Assembly (NCBI GenBank): GCA_963805975.1
Contig: CAWDVR010000001.1
Coordinates: 672,001-736,000, forward strand
Source: an uncultured Acidobacteriota bacterium
GTDB taxonomy: Bacteria > Acidobacteriota > Thermoanaerobaculia > Multivoradales > SZUA-115
Direction of reading: 5' to 3'
DNA length: 64,000 bases
The notes below the pieces were generated by a model. It was not told where the DNA came from, did no database searches, and saw nothing but the letters and a program-made list of their open reading frames with translations. A program made the translations under genes and the position numbers. Positions 1 to 64,000 of this stretch are shown one piece after another (position 1 is the stretch's first letter; each line of letters starts with the position of its first letter).

Positions 1-381
1 ATCGTCATCATGCCCTGGCGGCTGCTCTCGGACTACGGCACCTACATCTTCGGCTGGCTGGTGGGCTACTCGGGCTTCCTCGGGCCGATCGCGGGCATCT
101 TCATCGCCGACTACTGGCTGGTGAGGAAGGCCCGGCTGTCGCTCGCCGACCTCTACGTCACCGACGGCATCTACCCGCGCTGGAACTGGAAGGCCCTCGC
201 CGCGCTCGCGGCCGGCGTCACCGCGGCGCTGGTGGGCTTGGTGGTGCCGGAGCTGCGAGCGCTCTACGACTACGCCTGGTTCGTGGGCTTCGGCGTGGCC
301 TTCGGCCTCTACTGGCTGCTGATGCGGGGCACGCCGGTGGTGGATCTCAGCGGCGTGCCGACGGTGGATGGCTCGAGCTAG
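1..381 (+). CDS. NCS1 family nucleobase:cation symporter (cytosine/uracil/allantoin permease), 5'-truncated by window edge
   Basis: Hydrophobic C-terminal half with PWRLL...LGPIAGIFIADYW...YDYAWFVGF motifs typical of NCS1 permeases; frame open to base 1. Confidence 0.85.
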   Translation: MVIMPWRLLSDYGTYIFGWLVGYSGFLGPIAGIFIADYWLVRKARLSLADLYVTDGIYPRWNWKALAALAAGVTAALVGLVVPELRALYDYAWFVGFGVAFGLYWLLMRGTPVVDLSGVPTVDGSS

Positions 382-406
382 CCATTCTCGGCGGGAGCGG
401 GCAGGG

Positions 407-1642
407 TCAGACCTCGCCGACGTCGACGGTGCGCGCGTAGTACCCGGTGTCGAGCCGGCGGGTGCGCACGCGGGGCTCGTCCACGCGCAGCCGGATCTCG
501 ACCTGCCCAGGAGTGGGCGTGCGCCAGACGTAGCGCCACAACCTCCAGGTGGCGGGAGAGCCCGGTTCGAGGTGATCGACCGGCAGCCAGGGACCCTGCG
601 CTCCGCAGCGCACGGCGAGCCGCTTCACGGGCCGGTCGCCTCCCCAGAGGATACCCAGCACGCGCAGCTCGAGGCCCCGCGCGGTCTGCCACTTCTCGAC
701 CCACACCGGCATTGCGGCCGGGTCGATCGCGGCGGGCGCGAAGTCCAGGGCACGCTCGGGCACTCCCTGCTGATGGGTGCGGGCCGCGAACTCGCGCATC
801 TGGCTGCTCGCCAGCGCATCCGGCCCGACCCAGCGGATGGACCGTACCCACTTGATCGAGGTGCAGCCGTACCAGCCGGGCACGATCAGCCGGACCGGCA
901 CGCCGTGGTCGGCGGGCAGCGGCCGGCCATCGAGCTCGGTGGCGAAAAACGCCTTCGTGGCAGCGAGTTGCTCGCGGGTGAAGATCCAGCTCGCCCCCGG
1001 GGTCGAGCTGATCGCCGTTGCCGGGTGGAGGTCGAAACCTACGACCTCCACCGCCGCCGCCCGGCGCAACGGGTGCGCACGGTCGAGCACCGCGACGACT
1101 GGCACGCCGCTCCAGCGCGCCGCGCTGAGCAGCCCGAAGCTGTGCTCGGCCGAGTTGCCCGAGCACTCGACGAGATGGGTCCCTCGGGGCCGGGCTCGGC
1201 GCTGTAGCTCCTGGATCCGGACCGTGACCGGCCGGCGGACCAGGCCCACGAGATCGATCTTCCAGCGGCGAGCGTCCTCCAGGCCGTCCGGCTTGAAGGT
1301 GCGGATGAAGAAGCGGTCCGCGGGCACGGCCAGCGACTGCCGATCGAGGGTCGAGAGATCGAAGATCTTCCGCCCCCCGAGGCCCGAGCCGAAGCGCCGC
1401 TCGAGGCTCTCTTGGGGCCCGTCGTTACGCCAGCTCCCCTCGCCGACGAAAGGCAGCATGCCCAGCAGCTCACCCTGGTCGACCGCGGCCGGCGTGCGTG
1501 CGGCACCAGGGGATGACTCTGCGGCAAGCGGCGGCGGGCCGCTCCACTGCCGAGCTGCGGCCAGCACCCCGGCCGCGAGGCAGCCGGCCACGAGCTCGCG
1601 GCGGTTCAGGTGGGCGGTGCCGGGCTCCTCGTCTCGAGGCAC
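407..1642 (-). CDS. Tat-exported molybdopterin-dependent oxidoreductase (sulfite oxidase family)
   Basis: Twin-arginine NRRELVAG; FFIR, Mo-ligand VECSGN and HGVPVRLIVPGWYGCTSIKWV motifs. Confidence 0.85.
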   Translation of the reverse strand: MPRDEEPGTAHLNRRELVAGCLAAGVLAAARQWSGPPPLAAESSPGAARTPAAVDQGELLGMLPFVGEGSWRNDGPQESLERRFGSGLGGRKIFDLSTLDRQSLAVPADRFFIRTFKPDGLEDARRWKIDLVGLVRRPVTVRIQELQRRARPRGTHLVECSGNSAEHSFGLLSAARWSGVPVVAVLDRAHPLRRAAAVEVVGFDLHPATAISSTPGASWIFTREQLAATKAFFATELDGRPLPADHGVPVRLIVPGWYGCTSIKWVRSIRWVGPDALASSQMREFAARTHQQGVPERALDFAPAAIDPAAMPVWVEKWQTARGLELRVLGILWGGDRPVKRLAVRCGAQGPWLPVDHLEPGSPATWRLWRYVWRTPTPGQVEIRLRVDEPRVRTRRLDTGYYARTVDVGEV

Positions 1643-1699
1643 GCCCGGCCGCGCTGCAAGCTACGTTCCACGTACGGGATCTGCGCCCGGCATCTCCTC

Positions 1700-4600
1700 C
1701 TAGAGCGGCTCCGAGTTCGGCGTCGGCGTGGCCTGGACCTGCCAGGCGCCGGCGAGGGTGGTGCGCTCGATCGAGGAGCCGCCGGAAGCGTCGCTCACGT
1801 CGGGTGAGTTGGCGCCGCCGGTCTCGTCGATCAGGTTGCTCGAGTTGCTGGTGCCGTAGATCACCGCATCGACCGGCACGGTGGTCGAGGTGAAGAAGGC
1901 GGCGCGCATGTTGAAGAGCGCCACTCCATCGGCCACCGCTCCGCTGTTCTGGAGGTCCGGGTCGAAATCGTAGGACTGGCCGTAGCTCGGGTTGCCGTTG
2001 GCCGAGCTCGAGGTCGGGCCGCCGACCACGAACGTGGCGCCGGAGGCGATCGAGCCGGAGAGCTGCACCCTGCCGCCGTCGGTGTAGTCGTCACCGGCCA
2101 TTCCGAGGCTCATGCTCGACAGATCGACCGTGGCGCCCGAGGCGTTGTAGAGCTCGATCCACTCGACGCCGCCGTCCGCGCCCGTGGGGTCGTACAGCAC
2201 CTCGGAGAGCAGGATCGCGCCCTTCGGAACGGTGAAGGCCGTGCCGTTGACCCGCTTGCCGGGGGAGTAGCGCGTCCCGCCCGAGCCGGAGGCCAGCGTG
2301 TGCTTGACGAGCGGGGTGTGGGTCGAGTCCGGGCTGCGGGTCAGCGACTGGTCGTTGTTGGCGGCCGAGTTGTAGGTCACGGCGTGCACCACCGTGCCGC
2401 CGCCGGTCTTGAGCGTGATGGTGTCGCCGGCGTTGTTGAGCGCCAGGGTGCCGGTGCTGGCGATGAACACCAGGCCGTTGGCCGCCGCGTTGCCGAAGGC
2501 GCCGGTGGGCGTGCCGGCGCCGAACACCACCACCGCCTCGCGCGGCGGCACCACCGTGCTCGCGGCGAAGGTGTGCCGCACTCCCACGAGGTCGGAGATG
2601 GTGTAGCCCGAGATGTCCATGGGCACGTAGCCGGTGTTGACGATCTCGAGGAACTCGTCGTCCTCCACGTCGAGCGCGCTGTCGCCGTTGGCGTCGCCCA
2701 GCGTGGCGTGCGGATCGGCGTGGATCTCGTGGATGAGGAGCGCCGGGTGGTTCACCTCGTCGCTCACGAAGTCGGCCTTGGCGCGGGGCGTCAACTGGTA
2801 GCCGGAGCTGAACGGCGCCCAGGAATCGAACTGCGTCACCAGCGCGATGAGGTCGAAGGTCTGGGTGGGGGAGTCGGCGCCGGGAATGTCCGTGTCCTCG
2901 TCGATCCGCACCGTGACCTGGGTGGCGCCGCCGTTGTCCGTGACCAGCAGATTGCCGCCCCCGCCCTCGGGGATCGTGCCCGAGACCACCGTCAGCCCGT
3001 TGACCCGCACCAGCTTGCCCTCGCGGGCCTCTCCGACCTGCGAGAGGGTGATGACCTCGGGCGACGGCGCGCTGCCGGAGGAGATGAGGGTGTGACCGAA
3101 GTTTCCCCAGTCCTCGGCCGTGTTGAGCTCGGTCTGGCCGGAGAACTGCTCGAGCTCGCCCACGAACTGCACCAGGTCGCCGCGCGCGAGCGTCAGCAGG
3201 TCGCCGTCGAAGATCTGGATGCCGCCCGTCGCGTCCTGCACGAAGGCCTGGGTGACGAAGGTGTGGAAGAGGCCGGGCTCGGCCGTGAGGTTGCCCTCGA
3301 CCCGCGCGCCGTAGCGCTTGGGCACCAGCACGCCGTCGCCGTCGTTCACCTTGAGATCGGCGATGTCCGTCACCCCGGAGTAGTAGCCGTGGGCCGGCGA
3401 CAACGTCACTTGCGTGGCCGAGTCCGTGGCCTCGACGCGGAAGCGCACCTGCGTGCCGTCCGCCTGCGCGGGGATGGTCGCCGAGTAGGTGCCGGAGGAG
3501 AGGCTCATGGTGAGCGCCGTCTGCTCGACGCCGTCCAGCCAGTAGCGCAGGCGGACCGTTACCGCGCCCGCGTCCGCGACGCGGGCCTCGACCTCGACTG
3601 CTTCGCTGTCCTCCGGCACCAGCGGGTCGCGGCCCACTTCGAGGATGGCCGGCGGGAAGTCGCCCGGCGTGCCGGCGCCCGCATCGGCGGGGAAGGCCTG
3701 GCGGCCGAAGCCGCAGGCCGAGAGCTCATAGGAGTCGCCGTCCGAGATCAGCAGCATGGTGCCGGGCTTGCCGAAGGCGCCGTCCACGTCGTCGCAGTCC
3801 GCGATGCCGGCGGCGAGCGTGTCGTCCGAGCGCGCGTCGCCGGGCTTGCTGGCGTTCTGCTGGAAGAAGAGCGGCTCGTTGCCGTCCGTGTCCAGCGTGT
3901 CGAGGAAGCGCTCCACCACCACGGCGCGGGGATGGCCGAAGTCGTTCCCCGCCGAGTTCTGGTTGATCGCGATCTCGGCCTTGAGGCCGGCGAGGAACGT
4001 AGCGTTCGAGCTGGTGTGGCTGCCGTGGTGGTTCACGGTGTAGACGTCCACGTCGCCCACGAACGGCACGACCTCGCTCTCGACATCGGTCACGTCCTCG
4101 GCCGGGTTGCCGGTCAGGTCGCCGCCGATCCACACCTGCACCTCGCCGTACTCGACCACTACCGCGACCGACGCCGAGTTCTCGAACTGCGCCGAGCCCG
4201 AGATGTCCACGTCGCTCGAGTCCGGCAGGTCGCCGTTGACCACGTAGCAGCGCACCGTCACGCCGCCGCCGAGGTCGATCGAGGTCGTCGCCGTGATCGT
4301 GGTGCGGTCGTGGAAGCTCGCGCCGTAGGCGTAGTCCGAATAAGCGAAGCTCCCCGGCGTACCGCCCGTGGTGCCACGGTCGTAGGTGATGGCGCCCCCG
4401 GCCAGCGGCACGAGCTGGAAGACGTGGTCCAGCCGACCGATGTGGTCCTCGTCGTAGTGAGTGGCCACCACGTAGTCGACGCTCGCGGCCACGCCGGCGT
4501 CGATCAGGTCGTTGATGAAGTCCTCGACCACGTCGTCGGCCAGCTTGAGCTCGGTGCCGGCGTCTACCAGCAGCGCCTTGCCGGTGGGCGACACCACCAG

Positions 4601-4729
4601 CGTCGAGCTTCCCTGCTCGATGTCCGGGTAGTAGATGCGCAGATAGTCCGCGGCGGCCGGCGCCGCGGCGAGAGAAAGCGCGAGCACTGCAACCAAGTGA
4701 GTCAGAGATCGGTGGAGTGTTGAGAGCAT
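1700..4729 (-). CDS. Secreted ComEC/Rec2-type metallo-beta-lactamase-fold hydrolase with OB-fold-like region and two lamin-tail domains (probable extracellular nuclease)
   Basis: ATG at 4729 with GAGGTG RBS; signal peptide; THYDEDHIG and NHHGS motifs; two LTD signatures (IHEIHADP..DEFLEIVN, LSEVLYDP..VEWIELYN). Confidence 0.75.
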   Translation of the reverse strand: MLSTLHRSLTHLVAVLALSLAAAPAAADYLRIYYPDIEQGSSTLVVSPTGKALLVDAGTELKLADDVVEDFINDLIDAGVAASVDYVVATHYDEDHIGRLDHVFQLVPLAGGAITYDRGTTGGTPGSFAYSDYAYGASFHDRTTITATTSIDLGGGVTVRCYVVNGDLPDSSDVDISGSAQFENSASVAVVVEYGEVQVWIGGDLTGNPAEDVTDVESEVVPFVGDVDVYTVNHHGSHTSSNATFLAGLKAEIAINQNSAGNDFGHPRAVVVERFLDTLDTDGNEPLFFQQNASKPGDARSDDTLAAGIADCDDVDGAFGKPGTMLLISDGDSYELSACGFGRQAFPADAGAGTPGDFPPAILEVGRDPLVPEDSEAVEVEARVADAGAVTVRLRYWLDGVEQTALTMSLSSGTYSATIPAQADGTQVRFRVEATDSATQVTLSPAHGYYSGVTDIADLKVNDGDGVLVPKRYGARVEGNLTAEPGLFHTFVTQAFVQDATGGIQIFDGDLLTLARGDLVQFVGELEQFSGQTELNTAEDWGNFGHTLISSGSAPSPEVITLSQVGEAREGKLVRVNGLTVVSGTIPEGGGGNLLVTDNGGATQVTVRIDEDTDIPGADSPTQTFDLIALVTQFDSWAPFSSGYQLTPRAKADFVSDEVNHPALLIHEIHADPHATLGDANGDSALDVEDDEFLEIVNTGYVPMDISGYTISDLVGVRHTFAASTVVPPREAVVVFGAGTPTGAFGNAAANGLVFIASTGTLALNNAGDTITLKTGGGTVVHAVTYNSAANNDQSLTRSPDSTHTPLVKHTLASGSGGTRYSPGKRVNGTAFTVPKGAILLSEVLYDPTGADGGVEWIELYNASGATVDLSSMSLGMAGDDYTDGGRVQLSGSIASGATFVVGGPTSSSANGNPSYGQSYDFDPDLQNSGAVADGVALFNMRAAFFTSTTVPVDAVIYGTSNSSNLIDETGGANSPDVSDASGGSSIERTTLAGAWQVQATPTPNSEPL

Positions 4730-4856
4730 AGTCGTCACCTCGTGTAGTGAAAGTTCACTATCCAAGGTGAAGCTGGATGGGGCGAGTGGGACGGCGAAGG
4801 CGTGAGGGGGAAGAGGCGAGGCCACCGAGCGCCTCGGCTCTTCAGGCCGAAACCAG

Positions 4857-5753
4857 CTAGGTCCCGGCCGTCGTTTGCCGGCGGTAGGTTCGCGGGCTGA
4901 CGCCGAACTCGCCGCGGAAGGCGCGGTTGAAGTTCGACAGGTCGCCGAAGCCGCAGTCGAGGGCGACGTCGGTGATCCGCGCCGGTTCGTCCGCCAGCCG
5001 CATCGCCGCTTCCCGCAGCCGCGCCCGCAGGACGTACTGGTGGGGCGTCACGCCGGTCGCGCGCTCGAAGGTGCGGAGGAAGTGATACGGGCTCAAGGCC
5101 GCCTCGCGCGCCAAGCTGCCCAGGGTGAGCGCGGCGTCGGGCCGGCGCTCGATCGCCCGCACGATCCGGGTCACCCGCGCCTCGGCACCGGAGGGAGCGC
5201 CCCTCGGGTCGGGGCCACGGCCGCTCGCGAGCTGCACGGCCTGCGCCGCCAGCCGGACGCCGAGCTCCTCCCAGGGCACGCCGCCGCCTGTCGCCAGGCC
5301 GGCACAGGCCCGCGCCACGAGCGGCGCCAGCCCGCGCAAGGGCGGCAGCCGGAGCGCCCGAAAGCCCGGCGTGCCGGCCGGGGCCCCGGCATCGGCGGCG
5401 AGGCGCTCGAAGTAGGCCGGGGAGTAGCGAAACGAGAGGCAGCGGTCTCCCGCGCCGTGCCGGTGCCCGCACTCGAAGGAGTGGCCCAGGCTGCCGAGCA
5501 GGAGAGATCCGGGCGTCATCAGCTCGCGGCCGGCGGCGGATCGGTACTCGAAGCTCCCCACCGCGACGATGGCGATGGCGACGTCCGCGTGGTGCTCCTC
5601 GAAGGGGCGATCCTCCGGGCCGGAGGTGCAGATCACGTCCTCGACCGCCCAGCTGTCGCCCTGGGCGAGCACCCGCCCCTCGGCCTTGCCCGCGGCGCCG
5701 TCCGCGGCTCGCCGCGCCAGGGCCCGTTCGAGATCGACCGCAATTTTTGCCAA
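4857..5753 (-). CDS. AraC family transcriptional regulator
   Basis: C-terminal LSPYHFLRTF...GVTPHQY...CGFGDLSNFNRAF double HTH; TTG start at 5753 preceded by GGAGG. Confidence 0.9.
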   Translation of the reverse strand: MAKIAVDLERALARRAADGAAGKAEGRVLAQGDSWAVEDVICTSGPEDRPFEEHHADVAIAIVAVGSFEYRSAAGRELMTPGSLLLGSLGHSFECGHRHGAGDRCLSFRYSPAYFERLAADAGAPAGTPGFRALRLPPLRGLAPLVARACAGLATGGGVPWEELGVRLAAQAVQLASGRGPDPRGAPSGAEARVTRIVRAIERRPDAALTLGSLAREAALSPYHFLRTFERATGVTPHQYVLRARLREAAMRLADEPARITDVALDCGFGDLSNFNRAFRGEFGVSPRTYRRQTTAGT

Positions 5754-5828
5754 GTAACCGCCTCCGGTGGCGCTGTACCGTGCTTCTAGCACGAATGCCC
5801 GGAACCCTCAACCACGTCAACGGAGGTC

Positions 5829-6335
5829 ATGATGAGCACGGCCCTGAGCACCAAGACCGAGATTCCCAACCACCTGGACGTCAGTGTGTACGCGCGGCTC
5901 CTCGAGGAGGGGTACGGACCGGGGGCCTGGCACGGCGCCGATCTGCGGGCCGCTCTCGCCGACGTGACGCCGGAGCTCGCCTTCTGGCGGCCCGCCCCCG
6001 GACGCCACAACATTGCGGAGATCGCCCTCCACCACGCCTACTGCGCGCGCTCCGTCCGCGCCCGGCTCTCGGGCAAGACGCCGGAGCCGTTCGTGATGGA
6101 GGGCGATGACTGGTTCGAGATTGCCGACGCGGCCACTCTCTCCTGGCCCAAGATCCTCGGCGTGGTGGATGCGGAGCAGGAGCGCCTGGCCGCCGTGATC
6201 GCGGGCCTCGGCAAGGACCGGAAAGAGGGCGGCCTGCCGGAGGCCGAGCGCTTCGACCTCGTGCTCGGCATCACCTGCCACGCCGTCTACCACGCTGGCC
6301 AGGTGCAGCTCACGAAGCGACTGGGGGTGGAATAG
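5829..6335 (+). CDS. DinB-like family protein
   Basis: AWHG, HNIAEIALH and CHAVYHAGQV His motifs; divergent from the AraC gene. Confidence 0.8.
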   Translation: MMSTALSTKTEIPNHLDVSVYARLLEEGYGPGAWHGADLRAALADVTPELAFWRPAPGRHNIAEIALHHAYCARSVRARLSGKTPEPFVMEGDDWFEIADAATLSWPKILGVVDAEQERLAAVIAGLGKDRKEGGLPEAERFDLVLGITCHAVYHAGQVQLTKRLGVE

Positions 6336-6350
6336 CCCGGTGAGGCCTGT

Positions 6351-7013
6351 TTACCCCGGGCCTGCTTCCTGGCCCTCTTCCGAGGGCCCGATCGGCTTGC
6401 TCTCCTCGATCGTGACCCGTGTGCCATAGAGCTGGGCCACGGCCGAGCCGGTCGGCTTGCCCGACGAGTCGGTCAGGAAGAAGTCGATGTTGCCCGTCGT
6501 CGCCTGATAGACCGATCCGATCTCGGGCCACTCGTCGATGTCCGCTTCGATCACGATCGGATTGCTGTTCACCATCGTCAGCCCCATGGCGGTGACTTGC
6601 AGGAACAGGCGGATCTTGCTGTGCACGGGAAAGACCGCGGCGCTCGAGGTCGTCTCGTGCACGCCGATGATCGGCAGGTTCGGGTTCTTGACGATCACCA
6701 CCGTGCCCACCGAGGTGCCGGTGAACGTACCCTGCAGGAAGTCGAACGAGTTGGTGAACTCCCAGGTGCCAGAGCTGTCGACGGGCAACTGGGTCTCGCA
6801 CTGGGCGTGCGCCTTGGAATGGGTGACGAGCTGGATCGGCGCCGCGTCCCCACCGAGCACCACCAGATTGGTTTCGATCAAGGCGTCGATCTCGGTCACC
6901 GTGCCGCCGGCCGGGAGCGGATCGTTCACCGCCGCCACCGAGGGCAGCGCCACGGAAACGAGCAAGGCAAGAGAGAAAACAAGGCTCAACCTCTGTCGAA
7001 CACGATCCATCAC
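6351..7013 (-). CDS. Hypothetical secreted beta-rich protein
   Basis: AAGGAGG RBS, signal peptide, plausible codon usage; no recognised motif. Confidence 0.65.
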   Translation of the reverse strand: MMDRVRQRLSLVFSLALLVSVALPSVAAVNDPLPAGGTVTEIDALIETNLVVLGGDAAPIQLVTHSKAHAQCETQLPVDSSGTWEFTNSFDFLQGTFTGTSVGTVVIVKNPNLPIIGVHETTSSAAVFPVHSKIRLFLQVTAMGLTMVNSNPIVIEADIDEWPEIGSVYQATTGNIDFFLTDSSGKPTGSAVAQLYGTRVTIEESKPIGPSEEGQEAGPG

Positions 7014-7221
7014 TGCGTTCCTCCTTGATTGCGGCCGGGCCAGAGGAAGACTGGCCGTCGCGAAATACCACCAACAGAGGTGTTCCCTGCTCTCAGGGAG
7101 GGGACACTCGGGTGCTCGGCCTGCGACAAGTGCTGGTCGGCCTGCCGAAACGCCTGGCGGATGGAACTTTCAGACCGGACGACTCGTCTCTCCAGAGTCG
7201 CAGGCTGGAAGGAGGATGCGC

Positions 7222-8658
7222 ATGATCTCGACCTTTCTTCGCTCCGTGTGTGTTGCCGTGGCCCTGGTCTCCCTGGTGTGGGTCGCCCGGGGAAGGGCGG
7301 TGGAGGGCACGCGCACGATCGCTCTGCCGTCGGATGCCGAGATTCGCCAGATGCTCGCCGAAAGGCTTGGTCCAGAGGACCGGGGAATCGGCGTCGTGGT
7401 CGGGGTGATCTCGCCGCAGGGTCGCAGGGTGGTCTCGTACGGCCGCCGCGGCCAGGGCGATCCGCGGCCTCTGGATGGCGATACCGCCTTCGAGATCGGC
7501 TCGGTGACCAAGGTGCTGACCGCGCTCCTCCTCGCCGACATGGTGCGCCAGGGCGAGGCAGCGCTCGTGGACCCGGTGGCGAAGTACCTGCCTGCCGGCA
7601 CCAGGGTCCCCCAGCGGAACGGGCACTCGATCAACCTGCTGGACCTCGCGACCCATACCTCGGGCCTGCCGTTCATGCCCGGCGGCGCGTTCGACGATTC
7701 GACCACCGCCAGCGCCTCGACGGCCCGCCTCTACCAGTTCCTCGCCGGCTCTGAGCTGCCGCGAGAGATCGGCGCGGAGTGGGAGTACTCGAACCTCGGC
7801 TACTGGCTGCTGGGCGAGGCGCTCGCGGCCCGCGCCGGCACCGGCTACGAGGCCCTTCTGCAGTCGCGTGTGCTGGGCCCGCTCGGGATGGCCCACACCA
7901 CGACGCGGCCGGATTCGAAGCTCGAAGCGAACCTTGCCGTGGGCCACGATGCCAGCTTCGAGCGAGCGCCGTACACTTCCTCGATCCCGATCTTCGCGGC
8001 CATGCCGGCTGCGGGCGGTATCTTCTCCACGGCCAACGACCTGCTGAAACTGCTCGGCGTGGCCATGGGCTACGAGCACTCGACCCTGAAGCCTTCGCTG
8101 GAGGCCCTGCTGCATCCACGCCGGCCGATGCCGGGAGCCGGGGCGGAGCAGGCTCTGGGCTGGGTGGTGATGGGGAAGGGGAGTGACCCGTGGGTCGTCC
8201 ACGACGGCGGCACCTTCGGGTTCTCGAGCTCCGTGGCCTGGGACCCCGAGGCCCGCGTCGGGATCGTCGTGCTCTCGAACCAGGTGACCGGCGTGGGTGA
8301 CATCGCGCGCCACCTGCTCCGGCCGGAGATCCCGCTGGCGAAGCCGCTGCTCGCGAAGCGCACCGAGATCGCGCTCGACGGCGCGGTGCTCGACACCTAC
8401 GTTGGCCAGTACGAGGCGCGGGGCGAAGGAGCCTTCCACATCGCCCGCGAAGGCGATTTTCTAACCTTCGTGGCACCGGAGAGCTGGGGCCTGCCGAAGC
8501 TCCGGCTGCGACCGGAGAGCCGGCGGGGCTTCTTCACCGCCGAGCTGCCGTTGCGGGTCGTCTTCGAGGCGGACGCGTCCGGCCGCGTGACCGGCGTGCT
8601 GATCCATCCGCCGCGCGGCCAGAAGGCGGTCCCCGCCGGCAGAGTCCCTCCGGGATAA
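7222..8658 (+). CDS. Serine hydrolase (beta-lactamase/AmpC-like family) with C-terminal DUF3471-like domain
   Basis: FEIGSVTK (SxxK), YSNLGY, HDGGTFGF; C-terminal LDTYVGQY; GGAGG before ATG 7222. Confidence 0.85.
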   Translation: MISTFLRSVCVAVALVSLVWVARGRAVEGTRTIALPSDAEIRQMLAERLGPEDRGIGVVVGVISPQGRRVVSYGRRGQGDPRPLDGDTAFEIGSVTKVLTALLLADMVRQGEAALVDPVAKYLPAGTRVPQRNGHSINLLDLATHTSGLPFMPGGAFDDSTTASASTARLYQFLAGSELPREIGAEWEYSNLGYWLLGEALAARAGTGYEALLQSRVLGPLGMAHTTTRPDSKLEANLAVGHDASFERAPYTSSIPIFAAMPAAGGIFSTANDLLKLLGVAMGYEHSTLKPSLEALLHPRRPMPGAGAEQALGWVVMGKGSDPWVVHDGGTFGFSSSVAWDPEARVGIVVLSNQVTGVGDIARHLLRPEIPLAKPLLAKRTEIALDGAVLDTYVGQYEARGEGAFHIAREGDFLTFVAPESWGLPKLRLRPESRRGFFTAELPLRVVFEADASGRVTGVLIHPPRGQKAVPAGRVPPG

Positions 8659-8711
8659 GGCGCTCCGCGGGCCGGGTGCTAGGCTGATCGTGCAGGCCGG
8701 CGGAGCCAAAC

Positions 8712-9578
8712 GTGACGCGAGAGCCCCTTCATCGTCTGCCAGCTTCCCGCCAGGCGGCCCCCCACGGCCTCGCCGCCCCGCTCGCGGTGCTGCGGATGGG
8801 CTTCGTCCTCGCGTGGCTGTCGGTGCCCGGGCAAGCGGTCGCCGGGCAGCCGCCGCCCACTTCTCCTGCCGAGGCCACGCCCCCTGCGCCTCCGGCCGCA
8901 GCGCGGGCGCCCCTGCCACCGCCGGGGGAGATGGCGCGGTGCAAGCGGCTGATCGATGCGGGTCACTACGAGGCAGCGCGCGCACGACTTCAACCCATCG
9001 TGGACCAGCACCCGGCGTGGGCGCGGGCGGTGTCGCTCCTCGCGCTGACCTACTACCGGGAGAGCCGCTTCGAGCTGGCCAAGCCGCTCTTCGAGAGGGC
9101 CCTGGCGACAGGCCCTGACGAGGTCGCCAGCTTGCCGCTCTACGGCTGGAGCCTCTACTCGCTGGGGGAGCTCGACGCGGCGGAGAAGGCGTTCGAAACG
9201 CTCCTGGAACGGAGGCCCGACTACGCTCCGGCCCACTACGCGCTCGGTGTGATCCGCCTCGATCGAGACGAGATCGAGCCCGCGCGCCAGCGGTTCGAAG
9301 CGACGGTCGAGCTGGCTTCGCGGCAGGCCGACCCGCCGATGGAGGGCAGGGCACGGGCGCGGCTCGGCGACCTTTACGTACGTCTGGACGATCTCGCGGC
9401 AGCTAGAAAGGAGCTCGAAGCGGCGGTCGGTCTCTTCCCGGACGAGGTCGAGGCGCACTTCAAGCTGTCGCGCGTCCTCCAGCGCCTGGGCGACAGCGCG
9501 GGAGCGGAGGCATCCCGCCGACGCTTCGAGGAAGCGAAGGCCAGGGCGCGCCCCGGAACCATCCCTCCGCCGAGCTGA
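8712..9578 (+). CDS. Secreted tetratricopeptide repeat protein
   Basis: Pro/Ala linker followed by several TPR units (AHYALG, AHFKLSRV); 6 nt upstream of the ASPIC/UnbV gene; start uncertain. Confidence 0.8.
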   Translation: MTREPLHRLPASRQAAPHGLAAPLAVLRMGFVLAWLSVPGQAVAGQPPPTSPAEATPPAPPAAARAPLPPPGEMARCKRLIDAGHYEAARARLQPIVDQHPAWARAVSLLALTYYRESRFELAKPLFERALATGPDEVASLPLYGWSLYSLGELDAAEKAFETLLERRPDYAPAHYALGVIRLDRDEIEPARQRFEATVELASRQADPPMEGRARARLGDLYVRLDDLAAARKELEAAVGLFPDEVEAHFKLSRVLQRLGDSAGAEASRRRFEEAKARARPGTIPPPS

Positions 9579-9584
9579 GAGCGC

Positions 9585-11291
9585 GTGACGAGTCGAGACC
9601 TCGCCCGGCTCCTGGCCGCTCTGTCGGTGTTCGTCTGCATCGAGCCGCCGCCGGTGAAGTGCGCCGAAGCGATGCCGCTCCGCTTCACGCCGGTGCCGGA
9701 GTCCGCAGGGATCGACCTGGTGATGACCAGCGGAGGCATGCCGAGCCGGGAGATCCTGGAGGTCAACGGCGGCGGCATCGCGCTGTTCGACTATGACAAC
9801 GACGGCGACCTCGACGTCTTCCTGGCCAATGGCGCGACGCTCGGCGACCCGGAGCGCGGCCCCGGTTCGCGTCTCTATGCCAACCGCGGGGACGGGACCT
9901 TCGAGGATGTGACGAATCGCGTGGGCCTCCGGCTCCGTCGCTGGGCCATGGGTGCGGCGGTGGGCGACTACGACGGCGACGGCTGGGACGACCTCTACGT
10001 CACCTGCTACGGCCCGGACGTGCTGCTGCGCAACGAGGCCGAAGGCGGGGGTGGGCGGCGATTCCGTGACGTGTCGCGCGAGGTGGGCGTGGCGGACGAG
10101 GCGTGGTCCACCAGCGCCGCCTTCGCCGACCTGGACCTGGACGGCGACCTCGACCTGTACGTGGTCAACTACCTCGAGCTCGATCCGGCGCACCCGCCCA
10201 GCCGCGCGGGCAAGGAGTTCAAGGGCGTGCCGGTGATGGCCGGGCCGCGCGGGCTCGAGGCTCAGGCAGACGTGCTCTACGAGAACCTCGGCAACGGCAG
10301 GTTCCGGGACGTGACCCGCGCGGCCGGGTGCCGCGTGGACACGGGTTTGGACTACGGGCTCAGCGTGCGGATCTTCGACTTCGACCGCGACGGCAGGCCC
10401 GACATCTTCGTCGGCAACGACTCGACGGCGAACCAGCTCTTCCGCAACCGCGGCGGGCTCTCGTTCGAGGAGGTCGCGGTGGTCGCGGGGATCGCCGCGA
10501 ACGGCATGGGGGTCACGCAGGCCACCATGGGCGTCGGGCAGGTGGATGCGGACGGCAACGGGGCCCTGGACCTCTTCCTCACCGTGTTCTCGGACGACAC
10601 CAACACCCTCCAGCTCAATCTCGGCAACGGCCTGTTCGACGACCGCTCGGCCCAGTACGGGCTGGCGGCGGTCAGCCGGCCGTACCTGGGGTGGGGTTGC
10701 GGGTTCTACGACTTCGATCTCGATGGCGACGAAGATCTCTTCATCGCCAACGGGCACGTGTACCCGGAGATGGACGGGCCCCAGATCGGCAGCTCCTGGG
10801 CCCAGAGACCGCTGCTCTTCGAGCGCCGCGGTGCTCGCTTCGAGGCGGCGAGCTGCGCCGGAGGGTGGTGCGACGAGCGCTTCCACGGCCGCGCCACCGC
10901 CTTCGGCGATCTCGACGGCGATCGAGACGTCGACGTGCTGATGACCACCCTGAATGGCCCGGTGCTGGCGCTGCGGAACGACGTGCCTGCCGGGCGCTCC
11001 CTCGTCGTGCGGCTCGCGGGACCGCCGGGCGACCTCGCTGCGATCGGCAGCCTGGTGGAGGTCGAGACCCCCGCCGGGACCCAGCGGCGCTGGCTCACCG
11101 GCGGCGGCAGCTTTCAATCGGTCGATGCACCGGATGCCTACTTCGGCCTGGGCGAGGGAGCGAAGAGCGGGAGGGTCACTCTCCGCGTGCGCTGGCCGGA
11201 CGGCACGGTCCGCCGGTTCGAGGGCGTCGCCGTCGATCAGGTCGTGGTGGTCGGGAACCCGGCGCGACCCGCGAGCGACGCCGGGGACTGA
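9585..11291 (+). CDS. CRTAC1-like FG-GAP repeat protein with C-terminal ASPIC/UnbV domain
   Basis: Repeated DxDxDGxxD loops; C-terminal AIGSLV...GGGSFQS...YFGLG...VRWPDG. Confidence 0.88.
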   Translation: MTSRDLARLLAALSVFVCIEPPPVKCAEAMPLRFTPVPESAGIDLVMTSGGMPSREILEVNGGGIALFDYDNDGDLDVFLANGATLGDPERGPGSRLYANRGDGTFEDVTNRVGLRLRRWAMGAAVGDYDGDGWDDLYVTCYGPDVLLRNEAEGGGGRRFRDVSREVGVADEAWSTSAAFADLDLDGDLDLYVVNYLELDPAHPPSRAGKEFKGVPVMAGPRGLEAQADVLYENLGNGRFRDVTRAAGCRVDTGLDYGLSVRIFDFDRDGRPDIFVGNDSTANQLFRNRGGLSFEEVAVVAGIAANGMGVTQATMGVGQVDADGNGALDLFLTVFSDDTNTLQLNLGNGLFDDRSAQYGLAAVSRPYLGWGCGFYDFDLDGDEDLFIANGHVYPEMDGPQIGSSWAQRPLLFERRGARFEAASCAGGWCDERFHGRATAFGDLDGDRDVDVLMTTLNGPVLALRNDVPAGRSLVVRLAGPPGDLAAIGSLVEVETPAGTQRRWLTGGGSFQSVDAPDAYFGLGEGAKSGRVTLRVRWPDGTVRRFEGVAVDQVVVVGNPARPASDAGD

Positions 11292-11306
11292 GCGAGACGA
11301 GCGAAG

Positions 11307-13064
11307 CTACTGGATCGTCGCCGTCCAGGCAGCGGTGTTCCCCGACTCGAACCCGTCCGCGAACACGGCGCTCTCGACCACGGTGCCGAAGGTCTCGAAG
11401 CGGAACACTTTGCTGACCGCGGCCGGCGAGCCGCCGCCGGTGTCGAAGACGTACCAGCGGCCGAACCACTCGCTCCCGGCGAGCTCCGGGTCGTCGTCGA
11501 TCGCCACAGTGACCGAGCCGAAGCCGGCCCCGGCGCCCGTGCCCTGGAGCACGACGTCCTCGAACGCGAAGCTGCCGCTCGCGGGCACGGCGAGCCCGGG
11601 GTCCTGGTCGTCGATCACCAGCCGCGCGCTGGCGCCTCCCAGGGCATTCCACACTCCCACCGTGAACCTCGGGTTGCCGATCAAAGGCGGCTCGAGGGCC
11701 ACGACCACGGGGACCAGGGCGCCGGTGCCCGGGAGCCCTGCGCCCTCGATCTTGGGCACGCGCGACGACTCGGTGTAGAGCGTCGGCCGGTCGAACGGCG
11801 GCCGCTCCGGGGCGAGCCGCGGGTCGGTGAGCGGCCGGCCGAGGAACGCCAGGAGGTCGCTCTTCTGCTGCGCCGTGAGGTTCAGCACCGCGAGCTCGGG
11901 GGTGGGGAAGTGCCCGCCCTGGTCGTAGAAGTCGACCACTTCGGTAAGGGTCGCGAAGCGCCCGTTATGCATGAAGGGCGGGCGCAGCTCGAGATTGCGC
12001 AGGCTGGGGGTACGGGTCTTCCCCTCGTCGGCAGAATTGCCGGTCACTTCCATGCGTGCCTGGTCGTCGCTCTTGGGCCTCACTCCCGTGTAGTGGAACT
12101 GGTGATCGCTCAGGATCGCCGCCTGGTGGCAGTTGTCGCACTGCCCGACGCCGGCGAACACCGAGCGCCCCGCGAGCTCCGGCGCAGTGAGGCCCTGGCC
12201 GGTGGCGAGAAAGGTGTCGAAGGGCGTCTGGTTGGTGAACTGCGTGCGCTCGTAGCTGGCGAGGGCCATGGCGATCCGCGCGGGGGTGATCTCCGCCGTG
12301 CCGAACGCCTCCTGGAACAGCGCGGCATAGCCGCGTCCGGCGATCCAGGCACGCAGCGGGGTCGGGACCTCCGGCGACAGCGCGAGCGGGACGGATTCGT
12401 CGATGCGGTCCACGACCTCCTGCCAGACCCGCCCGACGTGCGCCATCTCGTCGGCGGCGAGCGGCGGCCCCACGGCCTGGCTCTCGAGCGCGCCGCGGTT
12501 CGGCAGGATCACCGCCAGCGTCAGGGGATCGACGAACTGGGCCGGCGCCCGGCCGTCCCAGAACAGCTCGGGGGAATAGCCGGCGTTGATCGAAGAGGTG
12601 GTCCGCCGGCGCGTCACCTGCTCGATCAGGCCGAAGTGAGTGCTCCATTCGTAGAGGCCGTCGGCCTGGCTGCGCGGAACTCCGGGAGAGCCGAACACGT
12701 CATCGGCCCCTCCGAAGAGGCCATCCGGGCCCGGGTGCGCGGCGAGCGGGCTGAGCCCGGAGCGCGGGTCTCCGCCGCCGGCGGCCGGGATGTGGCAGGT
12801 CCCGCAAGCCACGGTGCGGGTGGAGGAGATCTGCTCGTCCCAGAAGAGCACTTTGCCGAGGTTCGCCTTGGCGACTGTCAGCGAGTTCCCTGCCGGCTGT
12901 GGTGGAGCCAGGAGCTGGGCTTGTACGGCTACGCAGAAGAGGAGGAGGGCCGTGGCCAGAGTCGGCGGGCCGAGGCGCCCGACCCGGCCGGCGAGCGCGC
13001 TCGTGCAGGGAGTTGCCGTGCGGTTGGGAGGCGCCTCCAGGGGTGTTCTCATCGAATCATTCAT
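11307..13064 (-). CDS. Di-heme cytochrome c peroxidase (bCcP/MauG superfamily) with C-terminal extension
   Basis: LGKVLFWD, CGTCH, LFWDGRA, CDNCH, TPSLRN, PFMHNG; ends in FADGFESGNTAAW. Confidence 0.88.
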   Translation of the reverse strand: MNDSMRTPLEAPPNRTATPCTSALAGRVGRLGPPTLATALLLFCVAVQAQLLAPPQPAGNSLTVAKANLGKVLFWDEQISSTRTVACGTCHIPAAGGGDPRSGLSPLAAHPGPDGLFGGADDVFGSPGVPRSQADGLYEWSTHFGLIEQVTRRRTTSSINAGYSPELFWDGRAPAQFVDPLTLAVILPNRGALESQAVGPPLAADEMAHVGRVWQEVVDRIDESVPLALSPEVPTPLRAWIAGRGYAALFQEAFGTAEITPARIAMALASYERTQFTNQTPFDTFLATGQGLTAPELAGRSVFAGVGQCDNCHQAAILSDHQFHYTGVRPKSDDQARMEVTGNSADEGKTRTPSLRNLELRPPFMHNGRFATLTEVVDFYDQGGHFPTPELAVLNLTAQQKSDLLAFLGRPLTDPRLAPERPPFDRPTLYTESSRVPKIEGAGLPGTGALVPVVVALEPPLIGNPRFTVGVWNALGGASARLVIDDQDPGLAVPASGSFAFEDVVLQGTGAGAGFGSVTVAIDDDPELAGSEWFGRWYVFDTGGGSPAAVSKVFRFETFGTVVESAVFADGFESGNTAAWTATIQ

Positions 13065-13190
13065 TCCTTCGCTTCCCTTTGATTCTTGACGCGCTGCTGC
13101 TCCGGCGCGGCGCGTTTCCGCACTCTGCGGTGCTCTCGATCAAGCTGCCGGTGAACTATAGTACGACCTACGCCAGTAGGAGATGACACC

Positions 13191-14597
13191 GTGACCTCAC
13201 GCCGGACCAGTCTTACGAACTCCAGTCTCGCCACCGTTTTTCCGCTCGCCTGCGCCTTCCTGGTGGGGGGCTCGCTGCTCGTGTCGCGGGTGGCCGTCGC
13301 CGGCGACTGGCTGATCTACGTCGACGAGACGAGCAGCCGCATCGCGGCCGATCCCAGCGTCGGTATCAACGACGTGCAGGAGAAGGACTTCGTCACCGGG
13401 GACGTGGACAAGGATGGCGACACCGATCTGATCGTCGTGCGCAAGACGCCCTTCACCAACCCCGGCGGTTTCCGCAACGTGCTGTTCCTCAACGAGAAGG
13501 GGGTGATGACGGACCGCACCTCCACTCTCGCTCCGGATTTTCTCGATCCGACCGACGACCGCGACGTGAAGCTGACCGACGTCGACGGGGACACCTGGCT
13601 CGACATCGTCACCGCCGGCACCTTTGGCGAGCAGCCGCGGGTGCTGATGAACCTGGGCACCAGCGCCGGGGCGTGGCAGGGCTTCGACTACCAGCCGGCG
13701 CGGTTGCCGGTCCTCATCTCTCCGCTGGGCAACGGGCCGAAGTTCTGCGGCCTGGGCGTCGGCGACGTCACCGGCGACGGGCGCCCCGAGCTCTACTTCT
13801 CCGACTACGAGAACGACATGGAGGACCGCCTGCTGGTCAACAACGGCGCCGGGTTCTTCACCGATCAGACCACCAGCCGCATGACGCCGACGATGGTGAG
13901 CTCGGTCTTCGGCACCGATGCAGACATCGTGGACATGAACGGCGACGGCTTCAACGACATCATCAAGGACAACGCCACCGGCAGCGGCGGCTCCGCGGGC
14001 GGCGGCGCGCCGGCGGTCTCGATCCTCTACAACAACGGCACCGGCAACTTCACGGTCATGGACACGATCTACGACGACGCGCCCTACATGGTGGCGCCGG
14101 CAGACTTCACCCAGGACGGCAGGCTCGACCTCTTCATCGTGGACGACGGCCAGGACGTCTATCTCATCAACACCGGCAACAACGGTCAGGGTCGCGCGCA
14201 GTTCACCACCCACATGTCGAACCCGAGCCCGAACACCAACTTCTTCGGTGGCAACGTCCAGTTCGCCGACCTCGACAACGACGGCGTGCTCGACGTGCTG
14301 ATCTCCGATGTGGACACCGATGCCCCCGGCTGCGACCGCCAGCTCGTCGTGCTGAAGGGGCAGGGTGTGCCCCCGGCCATCACCTACTCCGACCCCCTGC
14401 TGGGCGACAGCCGCCCCTGGACGCCGCTGGGAACCTTCGACGTCGCGCCCATGCACATCAACGACGACGGCATGCTCGATCTCTGGATCGGCACCTGCGA
14501 CGGCACCCTGGTCTTCATGGGCGTGGACCCCGCCTTCGTCTTCGCGGACGGCTTCGAGGCTGGCAACACCTCGGCGTGGTCTCTGACCGTGCCCTGA
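13191..14597 (+). CDS. Secreted FG-GAP/VCBS repeat (Ca-binding beta-propeller) protein
   Basis: About seven DxDxDG loops; signal peptide; ends in FADGFEAGNTSAWS. Confidence 0.82.
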   Translation: MTSRRTSLTNSSLATVFPLACAFLVGGSLLVSRVAVAGDWLIYVDETSSRIAADPSVGINDVQEKDFVTGDVDKDGDTDLIVVRKTPFTNPGGFRNVLFLNEKGVMTDRTSTLAPDFLDPTDDRDVKLTDVDGDTWLDIVTAGTFGEQPRVLMNLGTSAGAWQGFDYQPARLPVLISPLGNGPKFCGLGVGDVTGDGRPELYFSDYENDMEDRLLVNNGAGFFTDQTTSRMTPTMVSSVFGTDADIVDMNGDGFNDIIKDNATGSGGSAGGGAPAVSILYNNGTGNFTVMDTIYDDAPYMVAPADFTQDGRLDLFIVDDGQDVYLINTGNNGQGRAQFTTHMSNPSPNTNFFGGNVQFADLDNDGVLDVLISDVDTDAPGCDRQLVVLKGQGVPPAITYSDPLLGDSRPWTPLGTFDVAPMHINDDGMLDLWIGTCDGTLVFMGVDPAFVFADGFEAGNTSAWSLTVP

Positions 14598-14939
14598 GGG
14601 CGAGGCCGGAGGCCCGGGACCACCGTCGCAGGTGATCGAGGAAACCTGGGCGTGGAGTGCAGTTTCGAGGCCGGCCGCCACTTCGCGAACGCATCGAGAC
14701 CGAGGCCGAGAGCGGCAGCTCGAGCGCCGACGAGGTGAGCGGCCTCGCCACCGGCGTGGCCCTTAAGAGGAAGGCCCTACTGAGCCGCACCGTGACCCCT
14801 GCGGGTGAGTTCTAGGTTCCTGCAGGCAGGCAGCCGCGCTCATAGATCTCACGATCGACCTCTTGGGAAAGGCGCAGTTCCGGCCCGAGCCACCTGCCGA
14901 GTCCCTTTGTTTTGAGCAGGTTGCGCATATCACATGGAA

Positions 14940-14955
14940 TGGCCTGAGGCTTGCT
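14940..14955 (+). promoter_or_regulatory. Candidate sigma-54 (-24/-12) promoter overlapping an 8-bp inverted repeat
   Basis: TGGC-ctgaggc-TTGCT has the GG-N10-GC spacing; GGCCTGAG/CTCAGGCC inverted repeat at 14941-14961. Confidence 0.45.
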
Positions 14956-15175
14956 CAGGCCCGTGGCGAACGGTCGAAGACCATGACCACCGTCACGACG
15001 CGAAGGGAGCGTGGCACTCTTACATGCAGACCCTTGGTGAGTCGGGTGCTAGAGGGGCGCGTGCGGGTTGACCCTGCGGGGTCGGTCGATCACAATGACT
15101 GTCAACGCGGTTGGGGACGCGGGTGTGAGCCTCGGTCGCCCTCCAGCCACAACGATGTTTGCAGAGGTGCTCGCC

Positions 15176-15769
15176 ATGCAGAGTCTCGCTGCCCCCGCGA
15201 TTTCGGCGCCCGTCCAGGGCGGGTTGGTGCGCCGGCTCAACACCGAGTGGCACAAGCCGGCCCTGATCACGTTCGGGATCATCGTTCTCGCCCACTGGGC
15301 GGAGCACCTGGCCCAGGCGTTCCAGATCTACGCCCTCGGCTGGCCGGTGCCGGAGTCGCGCGGCGTGCTCGGCCTGTGGTTCCCCTGGCTGGTCAAGTCG
15401 GAGCTGCTGCACTACAGCTACGCGCTGGTGATGCTGGCCGGCCTGTGGGTGTTCCGCAGCGGGTTCAAGGGCCGCGGCTACGTCTGGTGGATGATCGCGT
15501 TCTGGATCCAGTTCTGGCACCACATCGAGCACGCGCTGTTGCAGGGCCAGGCCCTGGTCGGCAAGAACCTCTTCGACTCCCCGGTACCGACCAGCATCGT
15601 GCAGCTCTGGGTGCCGCGGGTCGAGCTGCATCTCTTCTACAACGCGATCGTGTTCATACCGATGGTGGTGGCGATGTACTACCACATGTTTCCGTCGCCT
15701 CAGGACGAGGCCCAGCACCAGTGCTCCTGCTCGCTGCACGGCCACAGTCACGCTCGTAGCCACTCCTGA
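15176..15769 (+). CDS. Hypothetical integral membrane protein with duplicated His/Glu motifs and His-rich tail
   Basis: GAGGTG RBS before ATG 15176 (ORF extends to 15068); HWAEH..ELLH and HHIEH..ELH; about four TM segments. Confidence 0.75.
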   Translation: MQSLAAPAISAPVQGGLVRRLNTEWHKPALITFGIIVLAHWAEHLAQAFQIYALGWPVPESRGVLGLWFPWLVKSELLHYSYALVMLAGLWVFRSGFKGRGYVWWMIAFWIQFWHHIEHALLQGQALVGKNLFDSPVPTSIVQLWVPRVELHLFYNAIVFIPMVVAMYYHMFPSPQDEAQHQCSCSLHGHSHARSHS

Positions 15770-15792
15770 GGCAGGCGCCGCCGGTCGCACGC

Positions 15793-16173
15793 GTGCTCCG
15801 TCGCCTCGTCGCCGTTCTCCTGTTGGCGCTGGCAGTAGGCTGCTCGCGCCCCGGCGCCGAGGATGACGGCGTGCGTATGGAGATGAGCGTTACGCCGCAG
15901 CCGCCGGTCACAGGCCTGGCCCGGCTCGAGATCCGCATTCGTGATGCGCAGGGCCGGGCGCTGGCGGCGACCGCCGTCGGGCTGGAAGCCAACATGACGC
16001 ACCCGGGCATGAAGCCCAGCTTCGCCACCGCCCGGCGTGAGCGGCCGGACCGCTGGCTGGCCGAGGTCGAGCTGACGATGGCCGGCGACTGGGTCGTGCT
16101 GGTCGACGCCCGGCTCGAGGATGGCCGCACGGTCCGCCGCTCCCTTCCGCTGCCGGGCGTGGAGCCGCGGTGA
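15793..16173 (+). CDS. YtkA/FixH-like lipoprotein
   Basis: Lipobox LAVGC; ANMTHPGM and MAGDW motifs. Confidence 0.75.
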   Translation: MLRRLVAVLLLALAVGCSRPGAEDDGVRMEMSVTPQPPVTGLARLEIRIRDAQGRALAATAVGLEANMTHPGMKPSFATARRERPDRWLAEVELTMAGDWVVLVDARLEDGRTVRRSLPLPGVEPR

Positions 16174-17651
16174 GCGCGGCCCCGGCTCGGGATGAAGCCC
16201 AGGCGCCGGCATTCGATCTGCTGCGCCTGCCGGTGGTCGGTACGCTCCTACGCCGGCCGGCGACGCGGACCGCGGCTCGGTTGTTCCTCCTGGCCTTGGC
16301 CCTCCTCATGGTCCTGCAGGGTTGGTTCGGCTCGCAACTGGGGCCCAAGAACCTGTCGACACTATTGACCTGGGTGCACTACCGGGGGCTGCTGGTCCTG
16401 GCACTGCTGATTGCCGGCAACGTGTTCTGCTACTCCTGTCCCATGGTTCTGTTCCGCGACCTGCTGCGCCGTTTTTTTCACCCGGCGCTGGCCTGGCCAC
16501 GGCGGCTGCGCAACAAGTGGACGGCGGTCGCGCTCTTCGCCGGCGTGCTCTACCTGTACGAGCTGTTCGACCTGTGGGGCGACCCGTGGCTCACGGCGTG
16601 GCTGATCGCCGGCTACTTCGTGGTGGCATCGGTGGTCGACGTGCTGTTCCGCGGCGCGTCGTTCTGCAAGTACCTGTGCCCGGTCGGCCAGTTCAACTTC
16701 CTGTCCTCGACCGTCTCGCCGCTCGAGGTCACGGTCCGCGATCGCGACGTGTGCGCCGGCTGCAAGGGCAAGGAGTGCATCGCCGGCGCCGCGGCGACGC
16801 TCGCACGCCCCGCCCAACGGGGCTGCGAGCTGGCCCTGTTCCAGCCCCGCAAGGTGGGCAACCTCGACTGCACGTTCTGCCTCGACTGCGTCTATGCCTG
16901 CCCCTACGAGAACGTCGGGATCTTCACCCGCGTCCCCGGCGCCGAGCTGGCAGAACCGGGCCCGCGCTCGGGTGTGGGGCGGCCGGCGGAGCGGCCCGAC
17001 CTCGCGTTCCTCGCCACGCTCTTCGCCTTCGGTGCGCTGCTCAACGTCTTCGGCATGGTCAGCCCGGTGCACGCGGTGGAGCAGTGGCTGTTCGCCCTGC
17101 TCGGCGTCCGCCACGAGGCGCCGGTCCTCGGCCTGGTGTTCGGGACGGTGCTGGTGCTCGAGCCGCTGTTGTTGCTCGGTGCGGCGGCGTGGATCTTCCG
17201 CCAGCTCACCGGCAGTGGCGAGACGATGCTGCGCATCGCTATGCGGTACGCCTACTCGCTGGTGCCGCTCGGCTTCGGCGTCTGGCTGTCCCACTACCTC
17301 TTCCACCTGGCGACCGGAGCCCTCACCTTCGTGCCGGTTGTGCAGTCGTTGCTCGAGAGAGCCGGGGTGGGGCTGCTCGGGCCGCCGGACTGGACCCTCG
17401 GCGGTCTGCCCGCGCCGTCGGTGCTGCCCTTCGAGCTCGGCTTCCTCGGTCTCGGCTTCGTGGTGACGCTGGCGGTGACCTGGCGGCTCGCCCTGGTCGA
17501 CGCGCCGAGCCGGGTGGGACGGGCGTTCCTGCCATGGGCGTGCCTGCACTCGCTGCTGCTGGCCACGGCCACATGGCTGCTCTTCCAGCCCATGGAGATG
17601 CGCGGGACATTCCTTTCTATGACGGGCCTCTCTATGACGGGCCTCTCTTGA
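16170..17651 (+). CDS. Membrane-bound 4Fe-4S protein (NapH/MauN/FesM-like polyferredoxin)
   Basis: FCYSCP, FCKYLCPVG, CAGCKGKEC, CTFCLDCVYACP clusters with many TM helices. Confidence 0.85.
   Translation: MSAAPARDEAQAPAFDLLRLPVVGTLLRRPATRTAARLFLLALALLMVLQGWFGSQLGPKNLSTLLTWVHYRGLLVLALLIAGNVFCYSCPMVLFRDLLRRFFHPALAWPRRLRNKWTAVALFAGVLYLYELFDLWGDPWLTAWLIAGYFVVASVVDVLFRGASFCKYLCPVGQFNFLSSTVSPLEVTVRDRDVCAGCKGKECIAGAAATLARPAQRGCELALFQPRKVGNLDCTFCLDCVYACPYENVGIFTRVPGAELAEPGPRSGVGRPAERPDLAFLATLFAFGALLNVFGMVSPVHAVEQWLFALLGVRHEAPVLGLVFGTVLVLEPLLLLGAAAWIFRQLTGSGETMLRIAMRYAYSLVPLGFGVWLSHYLFHLATGALTFVPVVQSLLERAGVGLLGPPDWTLGGLPAPSVLPFELGFLGLGFVVTLAVTWRLALVDAPSRVGRAFLPWACLHSLLLATATWLLFQPMEMRGTFLSMTGLSMTGLS
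17616..17645 (+). repeat. 15-bp tandem duplication (TCTATGACGGGCCTC x2)
   Basis: Read directly; produces the SMTGLSMTGLS C-terminus. Confidence 0.9.
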
Positions 17652-18175
17652 CGACGCGTCGTTCGCGCCTTCGCTCCCGGCTGGCGGTCCTCGCCTGGCT
17701 CTGCTTGGCTTGCCCCGCGGCGGCGCACGACGGCCCGCCCTACGCGATCATCGTCGATCGCGCGACCGGCCCCGTGCTGCTCTCGGTGTGGGCGGACCCC
17801 GACGTCGGCACCGGCACCTATCACGTCTACCTGGAGCCGCTCGCCGACGATCGCGCGCTTCCCGACGACTGCGCGGTTCAGGTTTTCGTGCGACCGGCCG
17901 GCGACCGCCTGCCCGAGCGCGGCTACCCGGCCGAGCCGCTGCGCATCGCCGAGGATCGCCATCACCACCTCGCCGAGGTGCAGTTCGACGCCGAGGGAGA
18001 GTGGCGGACGCGGATCGTCGTGCGCTGCGGGGAACTGGAAGGAGAAGCGGAGGCCCTGGTCGAGGTCACACCGCCGGGGCAGGGCCCGGTGCTCGACTTC
18101 GTCCTCTATCTGTTTCCCTTCGCGGCGGTGGCGGTGCTCATCGTCCGTGCGCTCATCGTGCGGCGGCGACGGTAG
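17648..18175 (+). CDS. Hypothetical exported protein with C-terminal membrane anchor
   Basis: TTG start overlapping upstream stop; signal ending AAA-HDGPP; RHHH; C-terminal TM plus RRRR. Confidence 0.7.
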   Translation: MTTRRSRLRSRLAVLAWLCLACPAAAHDGPPYAIIVDRATGPVLLSVWADPDVGTGTYHVYLEPLADDRALPDDCAVQVFVRPAGDRLPERGYPAEPLRIAEDRHHHLAEVQFDAEGEWRTRIVVRCGELEGEAEALVEVTPPGQGPVLDFVLYLFPFAAVAVLIVRALIVRRRR

Positions 18176-18998
18176 AGGCCGCCCGCGAGCGCAGCCACAT
18201 CTCGAGGAGCAGCGCCGCGGGCCCCACGAGGAAGAGCGCATAGAACGGCGCATAGATGACCTCGGCGAGACGCAGCAGCATCTCCACGAAAGCCACCACG
18301 ATCACCACCACGACTTGGCCCCAGCGCGGGCCGACCGTGGTCTTGGGATCGGTCACCATGAAGAAGATGAAGAGCTGGTACATCGGCCCGGTGATCGGCG
18401 ACAGGGTTGCGAGCCAGGGGTTGCCGGTGATGGCGCTGCGCAGCAGAGAGAACACCACGAAGGCGACGACATAGGCCGCGCTGATGTGCAGCCGGCCCAC
18501 CCGCCAGACGATGAAGAACCCCAGCACCCAGATCACCGCCATCGGCCAGATGTTGTTGCCCCACTGGATGCTGAGCAGCGACACCGTCTCCGGCGCCAGG
18601 AACAGCACCGCAGAGACGCCGAAGTTGGACGGGTTCCACAGGTGCCGGCCCTCGAACCGCAGGACGTACTTGGAGACGATCGAGATCAGGCTGGCGAGCG
18701 CATAGGCCCAGAGGAACGGCGAGCGGATCAGGATCCCCACGCTGATGCCGGTGATATACGCGCTTGCCGGGTGGGGCCAGCGGCCATACGAGATCCGGCC
18801 CAGGAGCATCTCCGCACCGATCGCGACCAGGATCGCCACGGCGGTCCGCTCGAACGACTCGAGAATGCCGAACGTGAAGTGCGCCGTGATCAGGATGCAG
18901 GTGATTAGGATCGGCGGCAGGAACCGATTGTCGAGCGCGAACCTCGAGGGTCGCCGGGGCATGGCCTCTCCCGGCGCGACGGTGATCTCAGTGCTCAT
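18153..18998 (-). CDS. RnfD/NqrB-like (UnbU-like) membrane protein
   Basis: SAYITG, SKYVLR..HLWNPSNFG, FFMVTDPKT motifs; ATG 18998 overlaps upstream stop. Confidence 0.8.
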   Translation of the reverse strand: MSTEITVAPGEAMPRRPSRFALDNRFLPPILITCILITAHFTFGILESFERTAVAILVAIGAEMLLGRISYGRWPHPASAYITGISVGILIRSPFLWAYALASLISIVSKYVLRFEGRHLWNPSNFGVSAVLFLAPETVSLLSIQWGNNIWPMAVIWVLGFFIVWRVGRLHISAAYVVAFVVFSLLRSAITGNPWLATLSPITGPMYQLFIFFMVTDPKTTVGPRWGQVVVVIVVAFVEMLLRLAEVIYAPFYALFLVGPAALLLEMWLRSRAASTVAAAR

Positions 18999-20797
18999 TG
19001 CGGTTCCCTCAGCCGGTGGAGGCGGTCGACTCCGGGACGCTCGAGCGTCTCGCTGCGGCCCGACGGCCAGCGGACCACGGCCCGATCCACCGCCGCGGCG
19101 GATCCCAGCCCGTAGTGCAATCGCCGCTGGTTCTGGGCGCTGAAGCCGCTGCCGCCGCTGACCTCCTGCACCTGGCGCTGGCGGTTCCAATGGACTTCCA
19201 CCCGCGCCCCGATGGCGCTGCGGTTGCTGGCCGTCCCTTCGAGCTCGAAGGCGATCCAGTGTCGTCCCGGCTCGACGGAGTTCCGGTACACCAGGAGCGG
19301 CCCGCGCTGGTTGGCGACGATCACGTCCAGCGCTCCGCGGTTCGAGAGGTCCGCGAGGGCGACCGCCCGGCCGTCGAAGGTGTCGGTGACCCCCACCTCC
19401 CGGGCCACCTCGGTGAAGCGGCCGACGCCGTCGTTGAGCCAGACGCGCGAGGGTTGGTAGCCCGAGAGGCTGCGGCCGCGCATCGCCGGCCAGTTGCGGG
19501 CGTCGCCGATGATCCGGCTGTGCCCCACCGCGATCTCCGCGAAGTCATACCAATAGCTAGTGCGCTCGCCGGCCGAGACGTAGCCGTTGGCGAGATAGAT
19601 GTCGAGCGTGCCGTCGTTGTTGAGGTCGCCGAACTGCGCCCCCCAGCTCCAGCCGCCGAGATCGACGCCGAGCGTCGCCGCGAGATCCTCGTACTCGAGC
19701 CCCGCCCCCGCGGTGCCCGCCTTCGGCACCCAGAGGTCGTTGGCCTGCACCAGCACGCCGGGCTCGGAGATGTTGGTCTTGTAGATCGACAGCCGCCCGT
19801 CGTTGAAGACGTCGCCGAACGAGCTGTTCATGCCGCTCTTCGGCGTGCGGCCCACACCGGTTTCGCGCCCGATCTCGACGAAGCCTTTGCCACCCCGATT
19901 GGAGTAGAGCTCGGCCACGCCATAGTCGTTGGCCAGGAAGAGGTCCGGATAGCCGGTCCCGAAGAGGTCCGCGGCGGAGGCGGCCAGCGTCCAGCGGCGC
20001 GAGCGGATCCCCAGCGCTTCGGAGGTCTCCTCGAAGGTACCGTCGCCTCGGTTCCGGAAGAGGTACTTGCGGCCCCCGTTCTGCGCGTACTCGAAGCTCT
20101 CCGGCATGATGCGGGTCGTCTCGAGCTTCCAGAGGTCGATGTCCTCGGCCCAGTAGCCGGCGAGGAAGAGGTCGAGCCATCCGTCTCGGTCGTAGTCCCA
20201 CCACAGGGCGGAGTTCGCGTTGACCCACGGCGGCAGGCCGGCCTGCTCGGAGATGCGCACGAAGGCCTGCCCGCGGTCGTTGCGGAAGAGCTCGGGCCGG
20301 CCGTACTTGTAGAGGAAGAGGTCCTCGTAGCCGTCGTTGTCGATGTCGCCCCAGAGCGCACCCATCGAGACGCCGGTGCCGGGGCGGTTGACGTCGGCCA
20401 GCCCGAGGGCGGGTGCCAGGTCCGTGAACGACCCGTCGTGGTTGTTGCGAAACAGGCGGTTCTGGCTGCCCTCCGCACTGTTCGTGACGTAGACGTCCTG
20501 CCATCCGTCGCGGTCGAAGTCGCCGACCGCCACCGCGGCACCCAGCGCCGCGATCTGCGGCATGATGTGATCGAGCTGCGCGTCGAACGTCGGCGCCTGG
20601 TGGACGAAGTCCATGCCCAGGCGCTTGGCGGATTCCTCGAATCGAAACCCGTGCCGCAAAGTGGCCGGATCGGCGCCGTCCGGCGCGCTGCCGGCGCGGC
20701 TGGCGGATCGGTTGATCGCCACCACGGCGACCAGCGCCAGCACGAACAGGGCCGTCCACAGCACCCTCAGCAACCCTTGGCGGCCGGCGTCGGTCAT
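18995..20797 (-). CDS. CRTAC1-like FG-GAP protein with ASPIC/UnbV domain
   Basis: DxDxDG repeats; SNRSAIGARV...GGSGFSAQN..LHYGLG..VRWPSG. Confidence 0.88.
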   Translation of the reverse strand: MTDAGRQGLLRVLWTALFVLALVAVVAINRSASRAGSAPDGADPATLRHGFRFEESAKRLGMDFVHQAPTFDAQLDHIMPQIAALGAAVAVGDFDRDGWQDVYVTNSAEGSQNRLFRNNHDGSFTDLAPALGLADVNRPGTGVSMGALWGDIDNDGYEDLFLYKYGRPELFRNDRGQAFVRISEQAGLPPWVNANSALWWDYDRDGWLDLFLAGYWAEDIDLWKLETTRIMPESFEYAQNGGRKYLFRNRGDGTFEETSEALGIRSRRWTLAASAADLFGTGYPDLFLANDYGVAELYSNRGGKGFVEIGRETGVGRTPKSGMNSSFGDVFNDGRLSIYKTNISEPGVLVQANDLWVPKAGTAGAGLEYEDLAATLGVDLGGWSWGAQFGDLNNDGTLDIYLANGYVSAGERTSYWYDFAEIAVGHSRIIGDARNWPAMRGRSLSGYQPSRVWLNDGVGRFTEVAREVGVTDTFDGRAVALADLSNRGALDVIVANQRGPLLVYRNSVEPGRHWIAFELEGTASNRSAIGARVEVHWNRQRQVQEVSGGSGFSAQNQRRLHYGLGSAAAVDRAVVRWPSGRSETLERPGVDRLHRLREPQ

Positions 20798-23700
20798 GGC
20801 GATCTCGGGGCCTCCGCCAGCGCGAGCCCGTCGAGGAAGGCCTGCGGCGTCACGAAGCGAGTGTGGAAGGTCTGCCAATCCTCGTGGTGCCGCCGGTAGA
20901 CGGGATCCTCCTCCAGCGTTGGCGTCGGCGATGACGCTTCGTAGCGAGGATGGCCATGCTGCGGCAGCGGCAGCACGGTCTTGGAGTAGCTGGTGTTGTA
21001 GTCCCCGTCCTTCACCCAGCCGTCGCCGATGAGCACGAAGTCGCGTGCCTGCCCGGGCCCCGGCGGAGGGGGAGCCGGGAACGAAAGGAGTAGCTCGTCA
21101 CCCGCGTTCATGATCACGTACCGGTCCTCGACCTCGGCGAGCAGCGGTCGCACATCGCCGAAGCGCGTATGGTAGCCGACCAGGTCGCGCCACCGAGGCA
21201 CGGTGTTGGCGATCCGCTCGTAAACGGGGATCTCGGGCAGGTCGCGCCGGCCGCTCGAGGTTTCCGAGAACCCGCGATAACGAAGGTCCGCCCGCGAGAG
21301 GTTGATCCGGCGAGTCGCGAGCGGTGCGTCGGGCACGCCGACCGCATAGGCGAGAGAATCCCAGTAGACCTCCAGGTTGGTGCGCAACCGCAGCCGCCGC
21401 GCGGCGTGGACGCCGGCGCGCGAGACGAGGCCCAGGTCGATCAGGATCGTCTTGCTCTTGCCGGCGGGGAAGCCGAGATCGGTCGCCACCTGCACCCAGC
21501 GGCCCGTGGCGTCCCGGGCTTCGAGCGAGAGGCTTCGTGGCGGCGCATGCCCGCCCTGGCCGATCGCCACGTTGATGCTGCTGTCGGTCGGGTAGACCCA
21601 GCCGTGGGCCACCAGCCACATCGGCGTGTCACCGGGAATCTCGGTGCCCAGGTCGAGTTCCACGAAGTGGTCCTCGGCCACGCCCTGATAGCGGCCGCGC
21701 TGGAAGGTGGCGAGGAAGCGGCCGTCCTGCCGCGCGACGAGATCGGTCACCTCCGCACCGCTCTCGTCCCAGGCGCGCGCGACGGGCCGCGGCGCTCGCA
21801 TCGCGTGCACCGCCAGCGCGGGTGGCGCCACGGGGACGAACCGCTCGTCGACGAAGACCTCCACGTCCTCGGGCCGATCGACCACCAGCAGCGAGATGTG
21901 ATCGACGAAGTGCGTCTCCCAGAGCTCGGCGCTGATCCGTACGTCGTAGGCACCGTCGCGTGCCACGAGCTGATCGCCCCGGACCTTCACCCAGTCCTCG
22001 GTCTGGGTCACGCCGGCGGTGTCGTGCGCATTGATCCGCAGGCCGAGCGGCGAGCGCCACAGGAAGTCGGTCACGAAGCGCATGCCGGCGCCATCGTACG
22101 CGAAGATCCACGGGCACGATCCCTTGAGGCGTTGCTCGGCCACGACCGGCCGGTCGACCTCGGGATCGAACTCCGCCTGAGGCACGCCGTTCGGCCAGAC
22201 GATGCGGGTGACGTCGACGCTGGTCCGTGCGCCGAGCCCGAAGTGCACGGAGGGACCGGTGATCGCCTGCTTCTGCACCAGCCGGCCCGCGCGGGCTTCG
22301 ACCGTCCCGCCCACGCCGAAGGAGTTGATGCGCTGGTCGCCCGCCGCGCTCTGGGCGCGCGGGCGCACGACGTGGAAGTGGTAGCCCCGGGTGCCGCGCC
22401 CGCTGGAGCGGACGGCCCGCCCGCCCGCGAGGCCGACGAGGTCGAGCTGGCCGTCGCCGTCGAGATCGACGGCGGCCCCGGTCTCCGCCGCGAGCGTGGC
22501 CCCGAGCCGCCGCAGCACCCGGTCCTCGCCGGCCAGCCAGAGGGCGCTGGCGCCCGGCCCGGAAGCCACGAGGTCGAGCGCGCCGTTGTTGTCGAGGTCC
22601 GCGAGCAGCAGCCTCGCCGCTCCGGCCGGCATCTCGGGCCAGCTCGCCCAGGTCTCCTCGGTCCATCCGGCCGAGCCCCACGATGCGCGCCGTATCGTGC
22701 CTCCCCCGAGCGTCACGAGATCCAGCAGGCCGTCGGCATCGACGTCTCCCGCGGCGAGCGCGGTCATCCCGCTTCGGTTCTCCGGGCCCGGCACCGGCTC
22801 GAAGCGGCCTCCCTGCAGGTTGGCCAGCAGGTGCAGCGAGCCGCCGCCGTCGAGGAGCGCGGCGTCCGGATCTCCGTCGTCGTCGAAATCTCCCCAGGCG
22901 AACGCGTGGAGCCCCACGACGCCGGCCAGGGGCCGGGTAGGCTGCCAGGTCCCGTCGCCGTTGTTTCTCAGCACGACCGGCGCCGACGCGCGCACGCCGA
23001 CGACGAGGTCGAGGTCGCCGTCCATCTCGATGTCCGCGGCCCAGGCGCCGATCGCATCCAGCTCCTGGGGGCCGCTCTGGTCGCCGGCGCGAGCCGTCTC
23101 GTCCGTGAACGTGCCGTCGGCGGCTTGCAGGAACAGCCGCACACCAGCGGCCCCGGCCGCGACCAGGTCCATCCGGAAGTCGTGGTTCCAATCGAGGGCC
23201 AGGAGCCCGCTGGTCGGCGGCGGCGCGCCGGCCGCGCCACCGGGAAACGGTAAAGCGGCCCCCGGCACGTCCACGCGATGCACCTGGCGCGCGTCGGCGA
23301 CGAACACCGCCGGACGCTCTTGGCCGTCGAGCGAGACCGCGAGCAGTACGCTCGCCGGCGCCGGCGGTGCCTCACCGAGGGGCTCGAGCGAGAGCACCAG
23401 GGCCTCGTCCGCAGGCGCCGGCGCGGCCGACGGCACGGGCAGGCGCAGGAAGCGCTTGAACGGCTCGGCAACCAGCTCGTCGGGCTGCGTGACGAGGCGG
23501 CGGCTCTCGCGGAAGGCCGGCACCGGCGCGAGCAGGTTGCGCAAGAACGCCATCGCCCGCGCCGCGGCGGGGAAGTCAGAGGCGTCGCTGGCCTGCCGCG
23601 CCGAGCGATACTGGGCGACCACCTCGGGAGGCCACCCGGCGACGAATCGCTCGAGCCGGTCGAGCGAGTCCTTCAGCAATCCGGCGTCGCCACGCTTGGC

Positions 23701-24303
23701 GGAGAGCCGGGCGCGCTCGACCAGGACGGCCAGGTTGTTGGGCTGGAGCTCGACCAGATCCTCGAGCAGCCGTTGCGCTTCGGCGTTGGCATCGGGCCCG
23801 CCGGCGTTTTCGACCTCCTGGCTCAGGGCTGTCCTCGCCTGCAGGTTGCCGCCATCGAGCTCGACCGCCCGGCGCAGGTGGGCGATCCCTTCGTCACGAC
23901 TTCCACGTATCGCCGCGAAGCGAGCCTGGAGAAACGCCACCTCGCTGCTCCGCGGCGCCAGCGTGGCCGCCCGCTCGATCGCCGGGGCGGCGGTGTCGAA
24001 GGCTCCCAACCGGAGGTGCACCAGGCCCAGGTTGGCCCAGGCGGCAGGTTCCCCTGGCGCGAGCTCGGTGGCCTGCGTGAGCTCCTTGGCCGCGTCATCG
24101 AGGAGCCCGACCTCGAGCTTCGCCAGGCCCCGGAAGAACCGCCGGGTCGTCTGTTCGTACGCCTCGGACCCCGCCGCCGGCAGCCCTGCGTTGCGGCCCT
24201 TCGTCTGGTAGAGGTAGAGGCCGCCCGCCGCGAGGGCTGCGAGCACCAGCGCCCACGCGAGAGGGTGAACCATACGGCTTCCGGCCGGGGACTTGGGGAT
24301 CAC
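20794..24303 (-). CDS. TPR + FG-GAP + ASPIC/UnbV multidomain protein with C-terminal GSCP domain
   Basis: N-terminal TM, TPRs, DxDxDG repeats, VHFGLG..IVWPNG, LKGSCPWIF, DGWVKDGD. Confidence 0.85.
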   Translation of the reverse strand: MIPKSPAGSRMVHPLAWALVLAALAAGGLYLYQTKGRNAGLPAAGSEAYEQTTRRFFRGLAKLEVGLLDDAAKELTQATELAPGEPAAWANLGLVHLRLGAFDTAAPAIERAATLAPRSSEVAFLQARFAAIRGSRDEGIAHLRRAVELDGGNLQARTALSQEVENAGGPDANAEAQRLLEDLVELQPNNLAVLVERARLSAKRGDAGLLKDSLDRLERFVAGWPPEVVAQYRSARQASDASDFPAAARAMAFLRNLLAPVPAFRESRRLVTQPDELVAEPFKRFLRLPVPSAAPAPADEALVLSLEPLGEAPPAPASVLLAVSLDGQERPAVFVADARQVHRVDVPGAALPFPGGAAGAPPPTSGLLALDWNHDFRMDLVAAGAAGVRLFLQAADGTFTDETARAGDQSGPQELDAIGAWAADIEMDGDLDLVVGVRASAPVVLRNNGDGTWQPTRPLAGVVGLHAFAWGDFDDDGDPDAALLDGGGSLHLLANLQGGRFEPVPGPENRSGMTALAAGDVDADGLLDLVTLGGGTIRRASWGSAGWTEETWASWPEMPAGAARLLLADLDNNGALDLVASGPGASALWLAGEDRVLRRLGATLAAETGAAVDLDGDGQLDLVGLAGGRAVRSSGRGTRGYHFHVVRPRAQSAAGDQRINSFGVGGTVEARAGRLVQKQAITGPSVHFGLGARTSVDVTRIVWPNGVPQAEFDPEVDRPVVAEQRLKGSCPWIFAYDGAGMRFVTDFLWRSPLGLRINAHDTAGVTQTEDWVKVRGDQLVARDGAYDVRISAELWETHFVDHISLLVVDRPEDVEVFVDERFVPVAPPALAVHAMRAPRPVARAWDESGAEVTDLVARQDGRFLATFQRGRYQGVAEDHFVELDLGTEIPGDTPMWLVAHGWVYPTDSSINVAIGQGGHAPPRSLSLEARDATGRWVQVATDLGFPAGKSKTILIDLGLVSRAGVHAARRLRLRTNLEVYWDSLAYAVGVPDAPLATRRINLSRADLRYRGFSETSSGRRDLPEIPVYERIANTVPRWRDLVGYHTRFGDVRPLLAEVEDRYVIMNAGDELLLSFPAPPPPGPGQARDFVLIGDGWVKDGDYNTSYSKTVLPLPQHGHPRYEASSPTPTLEEDPVYRRHHEDWQTFHTRFVTPQAFLDGLALAEAPRSP

Positions 24304-24379
24304 TCGCGCTCCGTGGACCTGTCGTCTGGCCCCATTGTACCGACAGGCAGATCCCTGCGAGCCGATCGCTCGTGGTCCC

Positions 24380-26854
24380 TCAGAACTTCACGCGGGCGCT
24401 CACCCCGTAGGTGCGGGGCTGGTTGGTGAGGAAGCTCACCCGTGCGAGCGTGCCGCGCTCCTGCTCGAGGGCCAGGAGAGCGCGCTCGTCCGTGACGTTG
24501 TTGATGAAGAGCGCCGCGTCCCACTTCTCGTCGAGGAAGCCCAGCCGGAGGTTCACGAGGTCGTAGGCCGGCAGCTCGGCGGCGAACTGGAAGCTGCTCG
24601 CCGTCAGCGGGCCGCCGATGGTGTTGGGCAAGGCTTGCAGGTTCACCGTGCCGAAGCCGACGGCCTGGTCGCCGATCTGGGTGAAGCGCGAGCCCACGTG
24701 CTGGTAGGTCCCGGTGACGTACCCCAGCCAGTTGCTCCCGACCCGCCACTGGCCGGTAGTCGCCGCCACCACGTGCAGCTTGGGAACGGTGGGCAGGCGG
24801 TTGCCCTTCTGGAGGCCCGACACCACGCTGACGGTGCCCGCCGTGTCGGTGGAGGTCAGAGTCGACCGCAGCTCGGAATCGCTGTAGCTCGCAGAGAGGG
24901 CGAAGTCGAGGCTCTCGTTCGGCGCCGCCGTGAGCTCGAGCTCGATCCCCTGGCTCCGTGCCTTGGGCACGTTGAACACCACGCGGGACGAGCAGGAGCC
25001 CGCCGTCACCGTCGCCTGCAGATCCGAGATGTCCATGTAGTAGACCGCGGCGTTGATCGTGCCGCGACCGCCCATCACGGTGGACTTCGAGCCCACCTCG
25101 TAGTTCCAGAGCTCCTCGTCCTTCCAGGTGCCCCGGCCGCCGAAGGTTTCCAGATCCTGCGGCGTGCACAGCGGCCGGTTCAGCGGGTCGTTGATCCCGC
25201 CCAGCCGGAAGCCCTTCGAGACCTGGGCGTTGAGGCTGATCGTGTCGTTCAGGGCGTAGCTCGCGATGAGGCGCGGAGCAAAGCCGTCCGCCGAGGTCGA
25301 GCCCGGGTTCGACACCAGGGAGATGCCGTTGTTGTCGTTGCCGAAGGCGCCGTCGAAGACCTGGGTGCGATCCTCCTCGAAGTCGTAGTAGCGGAGCCCT
25401 CCGGTGAGGTCGAGGCGCTCGGTCGCCGCCCAGGTGACCTCCCCGAACAGCGCGATCTGCCGCAGGTCGTAGGAGAGATCGGAGAAGAACAGCACGTCCC
25501 GCGGTGCCAGCAGGCCCTGGGTTGGCATGCCGGTGGCTGCCTCGAAGCCCTCGGCCACTACTTGCTGGCCATAGTCGCGGGTCATGTCTGTGTAGAAGAT
25601 GCCGCTCAGCCAGGCCAGCGTGTCGGAACCGCCGGAGAGCCGCAGCTCCTGGGTCAGGACCTGGGCCTGGGTGGCGTCGTAGAGCGGGGAGTCGAGGGTG
25701 TAGATGCTCTCGGGCAGGCCGAGGTTGCCACCGGTGAAGCTGGCGGTGAGCATCGTCGTGTCCCGCACTACCAGCACGTCGCGGTCCGTGAACGAGGTGA
25801 TCGAGGTGAGGGTCATCTCGCCGAGGTCGTAGTCGAGGGTGAGATCGGCGAGCAGGAACTCGTCCGAGAAGGGCTCCTCGAGCTGCGAGAACTGCTCGCG
25901 CTCGCCCAGGTCGACCGCCGGCCGGGTCGTGGTGAAGGGGTTGCCGAGGAGGTTGTAGACGTCCTCGCGGTTCCAGCCGTCCATGTCCACTTCCTGATAG
26001 ACCAGGCGCGGCGTGATGGTCAGCCTCTCGTTGGGCTGCGCCCTGAAGGCCAGCCGCACGCCCGTACGGTCGCCGCCGTTCACGTCCTCCTGGACGCGCA
26101 GGCTCGGCTGCACGGCATCGACGAAGCCGCCGGACCGGGTGTGGTAGCCCACCACGCGCAGGGCCGCCTTCTCGCCGACCGGCACGTTGGCCCCCACCTT
26201 CACGCTGCCGCCGATCTCGCCGCCGCTGATGGCGCTCGCGGTCATCTCGCCGAACGACTCGGAGAGGCCGAGCTCGGGCTGCCGGGTGATGTAGCGCACG
26301 GTGCCGGAGAGCGAGCCCGAGCCGAAGAGGGTGCCCTGGGGGCCGCGCAGCACCTCGACGCGCGCCATGTCGACCAGGTCGAGGTCGGGCGTAAAGAGCG
26401 AGAGCGAGATCGGGGACTCGTCCAGATAGATGCCCACCTGCTCCTTGACGCCGGGCTGGTCGCGGACGATCTGGCCGGCCGAGACGCCGCGCATGGCCAC
26501 CTGGCTCTGGCCGGGGCCGAGGTTCTGCACGGTGAACCCGGGCACGTTCGCGGCCACGCCCTCGATGCTGTCCACCCCGCGCGCTCGGAGCACCTCCTCG
26601 CTGGGCGCGGCCACGGACAGCGGCACGTCCTGGAGGGATTCCTCGCGCTTTCTGGAGGTGACGGTGATCTCCTCGCTCACCGCCTGGGGCTCTGGCTCCT
26701 GCGCGATCGCCGGCTGCTCTGTCCCCGGCGATGGCTGATCCTGGGCCGCGAGTAGGCCCGGCAAGCCGGTGAGCCAGGCTGCCATGGCCAGAACAAGGGT
26801 CCATTCTGCGCTGCCGTGCCTTCGGCACACGTGCTCCGAGATCTCACCCATCAT
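24380..26854 (-). CDS. TonB-dependent receptor
   Basis: EEITVTSRKREE TonB box, VEVLRGPQGTLFG plug motif, C-terminal Phe; GAGGTGG RBS before ATG 26854. Confidence 0.92.
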   Translation of the reverse strand: MMGEISEHVCRRHGSAEWTLVLAMAAWLTGLPGLLAAQDQPSPGTEQPAIAQEPEPQAVSEEITVTSRKREESLQDVPLSVAAPSEEVLRARGVDSIEGVAANVPGFTVQNLGPGQSQVAMRGVSAGQIVRDQPGVKEQVGIYLDESPISLSLFTPDLDLVDMARVEVLRGPQGTLFGSGSLSGTVRYITRQPELGLSESFGEMTASAISGGEIGGSVKVGANVPVGEKAALRVVGYHTRSGGFVDAVQPSLRVQEDVNGGDRTGVRLAFRAQPNERLTITPRLVYQEVDMDGWNREDVYNLLGNPFTTTRPAVDLGEREQFSQLEEPFSDEFLLADLTLDYDLGEMTLTSITSFTDRDVLVVRDTTMLTASFTGGNLGLPESIYTLDSPLYDATQAQVLTQELRLSGGSDTLAWLSGIFYTDMTRDYGQQVVAEGFEAATGMPTQGLLAPRDVLFFSDLSYDLRQIALFGEVTWAATERLDLTGGLRYYDFEEDRTQVFDGAFGNDNNGISLVSNPGSTSADGFAPRLIASYALNDTISLNAQVSKGFRLGGINDPLNRPLCTPQDLETFGGRGTWKDEELWNYEVGSKSTVMGGRGTINAAVYYMDISDLQATVTAGSCSSRVVFNVPKARSQGIELELTAAPNESLDFALSASYSDSELRSTLTSTDTAGTVSVVSGLQKGNRLPTVPKLHVVAATTGQWRVGSNWLGYVTGTYQHVGSRFTQIGDQAVGFGTVNLQALPNTIGGPLTASSFQFAAELPAYDLVNLRLGFLDEKWDAALFINNVTDERALLALEQERGTLARVSFLTNQPRTYGVSARVKF

Positions 26855-27059
26855 GTGGTCGACCACCTCGGGCGGGCCTAGAGCAAGCCTCGGACCATCC
26901 ACCTGGAGGCGGCTAACTGCTGATTTATCAGGGGTTCGGCAGGCGACTCGAACCGTGGACGCGGCGTTCCCACGAGGTCGAATCGTGGGATCTATGATCT
27001 CGGCCGCTTCGACTACAATCTGGGACTCGGCACACTGCGGAAATACGGCGAGACGCTTG

Positions 27060-27635
27060 GTGGAACACCCCCTCTCGACCTTGATCCTGTCCGCCGATCG
27101 CGGCGACGGCCAAGCCTCCGAGGCGCTCTTTGCGGCGCTCTATCGAGAGCTCCGCGGGCTCGCTCGCCGCGAGCTGGCGCGCTCGGGGCCAGGCGCCGCG
27201 CTCGGCGTGACCAGCCTGCTCCACGAGGCCTATCTCGACATCGCGAAGCGCGAAGGGATGGCCTTCCCCGACCGCGCCCGGTTCCTCACCTATGCGGCCC
27301 GGGTCATGCGCGGCCTGATCATCGACGGCCTCCGCAGCCGCCAGGCCAGGAAGCGTGGCGGTGACTTCGAGATCACCTCGATCGACGGCAAGGACGTGGG
27401 CGGCGCGGGCCCGTCGGGCGAGGCCGAAGAGATCGAGCGGCTCGGCCAGGCGCTCGACGAGCTCGCCGCCGTGGAGCCGGAGATCGCGCACGTCGTCGAC
27501 CTCAAGTTCTTCTGCGGTTTCACCTTCACCGAGATCGCGAACCTCCGCGGGCTGAGCGAGCGCACGGTGCAGCGGCAGTGGGACAAGGCGCGGATCTACC
27601 TTCGCCAGGCGCTGCGCACGGGGCTCCTCGAGTGA
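27060..27635 (+). CDS. ECF-type sigma-70 factor of the kinase-associated type
   Basis: LYRELRGLA, TSLLHEAY, RKRGG, LKFFCG, SERTVQRQW motifs; coupled to the downstream kinase. Confidence 0.88.
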   Translation: MEHPLSTLILSADRGDGQASEALFAALYRELRGLARRELARSGPGAALGVTSLLHEAYLDIAKREGMAFPDRARFLTYAARVMRGLIIDGLRSRQARKRGGDFEITSIDGKDVGGAGPSGEAEEIERLGQALDELAAVEPEIAHVVDLKFFCGFTFTEIANLRGLSERTVQRQWDKARIYLRQALRTGLLE

Positions 27636-30103
27636 AGAGCGAGCGCTGGCGGCTCGTCAGCCCCCACCTCGACCGGGTGCTCGAGCTGTCCGCGGACGAG
27701 CGGCTGCGCTACCTCACCGACCTGCTGAGCGAGGACTCCGCGCTCGCCGCGGACCTCGAGCTGCTGCTCGGTGAAGAACGGCTGGTGCGCGACGAGAAGT
27801 ACCTGGAGCACGACGCGCAGGAGCTGCTCGGCAAGCCCGCTCTCATCGGGCAGGTCTTCGGCGCCTATGCACTGGTTCGACCGCTCGGCGCCGGGGGCAT
27901 GGGTAGCGTCTGGCTGGCGCGGCGGAGCGACGGCCACTTCGAGGGGACGGCCGCGGTCAAGCTCCTCTCCGCCGCGCTCCTGGGCCCTCTGGGCGCCTCC
28001 CGCTTCCGCCGCGAGGCCACGATCCTCGCGCGCATGAAGCACCCCCACATCGCCCAGCTCATCGACGCCGGCGTCTCCGAGGTCGGCCAGCCGTACCTGG
28101 TTCTCGAGTACGTCGAGGGCGAGCCGATCGACCACTGGTGCGATCGCCTGGCCCTCGATGTCCGGTCCCGTGTGCGGCTCTTTCTCGACGTGCTCGCCGC
28201 CGCGGCGCACGCGCACTCGAACCTCGTCGTCCACGCCGACCTCAAACCGTCGAACGTCATGGTGTCGAAAGAGGGGCGGGTGAAGCTGCTCGACTTCGGC
28301 ATCGCCAAGCTCCTCGAGGGGGAGGCCGGAGGCCGGGCCTTGACTCAGTTGACACTGGAAGGGGGGCGTGCCTTCACGCCGTCTTTCGCCGCGCCCGAGC
28401 AGGTCACGGGCGAGAGCGTGACCACCGCCACCGACGTCTACGGCCTGGGCGCGCTGCTCTATCTCCTCCTCTCTGGCCGCTATCCGGCCGGAGAGCCGGA
28501 CGCCTCGCCCGTCGAGCTGCTCAAGGCGATCGTCGAGACCGAGCCCGACCGCCTGTCCGACGCGGTCCACGACCCGCGCCTGGGGCGCGAGCTCCGGGGC
28601 GATCTCGACACCATCGCCGCCAAGGCCTTGAAGAAGCGCCCCGAAGAGCGCTACGAGTCGGTCGCCGCGCTGGCCGAGGATCTGCGCCGCTATCTTGCCG
28701 AGGAGCCGATCCTCGCCCGGCCCGATTCCCTGGCCTACCGGACCCGGAAGTTCGTGCGCCGCCATGCGCGGAGCCTGGCGGCCGCCGCCGTGGCGGTCTT
28801 TGCCCTGGCCGCGGTCGTAGCGTTCTACGGCGCCCGGCTCGCCGACGAACGGGACCGCGCGACCCGGGTGAGCGGTTTCCTGACCGACCTCTTGAGCCAC
28901 GCGGACCCGTACGTGTCCGGCCGGGGCGAGCCCACGGTGCGGAGCCTGCTCGACGCCGGCGCGGCCCGGGCGCGGAAAGACCTGACCGCGGAGCCCGAGC
29001 TCCAGCGCCAGATGCTCACCCTCCTGGGCCGGATCTACGAGCGGCGCGGAGCCTACGAGCTGGCCCTGCCGCTGCTCGACGAAGCCGTCGCTCTCGGCCG
29101 CCGGACCCTGGGCCCGAGTCGCGAGCTGGCCCAGAGCTTGAACGACCTGGGCGTCGCCCAGCAGCAGCGGGCCGAGCTGGACGCCGCCCGCACCACGCTC
29201 GAAGAGGCGCTCGCGATGCGGCGGAAGGTTCTCGGCGAGGAGCACCCGGACGTCGCCGTGACCTACAGCGAGCTCGGTCGAGTGTTCTTCGACCAGGGTC
29301 GCCTGGACGAAGCCGAGACGCACTTCCGTACGGCGCTCGCGATCCGGCGCAAGACGCTCGGAGAGGCCGACCACGAGACGGCGACCAGCATGAGCGATCT
29401 GGGCCTCCTCCTGCGCCAGAAGGGCGACCGGGCCGGAGCCGAGGAATTGTTTCGGGAGACCTTGACGGTGACTCGGGCCTCGAGCGGCTTGCGGCATCCG
29501 GACACCGCCACGGCGCTCGCCAACCTGGCCATGACCGTCAACGAGGGCGGCAACCATGTGGCCGCCGAGGCGATGTATCGCGAGTCGCTGGCCATCAGCA
29601 ATGCCAGCTTGGGAAGAGAGCATCCCGACAACGCACAACGCCTCGCCAGCCTCGCGGGAGTCCTACGGCTCAGAGGCAAGCTCGCCGAGGCAGCGGCGAG
29701 AAACGAGGAGGCCCTGGCGATCTCCCGGCCGGCCCTGGGCCTGGACCACCCGGCCGTCGCCCGCCAGGAGGTGGGTCTGGCGCGCACCTACCTCGAACAG
29801 GGCCGACCCGCCGACGCGGAGCCGCTGCTCCGTCACGCGCTCGGGGTGCAGCAGGGCAGTTATGCCGCCGACGACTGGCGGCTGGGGGCGACCCAGAGCC
29901 TCCTCGGGGACACCTGCACGAGGCTCTCCCGCTTTGCCGAAGCCGAGCCCTACCTGCTCCGCGCCTCCGACCTGCTTCAGGTGACGCCCGGCTCCGACGG
30001 CCTCGAGACCCGCGAGGCCCAGGCCAATCTCGCTCGCCTCGTCGCGCTCTACGAGGCCTGGGGCCAGCCCGAGAAGGCGGCGCCGTACCGCTCGCCGCGG
30101 TAG
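27632..30103 (+). CDS. Membrane Ser/Thr protein kinase with C-terminal TPR region
   Basis: GAGGMGSV, AVK, HADLKPSN, DFG, APE, DVYGLG; TM helix followed by kinesin-light-chain-like TPRs. Confidence 0.92.
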   Translation: MKSERWRLVSPHLDRVLELSADERLRYLTDLLSEDSALAADLELLLGEERLVRDEKYLEHDAQELLGKPALIGQVFGAYALVRPLGAGGMGSVWLARRSDGHFEGTAAVKLLSAALLGPLGASRFRREATILARMKHPHIAQLIDAGVSEVGQPYLVLEYVEGEPIDHWCDRLALDVRSRVRLFLDVLAAAAHAHSNLVVHADLKPSNVMVSKEGRVKLLDFGIAKLLEGEAGGRALTQLTLEGGRAFTPSFAAPEQVTGESVTTATDVYGLGALLYLLLSGRYPAGEPDASPVELLKAIVETEPDRLSDAVHDPRLGRELRGDLDTIAAKALKKRPEERYESVAALAEDLRRYLAEEPILARPDSLAYRTRKFVRRHARSLAAAAVAVFALAAVVAFYGARLADERDRATRVSGFLTDLLSHADPYVSGRGEPTVRSLLDAGAARARKDLTAEPELQRQMLTLLGRIYERRGAYELALPLLDEAVALGRRTLGPSRELAQSLNDLGVAQQQRAELDAARTTLEEALAMRRKVLGEEHPDVAVTYSELGRVFFDQGRLDEAETHFRTALAIRRKTLGEADHETATSMSDLGLLLRQKGDRAGAEELFRETLTVTRASSGLRHPDTATALANLAMTVNEGGNHVAAEAMYRESLAISNASLGREHPDNAQRLASLAGVLRLRGKLAEAAARNEEALAISRPALGLDHPAVARQEVGLARTYLEQGRPADAEPLLRHALGVQQGSYAADDWRLGATQSLLGDTCTRLSRFAEAEPYLLRASDLLQVTPGSDGLETREAQANLARLVALYEAWGQPEKAAPYRSPR

Positions 30104-30268
30104 AGCGCCGCTCTTCATCGGCTCGATCGTCAGGCCCGCCAGAAAATCTCTCGTCCCCCTGTCGTCTTTTCTCCGCCGATCTCGATTCTCCATGTGTCCG
30201 GTTGCTGTCGACCCATTCCGGGCGCGGCGCCGGCAAAACAACCGACGAGACTCATGAGGAGAAAAGGT

Positions 30269-31000
30269 ATGAAACCGAACAAGAAGCTTTGGCAGAGTGG
30301 AGTGGCAATGATCGGGTTGATGGTAGCGACCGCGGCCGCGGCCGATCCGGCCAGCAAGGTCGTCGAGCCCGGTCAGGAATTCGCCGGCAAGTCGTACAGC
30401 GAGCTGGCCGGCGAGTGGACCAACTGGCTGGTCGCGGAGCCCGTCGCGACGAACCCGGCGTTCGATCCCGATGGCAGGTTCTGCGATTCGAACCAGCACG
30501 GGAAGGTGTGGTTCCTGGCGAGCACCTTCGACGGGGTCGTCGATCGGACCTGCGAAGTGCCTGGCGGCAAGGCCCTCTTCCTGTCCTTGGGGGGCGTGTT
30601 CGTGAGCTTCGCGCCCGACTTTCCCTCGGCGGGCGATTCCTGCCTGCAGATGACGACGGGAGTGGAGAAGGTGCGGTGCGATGTCAACAATGACGTCCCC
30701 GTGGCCCCCGGCATCTCCTTCGAGGTCACTCTCGACGGCAAGCGCATCAAGGATCTCTTCGCGTTCCGGGCCCAGAGCCAGCCCGGGGGCTTCACCCTGC
30801 GGGTCCCGAACCCCTCCTTCCTCACCGATCTCGGGCTCCCCGCGGGAAACCGCTCCCCCGCGGTGGCCGACGGATACTTCCTCTTCCTGAAGCCGCTGAA
30901 GGCCGGCGAGCACACACTCAACCTGCGCATGACCAATCCCGATCAGTCCGTGACGGGTGTCAACTACACCTTGATCATTCAGGACGGAGATGACGACTGA
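30269..31000 (+). CDS. Hypothetical secreted protein (Cys-containing)
   Basis: Signal peptide; VWFLA, RTC.VP and AVADGYFLFLKPL.G.HTL motifs; directly downstream of the ECF/kinase pair. Confidence 0.7.
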   Translation: MKPNKKLWQSGVAMIGLMVATAAAADPASKVVEPGQEFAGKSYSELAGEWTNWLVAEPVATNPAFDPDGRFCDSNQHGKVWFLASTFDGVVDRTCEVPGGKALFLSLGGVFVSFAPDFPSAGDSCLQMTTGVEKVRCDVNNDVPVAPGISFEVTLDGKRIKDLFAFRAQSQPGGFTLRVPNPSFLTDLGLPAGNRSPAVADGYFLFLKPLKAGEHTLNLRMTNPDQSVTGVNYTLIIQDGDDD

Positions 31001-31088
31001 GGCCTACTCCTGTATCACCACCGACCGCATGACCCGCCGCCTCGCTGGCCGGCGGGTTCGGCATTTGCAGCCGGCACAGACTCGGTGC

Positions 31089-34429
<3,341 letters not shown>

Positions 34430-34433
<4 letters not shown>

Positions 34434-35245
34434 GCCAGGGGTTCTCCGGAAGTGTCGAGGGCGAGCTCCGGCGCGGGCGCGGAGCGGTTGGGAAGACGGA
34501 GGAGGAACTCTTCGGCGAGCAGGCTGTAGGCCACGGCGCCTGTCGCGTGTGGATCGTAGTCGAAGATCGTCTGCCCGGCGCCCGGTGCCTCGGCGAGCCG
34601 CACGTTGACGCGGATCTCGACCGCGAAGACCTCGGTGCCGAAGCCCTCGCGGATCGCGTCCACCGTCGAGCGGGTGGCCTTGAGACGATAGTCCACCATG
34701 GTCAGCAGCAGGCCGAGGAGCGGCGCCTTGACGCCGACCCGGCTGGTGAGCCGCTGCGCCGCGGCGACCAGGTTCGAGACGCCTTCCCAGGCCAGATACT
34801 GCGGCACCACCGGCACGATGAAGCCGTCGGAGGCGACCAGCGCGTTGACCGGCAGCAGCGAGAGGGAAGGCGGGCAGTCGAGGAAGATGAAGTCGTAGTC
34901 GTCACGCACCGGGGCGATGCGGTCCGCGAGCCGGCGCTCCTTCTGGCGCAGCACGCCCAGCTCGAGGTCGGCGTGCAGGAGATCGACCGAGGCCGGCACC
35001 AGGTCGAGGCCGGGGGTCGCGGTCGGCCGGATGGCGTCGCGTACCGAGGTGTCCCCGAGCAGGATGTCGGCGGCCGAGCGGTCCGAGGTGCCGCGCCCGA
35101 GGCCCAGCGACAAGCTCGCGGAGCCCTGGCTATCGAGGTCGACGAGCAGCACACGGCGGCCGCGGCGAGCCAGGGCGGCGGCGAGGTTCACCGTGGTGGT
35201 GGTCTTGCCGACCCCACCCTTCTTGCTGACCAGCGCGACGATCAT
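34430..35245 (-). CDS. ParA/Soj family ATPase (orphan)
   Basis: KKGGVGKTTT, VDLDSQG, DCPPSL, LAEAP; stop overlaps the amidohydrolase ATG. Confidence 0.9.
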
Positions 35246-35483
35246 GGATGAAGGGGTCCCTCGGAGCGAAAGGTGGCCTGTAATGTTTGGATTGTACTTT
35301 GTAGGCTGTTGGGTTTCAGGCGCCGGCACCGATTGGGGTTCCACGGGTCCCGCTCTCGATGCCGAGCGCCACTTTTTAGACAGACGCTGAACCCGGATAT
35401 GCCTGAGCGACTGTTTGACAGCAAAGGCATGCTGGCGTAGCTTGACCGCACGTTTTGAACGCTTCCTGTAGGCGAGGCCCGCC

Positions 35484-38400
35484 ATGAAAAAACGCCTCTT
35501 TGCGTCGCGCCGCAGGCGCAGCGGGTGTCCCCTGATCCCGCTGCTCGCCTTCTCCTCGCTCCTTCTCGCCTTCCCCGGCATGCGGCTCGCGGCCCAGACC
35601 GCCGGCTTCGAGGAAGCCGCTTCCGTAGTGATCGTCGAAGTGCCGGTGCAGGTGGTCGACGACAACGGCGAGCCGGTGCGCGGCCTGGGGCCAGAGAATT
35701 TCGTCATCACCGACGGACGCCGGCAGCGCGACATCCTGGACTTCGAGGTGATCGACCGCGCCACGGTGGGCCAGGGCACGCAAACGGCGAACGTGCCGCC
35801 CGCGGGCCGGCGGCACTTCCTCCTGCTCTTCGACCTTTCGTTCTCGGACCCTACTTCGATCCTCGCCGCACGGCAGGCGGCGCAGAGCGTGCTCGACCGT
35901 ATGCACCCGACCGACCTGGTGGCGGTCGGCACCTTCACCCTGCTGCGCGGCACCGAGCTGATCCTCCGCTTCACCTCCGACCGCAAGCAGGCCGGGATCG
36001 CCATCGAGACGCTCGGCTCGCCGCAGGTGGTGGACCGCAGCCCGGACCCGCTGGGGCTGATGATCAGCAGCCCGCGGCCGGAAGTCGGCGCAACCATGGG
36101 TGGCGGGGTCGCGGCGGAGAACAAGGCGGACCGCTCGGCGATGGTCGAGGAGCACCTGCGCGACCTGGAGGATCTGTCGGCGAAGAACAACCGCGCGGCG
36201 CAGGAGGGCCGGGTGCAGGGCCTGGTGCGCTCGATGGCGGACCTGGCCGGCCTGATGCGCGCGGTGGAGGGCCGGAAGTACGTGGTCTACCTGTCGGAGG
36301 GCTTCGACAGCAAGATCCTGCTCGGCGAGGGCGGCCAGGACGAGGACCGCAGCCGCGCCATCGAGTCCGGCGAGCTGTGGGACGTGTCGACCGACGAGAT
36401 GTTCGGCAGCGGGCGCCTCCAGAACAGCCTGGAGAAGATGCTCGAAGAGTTCCGCCGCGCCGACTGCACCATCCAGGCGGTGGACATCGGCCGCCTGCGC
36501 GGGCAGGGCGAGGGGCCGTCCATGGCCGGTGGCCAGGAGGGCCTCTTCGCCATGGCCAAGGGCACGGGCGGCGAGCTCTACCGCAACTTCAACGACCTGG
36601 GCGAGGCGATGGGCAAGATGCTGGAGAAGACCAGCGTCACCTACCTCCTCACCTTCCAGCCCGAGGATCTGCTGGCCGACGGCAGCTACCGCCCGATCAA
36701 GGTGCGGCTGCAAAACGCGCCGCGCGGCGCCCGCCTGGTGCATCGCCCCGGCTACTTCGCGCCCAAGCCCGAGGGCCAGACCTCTCCCGAAGAGCAGCGC
36801 CTGCAACTGGCGTCGAAGCTCCTGGCCGGCGAGCCCGGCGGCACCCTGGGCGTCTCGGTGCTGGCCGTGCCGTTCAAGGTTGCGGGCGCCAAGGCGGCGG
36901 TGCCGGTGCTGATCGAGGTGGACGGCAAGCGTCTGGCCGGGCGCGCCACCACCGGCAGCGTCACGACCGAGATCTACGCTTACGCCCTCGATCCGGCGGG
37001 CGGGGTGGCCGACTACTTCTTCCAGACCTTGGATCTCGACCTGGGCAAGCTCGGCCCGCGGCTCGCCACCGGCGGCATCAAGCTCTACGGCCGCTTCGAC
37101 CTCGATCCAGGGAGCTACAACGTCCGCGTGCTGGTGCGAAACGGCGCGCAGAACACGACCGGCGTGTCCACGGCGTCGCTCGAGGTGCCGGCCTTCGAGC
37201 CGGGCAGCCTGGTGCTGCTGCCGCCGCTGGTGCCCGAGATGGTGCTCGACAAGTGGTTGATGGTGCGCCAGCCCCCCACTCCGGGCGAGCCGGAGCTCGC
37301 CTACCCGTTCACGCTCGGAGAAGGCGAGTCCTTCATCCCGGCCGTGGTGCCGGTCGTCGCCGGCGGCAAGCCGGTGCAGGTGGGCGTCTTCGCCTACGGC
37401 GCCGGCGAGGAATCGCCGTCGCTCTCGGCCGAGATCCGAAACGCCCAGGGCGACGTGGTGCTCGGCCGGCAGTTGCCGGTGCTGGCCCGCTATCCGGCTA
37501 CCGCGGACGGCCCCACGCATTTCCTCGCCGCGCTGGAAGTGGCCGGCGTGGCGCCCGGTGACTACACGCTCGCGGTCGGCATCGCCGACAACAAGTCCGG
37601 CCGCCGCGATCTCGCCACCATTCCGGTCCGGATCGAGGCCGGGCCGCCGGGCGCCGGCGGCTCGACCATGGTGGTCGACGGTCTGCCGCCCGTCGTGGAT
37701 CCTTCCGCAGAGGCCGACAGAGGCCCGAGCGTCAAGGACCGCGAGCGCATCCCGCAGCTCGAGAATGCCTACCACGAGGTGCTGACCAAGCTCTCGAGCG
37801 GTTTCGAGCGCGACGCCGCCGAGGCCCTGCAGGCGATGGAGAAGGCCGAGTCCAAGGCCACGGACGATCTGCTGCTCGAGGTCCTGCACGGCGCCGAGAT
37901 GACGGTCGCCCGCCAGCTCGCCCGCCAGGCGCCCGACGCCCTGATCCCCGTGGTGCTGCTCCACGAGTCGCTCTACATCGGCTACCGCGACCGCGAGGAG
38001 CGGCTGCTGGCACGCCACAGCCGCTCCATGGTGCAGCAGCTGGCCGAGCTCTACGTCGAGGCCGGCGGCACTCCCACCTCGGTGGCGGCGAACGTCTTCA
38101 CCAGCCTCGGCGGCTCCTTGCAGCAGGCGGGGCTCACCTCCTCGGCCAACAGCCTGTTCCTGCGCGCCTTGGATCTGGAGAAGGGCAACGAGGGCGCGTT
38201 GCTCTCGCTCGCCGTGTACTCGGAGAAGGTCTCGGACTACGGCAAGGCGGTCTCCTACCTCGAGAAGCTGGTCGACCTCCACCCGGGCAACAGCGAAGCC
38301 TGGCTGCGCCTGGGCATCAACCTGCAGCGCCTGGAGCGCACGGCAGCGGCGCAGCGCTGGTTGCAGCGGTCGCGGTCGCCCGAGGCCCTGGAGTGGGTGC

Positions 38401-38744
38401 GGGCCCTGGCCTACGAGGAGCTCGCCGCCATCGCCCAGCAGGGCGGCGACCTGCAGCAGGCGGAGACGCTGCTGCGAGAAGGGATCGACCAGGTACCGAG
38501 CGACCAGCGGCTCTACCTCCAGCTCGCCAACGTCCTCGACCGCCGCGGCCAGATCCGCGCCGCGCTGGTGGCGCTCGACGGGCTGCAGCCGACCGCCAGC
38601 GAGTCCCCCCGCATGCGCTACAACCGCTGGCCTGCCGCCGCCCTCGAGCGCAGCCGGCTGGAGCTCAAGAACACGGCGTCGAGCCGCCTGCCGGTGCTGG
38701 CGCGGGTGGTGAACGATCTCGCCAGGACGGAGTGGGCCCGATGA
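35484..38744 (+). CDS. VWA (VWFA-related, Acidobacterial type) domain protein with Ig-like and TPR regions
   Basis: VEVPVQVVDDNGEPVRGL, LLFDLSFS, GRKYVVYLSEG, TGG..Y, YLLTF; C-terminal TPRs. Confidence 0.85.
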   Translation: MKKRLFASRRRRSGCPLIPLLAFSSLLLAFPGMRLAAQTAGFEEAASVVIVEVPVQVVDDNGEPVRGLGPENFVITDGRRQRDILDFEVIDRATVGQGTQTANVPPAGRRHFLLLFDLSFSDPTSILAARQAAQSVLDRMHPTDLVAVGTFTLLRGTELILRFTSDRKQAGIAIETLGSPQVVDRSPDPLGLMISSPRPEVGATMGGGVAAENKADRSAMVEEHLRDLEDLSAKNNRAAQEGRVQGLVRSMADLAGLMRAVEGRKYVVYLSEGFDSKILLGEGGQDEDRSRAIESGELWDVSTDEMFGSGRLQNSLEKMLEEFRRADCTIQAVDIGRLRGQGEGPSMAGGQEGLFAMAKGTGGELYRNFNDLGEAMGKMLEKTSVTYLLTFQPEDLLADGSYRPIKVRLQNAPRGARLVHRPGYFAPKPEGQTSPEEQRLQLASKLLAGEPGGTLGVSVLAVPFKVAGAKAAVPVLIEVDGKRLAGRATTGSVTTEIYAYALDPAGGVADYFFQTLDLDLGKLGPRLATGGIKLYGRFDLDPGSYNVRVLVRNGAQNTTGVSTASLEVPAFEPGSLVLLPPLVPEMVLDKWLMVRQPPTPGEPELAYPFTLGEGESFIPAVVPVVAGGKPVQVGVFAYGAGEESPSLSAEIRNAQGDVVLGRQLPVLARYPATADGPTHFLAALEVAGVAPGDYTLAVGIADNKSGRRDLATIPVRIEAGPPGAGGSTMVVDGLPPVVDPSAEADRGPSVKDRERIPQLENAYHEVLTKLSSGFERDAAEALQAMEKAESKATDDLLLEVLHGAEMTVARQLARQAPDALIPVVLLHESLYIGYRDREERLLARHSRSMVQQLAELYVEAGGTPTSVAANVFTSLGGSLQQAGLTSSANSLFLRALDLEKGNEGALLSLAVYSEKVSDYGKAVSYLEKLVDLHPGNSEAWLRLGINLQRLERTAAAQRWLQRSRSPEALEWVRALAYEELAAIAQQGGDLQQAETLLREGIDQVPSDQRLYLQLANVLDRRGQIRAALVALDGLQPTASESPRMRYNRWPAAALERSRLELKNTASSRLPVLARVVNDLARTEWAR

Positions 38745-39940
38745 AGACCTCGACGCTGACCCTGCTGACCTCCGCGCTCGCCACCGCCGCGCTCCTCGCT
38801 CTGCCGGGCGGCGCGGCGCCGCCGGCCACCGGCGCGATTCGCGTCGCCATCACCTATCCGGGCGACGGCGACAACTCCTACGGCGAGTTCGAGCTGGCGG
38901 CGAACGTCGAGGCTGGCGAGCCGATCCAGGCGGTCGAGTTCTACATCGACGGCCAGCTCAGGGGCCGGGTCACCACGCCGCCTTACAAGCTCAAGGTGGA
39001 CGTGGGCTGGGAGAACCAGGAGCACCACTACCGCGTGGTGGCCATCGGGGCCTCCGGCGCCACCGCCGAGGCGCGCCGCATGACGCGGGCCGTGGCCGTG
39101 GACGACAACGTGACCATCCAGCTCCGCCAGCTCTACGTCACGGTGGGGAGCGGCGGCACGCGCAACCCGGGCCTCGAGCGCCACGACTTCGAGATCTTCG
39201 ACGAGGGCAGGAAGCAGGAGACCATCACCTTCGAGCGTGGCGACGCGCCGATCACCGCGGTCGTGCTGCTGGACACCAGCGAGAGCATGAAGGGCTCCCT
39301 GCTCGACAAGGCGCTCGAGGGCGCCCGGGTCTTCGTCAGGGGCTTGAAGGGCCTCGACCAGGGCATGATCGTCCGCTTTTCGGACCGCATGCTCGCGGCT
39401 TCCGACTTCTCGAGCGACTCCGCCGAGCTCAGCGGCGTGCTGCGCACCGGGACCGCCGAGGGCGGCTCGGCGATCAACGACCATCTCTACCTCGCGCTGA
39501 AGCGGCTCGACGGCCAGCCCGGCCGTCCGGTGGTGGTGCTGCTCTCCGACGGCATCGACGTCCACAGCGCGCTGCCGATGCGGGAAGTGGTGTGGAAGGC
39601 GACCCGCAGCCAAGCCCTGATCTACTGGATCCAGCTCAAGGCCGAGGGCAAGAGCAGCGGCGACACTCTCTCGACCGCGTGGCGCAGCGGCGACCAGCAG
39701 AAGGAAGAGATGACGCGCCTCACCGAGGCGGTGGAGCAGAGCGGCGGCGAGATCCTGCCCATCACGCGACCCGACGAGCTGACCCACGCCTTCGCCACCG
39801 TGCTCGCCGACCTGCGCGCGCAGTACGTGCTCGGCTACTACCCGTCGAACGCCCTGGGTGACGGAAGCTGGCACAAGGTGCGGGTGGCCGTGAAGGGCAC
39901 CGATCGCGTGCGACACCGCGGCGGCTACGTGGACAACTAG
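38741..39940 (+). CDS. Ig-like + VWA domain protein
   Basis: VEFYIDG Ig-like domain; MIDAS DTSES, LSDG.D, QYVLGY. Confidence 0.85.
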   Translation: MKTSTLTLLTSALATAALLALPGGAAPPATGAIRVAITYPGDGDNSYGEFELAANVEAGEPIQAVEFYIDGQLRGRVTTPPYKLKVDVGWENQEHHYRVVAIGASGATAEARRMTRAVAVDDNVTIQLRQLYVTVGSGGTRNPGLERHDFEIFDEGRKQETITFERGDAPITAVVLLDTSESMKGSLLDKALEGARVFVRGLKGLDQGMIVRFSDRMLAASDFSSDSAELSGVLRTGTAEGGSAINDHLYLALKRLDGQPGRPVVVLLSDGIDVHSALPMREVVWKATRSQALIYWIQLKAEGKSSGDTLSTAWRSGDQQKEEMTRLTEAVEQSGGEILPITRPDELTHAFATVLADLRAQYVLGYYPSNALGDGSWHKVRVAVKGTDRVRHRGGYVDN

Positions 39941-40029
39941 GAGCGCCTACCAAGACCTGCGCCGCGGCCAAGCCGCTGTGTAGGGCTCGCCACGGCCTCG
40001 ATAGCGCTCTACTGGCTACTTTTGTCTAC

Positions 40030-41496
40030 TCAATTGTCGCCCTGTGCCGGGGCAGTGACCGGCAGGCCAGCGAGAGCTGCATCCCGGTTGGGCTTCGCCA
40101 GCGGATGGTCCGGCATGATGGCGAGCGCCTTGTCGAAGTACTCGACGCTCGCCTGGTTCTCCCCCAGACGATAGAGAAAGTGGCCGTAGGTGTTGTATAT
40201 CGACGAGTCTCGGACCGGAAGTGTCGGCTCCAGCGCCAGGGCCTTTTGATACGCCGCCCTGGCCTTCTCGTGGTTGCCCAGGTTGTCGTTCGCGAGGCCG
40301 AGGTTGAACCAGGCCAGGTAGGAGCTCGGGTGACGCTGGACGAGGGCTTCGAAATCGTGCTTCGCGCCGGCCGAATCTCCCGACATCCGCCGTAGGCGGG
40401 CTTCCTGGAGAAGGAGCGCATCCTCCTCGGGGAAGCTCGTCAGGGCTTCCCCGAGCAGCGTAGCGTAGAGGTTCTCTCTCTGTAGCTGGTAGCTCGCGAC
40501 AGGCGTCTGGAGGCTCATGAGATTCTTGCCGATCTCCTCGGGAACACTCACGTTCTGCCGCACGCCGTAGAGCGCGGCACCCGAAGCCAGCTCCTTGGCG
40601 CTGACCCGGACCAGCGTGTAGTAGCGGTAGAGGCCGCTCTGCGGGTCGCGGGCGAAGGCTGAGCGGACCTCTTCCAGATCCTGGGCGAGGAACGTCGCGA
40701 AGTCCTTGGAGTCGATACCGGCGGCCTCAGGTGTGCTGCTCTCGATGCGGCTGCTGAAGAAACGGATCGCTTCTCCGGCGGCGTTCTTCCGTGAGAGCTC
40801 GCGGGCCTGTCCGAGCGACGAGCTGGTGCCGCTGGCCGTGAAGAACTGCGCGTCGCCGGTGAGCTGCGGTGGCTCCCGCACCCAGGCCGGTACGACCTGC
40901 TCGGGGTCCTGGGCGAACGCCGGCTGCGTGAAGAGCCCGAGGGCTGCGGCGATCGGCAGAGAGTCGACGGAGAAGCGAGCAGCCGTCTTCTCGGCAGACG
41001 ACTTGCCGTCTAGCTCGGCCGCGATCCGGTCGACGGCGCGGAGCGATTCCCGGAAACTGTCGATATACGCCTCGCGATCATCGAATCCTGCGGGCAGCTC
41101 CTGCTGGAGCTTCAGGTCGGCATCCTCGAGGTGGGGTCGCGCACGGTGGCAGGCCGCATTGAGGGTGCCTCTGTCGATCTCGTAGACGGTCGCCTTGACG
41201 ACGGTGATCGCACCGACCAGGATGCCGGCGACGGCCGAGCCCACTTTCGTGACCTTTGCGGTCTTCACCGGCTGGAGAGCCGTGACCGCGAGCCCGAGGA
41301 GTCCGGTGGCGACGGCGAGGCCGAGAACGACCTTGGCGTCCCAGGCCCAGCCCGTGACCATCTCCCGCCGTTCCTCGAGCTGTACTTTCAGCGTGGCAAG
41401 GGCGGGGCTCTCGGTCTGAGCGGCCAGGGCTCCCGCGGCGATGGTCGCCCAGACCGAGATCAACAGCACCAGCGCGAGTCGGTGACGGCAGGTCAT
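40030..41496 (-). CDS. Membrane protein with 2-TM region, LPP20-like segment and C-terminal TPRs
   Basis: Signal peptide, two hydrophobic helices, PAWV..P motif, AWFNLG and IYNTYG TPRs. Confidence 0.7.
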   Translation of the reverse strand: MTCRHRLALVLLISVWATIAAGALAAQTESPALATLKVQLEERREMVTGWAWDAKVVLGLAVATGLLGLAVTALQPVKTAKVTKVGSAVAGILVGAITVVKATVYEIDRGTLNAACHRARPHLEDADLKLQQELPAGFDDREAYIDSFRESLRAVDRIAAELDGKSSAEKTAARFSVDSLPIAAALGLFTQPAFAQDPEQVVPAWVREPPQLTGDAQFFTASGTSSSLGQARELSRKNAAGEAIRFFSSRIESSTPEAAGIDSKDFATFLAQDLEEVRSAFARDPQSGLYRYYTLVRVSAKELASGAALYGVRQNVSVPEEIGKNLMSLQTPVASYQLQRENLYATLLGEALTSFPEEDALLLQEARLRRMSGDSAGAKHDFEALVQRHPSSYLAWFNLGLANDNLGNHEKARAAYQKALALEPTLPVRDSSIYNTYGHFLYRLGENQASVEYFDKALAIMPDHPLAKPNRDAALAGLPVTAPAQGDN

Positions 41497-41607
41497 GGTT
41501 CCTCCGTTGGAATGTGCTCTCGATTTGGACGGACGTGGGCCAGTTTCTTCTCACCAGGCACCGGGCGGAGCCTCTCGAAAAGGTGTGCCGCGCTATCATC
41601 CGGCGCC

Positions 41608-42432
41608 ATGTCGCCCGCGGACGCGATTCACATCCGCTCCTTCTCCTCCGACGCCGACTACGAGGACTGCCTGGCCTTGCAGATGGCGGTGTGGGGGGAG
41701 GACATGCGCGAGTGCGTCCCGCCCCGCATCCAGAAGATCAGCCAGCAGGTGGGGAGCGTCGCTGCCGGCGCCTTCGACGGGCAGCGGCTGGTCGGTTTCG
41801 TCTGGGGCCTGACCGGCGTGCGCAGCGGCCGGTTGGCGCACTGGTCCCACATGCTGGGCGTCCTCCCCGAGGCGCGCGACGGCAATCTCGGCCGCCGGCT
41901 GAAGCTCTTCCAACGGCGGGAGCTGCTCGCGATCGGGGTCGAAGCCGTGTACTGGACCTTCGATCCTCTCGAGAGCCGCAACGCTCATCTGAACTTCAAC
42001 CGGCTCGGCGTCGAGGTGGAGAAGTACGTGCAGGACTACTACGGCAGCGGTGCCACCAGCCACCTGCACAGCGGCCTCGGCACCGATCGCTTCATCGTCG
42101 CCTGGCACCTCGAGAGCGGGAAGACCACCCGCGCCCTGGCGGACGAGCTGCCCGGCGACATCGCTGGCTACGAGCGGGCGCCGGTCGCCAACAGCCTCCT
42201 CTCCGACGACGGCCGCCCGATGCCGGTCGAGTGCGATCCGCCCTCTGTACCGATGCTGCGGATCGAGGTGCCGGTCCACATTCAGGACGTGAAAGCGGCC
42301 GATCCCGAGGCCGGTGCCGCCTGGCGGCGCTCGACCCGCCGCGCCTTCGAGGCTTCTCTCGCCCGGGGCCTGAAGATCGAGGCGTTCTATCGTTCGCCGG
42401 TTTCCGGCCGCAGCTTCTACGTCGCATGCTGA
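41608..42432 (+). CDS. GNAT family N-acyl(succinyl)transferase
   Basis: HWSHMLGV, LKLFQR, WTFDPL..RNAHLNF..LG, TDRF motifs; upstream of NSAR/OSBS. Confidence 0.85.
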   Translation: MSPADAIHIRSFSSDADYEDCLALQMAVWGEDMRECVPPRIQKISQQVGSVAAGAFDGQRLVGFVWGLTGVRSGRLAHWSHMLGVLPEARDGNLGRRLKLFQRRELLAIGVEAVYWTFDPLESRNAHLNFNRLGVEVEKYVQDYYGSGATSHLHSGLGTDRFIVAWHLESGKTTRALADELPGDIAGYERAPVANSLLSDDGRPMPVECDPPSVPMLRIEVPVHIQDVKAADPEAGAAWRRSTRRAFEASLARGLKIEAFYRSPVSGRSFYVAC

Positions 42433-43556
42433 CCCTCGAGACCCTCACCCTGACCGAGATCGGGCTGCCGCTGAAGGAGCCCTTCCGCATCTCTTCGGGC
42501 ACGGTCCGCAACCGCCGCATCCTGCTCGTCGAGGCGCGGGAGAAGGACGGCACCCTGGGCTGGGGCGAATGCGTGGCGGGGGAGGAGCCCTACTTCAGCG
42601 CCGAAACCATCGACACCGCGTGGTTCGCGATCGAGACCTGGCTCGCGCCGCTGGTTCTCGGGCAGAGCTTCGCGCACCCACGCGAGATCTTCCCGCGGCT
42701 CGACGCCGTGGTCCGCGGTCATCTGATGGCCAAGGCGGCGGTCGAGATGGCGGCCTGGGAGCTCGCCTCGACCCTCGCGGGTCAGCCTCTCGCACAGTAC
42801 CTGGGCGGCGAGCGCCGCGAGGTCGAGGTCGGCATCTCGCTCGGCATCCAGGAGAACCCCGGCCGTCTGATCGAAAAGGCGCGGCAGGCGCAGGACGAGG
42901 GCTACCGCAAGATCAAGATCAAGATCGCGCCGGGAGCCGACGTCGAGTACGTCGCCGCGGTGCGCGCGGCACTGGGACCAGCGGCGCCGCTGATGGCGGA
43001 CGCCAACTCCGCCTACTCACCGGCCGACGCCCTCCACCTGGAGCGCCTGGACGCGCTCGATCTGATGATGATCGAGCAGCCGCTCGACCGTACAGACCTG
43101 CTGCGCCACGCGGCCCTCCAGCGCCGGCTCACGACGCCGATCTGCCTCGACGAGTCGATCACCGGCCCGGACCGCGCCGCGGACATGATCGCGCTCTCTG
43201 CCGGCCGCATCGTCAACATCAAGCCCGGCCGGGTGGGCGGCTTCGCGCAGTCGCTCGCCATCCACGATCTCTGCCTGGCCGCCGGCATCCCGGTGTGGTG
43301 CGGCGGCATGCTGGAGAGCGGCGTCGGCCGCGCTCACAACGTGGCACTGGCCTCGCTCCCCGGCTTCTCCAAGCCCGGAGACCTCTCGCCCAGCAGCCGC
43401 TACTGGGAGCGCGACGTGGTGCATCCGGAGTGGACCATGGACGCCGGGCTGGTGCGCGTGCCGCGCGAACGGCCGGGCATGGGCGTCGACGTGGACCGCG
43501 GACGGATCTCCGCGCTCACCGTGCGCCGCTCCGAGCTCTCCGCGGCCACGCGATAG
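42426..43556 (+). CDS. menC: o-succinylbenzoate synthase / N-succinylamino-acid racemase (enolase superfamily)
   Basis: KIKIKI, DANSAY, IEQP, LDESI, NIKPGRVGG, WCGGMLESGVGRA, PGDLS. Confidence 0.88.
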   Translation: MLTLETLTLTEIGLPLKEPFRISSGTVRNRRILLVEAREKDGTLGWGECVAGEEPYFSAETIDTAWFAIETWLAPLVLGQSFAHPREIFPRLDAVVRGHLMAKAAVEMAAWELASTLAGQPLAQYLGGERREVEVGISLGIQENPGRLIEKARQAQDEGYRKIKIKIAPGADVEYVAAVRAALGPAAPLMADANSAYSPADALHLERLDALDLMMIEQPLDRTDLLRHAALQRRLTTPICLDESITGPDRAADMIALSAGRIVNIKPGRVGGFAQSLAIHDLCLAAGIPVWCGGMLESGVGRAHNVALASLPGFSKPGDLSPSSRYWERDVVHPEWTMDAGLVRVPRERPGMGVDVDRGRISALTVRRSELSAATR

Positions 43557-43566
43557 GATCGCCGCC

Positions 43567-44364
43567 ATGGTACCCATCGATCTCTCCGGAAAGCGCGCCC
43601 TCGTCATGGGGGTCGCCAACAGCCGCAGCCTTGCCTGGGCGATCGCCGAGCGCCTGCGCGAAGCCGGTGCCGAGCTCGCCTTCACCTACCAGGGAGAGCG
43701 CCTGAAGGGGGAGCTCGAGAAGCTCACGGAGGGCCTTCCCGGCCGTCGGCTCTACTCCTGCGACGTCACCGTCGAGGCGGAGCTGGCGGCGGTCTTCGAG
43801 GACCTCCAGGCCGCCTGGGGCACACTCGACTACGTGGTGCACGCCATCGCCTTCGCGCCGCGCGCCGCCATGGAGGGCCGCTACATCGACACCACGCGCG
43901 ACGATTGGGTGACGGCGCTCGAGATCTCCGCCTACTCGCTCCTCGCCGTGGCGCGCAAGGCCGAGCCGCTGCTCAACGAAGGCGGAGGCCTGATCACGCT
44001 CTCCTACTACGCCGCCGAGAAGGTAGTGCCCAAGTACAACGTGATGGGGGTAGCCAAGAGCGCGCTCGAGGCCACGGTGCGCTACCTGGCCTACGACCTG
44101 GGGTCGAAGGGCGTGCGGATCAACGCCGTCTCTGCCGGGCCGGTGCGCACGGTGGCCGCGCGCAGCATCCCCGGCTTCATCCAGATGTACAAGAAGGTTG
44201 GCGGCGCCTCGCCCCTGGGCCGAAACGTCACTCACGAGGAGGTGGGCAACCTCGGGCTCTACCTGCTGTCGCCCCTCGCCTCGGGCATCACCGGCGAGAC
44301 GGTCTACGTGGACGGCGGCTTCCACGTGATGGGCATGCAATTGGAAGACAGCTCCTCTCCGTGA
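43567..44364 (+). CDS. fabI: Enoyl-ACP reductase
   Basis: GVANSRSLAWAIA, YNVMGVAKSALE, NAVSAGPVRT, ITGETVYVDGG. Confidence 0.93.
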   Translation: MVPIDLSGKRALVMGVANSRSLAWAIAERLREAGAELAFTYQGERLKGELEKLTEGLPGRRLYSCDVTVEAELAAVFEDLQAAWGTLDYVVHAIAFAPRAAMEGRYIDTTRDDWVTALEISAYSLLAVARKAEPLLNEGGGLITLSYYAAEKVVPKYNVMGVAKSALEATVRYLAYDLGSKGVRINAVSAGPVRTVAARSIPGFIQMYKKVGGASPLGRNVTHEEVGNLGLYLLSPLASGITGETVYVDGGFHVMGMQLEDSSSP

Positions 44365-45587
44365 GCCTCCCGGCCGCCCTCCAGCGGCTCTTCTCTCCTG
44401 AGCTCGAGGCGCGGCTGGTGGCGCTGCGACGGGACCTCCATCGGCATCCAGAGCTTTCCTGGCAGGAGGAGCGGACCGCCGCCCGCCTGGAGGGGGAGCT
44501 CGCCGCGACCGGCGCCACCCAAGTGCGACGAGTGGCCGGCACCGGGCTCGTGGCCCGGATCGCCGGCCACGACCCGCAGGCACCGGTGGTGGCGATCCGC
44601 GGTGACATCGATGCCCTGCCCGTGGAGGAGGCGACCGGCCTGCCTTTCTCCTCCGAGCGCCCCGGCGTGATGCACGCCTGCGGGCACGACGTGCACGCCG
44701 CCTGGGCCGTGGGCGCCGCCGCGCTACTGGCCGGTTCACCGGCCGCGGGCGACGTCCTGGTCCTGCTGCAGCCGGCGGAGGAGGTGGCGGGCGGGGCGCT
44801 CGCCCTGCTCGAATCGGGCGTCCTCGAAGGCGTCGCCACCCTCTTCGGCGCGCACGTGGACCGTCGCTTCGAGGTCGGCCAGGTGGTGGCCCAGGCCGGT
44901 CCGCTGGCCGCGGCCAGCGACCTCTTCGAGATCTCGCTCCGCGGCCGTGGTGCTCACGGCGCCCGGCCGCACGAGGCGGTGGACCCGGTGGTGGGCGCAG
45001 CGGCCCTGATCCAGGCCCTGCAGACGATCATCTCGCGACGCCTCGCACCCGGCGAGCCCGGCGTGGTCACGGTCGGCTCGATCCATGGCGGGCAGGCGGC
45101 CAACGTGATCCCCGAATCCGTCACCCTGACGGGCACACTGCGCGCCACCCGTGCCGCCACGCGCGAGCTGCTGCGCGGGGAGATCTCGCGCATGGCGGGG
45201 GAGACGGCGCGGCTCTACGGGCTCGCGTCCACGGTGCGTTTCTTCGACTCGACGCCGGCGCTCGTCAACCCGGAGCGGGAAGCCGCCTGGGCGCGCGCGG
45301 CGGTGACCCGGGTGCTGGGCCCCGAGGCCCTCGTCCCCCTGGGTGCGCTCAACATGGCGGGGGAGGACTTCGCCTACTACCTCGAGCGCCTGCCGGGCTG
45401 TTTTCTGCGCGTCGGCGCCAGGGAAGCGGGTGGAGAGCCCATCCCCGCCCATTCGCCGCGCTTCTATGCCGCCGAGGAGAGCGTGCTGGTGGGCGCCGCG
45501 GTACTGGCGGAAGCGGCTCGAACGGCATCTCTGGCCTTGACAGCAGCGGCGGGGAAGGTCTACTCTCCAACGTCAAATGCTGGTTGA
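44361..45587 (+). CDS. M20 family amidohydrolase (N-acyl-amino-acid hydrolase)
   Basis: LHRHPELS, RGDIDALP, MHACGHD, QPAEE, GEDF, HSP. Confidence 0.9.
   Translation: MSLPAALQRLFSPELEARLVALRRDLHRHPELSWQEERTAARLEGELAATGATQVRRVAGTGLVARIAGHDPQAPVVAIRGDIDALPVEEATGLPFSSERPGVMHACGHDVHAAWAVGAAALLAGSPAAGDVLVLLQPAEEVAGGALALLESGVLEGVATLFGAHVDRRFEVGQVVAQAGPLAAASDLFEISLRGRGAHGARPHEAVDPVVGAAALIQALQTIISRRLAPGEPGVVTVGSIHGGQAANVIPESVTLTGTLRATRAATRELLRGEISRMAGETARLYGLASTVRFFDSTPALVNPEREAAWARAAVTRVLGPEALVPLGALNMAGEDFAYYLERLPGCFLRVGAREAGGEPIPAHSPRFYAAEESVLVGAAVLAEAARTASLALTAAAGKVYSPTSNAG
45537..45566 (+). promoter_or_regulatory. Candidate sigma-70 promoter inside the 3' end of the M20 gene, upstream of TPR-A
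   Basis: TTGACA (45537-42), 18-nt spacer, TACTCT (45561-66); ATG at 45577. Confidence 0.55.
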
Positions 45588-46551
45588 TCTGTCCTTCGCC
45601 TTCCGTCCACCCACGGCTCTCGCCTCGGAGGACCCCGCAGCCGTTCTTCCAGGAGACGAATTCGAGTCCTTGCAGGCGCGCGGGCAGGCGGCTTTCGACG
45701 CGGGACGCCTGCCCGAGTCGATCGAGCTCCTCGAGCGGGCGCTCGCCTGGGCCGAGGAGCACGGCGACCGCCGGCAGATCGATCTCGGCTTCTGCAACCT
45801 GACCAGCGCCCAGATCGCCCGCGACGAAAAGCGCCCCCTCGCGCCCGCGACCATGCAGCGGCTGCGCGCGGTGCTCCTCGCGAGCGAGGATCTGACCAAC
45901 TGCCGCCTCGCCGCCTACAACCTCGCTCGCGCCTTCGAGTTCATGAGCGACAGCAAGAAGGGCCTGTTCTACGCCCGCATCGCCCTCGATCGCGCGGAGC
46001 TCCTGGGCCGCGCCGACTGGATCGCGTCGAGCCACAACCAGATCGGCAACTTCCTGCTCGCCGACAGCTACTTCGACCAGGCCGCGGCCGAGTACGACGA
46101 GGCCCTGAGCCTCTATCCGCCGGAGGCCGCGCTGCGCCGCGCCCTGGTGGAGGGCAACCTCGGCTACTGCTCGATCGCGCGTGGCCGGGTGCAGCAGGGG
46201 CTCGAGCTGCTGGTTCGCAGCTTCCGGGTCCTGGCGCGGCGCGGCAGTATGACCGACCTTGCCGTGGCGCACGCCGACCTCTGCTACGCGCACCTCGAGC
46301 TCGGTCGCAGCCGCGACGCCGTCCGCCACGGCAACAAGGCGCTGGCGCTCGCCGAGCAGTGCGGCGCCAAGGACGTGGCGAAGAATTGCCTCTACCTGCT
46401 GGGCGCCGCCACCCAGCAGGGCGGCGACCGGCAGGGCGCCCACGACTGCTACTCGCAGCTCCAGGAGCGCTACTACCCGGGCTCGGCCTTCGTCGCCGAG
46501 TTCCTGCTCTCGGTCGACGTCCGCCGCATGATCAATCTGAGGGCCGCATGA
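45577..46551 (+). CDS. Cytoplasmic TPR protein (TPR-A), paralog of 50047-50946
   Basis: TPR helices, no signal peptide; shares LAAY.L.RA.E, LFY.RIA, RADW..S.HN..GN, NLGYC and INL/IK/RA end with its paralog. Confidence 0.85.
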   Translation: MLVDLSFAFRPPTALASEDPAAVLPGDEFESLQARGQAAFDAGRLPESIELLERALAWAEEHGDRRQIDLGFCNLTSAQIARDEKRPLAPATMQRLRAVLLASEDLTNCRLAAYNLARAFEFMSDSKKGLFYARIALDRAELLGRADWIASSHNQIGNFLLADSYFDQAAAEYDEALSLYPPEAALRRALVEGNLGYCSIARGRVQQGLELLVRSFRVLARRGSMTDLAVAHADLCYAHLELGRSRDAVRHGNKALALAEQCGAKDVAKNCLYLLGAATQQGGDRQGAHDCYSQLQERYYPGSAFVAEFLLSVDVRRMINLRAA

Positions 46552-47930
46552 GAACCCTGCTGCGGCCCCTCGTGCTGGTCCTGGCCCTGCTCGTTGCGGG
46601 TACCCCTGCTGCGGCCGAACCGCGCCAGACCGCCCTCGGTACGAACGGCGAGATCTATCGCCTGTTGACCGGGACCTATGGCCAGTTCTTCGGCGCCGGC
46701 CTCACTCCGGCCACCAACCCTGTGTTGGTGCTCGAGATCGTGCGACCGGGCGACCGCCACCCGGACCGCATGCTGGTGCCGGGCACCGAATCCGAAGACG
46801 TCGAGCGCGCCTCTTCGGTGAGCTTCGAGGAGCGCTCGGGGGCCGCCGTGGTCCTCTGGGCGAGCCAGAAGAACTACATTCGGTCGCGCATCAACCTGGC
46901 GACCTTCGACGGGGAGACCTGGTCGGCGCCTATCGAGCTCTCCGGCGACGTCTGGAGCCAGAAGTCCTCGCCGGCTCTCGCGGTGAGCAGCGACACCTAC
47001 CTGACCCGCACCGAGACCGGCACCGCCGCCCACGAGCGCAGGATCTACAACGTGGTGTGGTGGGAGCAGTCCGGTGCCGGGGATCGCGTCGTCTACTCGC
47101 CCGTGGTCTTCGTCGACGGTGCCTACATCGGCTGGAACCCGGTCTTCGTCCTCACCGACCTGACGGACGGCGACCCCTCGTTCGGGGCGCCGCTCCTGGT
47201 GCGCGACGAGCTGCTGCGCGTTCCCACCATCGCCAGCGGCGAGCGTCCGTCGGACTCCGTGGCCGCCTTCGTGCACCCGGCTACCAAGCAGTTGATCAGC
47301 GTCCAGATCAGCTCGCTCGCCGGGGAGATGACCATCCTCGCCGACCAGGTACGAGCCGATCTCACGAGCTTCGGCCAGGCGAACCCCACTGCGGACCTGG
47401 CGGCGCTGGGGGAGCGAGCCCGGCATCAGATCGTTGACTTCGGCGTCCGTCTCGGCATGCACCCCGGTCTGCTCAGCTTCGTGGGTGGGCGGGTCGCCTC
47501 CGGCCTAGCCCAGAACCCGGCGGAGACCTCTCTCGCCTCCCTGGGCGAGAAGGCGCGCCACCAGATCGTCGACTTCGGGGTACGGATGATGGCCCAGGGC
47601 CTCACCGGCGCCGAGGACCTCACGCCCGCCTGGCTGGCGGAGTTCGGCTCGGAACAGTACCCGGCGACCGACGACGGCCAGCCTCTCCACGCGTTGCGGG
47701 TACGCTTGATCGCCGCCCGTCCGGCGCCCCGCACCGAGTCTGGCACCACCTCAGTCTTCCTCTCCGAGAACGGCGAAGACGCCCTGATCGCCTGGCAGGC
47801 CGATGACATGGTCCGCTACTGCGAAGAGTCCAACGGCGAATGGAGCGAGATCCGGCAGCTCCAGCTCAACGCCGACCTCTCCTTGGCCCACGCCTTCGAG
47901 CTGCTGTCGGCGCGGGTTCGGAAGAACTGA
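46548..47930 (+). CDS. Secreted 460-aa hypothetical protein (Sec-A) with duplicated 15-aa peptide
   Basis: ATGA overlap with TPR-A; signal peptide; homologous along its length to 48658-50040. Confidence 0.8.
   Translation: MRTLLRPLVLVLALLVAGTPAAAEPRQTALGTNGEIYRLLTGTYGQFFGAGLTPATNPVLVLEIVRPGDRHPDRMLVPGTESEDVERASSVSFEERSGAAVVLWASQKNYIRSRINLATFDGETWSAPIELSGDVWSQKSSPALAVSSDTYLTRTETGTAAHERRIYNVVWWEQSGAGDRVVYSPVVFVDGAYIGWNPVFVLTDLTDGDPSFGAPLLVRDELLRVPTIASGERPSDSVAAFVHPATKQLISVQISSLAGEMTILADQVRADLTSFGQANPTADLAALGERARHQIVDFGVRLGMHPGLLSFVGGRVASGLAQNPAETSLASLGEKARHQIVDFGVRMMAQGLTGAEDLTPAWLAEFGSEQYPATDDGQPLHALRVRLIAARPAPRTESGTTSVFLSENGEDALIAWQADDMVRYCEESNGEWSEIRQLQLNADLSLAHAFELLSARVRKN
47406..47585 (+). 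repeat. Internal peptide repeat LGE[R/K]ARHQIVDFGVR x2 (47406-47450, 47541-47585)
   Basis: 14 of 15 residues identical, 8 synonymous codon differences. Confidence 0.9.
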
Positions 47931-48029
47931 CGGCACATTAGTCGTTGGTGCCAGACGAAGTCGCCCGGCTTCGAGCGGCAAGACTCTGTTCGTGAATGTG
48001 CGAGCGCTGGCTAGAAAGCATAGGGCAGC

Positions 48030-48610
48030 ATGCCCGAGCACTCGCAGACAGAGTTGAGGGTCTTCAGAGAGTTCGCTCGGTGGGCTCCACTCCAGATCGA
48101 CCAAGACTCCATCCAGAAGAGACAGCCTCCAGAGCCCGATATTCTCTGTAGATCCTCCGAAGGTCAGGAGTTCGCATTCGAGCTGGTGGAGGTCGTTGAT
48201 CCCGATCTAGCTACCGCTGATTCCCGTCAGGTGAGACTTCAAGTTGCGTTGAGCGGGGGCCGGTAGGACGCTGCGTTTAGGCGACAGTACGGCGACGCCG
48301 TTGTCGGAATCACCTTTCAGCGCGAGCTCTCAATGCAGAAACTTTATACTTCAACGTAGCTGCTGTTGAAGCCTTTGCGGATCCCACTCTGAAGACGATC
48401 CGAAGCAAGCTAACTCGTACGTACTCGGTGACGGGGAGTCTCGCCCTGCTGGCCTACTTCAGTGGCCAGCCCATGCATGCCGGAACCGAATGGGGGCTCG
48501 GGCTTGAGGAGCAGATCCGCGATCTTCTTCGCCCCTCGACATTCGATGCGGTCTGGCTGTTCGAGATGAGTTCTGGACGTCTTGTCGAAATCCAGCACTA
48601 TGCTGGGTAA
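48030..48610 (+). pseudogene. Degraded lower-GC gene, possibly PD-(D/E)XK restriction-endonuclease-like
   Basis: PEPDILC..FAFELVE motif; in-frame TAG at 48264-66; frame change near 48340; C-terminal part continues LYFNVAA..KLTRTY..LLAYF..FDAVWLF. Confidence 0.55.
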
Positions 48611-48657
48611 GGCCAAGTTGGCCCAGCAGTAGCAGCGATCTGAGAGCGTCCCCGCGC

Positions 48658-50040
48658 CTACCGCTCACGCACCCGCTGCCGCAGGATCTGCTCTGCTCTC
48701 GCAGCGTCGATGGGGCCTTCGAGGGCGATGCGGCGGGCGGCGGTCCAGCCGGCGTCGCGCGACTCGCGGTAGCGCAGGGCTCCGGTCTCGCTCCAGCTCA
48801 CCACGGCACGCCGTCCGTCCTCTGCCAGAAAGATCCAGATCGGGCCGGCGCCGACGCCGGGGGCGCGGCGCTCGTTGACCAGTCGCAGCCAAACGTGGTG
48901 CGGCCTTCCCTCGACCCCACCCACGGCCGGGGCGCGGATCTCGAGGACGCGGCTCACCGTGGCGGCGTCGCCTCCGGCCAGGCCGCCCTCGCCGAACACC
49001 CGCGCGCCGATCTCGATCATATGGCCGCGTGCGTGCTCGGCCAGCGAGACGACGCTGCCCGTTTCCAGCCCGGTGTCGCGGATGTCGGCTGCTACGTCGT
49101 CGGCCAGGAAGGTCAGGAGGCCCGGGTGCAGGCGGTGACCGATCTCGATCATGTGGCCGCGCGCGTGCTCGGCGAGGCTCACCAGCCCGTCGGCCGAGAA
49201 CAAGTCCTCGTCCGCCTCGATGCGCGCCGCCGTGCCATCGGCCAGCTCGCCCAGCTCGGCCGGCAGTACCCTTGCGTCGAACACCAGAAAGCGCTCGGTC
49301 GCCTTGTTGACGAAGCCCAGGACGACGCTGTTCTCGTCCCGGCCGGACTCCATCCTCGGCGAGCGGAACAGATCGGCCGGCAGCATCATGTGCTGCTGGG
49401 GCACCGCGCTGGCATCGAGGTCGCTCAGGTTGTAGACCTCGTTACGGCCGAGATAGGCGCCGTCGATCAGGAAGATCGGCGTGTAGAAGACCTCTTCGGA
49501 AGAGGCCGCCTTCTCCCACCAGGCCACGTGCAGCACGGTGCGGCTGTGGAGTACGGACGGCTGGCCCGCGGCACCCACCACCTCGAAGTCGTCGCGGGTG
49601 ATCGAGACCTGGGGCGGACCCTTGAGGGGAGCGATGTCGCCGGAGACCTCGAAGACCTGCGACCAGACGCCGCCCTTGAGCCAGGCCAGATTCACCCGCG
49701 AGTGCTGGGGCTGCGGCTTGCTCTCCCAGAACACGAAGAGGCTGTTCGAGGCGTCCTCGAAGACCAGGGCGGGCTGGCCCTCGATCGCCGCGCCGTCGGT
49801 CTCCGGCACCTTCAGGCGGCGTAGCGGCTCGCCGGGGGGCTGCACGTCGATGGCGATCAGGGGGTGGTTGGAGCTCGCCGCGGCGCAATCGGAGAAGAGA
49901 TCGCGGCAGCGGCCGCTCTTGGCCACGTAGATCTCACCGCCCAGGCCGAGCGCGGCGTCGCGGGGCACCTCGGCTACCAGGGCCGGAGAGCCGAGAGCCG
50001 CCAGGGCGGCGAGGGAGAGCAGGATGCGTGCGTGCGACAT
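48658..50040 (-). CDS. Secreted 460-aa hypothetical protein (Sec-B) with duplicated 15-aa peptide
   Basis: Signal peptide; shares ALG..GEIY, SR.NLA, SGD, WWE, DGAY.G.N and HPGLL.F with Sec-A. Confidence 0.8.
   Translation of the reverse strand: MSHARILLSLAALAALGSPALVAEVPRDAALGLGGEIYVAKSGRCRDLFSDCAAASSNHPLIAIDVQPPGEPLRRLKVPETDGAAIEGQPALVFEDASNSLFVFWESKPQPQHSRVNLAWLKGGVWSQVFEVSGDIAPLKGPPQVSITRDDFEVVGAAGQPSVLHSRTVLHVAWWEKAASSEEVFYTPIFLIDGAYLGRNEVYNLSDLDASAVPQQHMMLPADLFRSPRMESGRDENSVVLGFVNKATERFLVFDARVLPAELGELADGTAARIEADEDLFSADGLVSLAEHARGHMIEIGHRLHPGLLTFLADDVAADIRDTGLETGSVVSLAEHARGHMIEIGARVFGEGGLAGGDAATVSRVLEIRAPAVGGVEGRPHHVWLRLVNERRAPGVGAGPIWIFLAEDGRRAVVSWSETGALRYRESRDAGWTAARRIALEGPIDAARAEQILRQRVRER
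49006..49182 (-). repeat. Internal peptide repeat VSLAEHARGHMIEIG x2 (49138-49182, 49006-49050)
   Basis: 15 of 15 residues identical, 6 synonymous codon differences. Confidence 0.9.
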
Positions 50041-50046
50041 GGTGTC

Positions 50047-50946
50047 TCAGGCCTTGATGTTGATCAGTCGCTTGACGTTCAGGAGGAGCAGGAGATCGGC
50101 CACGCCCTCGGCGCCGGGGTAGAACTCCTCCTGCAGGCGGGCGAACTGAGCGCGCGCCGCGAGCGGGTCGCCGGCGAGCTTGAAAGCCTCGCCCAGGAGG
50201 AAGAGGGAGTTCTTGCGCATCTCGGGGTTGTCGATCTCCTCGGACATGCGCAGGGCGGCGATCGCGTGCCGGATGGCGCTGCGATAGCGGTTGATCTCGA
50301 GATAGGCGAAGCAGAGGCTGACCTCGACCACCGGCCTCCAGGCCACGGCGCCCGCCCGGCGGATCAGCCGTAGGGCATCGAAATGGGCCTCGAAGCCCTG
50401 CCGGTAGCGGCCCTGCACCACGTGGCAGTAGCCGAGGTTGTCGAGCGCCAGGGCGCGGCGCAAGGGGTTCTCGTCGGGCAGGGCTGCGATCGCCTGCTCG
50501 AACTCCTTGCGCGCGTCGTCGAACTTGCTGCTCGCCAGGAGCAGGTTCCCGAGCAGGTTGTGAGTCGAGGACAGCCAGTCCGCTCGCTCGGCCTCGCGGG
50601 CGTAGCGGTGGGCGATGCGGGTGTAGAAGAGCGCCTTGGCGCCGTCCTTGGCCACCTCGTAGGCGCGGCCCAGCGTATAGGCGGCGAGGAAGCTGCTCTC
50701 GGGGTCGGAGTTCTTGACCAGGATGCGCCGCAGGTCGGCCTTGACGCTCTCGGTCTCGCCGGTCTCCACCAGATAGGCCGCACGGTTGCACAGCGTGCGG
50801 TCGACCTGCCAGTTCTCGCCGTGCTCGCCGAGCCAGGTGAGGGCGCCATCGAGGATCGCGAGCGCCTGCTGGAGCTGTCCGGCGAGCGCCGCGCTCCACG
50901 CCTCCTGCTTGTAATGCTCGTAGGCTTCGCTGGCGCCGGCGGTCAT
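50047..50946 (-). CDS. Cytoplasmic TPR protein (TPR-B), paralog of 45577-46551
   Basis: TPR helices; clear alignment by eye to TPR-A; ATGA overlap with the upstream XRE gene. Confidence 0.85.
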   Translation of the reverse strand: MTAGASEAYEHYKQEAWSAALAGQLQQALAILDGALTWLGEHGENWQVDRTLCNRAAYLVETGETESVKADLRRILVKNSDPESSFLAAYTLGRAYEVAKDGAKALFYTRIAHRYAREAERADWLSSTHNLLGNLLLASSKFDDARKEFEQAIAALPDENPLRRALALDNLGYCHVVQGRYRQGFEAHFDALRLIRRAGAVAWRPVVEVSLCFAYLEINRYRSAIRHAIAALRMSEEIDNPEMRKNSLFLLGEAFKLAGDPLAARAQFARLQEEFYPGAEGVADLLLLLNVKRLINIKA

Positions 50947-51356
50947 GGGCGAGCTCGAACCTCCGGCATCCGGTGAACCGGTGGAGCGGGCTCGGCGGGC
51001 CGCGGCCCGACGGCAACGGGGGCCGAGGGCCGGCGGCGGGTGATCAGGTGCTGGATCTCGTCCTGGTCCTCGGCCGGCAGGGCGTTGAACTGCTGCAGCA
51101 TCAGCACTTCGCGCGGGCTGACCGCGCCGCCGCGGTCCTCTTCGAAGAACTCCGCGACACTGACCTTGAACTCGGCCAGCATGCGGAACAGGGTGTCGAG
51201 GCTGACGCGGTATTCGCCGCGCTCGATGCGGGAGAGGTCGGACTGCTGGATGCCGATGCGGGCGGCGAGGTCGTTCTGCGTGAGCTTACGCTCCTTGCGC
51301 AGCCGACGAATCTTCCGCCCGACCAGCTCCACCTGCTGAGTTCGCTGTGCCACCAT
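50943..51356 (-). CDS. XRE/Cro family helix-turn-helix transcriptional regulator
   Basis: IRRLRKERKLTQNDLAARIGIQQSDLSRIERG; GGAGG before ATG 51356. Confidence 0.92.
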   Translation of the reverse strand: MVAQRTQQVELVGRKIRRLRKERKLTQNDLAARIGIQQSDLSRIERGEYRVSLDTLFRMLAEFKVSVAEFFEEDRGGAVSPREVLMLQQFNALPAEDQDEIQHLITRRRPSAPVAVGPRPAEPAPPVHRMPEVRARP

Positions 51357-51404
51357 CAGATCGTGGCCTCCGGGAAAGAATGACCCTCGAGGGGTGAACG
51401 CGGC

Positions 51405-51434
51405 GATGCTACAGTAGCATCCAGAACGCGTCAA
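51405..51434 (-). promoter_or_regulatory. Sigma-70 promoter of the XRE operon with an overlapping perfect palindrome (candidate operator)
   Basis: Minus strand TTGACG-17 nt-TAGCAT; GATGCTAC-A-GTAGCATC at 51405-51421 covers the -10 box. Confidence 0.65.
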
Positions 51435-51469
51435 GGCCCAAAACCTCTGTGCTACCATTTCGACGCCCG

Positions 51470-52804
51470 ATGAGCGCGCCGGTCTCGCCCAAGATCTTCG
51501 TTCTCGACACCTCGGTCATCCTCTACGACTTCCAGAGCATCCACAGCTTCGAGGAGCACGACGTGGCGGTGCCGATCACCGTCATCGAGGAGCTCGACCA
51601 GTTCAAGAAGGGCGGCAACGTCATCAACCTGCACGCCCGCGAGTTCGTGCGCGAGCTCGACCGCCAGTCGGCCCACCACGATCTGCGCGGCTGGGTGCCG
51701 ATCAACGGCGCGACACGGGGGCGGTTTCGGGTCATCACCGACGAGGGCTCCCGGGTCGACGCCGTGGCGGCCTTCGGCAACCGCAAGAACGACCACCGCA
51801 TCCTGAACGCCGCCCTGGCGCTCGCCGAGCAGGAGAGCGATCGCCGGGTGATCCTGGTGAGCAAGGACATCAACCTGCGGGTGAAGGCCCGGGCCTTAGG
51901 GCTAGAGGCCGAGGACTACGAGACGGTCAAGATCGAGGATCTCGAGCGCCTCTATACCGGCAAGAGCGAGGTGGAGGTGGCGGACGGCGGGCTGATCGAC
52001 CGCCTCTACTCGGAGGGCGCCGTGCCGGCCGAGGAGCTCGGCCTGCCCGAGGCGCCGCCCGCCCACCACTACTTCATCCTGCGGAGCGCGACGCGCTCCG
52101 CCCTCGCCTGCTTCAACCCGCGGACCCAGGCGCTCGAGCGGGTGGTGAAGACCCCGGCCTACGGCGTCCAGCCGCGCAACGCCGAGCAGACCTTCGCGCT
52201 GCACGCGGTGCTCAACCCGGCGGTGCCGCTGGTGAGCCTCTCCGGGCCGGCGGGCACAGGCAAGACGCTCCTCGCCCTGGCCGGCGCCCTGGAGCAGCGG
52301 CGCTCGTTCCGCCAGATCCTCCTGGCACGGCCCATCGTGCCGCTGTCGAACAAGGACATCGGCTACCTGCCGGGAGACATCAACTCGAAGATCAGCCCCT
52401 ACATGCAACCGGTGTGGGACAGCCTGGGCGTGATCAAGGACCAGTTCGGCGAGCGGCAGAAGGAGGCCAAGCGGATCGACGAGATGAGCGAGCTCGGCAA
52501 GCTCCAGGTGGTGCCGCTCGCCTACATCCGCGGCCGGAGCTTCTCGAACATCATCTTCGTGGTCGACGAGGCGCAGAACCTCACGCCGCACGAGGTGAAG
52601 ACCATCATCACCCGCGCCGGCGAAGGCACCAAGATCGTCTTCACCGGCGACATTTTTCAGATCGACACCCCGTATCTCGACGCCCACAGCAACGGCCTTT
52701 CGTACCTCATCGACCGCATCCGCGACAGCCCGCTCTACGCGCACGTGAACCTGGACAAGGGCGAGCGCTCGGAGCTCGCCAACCTGGCGAGCCGGCTGCT
52801 GTAA
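51470..52804 (+). CDS. PIN-PhoH (PhoH2/YlaK-like) protein
   Basis: FVLDTSV PIN start, NDHRIL, SKDINLRVKA; GPAGTGKT, YIRGRS, DEAQN, GD..QID. Confidence 0.92.
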   Translation: MSAPVSPKIFVLDTSVILYDFQSIHSFEEHDVAVPITVIEELDQFKKGGNVINLHAREFVRELDRQSAHHDLRGWVPINGATRGRFRVITDEGSRVDAVAAFGNRKNDHRILNAALALAEQESDRRVILVSKDINLRVKARALGLEAEDYETVKIEDLERLYTGKSEVEVADGGLIDRLYSEGAVPAEELGLPEAPPAHHYFILRSATRSALACFNPRTQALERVVKTPAYGVQPRNAEQTFALHAVLNPAVPLVSLSGPAGTGKTLLALAGALEQRRSFRQILLARPIVPLSNKDIGYLPGDINSKISPYMQPVWDSLGVIKDQFGERQKEAKRIDEMSELGKLQVVPLAYIRGRSFSNIIFVVDEAQNLTPHEVKTIITRAGEGTKIVFTGDIFQIDTPYLDAHSNGLSYLIDRIRDSPLYAHVNLDKGERSELANLASRLL

Positions 52805-52892
52805 CGGCGATCCAGCCCACTCTGGGGCCGCTTGACCGCCAGGCGAATCCCTGCGACGATCGCGTCACCATCTTCGTGAACGTCATGATGCG

Positions 52893-54698
52893 GTGAGATC
52901 TCCAGGGCCAGGCGAGGCGTCGCCGACTCTCTCGACGAGGTCCGACTTCGAGGGCATCCTCGAAGGGCTCTGGAACGATCCCCGGCGTTTCCACCGCCCG
53001 GCCCACGAGGTGCTCGCCGACCTGCTGAGCTTCGGCGGGCGGCTGCCGCTCGGCGACGGCGCCGACGCCCTGGCGGAGCTCGACCGCCGGCTCTGGGAGG
53101 CGCTGGCCTCGCGGCCCGAGATCGTCCTCTCTCCCGAGCCGCCGAGTCGTGGCACGGTCCTGGAAGCGTTCTCGAACGAGCTCGGCCGGGTGCATCTGCG
53201 GCCGGCGGGGCTGCCGCGGCCGGACTACGGGCCCCGGGCCGGGCCCCACACGCACGGCTGGATCGCGGTGCCGCCGGAGCTCTACCGCGAGGCCCGCGCG
53301 GCAGCCGACGCGGCTCTCGCCGAGGAGGCGGCGCTGCGGACGCGCTGCGACGCGCTCTTCGCCAGCGACCCCGAGCTCGCCGACCCCGACCGGGTGCTCG
53401 ACGCGGTCGACGACGCCGTGCGCCACGTCGAGGCGGTGATGCTCTACCTCGACGACGAGCTGCTGGCCCTGATCGAGCGTCACAAGACGCTGATCGACAG
53501 CAACGGCCGGCCCGGCCTGTGCTCGCGCCTGCGTGGCCGCAACCCCTGCTCGTGGACCTCCGGCGAGCGGCTGGCGGTGGTGGCGCTCCGCGCCCTCTTC
53601 CTCTCTGGCCGCTCGATCCGCTTCGAGGAGTTCAACGGCAAGGAGCTCACTGCGCGGCGGCTGCTGGCCAAGCTCTCGGAGCTGGCGCGGGCCTACGAGC
53701 CGTTCGGCCTCGAGCTGCCGGCCGCGGACGCCGGTCCGCTCGCGCTGGCGGCGAGCATCGGCCGGGCGGCGCAGCGCGCGATCGGCCAACCCCGGCTGCG
53801 GTACCGCTACGTCAACGGCCTCACCTTCTTCAAGGCCGAGCGCTGGACCCGGGTGGCGGACACCCCCGACCTGCCGCTGCCTGCCCGGGTCCTGGCGCTC
53901 CACGAGGCCTGGCTGGGCCGTCCGCCCGAGGGCACACCGGAGGAGGTCTTCGACCGCTTGGCCGAGGCCGCGGTCTATGGCCGCGTGGAGCTGCCCGACG
54001 AGGCGTTCAGCGGCCGGGCCGCGACCACGCCGGTCGAGCTGCTGATGGAGGAGATGGTGGTGGCGGTGCTGTTCGCGGCCGGCGCCGACTACTCGATGTC
54101 GAGCTCACTGCGCGACCTGCGTTGGCTGACGGTCGCGGACCGCGCCGCCCGCCTCGAGGGCATCGTCGATCTCGAGCCGCGGCCGCATTTTTTCTGTGCG
54201 GTGGCCTCGCGGCCTGGGCTGGCGGCCGAGCTCGGCGAGCGCCTGGCGCCGCACGTCTACCACGCCGTGCAGGCGCGGATGGAGTTCAACCGCTGGCATT
54301 TCATCCCCGGCAACTTCCCCGAGAGCGAGGTGCCGCGAACCCGGCACTATTACTATCCGCCGGTGATGCCCGACCTGGCCGAGTGGTCCGACCAACGCCA
54401 CAGCGGCCACAAGCGCGGCGGGGTGCGCTACTCGATCCGCACTCCCGGCCCGGACATGGGGGAGCCGCCGCTGACCCTCGCGGGCCAGGCCTATCGCGGC
54501 TTCTACGACCTGCGCGCCGTGCGTATGGAGGGGTCGCCGTTCAATGTCGCCGAGATGCTCGCCGTCCGCCGGCTGCGGGTGTGGCTGGGGTTGCTCTGGC
54601 GGCGGATCTTCGAGCGCTCGGAGGCCGAGCCGGGTTCGGTGGTGATCCGCGGCTTCGTCACCGGGAGGGGCTACGAGCCGGCGGGCGAGGAGGCATGA
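52893..54698 (+). CDS. Hypothetical 601-aa protein, first gene of a putative biosynthetic operon
   Basis: Long ORF with plausible codon usage; motif-like RMEFNRWHFIPG and PDLAEWSDQRHSGH; stop overlaps next ATG. Confidence 0.7.
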   Translation: MRSPGPGEASPTLSTRSDFEGILEGLWNDPRRFHRPAHEVLADLLSFGGRLPLGDGADALAELDRRLWEALASRPEIVLSPEPPSRGTVLEAFSNELGRVHLRPAGLPRPDYGPRAGPHTHGWIAVPPELYREARAAADAALAEEAALRTRCDALFASDPELADPDRVLDAVDDAVRHVEAVMLYLDDELLALIERHKTLIDSNGRPGLCSRLRGRNPCSWTSGERLAVVALRALFLSGRSIRFEEFNGKELTARRLLAKLSELARAYEPFGLELPAADAGPLALAASIGRAAQRAIGQPRLRYRYVNGLTFFKAERWTRVADTPDLPLPARVLALHEAWLGRPPEGTPEEVFDRLAEAAVYGRVELPDEAFSGRAATTPVELLMEEMVVAVLFAAGADYSMSSSLRDLRWLTVADRAARLEGIVDLEPRPHFFCAVASRPGLAAELGERLAPHVYHAVQARMEFNRWHFIPGNFPESEVPRTRHYYYPPVMPDLAEWSDQRHSGHKRGGVRYSIRTPGPDMGEPPLTLAGQAYRGFYDLRAVRMEGSPFNVAEMLAVRRLRVWLGLLWRRIFERSEAEPGSVVIRGFVTGRGYEPAGEEA

Positions 54699-55706
54699 GA
54701 GGAGGCCGGCGACGCCTGGCGGTCCTGCTGCTGGTCGACCCGGAGGTGGTCGCCGCCGAAGACCCGCAGTTCTCGCGGCCCACGGGCAGGGCGAGCCGGC
54801 TGGAGGCGCACGTGGCCGCGGGGCTGCGCCGGTCCGGGCACGCGGTCGAGGTGTTGCCCTGCGGGCCGGGGGGAGAACGGCTGCTCGAGAGCCTGATCGC
54901 GGCCGGGTGCCGGACCGACCTGGTCTTCAACCTGACCGAGCACTTCGCCGGCGACCGCCGGGGAGACGCGTTGGTGGCGGCGGCGCTCGAGCTCCTGGGC
55001 CTGCCCTACACCGGGAGCGGGCCGGAGGCGCTCCTGCTGTGCCGCGACAAGGCCGAGTCCAAGCATCGCCTGCGGCGGGCCGGCCTGGCGGTGCCGGAGT
55101 TCGCCGTGCTCGAGCCCGGCGGGCACGATCTCTCGCCGCCTGCCCTACCCGGTGCTGGTCAAGCCGCGCTTCGGGGACGCCTCGGAGCTGATCGCCGCCG
55201 CCTCCCTCGCGGCGAGCCCGGCGGCGGCGGCGCGGCGGGCGCTCCAGGTGCAGCGGGTCACCGGCCAGGCGGCGATCTGCGAGGCGTACGTCCCCGGCCG
55301 TGAGCTCAAGGTGGCTGTCTTGGGAGGCGCCAGGCCGCTCGTGCTGCCGCCCCGCGAGGTGCACTTCGGCAGGCGCGGCGGGCCGGGGTTCCTCACCGCG
55401 CGCGTCAAGAACGACGCCGCCTACCGCCGGCGCTGGAACATCCGCTACCGGCGGGCGAGGCTCGCCCCGCGGACCCTCGCCGCGGTCGAGGAGGCGAGCC
55501 TCGCGGCCTACCGGCTGCTCGGCCTGCGCGACTACGGCAAGCTCGACCTGCGTCTGACGGCGGAGGGCGAGGCCGTCTTCATCGAAGCCAACCCCAACCC
55601 CGACCTTTCGCCGACCGGCTTCGGGGCGATCGCCTCCTGGGCCGGGATCGGCTACCCTGAGCTGCTCGACCGTATCGCCCGCTCGGCCTTGGAGAGAGCC
55701 CCCTGA
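54695..55706 (+). pseudogene. D-Ala-D-Ala ligase-like ATP-grasp enzyme, frameshifted near 55130 (real or sequencing error)
   Basis: Frame 1: DLVFNL, LELLGLPYTGS, DKA; +1 frame: LPYPVLVKP, EAYVPGRE, LGLRDYGKLD, IEANPNP. Confidence 0.8.
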
Positions 55707-56701
55707 TCGATCTCGCCCGCGACTACCCGACGTTGGCGCGCCTGACCCGCGCGGCGGAGGACGGCTCCCTCGCCGACCTCGAGCTCGCGCCAGACGGCCG
55801 CTGGCAGACCCGCGCCGTCACCCTCGCCGGGCTGACGCGCGAGGTGGCGGCGCACCTCGCGGCCACGCTCGGGAGGCACGAGCCGGAGGATCTCCCGGTC
55901 TTCGTCGTCGCCTGGGGCAAGTGCCGCGTCGGCTCCACCGCCCTCACCAACCTGTTCGGCATCGCCGGCGTGCCGGCCTTCTACCAGCCGGTCAAGACCA
56001 CGGCGCGCCACCTGCTCGTCGGGTCCCAGCCGCCGCCCTGGGAGCCGCCGTCGGCGAGCGAGCATCCGCTGATCATGGCCAAGGAGATGGCCGGCCCCTA
56101 CCTGGCCGTCGAGACGGTGTTCAACCCGCTCGCGATGCTGGTCGACGCTGGCTACCCGGCCGCCAAGCTCCACCTCCTGGTGCTGGAGCGCGAGCCCCTG
56201 GTCTCGCTCTCCTCGTGGCTCCACAAGTGGGCCGACCGGCTGCCGCGCCGCACGCTGGTCGAGCACTTTGCGCTCTCTTCGCTCGCCGCGCCGCGCATGG
56301 AGGCCTGGGCCGGGGAGTATGGCGTGCCGGTCACGCACTACCTCTACGAGGCGAGCCGCCGGCCGGAGCAGACCATCGCCGCCCTGCTGGCGCGCCTGGG
56401 CATCGGCGAGAAGTTCCGTCCCGAGGTGGTCAACGACTGGGACGAGCGCGGCGAGCTCGGCTCGGAGCGCTCGCTGATCTTCTTCCCGCGCGAGCCCGAG
56501 GTCTACGTGGTGCCCGGTCTGCACTCCTCCTTCACCCGCTATGCCTTCCAGCCGCGGGCGGCCTCGAACCTCATGGCGGAGGAGCGGCGCCTGGTCGAGG
56601 AGTTGGGCCTCGAGGAGCTCTACGCCCGCTCGGCGCGCGCCATGTGCGAAGAGCTGGGCTTTGACGAGGAGCTGGCGCGGGCCGTGCTCGCCCCGGGCTG
56701 A
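55703..56701 (+). CDS. Sulfotransferase-fold protein
   Basis: PAPS-binding-like WGKCRVGSTAL and REPLVSLSSW, then LYE; start either CTG 55703 (overlaps upstream stop) or TTG 55733. Confidence 0.7.
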   Translation: MIDLARDYPTLARLTRAAEDGSLADLELAPDGRWQTRAVTLAGLTREVAAHLAATLGRHEPEDLPVFVVAWGKCRVGSTALTNLFGIAGVPAFYQPVKTTARHLLVGSQPPPWEPPSASEHPLIMAKEMAGPYLAVETVFNPLAMLVDAGYPAAKLHLLVLEREPLVSLSSWLHKWADRLPRRTLVEHFALSSLAAPRMEAWAGEYGVPVTHYLYEASRRPEQTIAALLARLGIGEKFRPEVVNDWDERGELGSERSLIFFPREPEVYVVPGLHSSFTRYAFQPRAASNLMAEERRLVEELGLEELYARSARAMCEELGFDEELARAVLAPG

Positions 56702-56711
56702 AGGCCGGCCG

Positions 56712-57923
56712 ATGGCAGAGACCCTCGGAGAGAGGCTCACCATCCGCGATCCGCTCGGGCCGCCGGCGGCCGAGCTGCGGCGCGAGCGCGAGCGGCTGTG
56801 CGCCTTCCTGCGCGAGCGCGAGGACGAGGTGTTCACGGCACCCGACTTGGGGCTAAGGCAAGAGCTGCGCCTGCTCCTGGGCTGGGACGACGACACCTTC
56901 ACGGCCTTCGTCGCCTCGCCGCTCCTCACCCACAGCTCGCCGCACACCGGCCTCAACCTCTTCGCGCCCATGATGTCTTTCGCCTGGGTGCAGCGCTCGC
57001 TGCAGGAGATCTCCACACCGTATCTAGCCTCCGGACGAGCGGTGCACCTGCGCACGCTGGTGATGCACAACAACCTGGGGGACCTGCGCTACCGCCCCTA
57101 TGCCTGGTGGCGGCGGGAGCGCGGCGGCCGCCTCGCCAAGACCGTCTTCTTCAGCCGCGGCCACGCGCAGCGCCGCAAGGTGCTGCTGGCGCTGCCGGCG
57201 CCGGAAGTCGACCCCGCGGGCTGCTGCGAGTCGGACCGCGCGGCCGTGGCTCTAGCCCGCCACGGCCGCGGCTACGCCTACTTCGCGCTGCTCTACCGGC
57301 GCCACATCGAGCGCCAGGCGGGCTTCCACCTGCCTGGCGCCAGTCTCGACGTGCCCCTCAACCTGCTCGCCGGGTTCACCTTCCGGCGGCATGACCCGGC
57401 GGCCTGGGCCGCCGCCTCGGAGGCTGTCGCGGGCCGCAGCCTGCGGGCCGTCTCGCCCGAGGGAGAGCTGACCAGGCTCTCGGCGCAAGACCTCTCGGCC
57501 TGGGCCGGGGGCTGCCCGGAACTCGAGCGGCTGCGCGTGGTGATGCCCAACTTCGCGGCCTTCGCGCAGATCTACCGGCTGGGAGTGTCGGTCCTCGTCG
57601 GCGCCGAGAAGATGGCCCGCTACGTGGCACCGATGAACGCCGAGATCGCCGCCCTGCTGGCGGCGGTGGGGGAGAGCGCCCCGGCGCCGCGACTGATCCC
57701 GATCACGCGCTTCCCGGTGAGCGAGGCGGCGCCGCTCGACGAGCCGACTCGCGCCGAGCTCGGCAGGGCGGGCCTGACCCACTCGCTGCCGCTCGCCGTG
57801 GCCGACTTCGGAGCGGGCCTCTCCGAACGTTTCGCGGTGCTCCTGGACCGCTCGTACCGCGAGTTCTTCCCGGTGGAGGAGCTGGCGACCGAGCCAGCTT
57901 GCACTTCGTCGTCGGCCTGCTAG
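56712..57923 (+). CDS. Hypothetical 403-aa protein
   Basis: ATG 10 nt after the upstream stop; HSSPHTG, HNNLGD and GAEKM..Y motifs; no certain family. Confidence 0.65.
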   Translation: MAETLGERLTIRDPLGPPAAELRRERERLCAFLREREDEVFTAPDLGLRQELRLLLGWDDDTFTAFVASPLLTHSSPHTGLNLFAPMMSFAWVQRSLQEISTPYLASGRAVHLRTLVMHNNLGDLRYRPYAWWRRERGGRLAKTVFFSRGHAQRRKVLLALPAPEVDPAGCCESDRAAVALARHGRGYAYFALLYRRHIERQAGFHLPGASLDVPLNLLAGFTFRRHDPAAWAAASEAVAGRSLRAVSPEGELTRLSAQDLSAWAGGCPELERLRVVMPNFAAFAQIYRLGVSVLVGAEKMARYVAPMNAEIAALLAAVGESAPAPRLIPITRFPVSEAAPLDEPTRAELGRAGLTHSLPLAVADFGAGLSERFAVLLDRSYREFFPVEELATEPACTSSSAC

Positions 57924-57949
57924 ACTCGCGTCGTTACGTGCGACAACCG

Positions 57950-59053
57950 GTGACCAAGTTCTTCCTCCCGCTGGCGGCCCTTGCGGTCGGCCTCGCGGCC
58001 GGCCCGTCTTCAACCGCCGCCAACCTGACCGTGCCGTTGCGCGACGCCACGGGCGCCACCGCCACGCTCTACAGCGTGGACCTCGACAACGGCCGGATCT
58101 TCGAGGTGGAGCCGCGACGAGCCGGCGAGGCGGTGCGCCTGCGCCCCCTGTCCCAGAACCTCTTCTCGGCCATCGGCCGGCCTCTGGACCTGGCGGCGGC
58201 GCCGGGGGAGTTCGTGATCGAGGGCTTGCAGGACCGCTCGGGCCGGACCCGCGCCCTGCTGCTGGTCGAGACCTCGTCCGGCTACGTGGCCTTCCTCACC
58301 CGGCTCGGGGAGGATCAGGCGCTCGGCGCCGTGCGCACGGTGGCCGGCCGGCCGGGCGAGGCGCTGGTCGGCACCGACGGCCAGTACGCGCTGCTGATGC
58401 GGCGCGAGGCCTCGCGCCGCGCCGAGCAGGCCTACCTGATCCACGCCTCGAACGGCGGCTGCCTGATGTTCTCGGGCGTCGAGCGCTTCGAGGAGGACCC
58501 CACGGTGCGCCGCTGCGAGGCGCTCCCGGCTTTCCAGCTCGCCTCGAATGCGGTGCCACTCGAGACCGAGAGCGGCACGGTGACCGGCTACGTGCTGGTG
58601 GACGGCAAGGACGGCAGCGTGCTCTTCGTCTACTTCTCGGCGGAGCGCGAGGATCGGCTGATCGTGGCGCGTTCGACCATCCAGCTCGCGAGCCTGTTCC
58701 CGGCCGTCGAAGGTACACCGCTGGCGCGCCGTTTCGCCCTGGCTTCGCTGCGCGACGGGGACGGCGCCACCGCCGGCGTGCTGGTGGTGGACTCGGCCTC
58801 GCTCCGCATGGCGCTCCTCACCGGGCTCGAACGGCCTTCGACGGTGCAAGCGACACTGCTGCCTCCCGACCTCGCTCCACTGCTCGCGCGCACCGCACGC
58901 CACCGGCCGCTCGAGGCCGTGGCCCGCACCTCGGCCAACGGTGCCACCAGCGGCGCCTGGGTGCTGGGGGACGAGCGCTCGCAGCTCCTCTGGGTGAGCG
59001 ACCCGCTGAATCGCGAGTCGGTCCGCGTGCAGCCGGTCGAGCAGCGCCAGTAG
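57950..59053 (+). CDS. Secreted hypothetical protein, probable beta-propeller
   Basis: Signal peptide from GTG 57950; recurring G.T.G..LVD strand units. Confidence 0.6.
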   Translation: MTKFFLPLAALAVGLAAGPSSTAANLTVPLRDATGATATLYSVDLDNGRIFEVEPRRAGEAVRLRPLSQNLFSAIGRPLDLAAAPGEFVIEGLQDRSGRTRALLLVETSSGYVAFLTRLGEDQALGAVRTVAGRPGEALVGTDGQYALLMRREASRRAEQAYLIHASNGGCLMFSGVERFEEDPTVRRCEALPAFQLASNAVPLETESGTVTGYVLVDGKDGSVLFVYFSAEREDRLIVARSTIQLASLFPAVEGTPLARRFALASLRDGDGATAGVLVVDSASLRMALLTGLERPSTVQATLLPPDLAPLLARTARHRPLEAVARTSANGATSGAWVLGDERSQLLWVSDPLNRESVRVQPVEQRQ

Positions 59054-59136
59054 GTCTGGTCACGAGCCTGTCCGCGGGCTACTCCCTTCTGATCACTTCG
59101 CCAGCCTTCCGGCGAGGGCGTGAGAAGATCCCTTCC

Positions 59137-59967
59137 ATGGTTGGCAAGACTCCGCTTCGTGCTTTCGTGCTGCAAGGGCGCGCGATGGCTCCGCACGTTC
59201 GTGCCGCGCTGGCACAGACCTCCGCCCAGGGGAGCGCGCAGCTCAAGCCCCTCGGGACCTCCGGTGCCACGCGACCGGTGGCGGCCCACGTCCAGGCAGT
59301 GCTCGGCCGGGTGGCCCAGCCGTTTCTGGCGACGTCTTCTCTGGCAGCACCGCGGGCGACGGGCGCTCCTCTGGCCCGGACGGTGCAGCCCGCCATGGTC
59401 GAGATGACCACCTTCGTCGGGGCGACCGGCTCGCTGTTCGTCTCGAGCGACGACCAGCGCCGGGTGATTGTCTGTATGGGGACGAGCTCGAGCGGAAGGG
59501 ACCAACTGGCGGTCTACGAAGTGACGCCCAGTCTCTATCGCAAGGACCTCTTGGGCTACCTCGACTACGAAGAGCTGATGGAGAGCTCCGGCAAAGTCAT
59601 GTCGATCGTCAAGGTCCAGTCTCATTCACCGGGGATGGGGACCATCCTGGCCTTTGAGCTCGCCTGCATCGCCAGAGGCCGCAGCATCGCCTCGATGGTC
59701 GCGGGCATGCCGGCGCACACCGACGATGCCACGAAGTACTACGGCGGCCTGGGCTTCGACTATCGCGCTGCCGAGGAGCACGAGCGCAAGCGGCGAGAGG
59801 AGCTGCAAAAGCAGGGCCTCTACAAGGGCGTGGATCTCTCGAAGGTGAAGATCGTCATACCGGCGGTGTACGCTCTGACCGCGGAGGTGTTTCAGAGAAC
59901 GCACACGAAGGTCACGAGCCTTTGGAAGACGCGAACGATCGGCGTCCAGGTCCGGGTGGCAGTCTGA
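59137..59967 (+). CDS. Hypothetical protein with Ala/Gln-rich repetitive N-terminus and GNAT-like C-terminal domain
   Basis: PHVRAAL / AHVQAVL / RVAQP / RTVQP motifs; PGMGTIL..A..YY..LGF pattern. Confidence 0.55.
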   Translation: MVGKTPLRAFVLQGRAMAPHVRAALAQTSAQGSAQLKPLGTSGATRPVAAHVQAVLGRVAQPFLATSSLAAPRATGAPLARTVQPAMVEMTTFVGATGSLFVSSDDQRRVIVCMGTSSSGRDQLAVYEVTPSLYRKDLLGYLDYEELMESSGKVMSIVKVQSHSPGMGTILAFELACIARGRSIASMVAGMPAHTDDATKYYGGLGFDYRAAEEHERKRREELQKQGLYKGVDLSKVKIVIPAVYALTAEVFQRTHTKVTSLWKTRTIGVQVRVAV

Positions 59968-60004
59968 GGAGCGCTACGGCCGGATATAACGGCCGGATAT
60001 GGGG

Positions 60005-61288
60005 TCATCCGGCTCCACCATGGTACACCGCCGCCTCGGGGCTCCGCGGGTCGGGCGCGATGCGATAGCCCTTGTTGAGCTTCACGATCCAGTGGAAGAC
60101 CTCGACCAGGGCGCGGTAGTGCAGCGGCATCTCCAGGCCGCCTCCCAGGAAGAAGACCACCGGCTTGACGAAGAGCGGCACCTGGTTGAAGAGGATGGCC
60201 GGGAACTGCGGCTCGTAGAAGGCGCGGATCATGCGGAAGTACTGCTTGGTCCAGCCCCGGATCTTCTTCTCGTAGCCGTCGAGGCTGGCGACGGTCAGGG
60301 GCCGCTTGCCGGATAGACCTTTGGAGAGCGCCAGCGCGGCCTCTTCGCCGCTCCGGAGCGCCAGCATGACGCCGGTCGAGAAAACCGGATCCAGAAACGT
60401 CGCGGCGTCGCCGGCCAGCAGGTAGCCGGGGCCCACGAAGTGCTTGGCGGTGTAGCTGAAGTTGGCCAGGGTGTGGGCGTCCGTCACCCGCTCGGTGCCC
60501 GCCATCCAGTCGCGCAGCCAGGGCGAGTCGGCGATCGCCGACTCGAGGAAGTCCACCGCGGACTGCGACGAGCCCTTCCAGCGCTCGTGGTCGACGACGC
60601 AGCCGACGCTCACCCGCTCGCGGGAGAGCGGGATGTGCCAGATCCAGCAGCCGCGCCCGAAGACCAGGCTGATGTCTCCCTCCCGCCGGCCAGGGTGCCG
60701 CTTGCCGCCTTCGAAGTGGGCGAAGTGCGCCACCTTGCGCAGGCCCTCCGCCAGCTCGCGGATGCCGAGCTTCTTGGCCAGGAAGGACTGCTGGCCGCTG
60801 GCGTCGATCACCCAGCGGCAGGAGAGCGTGTGCTCGTCGCCGCCGGGCCCGCGCACTCTGAGGCGCGAGCCGGTCTCTGCCAGGTCGGCCTCGACCACGG
60901 TGTGCTCTTCCAGCACCTCGGCGCCGGTGTCGCGGGCGTGCTCGAGCAGCAGGTGGTCGAAGCGCGACCGCTCCACCTGGTAGGCGAAGTTGTAGGGAGG
61001 CTTGATCAGCTCGCCGAAGTCGAGCGGGCTGGTGCAGGCGCCGTCGCTCGACAGGAAGAGAGCACCGTACTTGGGCATGAAGCCGGCGGCTTGCACTTTG
61101 CTCAGGACGCCGAGGCGCTCGAGCACCGCACCCTGGCGCGGCAGCAGGGACTCGCCGACGTGGAAGCGCGGAAAGCGCTCGCGCTCCAGGATCGTGGCGC
61201 GCCAGCCGTTCCTCGCGAGGACGGTGGCGGCGGCGGAGCCGGCGGGCCCGCCGCCGATGATGGCAACGTCGGTGGTGCGATCGCTCAT
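60005..61288 (-). CDS. FAD-dependent oxidoreductase of the flavin-dependent halogenase family
   Basis: GGGPAG, FPRFHVGESL, WIWHIP (WxWxIP), GDAATFLDPVFSTGV. Confidence 0.82.
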   Translation of the reverse strand: MSDRTTDVAIIGGGPAGSAAATVLARNGWRATILERERFPRFHVGESLLPRQGAVLERLGVLSKVQAAGFMPKYGALFLSSDGACTSPLDFGELIKPPYNFAYQVERSRFDHLLLEHARDTGAEVLEEHTVVEADLAETGSRLRVRGPGGDEHTLSCRWVIDASGQQSFLAKKLGIRELAEGLRKVAHFAHFEGGKRHPGRREGDISLVFGRGCWIWHIPLSRERVSVGCVVDHERWKGSSQSAVDFLESAIADSPWLRDWMAGTERVTDAHTLANFSYTAKHFVGPGYLLAGDAATFLDPVFSTGVMLALRSGEEAALALSKGLSGKRPLTVASLDGYEKKIRGWTKQYFRMIRAFYEPQFPAILFNQVPLFVKPVVFFLGGGLEMPLHYRALVEVFHWIVKLNKGYRIAPDPRSPEAAVYHGGAG

Positions 61289-62655
61289 GGTTTCTCGGCG
61301 GCCCAACTGCGCAGAAGGCAGCGGTCCAGCTTGCCGCGGCCGGTGAATGGAAGGGCTTCGACGTAGCGCAGATCACGGGCGGCCAGCCCTTGCGGCAGGC
61401 GTGACCCGAAGGGTTGCGGTGCGCCGACCAGAAAGGCTACCACGCGGTCGCCGCGCAGCGAGTCCTCGACGCCGATCACCGCCGCCTCGCGCACACCGGG
61501 CAACGCGCGGAGCGCGGCCTCCATGGCGGCGGCCGAGATCCGCCTGCCGCCCACGTTGAGCAGGTCGGCGGTGCGGCCGGTGAGCCGCAGCCTGCCGCCG
61601 GGCGCCCACTCCCCGCGGTCGGCGAGCGTCACCCGCCGCTCGCTGCGCGGTTCCTGCCCCAGGAAGGCGAAGAAGTTGGCGGCCGAGTCGACGGTGACAG
61701 TGCCGTCCGGATCGAGCGCGACCTCCACGCCCGGCAGAGGCCGGCCCACCGTGCCCGCGGCCTCCGGCGCTTCGGGGGTGGGCTCGAAGCTGATCCCGCC
61801 GGTCTCGGTCGAGCCGTAGAACTGGCTCACCGCAAGCCCGGAGCGCGTGCGGAAGGCGGCGGCGAACTCCGGCGCCAGCGGGCCACCGGCCGAGATCACG
61901 CGGCCGAGCGCCAGGCCGGCCGGCCACTCGCTTTCCGCCAGGGCGCGGACCATGGGCGGCACCGCGGGAAAGAACGTGACCTCGCCCTCCGCCAGCGCGG
62001 CGAGCAGCATCGCCGGGTAGTAGCCGGCCTCGAGGACCAGCGGCGTGCCGAGCACGGCGAGCGAGAGCACGCCGTTGTCGAAGCCGTAGGAGTGGGAGAG
62101 CGGTACGGCGATCAGCACGCGGTCGGCCGGCGAGAGATCCATGCCGGCACCGATCTGCGCGATGCCGGCGGCCAGGGCCTCGTCTGTGAGACAGATGCCG
62201 AGCGGCTCGCCGGTCGAGCCCGAGGTGAGCTTGACGAGCGCGGTGCCGGCCGGTGTCGGGCACGGGGCGGCACCGGGTACCTCGAGCCGGAAGATGTCCT
62301 CACCCAGGGGCTCGCCACCGAGGGCGGAGTCGCGGTGGAGCAGCACGGCGAGCCCCAGGCGGCGGCAGAGGGCGAGCTTGGCCTCCGGCGCCAGGCCGGC
62401 GTCCAACGCCGCCATCGGGAAGCCGCGCCGCCGGAGCGCCAGGAAGAGCTCGGGGAAGGCGGCGACGTTGCCCACGCCGACCGCCACGGCACTGCCGGCC
62501 AAGGCGTCCGCGGAGGGCAGGCGGCGCTCCCAGGCCGCGGCTCTTTCGCCGAGCTGGCCGAACGTGAGTCGCAACCGCTCGGCGCGCGACCAGATCGCGA
62601 GCTGGTCGCGGCGGTCGTGGCAAAACCGGTCGAAGGCTTCGGCGATGGCCACCAT
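61285..62655 (-). CDS. AMP-binding enzyme (acyl-CoA synthetase-like)
   Basis: TSGSTGEP, FYGSTETG, GR..DLLNVGG, GKLDR. Confidence 0.85.
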   Translation of the reverse strand: MVAIAEAFDRFCHDRRDQLAIWSRAERLRLTFGQLGERAAAWERRLPSADALAGSAVAVGVGNVAAFPELFLALRRRGFPMAALDAGLAPEAKLALCRRLGLAVLLHRDSALGGEPLGEDIFRLEVPGAAPCPTPAGTALVKLTSGSTGEPLGICLTDEALAAGIAQIGAGMDLSPADRVLIAVPLSHSYGFDNGVLSLAVLGTPLVLEAGYYPAMLLAALAEGEVTFFPAVPPMVRALAESEWPAGLALGRVISAGGPLAPEFAAAFRTRSGLAVSQFYGSTETGGISFEPTPEAPEAAGTVGRPLPGVEVALDPDGTVTVDSAANFFAFLGQEPRSERRVTLADRGEWAPGGRLRLTGRTADLLNVGGRRISAAAMEAALRALPGVREAAVIGVEDSLRGDRVVAFLVGAPQPFGSRLPQGLAARDLRYVEALPFTGRGKLDRCLLRSWAAEKP

Positions 62656-62692
62656 CGGAAAGTCCGCCTCGGACGGCGTCGGCTGCCCGCTC

Positions 62693-64000
62693 CTAGGAAC
62701 CTGGCGCCGTTGGCGCCCTCGCCTTCTGCTGCGCGATATACCAGTCCATGTGCTGCTCGAGGACCGAGAGCGGCATGGCGCCCGAGCCCAGCACGGCGCG
62801 GTGGAAGTCGCGGACGTCGAAGGCATCGCCCAGCGCGGCCGCCGCCTTGTCGCGCAGCTCGCGGATCTTTAGGGCGCCGGTCTTGTAGGCCAGGCCCTGG
62901 CCCGGGATGTCGGCGCCGTAGCGCAGCACCTCGGTGTCGATCTGCACCTTGGACTCGAGCGTGCGCTCGGCCATGTACTCCGCGGCCTGCTCGCGGGTCC
63001 ACTGGTAGTGGTGGAGGCCGGTGTCGACCACCAGGCGGGTGGTGAGGAACATCTCGGCCGCCAGCCGGCCGTAGCGCTCGTAGGGATACTCGTAGAGACC
63101 GAGCTCGGTGCCGAGGCTGGAGGCGTACTCGGCCCAGCCCTCGACGAAGGACGTGGCCATGAAATTGGCGCGCAGGGGATGGAGCGCGGTGTTCTCGTTC
63201 TGGAGCGCGATCTGGAAGTGGTGCCCGGGTACCAGCTCGTGGAAGATCAGCGACTGCGCCACGAGGAGGCTCCGCTTCTCGGGCTGCGAGCCGTTGTAGA
63301 AGTAGATGCCGCGGCTCTCGCCGGCGGTCGGCGGCTGGTAGTAGCCATAGGTCATCGCCCCCTCGAGCGCCGGGTCGAGCCGCAGGGTGGTGTAGGGCGC
63401 CTTGGGCGTGAGGCTGAACAGGCGCGGCACCAGCGGCTCGATCTTCGCCACGTAGGCGAGCAGCCGCTCGCCGATCTGCTCCGGGGTGCGCGCCAGGTAG
63501 GCGGGGTGCCGGAGGAGGATCTCGTGCAGCTCCGCCCGCGGGCTCGTGCCCATGCCGAGGAGGCGCTGGGTGAAGGCCATGTCCTTCTCGATGCGCGCCA
63601 CCTCGGCCTTGCCGCGCTCGTGAACCTGCTCGGGTGTCAAGTCCAGGGTCGTGTAGTGCCGCACCAGGTAGCGATAGCAGCGGTCGCCGTTCGGATACTG
63701 GCCGAGCCCGAGCGCCACGGGGGCCCTGGCCATGTAATCGCCCGACAGCTCGGCCACCAGCCGCTCGACCGCGGGGTTGACGCTCTCCTCGATCAAGCGC
63801 TCCGCCGACGCTCTGAGCTCCGCGGCCCCGCCCAGGGCCGCGATGCGTGCTTCGGCCGGAAGGAAGAGGCTCTCCGCGGCCGGGCGCGCCAGCGCCCGCA
63901 GGAACGGCAGCACCTTCTCGATCTCCGCCACCGGCAGGCGGATGCCCATCGCCGCCTGGCGCTGGAGATGCGAGGCGATCTGCTCGATGACCCGCGGGTA
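62693..64000 (-). CDS. DUF885 family protein (putative metallopeptidase), 5'-truncated by window edge
   Basis: HELVPGHHFQ, FVEGWAEYA, RLVVDTGLH, PGQGLAYK, FDVRDFH; frame open to 64000. Confidence 0.88.
   Translation of the reverse strand, partial: YPRVIEQIASHLQRQAAMGIRLPVAEIEKVLPFLRALARPAAESLFLPAEARIAALGGAAELRASAERLIEESVNPAVERLVAELSGDYMARAPVALGLGQYPNGDRCYRYLVRHYTTLDLTPEQVHERGKAEVARIEKDMAFTQRLLGMGTSPRAELHEILLRHPAYLARTPEQIGERLLAYVAKIEPLVPRLFSLTPKAPYTTLRLDPALEGAMTYGYYQPPTAGESRGIYFYNGSQPEKRSLLVAQSLIFHELVPGHHFQIALQNENTALHPLRANFMATSFVEGWAEYASSLGTELGLYEYPYERYGRLAAEMFLTTRLVVDTGLHHYQWTREQAAEYMAERTLESKVQIDTEVLRYGADIPGQGLAYKTGALKIRELRDKAAAALGDAFDVRDFHRAVLGSGAMPLSVLEQHMDWYIAQQKARAPTAPGS

Follow-up and report, generated by a model that had tools for sequence, protein, structure and literature searches.

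The window, by which we mean the whole 64,000-nucleotide stretch of DNA from an uncultured Acidobacteriota bacterium that was analysed, contains two paralogous copies of a gene module, A and B. Module A lies on the forward strand and comprises TPR-A (45577-46551), encoding a cytoplasmic TPR protein of 324 aa, and, with a 4-nt overlap, Sec-A (46548-47930), encoding an exported protein of 460 aa. On the reverse strand, module B comprises the gene for an XRE-family regulator (50943-51356; 137 aa) whose recognition helix is near-invariant, TPR-B (50047-50946; 299 aa) and Sec-B (48658-50040), whose 460-aa product is an exported paralog of Sec-A. Identity is 38-40% between the two TPR proteins and 31-33% between the two Sec proteins. 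The XRE-TPR-B-Sec-B operon is preceded by a sigma-70-type promoter match (TTGACG-17-TAGCAT; 51406-51434, reverse strand), and a palindromic candidate operator of the ATG-N9-CAT type (17 bits; 51404-51422) overlies its -10 box. The spacer between the modules (47931-48657, given on the forward strand) is lower in GC (58%), lies outside the conserved unit described below and holds a broken reading frame, for which a search found no homologs and no family could be assigned.

The original prediction, made from the letters of this stretch alone, had placed all five genes, TPR-A/Sec-A on the forward and XRE/TPR-B/Sec-B on the reverse strand, at these positions. It described convergent twin operons; this is true of the window but is not a conserved layout, because among the loci compared only G000, G001 and G004 have it, while elsewhere a module stands alone, or modules are arranged in tandem, divergently or on different contigs. 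The proposal of one stand-alone XRE common to both modules had to be abandoned: the XRE in the window is that of module B, and the orthologue belonging to module A lies on contig C5. In G000, G001 and G004, TPR-A and Sec-A are separated from their XRE.

A three-gene unit in the class Thermoanaerobaculia

The conserved unit is an XRE-TPR-exported protein operon, and it is present in 276 of the 301 sampled genomes of the class. The TPR gene lies immediately 5' of the Sec ORF in 86/87 cases in a first set and in 156/156 in a further set, documenting the conserved synteny and co-inheritance expected by the original prediction; the XRE gene lies directly 5' of TPR in 53/86 and 145/156 modules of these sets. 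When the genome collection was searched with XRE alone as the anchor, a TPR gene followed at 72/78 loci. At two distant loci XRE and TPR are fused ahead of a weak Sec homolog; another XRE-TPR fusion, P0175, was left out as evidence because its middle is apparently off-frame. The module is chromosomal, vertically inherited and core, with one to two copies. Genes most often seen next to it encode an M23 peptidase-like protein, an exported protein, a sigma factor and an ABC-2 permease, and among the neighbours surveyed no processing protease or transporter was a conserved neighbour of the module. Two SBP_bac_5 peptide-binding proteins were found, which are a possible import route for a peptide.

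The TPR proteins match Pfam TPR_12 and the XRE proteins HTH_3, both above Pfam cut-offs. TPR-A is modelled as all-helical repeats with predicted groove columns F40, L52, N74, R110, N154, Q155, N158, N194, D234, N270 and N320, of which D234 and an Asn ladder (N154, N194, N270 and N320) are conserved. In a fold search, the TPR model matched NprR-NprX with a Z of 23.0 (rmsd 4.3, 282 aligned), Rap with 22.4-22.6 and LGN with 23.4, which is a tie with NprR; likewise, the weak sequence match to RapF (E 2.4e-5) is no closer than that to LGN/Pins. Because the fold is equally near to the eukaryotic LGN/Pins proteins, RRNPP ancestry is unproven by fold, and we describe the TPR protein as a predicted RRNPP/LGN-like superhelix.

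By a hydropathy heuristic, rather than SignalP, 239/242 Sec homologs have a hydrophobic N-terminus as opposed to 3/242 TPRs and 0/198 XREs, in agreement with the earlier view that the TPR proteins lack signal peptides and their Sec partners are exported. Sec proteins are 320-490 aa long in the class. The Sec-A model (pLDDT 92) predicts a propeller-like carrier, in which a beta-propeller-like body contains an inserted four-helix bundle (residues 259-350; 47322-47597, forward strand) that is missing from short homologs of other orders. Compared with BNR/sialidase-type beta-propeller enzymes and other folds, Sec gave only generic propeller matches (Z 11-15, 5-14% identity), and it matched no family in Pfam or NCBIfam and no PDB sequence; an Atlas search did not name it either. 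Pfam, NCBIfam, PDB sequence and fold searches revealed no toxin or enzyme domain.

The palindrome occurs 5' of 141/164 XRE genes compared with 4/492 shuffled regions. The total of 16 operator-like sites in G000 does not exceed that of permuted matrices (mean 18.7); only site position and conservation are informative. All of the best 16 sites precede a start codon (7.0 on average and at most 11 in controls), and nine of them precede signal-peptide-like starts (1.4 on average and at most 4 in controls). The palindrome is kept before orthologs of an EPS sugar transferase (5/5), a 441-aa exported protein (4/4) and a BNR/TPR protein (2/2); in two target families most paralogs lack it, and so does the sole subtilase homolog found. 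Based on these placements, the candidate targets are predicted to be exported-protein and exopolysaccharide (EPS) genes.

An octapeptide code and the predicted TPR groove

Sec-A contains two copies of ARHQIVDF on the forward strand, at 47418-47441 (residues 291-298, with Gly next) and 47553-47576 (residues 336-343), and Sec-B two copies of ARGHMIEI on the reverse strand, at 49141-49164 (residues 293-300) and 49009-49032 (residues 337-344); TPR-A is the candidate receptor for the former and TPR-B for the latter. The codons differ between copies at 4/8 positions in module A and at 2/8 in module B. The original prediction had noticed a module-specific 15-mer present twice in each Sec protein, and while the two copies stand, the copy-specific stretch is 8 residues and not 15. 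Across positions 1-8, copy-to-copy identity is 0.81-0.93 within a protein versus 0.22-0.80 between proteins; outside about -4 to +9 it drops to background, and the flanks are unrelated. Among 66 proteins there are 61 codes, and all 18 within-genome paralog pairs carry different codes, 2-7 residues apart, as do modules A and B, consistent with the two specificities in one genome that had been proposed. Thus, the two repeats co-vary within each protein, as anticipated; they lie in predicted helices, yet they are neither invariant nor independent, which is not what buried, invariant or independently varying structural helices would show.

The 79 short Sec homologs have a single motif copy and no helical bundle. 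In a register confirmed by hhalign, their motif aligns to the repeat of the long form; its assignment to strand H381 was rejected on these grounds. Pro occupies motif position 6 in 67/79 short homologs, which disfavours a helix.

Code position 1 co-varies with TPR column 234, position 3 with 190/193/230, position 4 with 155/159, position 7 with 110/151 and position 8 with 52/40, so that the code and the groove columns run in antiparallel order; some non-code columns are level with code columns in the discovery set (S255-L75, 6.7). Co-variation rules were fixed beforehand and then applied to 43 new pairs, giving counts of 25/1/0/17 for D7-R110, 23/6/2/12 for H4-L/F/M/Y155, 6/2/1/34 for V/T8-Y52, 4/5/0/34 for V6-F/G40 and 3/0/0/40 for E/N4-R155; the A/T1-D234 rule was weak on the new data (p 0.04, or 0.07 with duplicates removed). 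The suggested co-variation of the repeats with TPR pocket residues is therefore seen both in the discovery set and in the new pairs. TPR-B has F at column 110 and L at column 155, in line with the family rules for E7 and H4; its S at 234 departs from the A1-D234 rule. Among tree-independent pairs (188 rows), D7-R110 went in the same direction in 12.4/16 and never in the opposite one (p 0.0005), and small8-Y52 and E/N4-R155 each gave p 0.008. In the 79 single-copy short homologs, D7-R110 gave 3/0/0/76, and V/T8-Y52 fit only once widened post hoc to small residues; in candidate motifs outside the class, I8 stands beside Y52, which counts against the position 8-Y52 rule. A charge swap, R4-D/E155, that had been spotted by eye in the short forms did not stand up to testing (9/15/16/39, p 0.6).

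A complex model pairing TPR-A (residues 24-324, built with an alignment) with Sec-A 326-356 had a score of 0.02 and a mark of 0.32, with controls not folded, and speaks neither for nor against binding. Co-variation between XRE and TPR was not above background, with a top z of 6.7, the same as for unrelated Sec-body columns.

Proposed peptide signalling and its alternatives

Genome comparison establishes the operon, the eight-residue code, its co-variation with the TPR and the palindrome with its conserved placement before candidate target genes. We suggest that a carrier bearing a lineage-specific octapeptide would be exported and the peptide cut out after export; the freed octapeptide would be re-imported and bound by its own cytoplasmic TPR, and the peptide-loaded TPR would switch the linked XRE at a common palindromic site. 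The two codes and two XREs of this genome, one XRE being on contig C5, would converge on one regulon. Direct binding of the peptide to the TPR, extended and antiparallel, is very probable; the TPR would probably act on XRE as an anti- or co-repressor, by analogy to RapLS20 acting on RcoLS20, and on balance we expect the peptide to signal density or kinship from one cell to another. For the route as a whole, from excision to the switching of XRE, we lean slightly in favour. Re-import in a diderm would involve passage back across two membranes, a point that counts against this route, and because the carrier is large (320-490 aa) and confidently folded, excision of the octapeptide would need a protease.

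The main rival to peptide signalling is a self-addressed export or envelope sensor. Here, the cell's own TPR would read the code, on precursor that failed to be exported or on fragments from periplasmic proteolysis or unfolding, and the operon would report export capacity or envelope state, not density, to XRE; ExsE/ExsC and FlgM follow a comparable partner-switch logic. All of the co-variation evidence is compatible with such a sensor to an equal degree, and it would suit a folded carrier needlessly large for a pheromone, a carrier gene that is chromosomal and near-universal in the class, predicted targets among exported proteins and EPS genes, and a module to which no dedicated importer or protease is linked. 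We nevertheless consider it rather unlikely, because it has no need of so many codes, of orthogonal paralogs or of 2-4 identical sharp-ended copies, a pattern that instead resembles diversified Rap-Phr alleles (PMC5199041).

The strict adjacency of TPR and Sec could also reflect a TPR that serves as a private cytoplasmic chaperone or holdase for Sec, binding the motif before export, with XRE independently regulating the operon and the exported genes. The separation of TPR-A/Sec-A from their XRE in three genomes and the lack of clear XRE-TPR co-variation would fit, but rapid code divergence is left unexplained, XRE is 5' of TPR at 145/156 loci and fused to it at two distant ones, and Sec substrates do not usually require private chaperones; this makes the idea improbable. 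An adjacent pair that is polymorphic and co-varying is likewise reminiscent of toxin-immunity or contact-dependent self-recognition systems, in which neighbouring cells are harmed or marked by an exported protein or its peptide, against which the cognate TPR protects. We give this little credence since no toxin or enzyme domain was found, the distribution is vertical and core with one to two copies, specificity resides in 8 residues only and the linked regulator has a regulon extending beyond the operon. Finally, the repeats might be structural helices that recent duplication or gene conversion has made alike, with shared ancestry producing the TPR co-variation. The copies do lie in amphipathic helices of the predicted bundle, 12 of 103 identical pairs lack any codon difference, and amino-acid-identical copies differ on average at 2.4/8 codons, fewer than the 3.2 expected for independent codons. 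Yet identity ends sharply after position 8-9 between unrelated flanks, most copies have silent-site differences, and the rules hold on new pairs, tree-independent pairs and bundle-less short forms, arguing that this explanation is very improbable indeed.

Relation to known peptide systems and significance

The best reading is likely peptide signalling akin to the Rap-Phr-Rco system of pLS20, with a folded carrier replacing the small propeptide. RapLS20-Phr*LS20-RcoLS20 of pLS20 and RapI-PhrI-ImmR of ICEBs1 (PMC3814332) likewise combine an HTH-less TPR protein, an adjoining exported precursor and a separate Xre-type repressor, which is linked to the TPR-exported protein pair here as well, and their export-maturation-import route is the one proposed here; they belong to mobile elements of Bacillus, and PhrLS20 is a 44-residue pre-pro-protein that yields a pentapeptide. 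By contrast, our octapeptide lies in a folded carrier of 320-490 aa, the TPR is ~300 aa, the module is chromosomal in a diderm class, not on a conjugative element whose transfer genes it controls, and its predicted regulon comprises exported proteins.

The defining features of RRNPP systems (PMC10075063) include a propeptide of 10-100 aa, a TPR-containing receptor of 250-500 aa, adjacent genes and Sec export. The receptors here (324 and 299 aa), their adjacency to the partner genes and, by the hydropathy heuristic, export of the partner agree with these. The carriers (460 aa in the window) far exceed 100 aa, and the relatives belong to Thermoanaerobaculia/Acidobacteriota and not to Bacillota or their mobile elements; RRNPP membership as first stated is not supported. 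What survives of the claim that a peptide of the secreted protein is read by its cognate TPR is the co-inheritance and the code-groove co-variation, without the shared XRE or that membership. In common with Rap-Phr, NprR-NprX, PlcR-PapR and AimR-AimP there are the Asn ladder, the Asp (D234) and Arg at peptide position 2 (PMC3601992), as well as allelic codes and intragenic peptide duplication, while the HTH is encoded by a separate gene here. The TPR domains of LGN/Pins (GPSM2) are the best natural sequence and fold matches and likewise have an Asn-lined groove for extended peptides; they are eukaryotic scaffolds that bind motifs within cytoplasmic proteins and, unlike the proteins here, have no exported partner or operon.

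Extending this to the whole class, we tentatively entertain, at a little less than even confidence, diderm peptide communication in which a folded exported propeller holds the pheromone captive, its release is gated by proteolysis or unfolding outside the cytoplasm, and dozens of private octapeptide dialects feed into one conserved XRE operator and a regulon of exported and EPS genes; the octapeptide would be single-copy in most orders, and in this order a new helical bundle would carry it amplified to 2-4 identical copies. Peptide signalling via cytoplasmic TPR receptors is known from Bacillota and the mobile elements of that phylum, and small propeptides are what searches for it look for (PMC10075063). 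The locus points to RRNPP-like logic at the core of a diderm class that is largely uncultured and, if true, hidden-pheromone systems would escape every search based on small propeptides. It supplies candidate peptides, a receptor code at residue level that predicted new pairs, an operator candidate and an initial regulon; more than 100 natural peptide-receptor pairs offer material on specificity divergence, and the approach is a way to seek similar hidden signals in other phyla.

The two modules and the conserved XRE-TPR-Sec unit

All five genes of the original prediction were confirmed, with TPR-A and the exported carrier protein Sec-A on the forward strand (module A) and XRE, TPR-B and Sec-B on the reverse strand (module B). 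Between the converging modules lies a spacer of 727 bp, lower in GC content (58%); TPR-A and TPR-B are 38-40% identical, and Sec-A and Sec-B 31-33%. The host was placed in the Thermoanaerobaculia/Acidobacteriota because related records carry these names in their titles; the Acidobacteriota are a diderm phylum. In the host genome (G000), a third copy of the module was not found.

The exported family is present in 54/61 related genomes and in 276/301 genomes of the class (258/279 good ones), a tally that includes among its matches the unpublished genomes G064, G148, G176, G213 and G217, which were otherwise unused. Within the same order, no carrier was found in 10 near-complete genomes of family f4, while the other sampled families have it. 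Across 74 loci of the order, 88 Sec profile hits correspond to 87 ORFs, 86 of which have a TPR gene immediately upstream; the only exception is interrupted by the end of its contig. XRE comes first in 53 of these 86 TPR-Sec pairs. In loci L105-L262, from which ORFs shorter than 300 aa or without the N-terminal part were first dropped (e.g. the frameshifted L141b, L145 and L188), 156/156 Sec ORFs are accompanied by TPR and 145 by XRE. When loci were anchored on XRE only, TPR followed in 72/78. The convergent twin layout itself is not conserved, being local to G000 and two other genomes (G001 and G004).

Outside the class, partial Sec profile hits were obtained in 25/271 genomes and TPR query hits in 22/271, with the unpublished genome G456 in both tallies and G064 counted in the class part of the Sec-profile search. 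The 20 loci fetched comprise 13 split XRE-TPR-Sec units, two XRE-TPR fusions followed by a weak Sec homolog, three Sec genes alone and two unrelated loci; the fused TPR aligns with the TPR family over 268 columns (probability 98.7). At L291:2184-3377 and L293:2102-3304, fused XRE-TPR regulators precede small exported proteins that contain DGPVPPP or GPDPIPS stretches. In family f28, L285, L289 and L290 encode exported homologs only ~225 aa long, with no adjoining TPR or XRE.

The original prediction had one XRE serving both modules, which did not hold. A second, closely related XRE gene on another host contig, C5, shares 77-82% identity with the XREs found ahead of TPR-A orthologs in related genomes, and it adjoins an M23 peptidase gene, itself a common neighbor of the operon elsewhere; therefore, module A is separated from its own XRE. 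This orphan (C5:533014-533487) has its own operator site and is flanked by the M23 peptidase gene on one side and a gene for an ABC-2 permease on the other, likely the former place of module A.

Several neighboring genes were also recorded. The spacer (47931-48657) holds a broken frame, consisting of a 78-aa ORF (48030-48266), an in-frame stop and a second frame to 48610; inspection by eye showed a PD..ExxE-like motif in it, and neither a Pfam match nor a homolog was found. The run upstream of TPR-A (41131-45587) encodes two proteins that by eye are GNAT-like and o-succinylbenzoate synthase/racemase-like, as well as an enoyl-ACP reductase and an M20 peptidase, whose gene overlaps the TPR-A start; this run adjoins only ~7-8 of 165 loci. 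A PIN-PhoH (PhoH2-type) gene (51470-52804) is divergent from XRE, 66 bp off the operator site, and downstream of it lies an unusual cluster (52893-59053) including ATP-grasp-like and sulfotransferase-like genes (by eye). The exported protein encoded at 40030-41496, which has TPRs at its C-terminus and an internal hydrophobic segment, is unrelated to the modules. An unnamed exported family of ~430 aa with a PAATLLLPYF motif (L307:1191-2471), without a match in Pfam and NCBIfam, is an operon neighbor in 93/165 loci; it has 4-9 matches per related genome, one copy being behind an operator.

An octapeptide code in Sec and its co-variation with TPR

Repeat copies were picked by a family profile rather than by self-similarity, and 75/86 Sec proteins contain at least two. 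In these 75 proteins, eight consecutive positions show an identity of 0.81-0.93 between copies within a protein vs 0.22-0.80 between proteins, dropping to 0.44-0.58 at positions -4 to -1 and to background elsewhere; the repeat is thus an octapeptide and not the 15-mer initially proposed. Gly directly follows in 177/182 copies. Identical copies occur in 66 proteins (two copies in 49, three in 16, four in one), which together carry 61 different octapeptides, and 18/18 within-genome paralog pairs differ in theirs. The two members of 103 identical copy pairs differ on average at 2.4 of 8 codons (3.2 expected if independent), and 12 pairs do not differ at all; copy identity is therefore maintained mostly in the protein sequence, with some indication of recent copying.

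In the Sec-A model (pLDDT 92), four helices are inserted at residues 259-350 into a beta-rich body that matched generic propellers in a fold search (best Z 15.0, rmsd 4.3, 251 aligned). The Sec-A copies (ARHQIVDF) lie in helices 2 and 4, and relatives carry theirs mainly in helices 1, 2 and 4; judged from helical periodicity, positions 1, 5 and 8 would point into the bundle. In other orders, the carrier is 320-371 aa long, lacks the bundle and has a single motif (e.g. MRRHIPIV or SRAHVPIG) in register with the long-form repeat by hhalign; Pro occupies position 6 in 67/79 of these short forms. Arg2 is found in 60/66 long and 63/79 short codes. The TPR-A model is a helical-repeat superhelix with tied matches to LGN (Z 23.4), Pins (23.3), NprR-NprX (23.0) and Rap (22.4-22.6). 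Across 188 TPRs, conservation of N154, N194, N270, N320 and D234 (TPR-A numbering) is 82-100%. In Rap proteins as described in PMC3601992, Asn holds the peptide backbone and Asp takes Arg2.

In the discovery set of 66 pairs, the TPR columns that pair best with the code positions appear along the repeats in the opposite order to the code (1-234, 2-158, 4-155/159, 7-110/151 and 8-52/29/40). In a comparison with 310 columns of the Sec body, the top rank went to code4-Q155 and the third to code7-R110, but one body pair reached a score of 6.7. Seven rules noted beforehand were then tested on 43 new long pairs, drawn from 60 code-bearing ones, with TPRs <85% identical to the discovery TPRs. Counted as both/code only/TPR only/neither, the results for six of them were 25/1/0/17 for D7-R110, 3/0/0/40 for E/N4-R155, 6/2/1/34 for V/T8-Y52, 23/6/2/12 for the H4 rule, 4/5/0/34 for the V6 rule and a weak 37/2/2/2 for A/T1-D234. 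Among the 79 short forms, counts were 3/0/0/76 for D7-R110 and 14/0/38/27 for position 8-Y52 as registered; a post hoc extension of the latter to small residues changed its counts to 52/6/0/21. A supposed R4-D/E155 pairing failed when tested. On phylogenetically independent pairs taken from a FastTree tree of the 188 TPRs, built with the discovery rows and without the pocket columns, p was 0.0005 for D7-R110 and 0.008 each for small8-Y52 and E/N4-R155. The D7-R110 results on new and independent pairs bear out the co-variation for which the original prediction had proposed a test.

Because the same rules hold for helix-embedded and proline-containing copies, TPR most likely reads the octapeptide extended, apart from the folded carrier. 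The window modules obey the D7 and position-4 patterns, and TPR-B (code ARGHMIEI) violates the position-1 rule. The code is not claimed outside the class because the candidate motif there disobeys the position-8 rule. Family f14 has additional TPR-Sec pairs without XRE (L214, L216 and L262; tandem in the first two), in which the TPRs lost N74 and Y114 and the motifs have W, F or Y at position 4.

A candidate XRE operator and its putative targets

The palindrome YTATGYYRNWNYRRCATAR scores at least 12 bits in 141/164 XRE upstream regions vs 4/492 shuffles, with a matrix trained on those same 164 regions; a TTGAC box mostly precedes it by 12 or 39-49 bp. In the window it covers the -10 box (51404-51422), and it was not found before TPR-A. 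Because of the position of the site and the near-invariant recognition helix, we infer that XRE binds this palindrome.

The host genome has 16 sites of at least 13 bits, a count no higher than from permuted matrices. Each of the 16, however, is followed within 15-170 bp by an ATG-started frame (control mean 7.0), and nine precede signal-peptide-like starts (control mean 1.4); two of the sites belong to the XRE genes themselves. Putative targets include an exopolysaccharide sugar transferase, a subtilase, a BNR/TPR protein, an amidohydrolase and unnamed exported proteins. When seven of them were traced in five relatives, the site preceded 5/5 sugar-transferase orthologs and 0/3 of their paralogs, 4/4, 2/2 and 1/1 orthologs of three other targets, just 1/8 and 1/12 homologs in two paralog-rich families, and not the single subtilase homolog (0/1).

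A proposed peptide circuit and alternative explanations

Most likely, the carrier would be exported, the octapeptide cut out and returned to the cytoplasm, perhaps via an oligopeptide ABC system, which we propose because two SBP_bac_5 genes are present. The main rival is that the peptide is the cell's signal to itself on export or envelope state rather than a signal between cells, with a partner-switch logic like that of ExsE/ExsC or FlgM; the data fit both a between-cell and a self-addressed signal. Reading TPR as a chaperone for the exported protein, the genes as a toxin-immunity pair or the repeats as purely structural explains less.

No description of the XRE-TPR-Sec arrangement was found in a literature search of mostly non-subscription journals, and a search of similar journal scope for RRNPP with Acidobacteri likewise returned nothing. 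The proposed system would work like an RRNPP circuit, yet we do not file it as a member because its propeptide size and host differ from those that define RRNPP. In the proposed circuit, by analogy, the returned octapeptide would bind its own TPR and thereby change TPR action on XRE, a switch like that outlined for RapLS20-Phr-RcoLS20 (PMC3814332), and the code diversity and intragenic copies are reminiscent of Rap-Phr as portrayed in PMC5199041 and PMC10075063.
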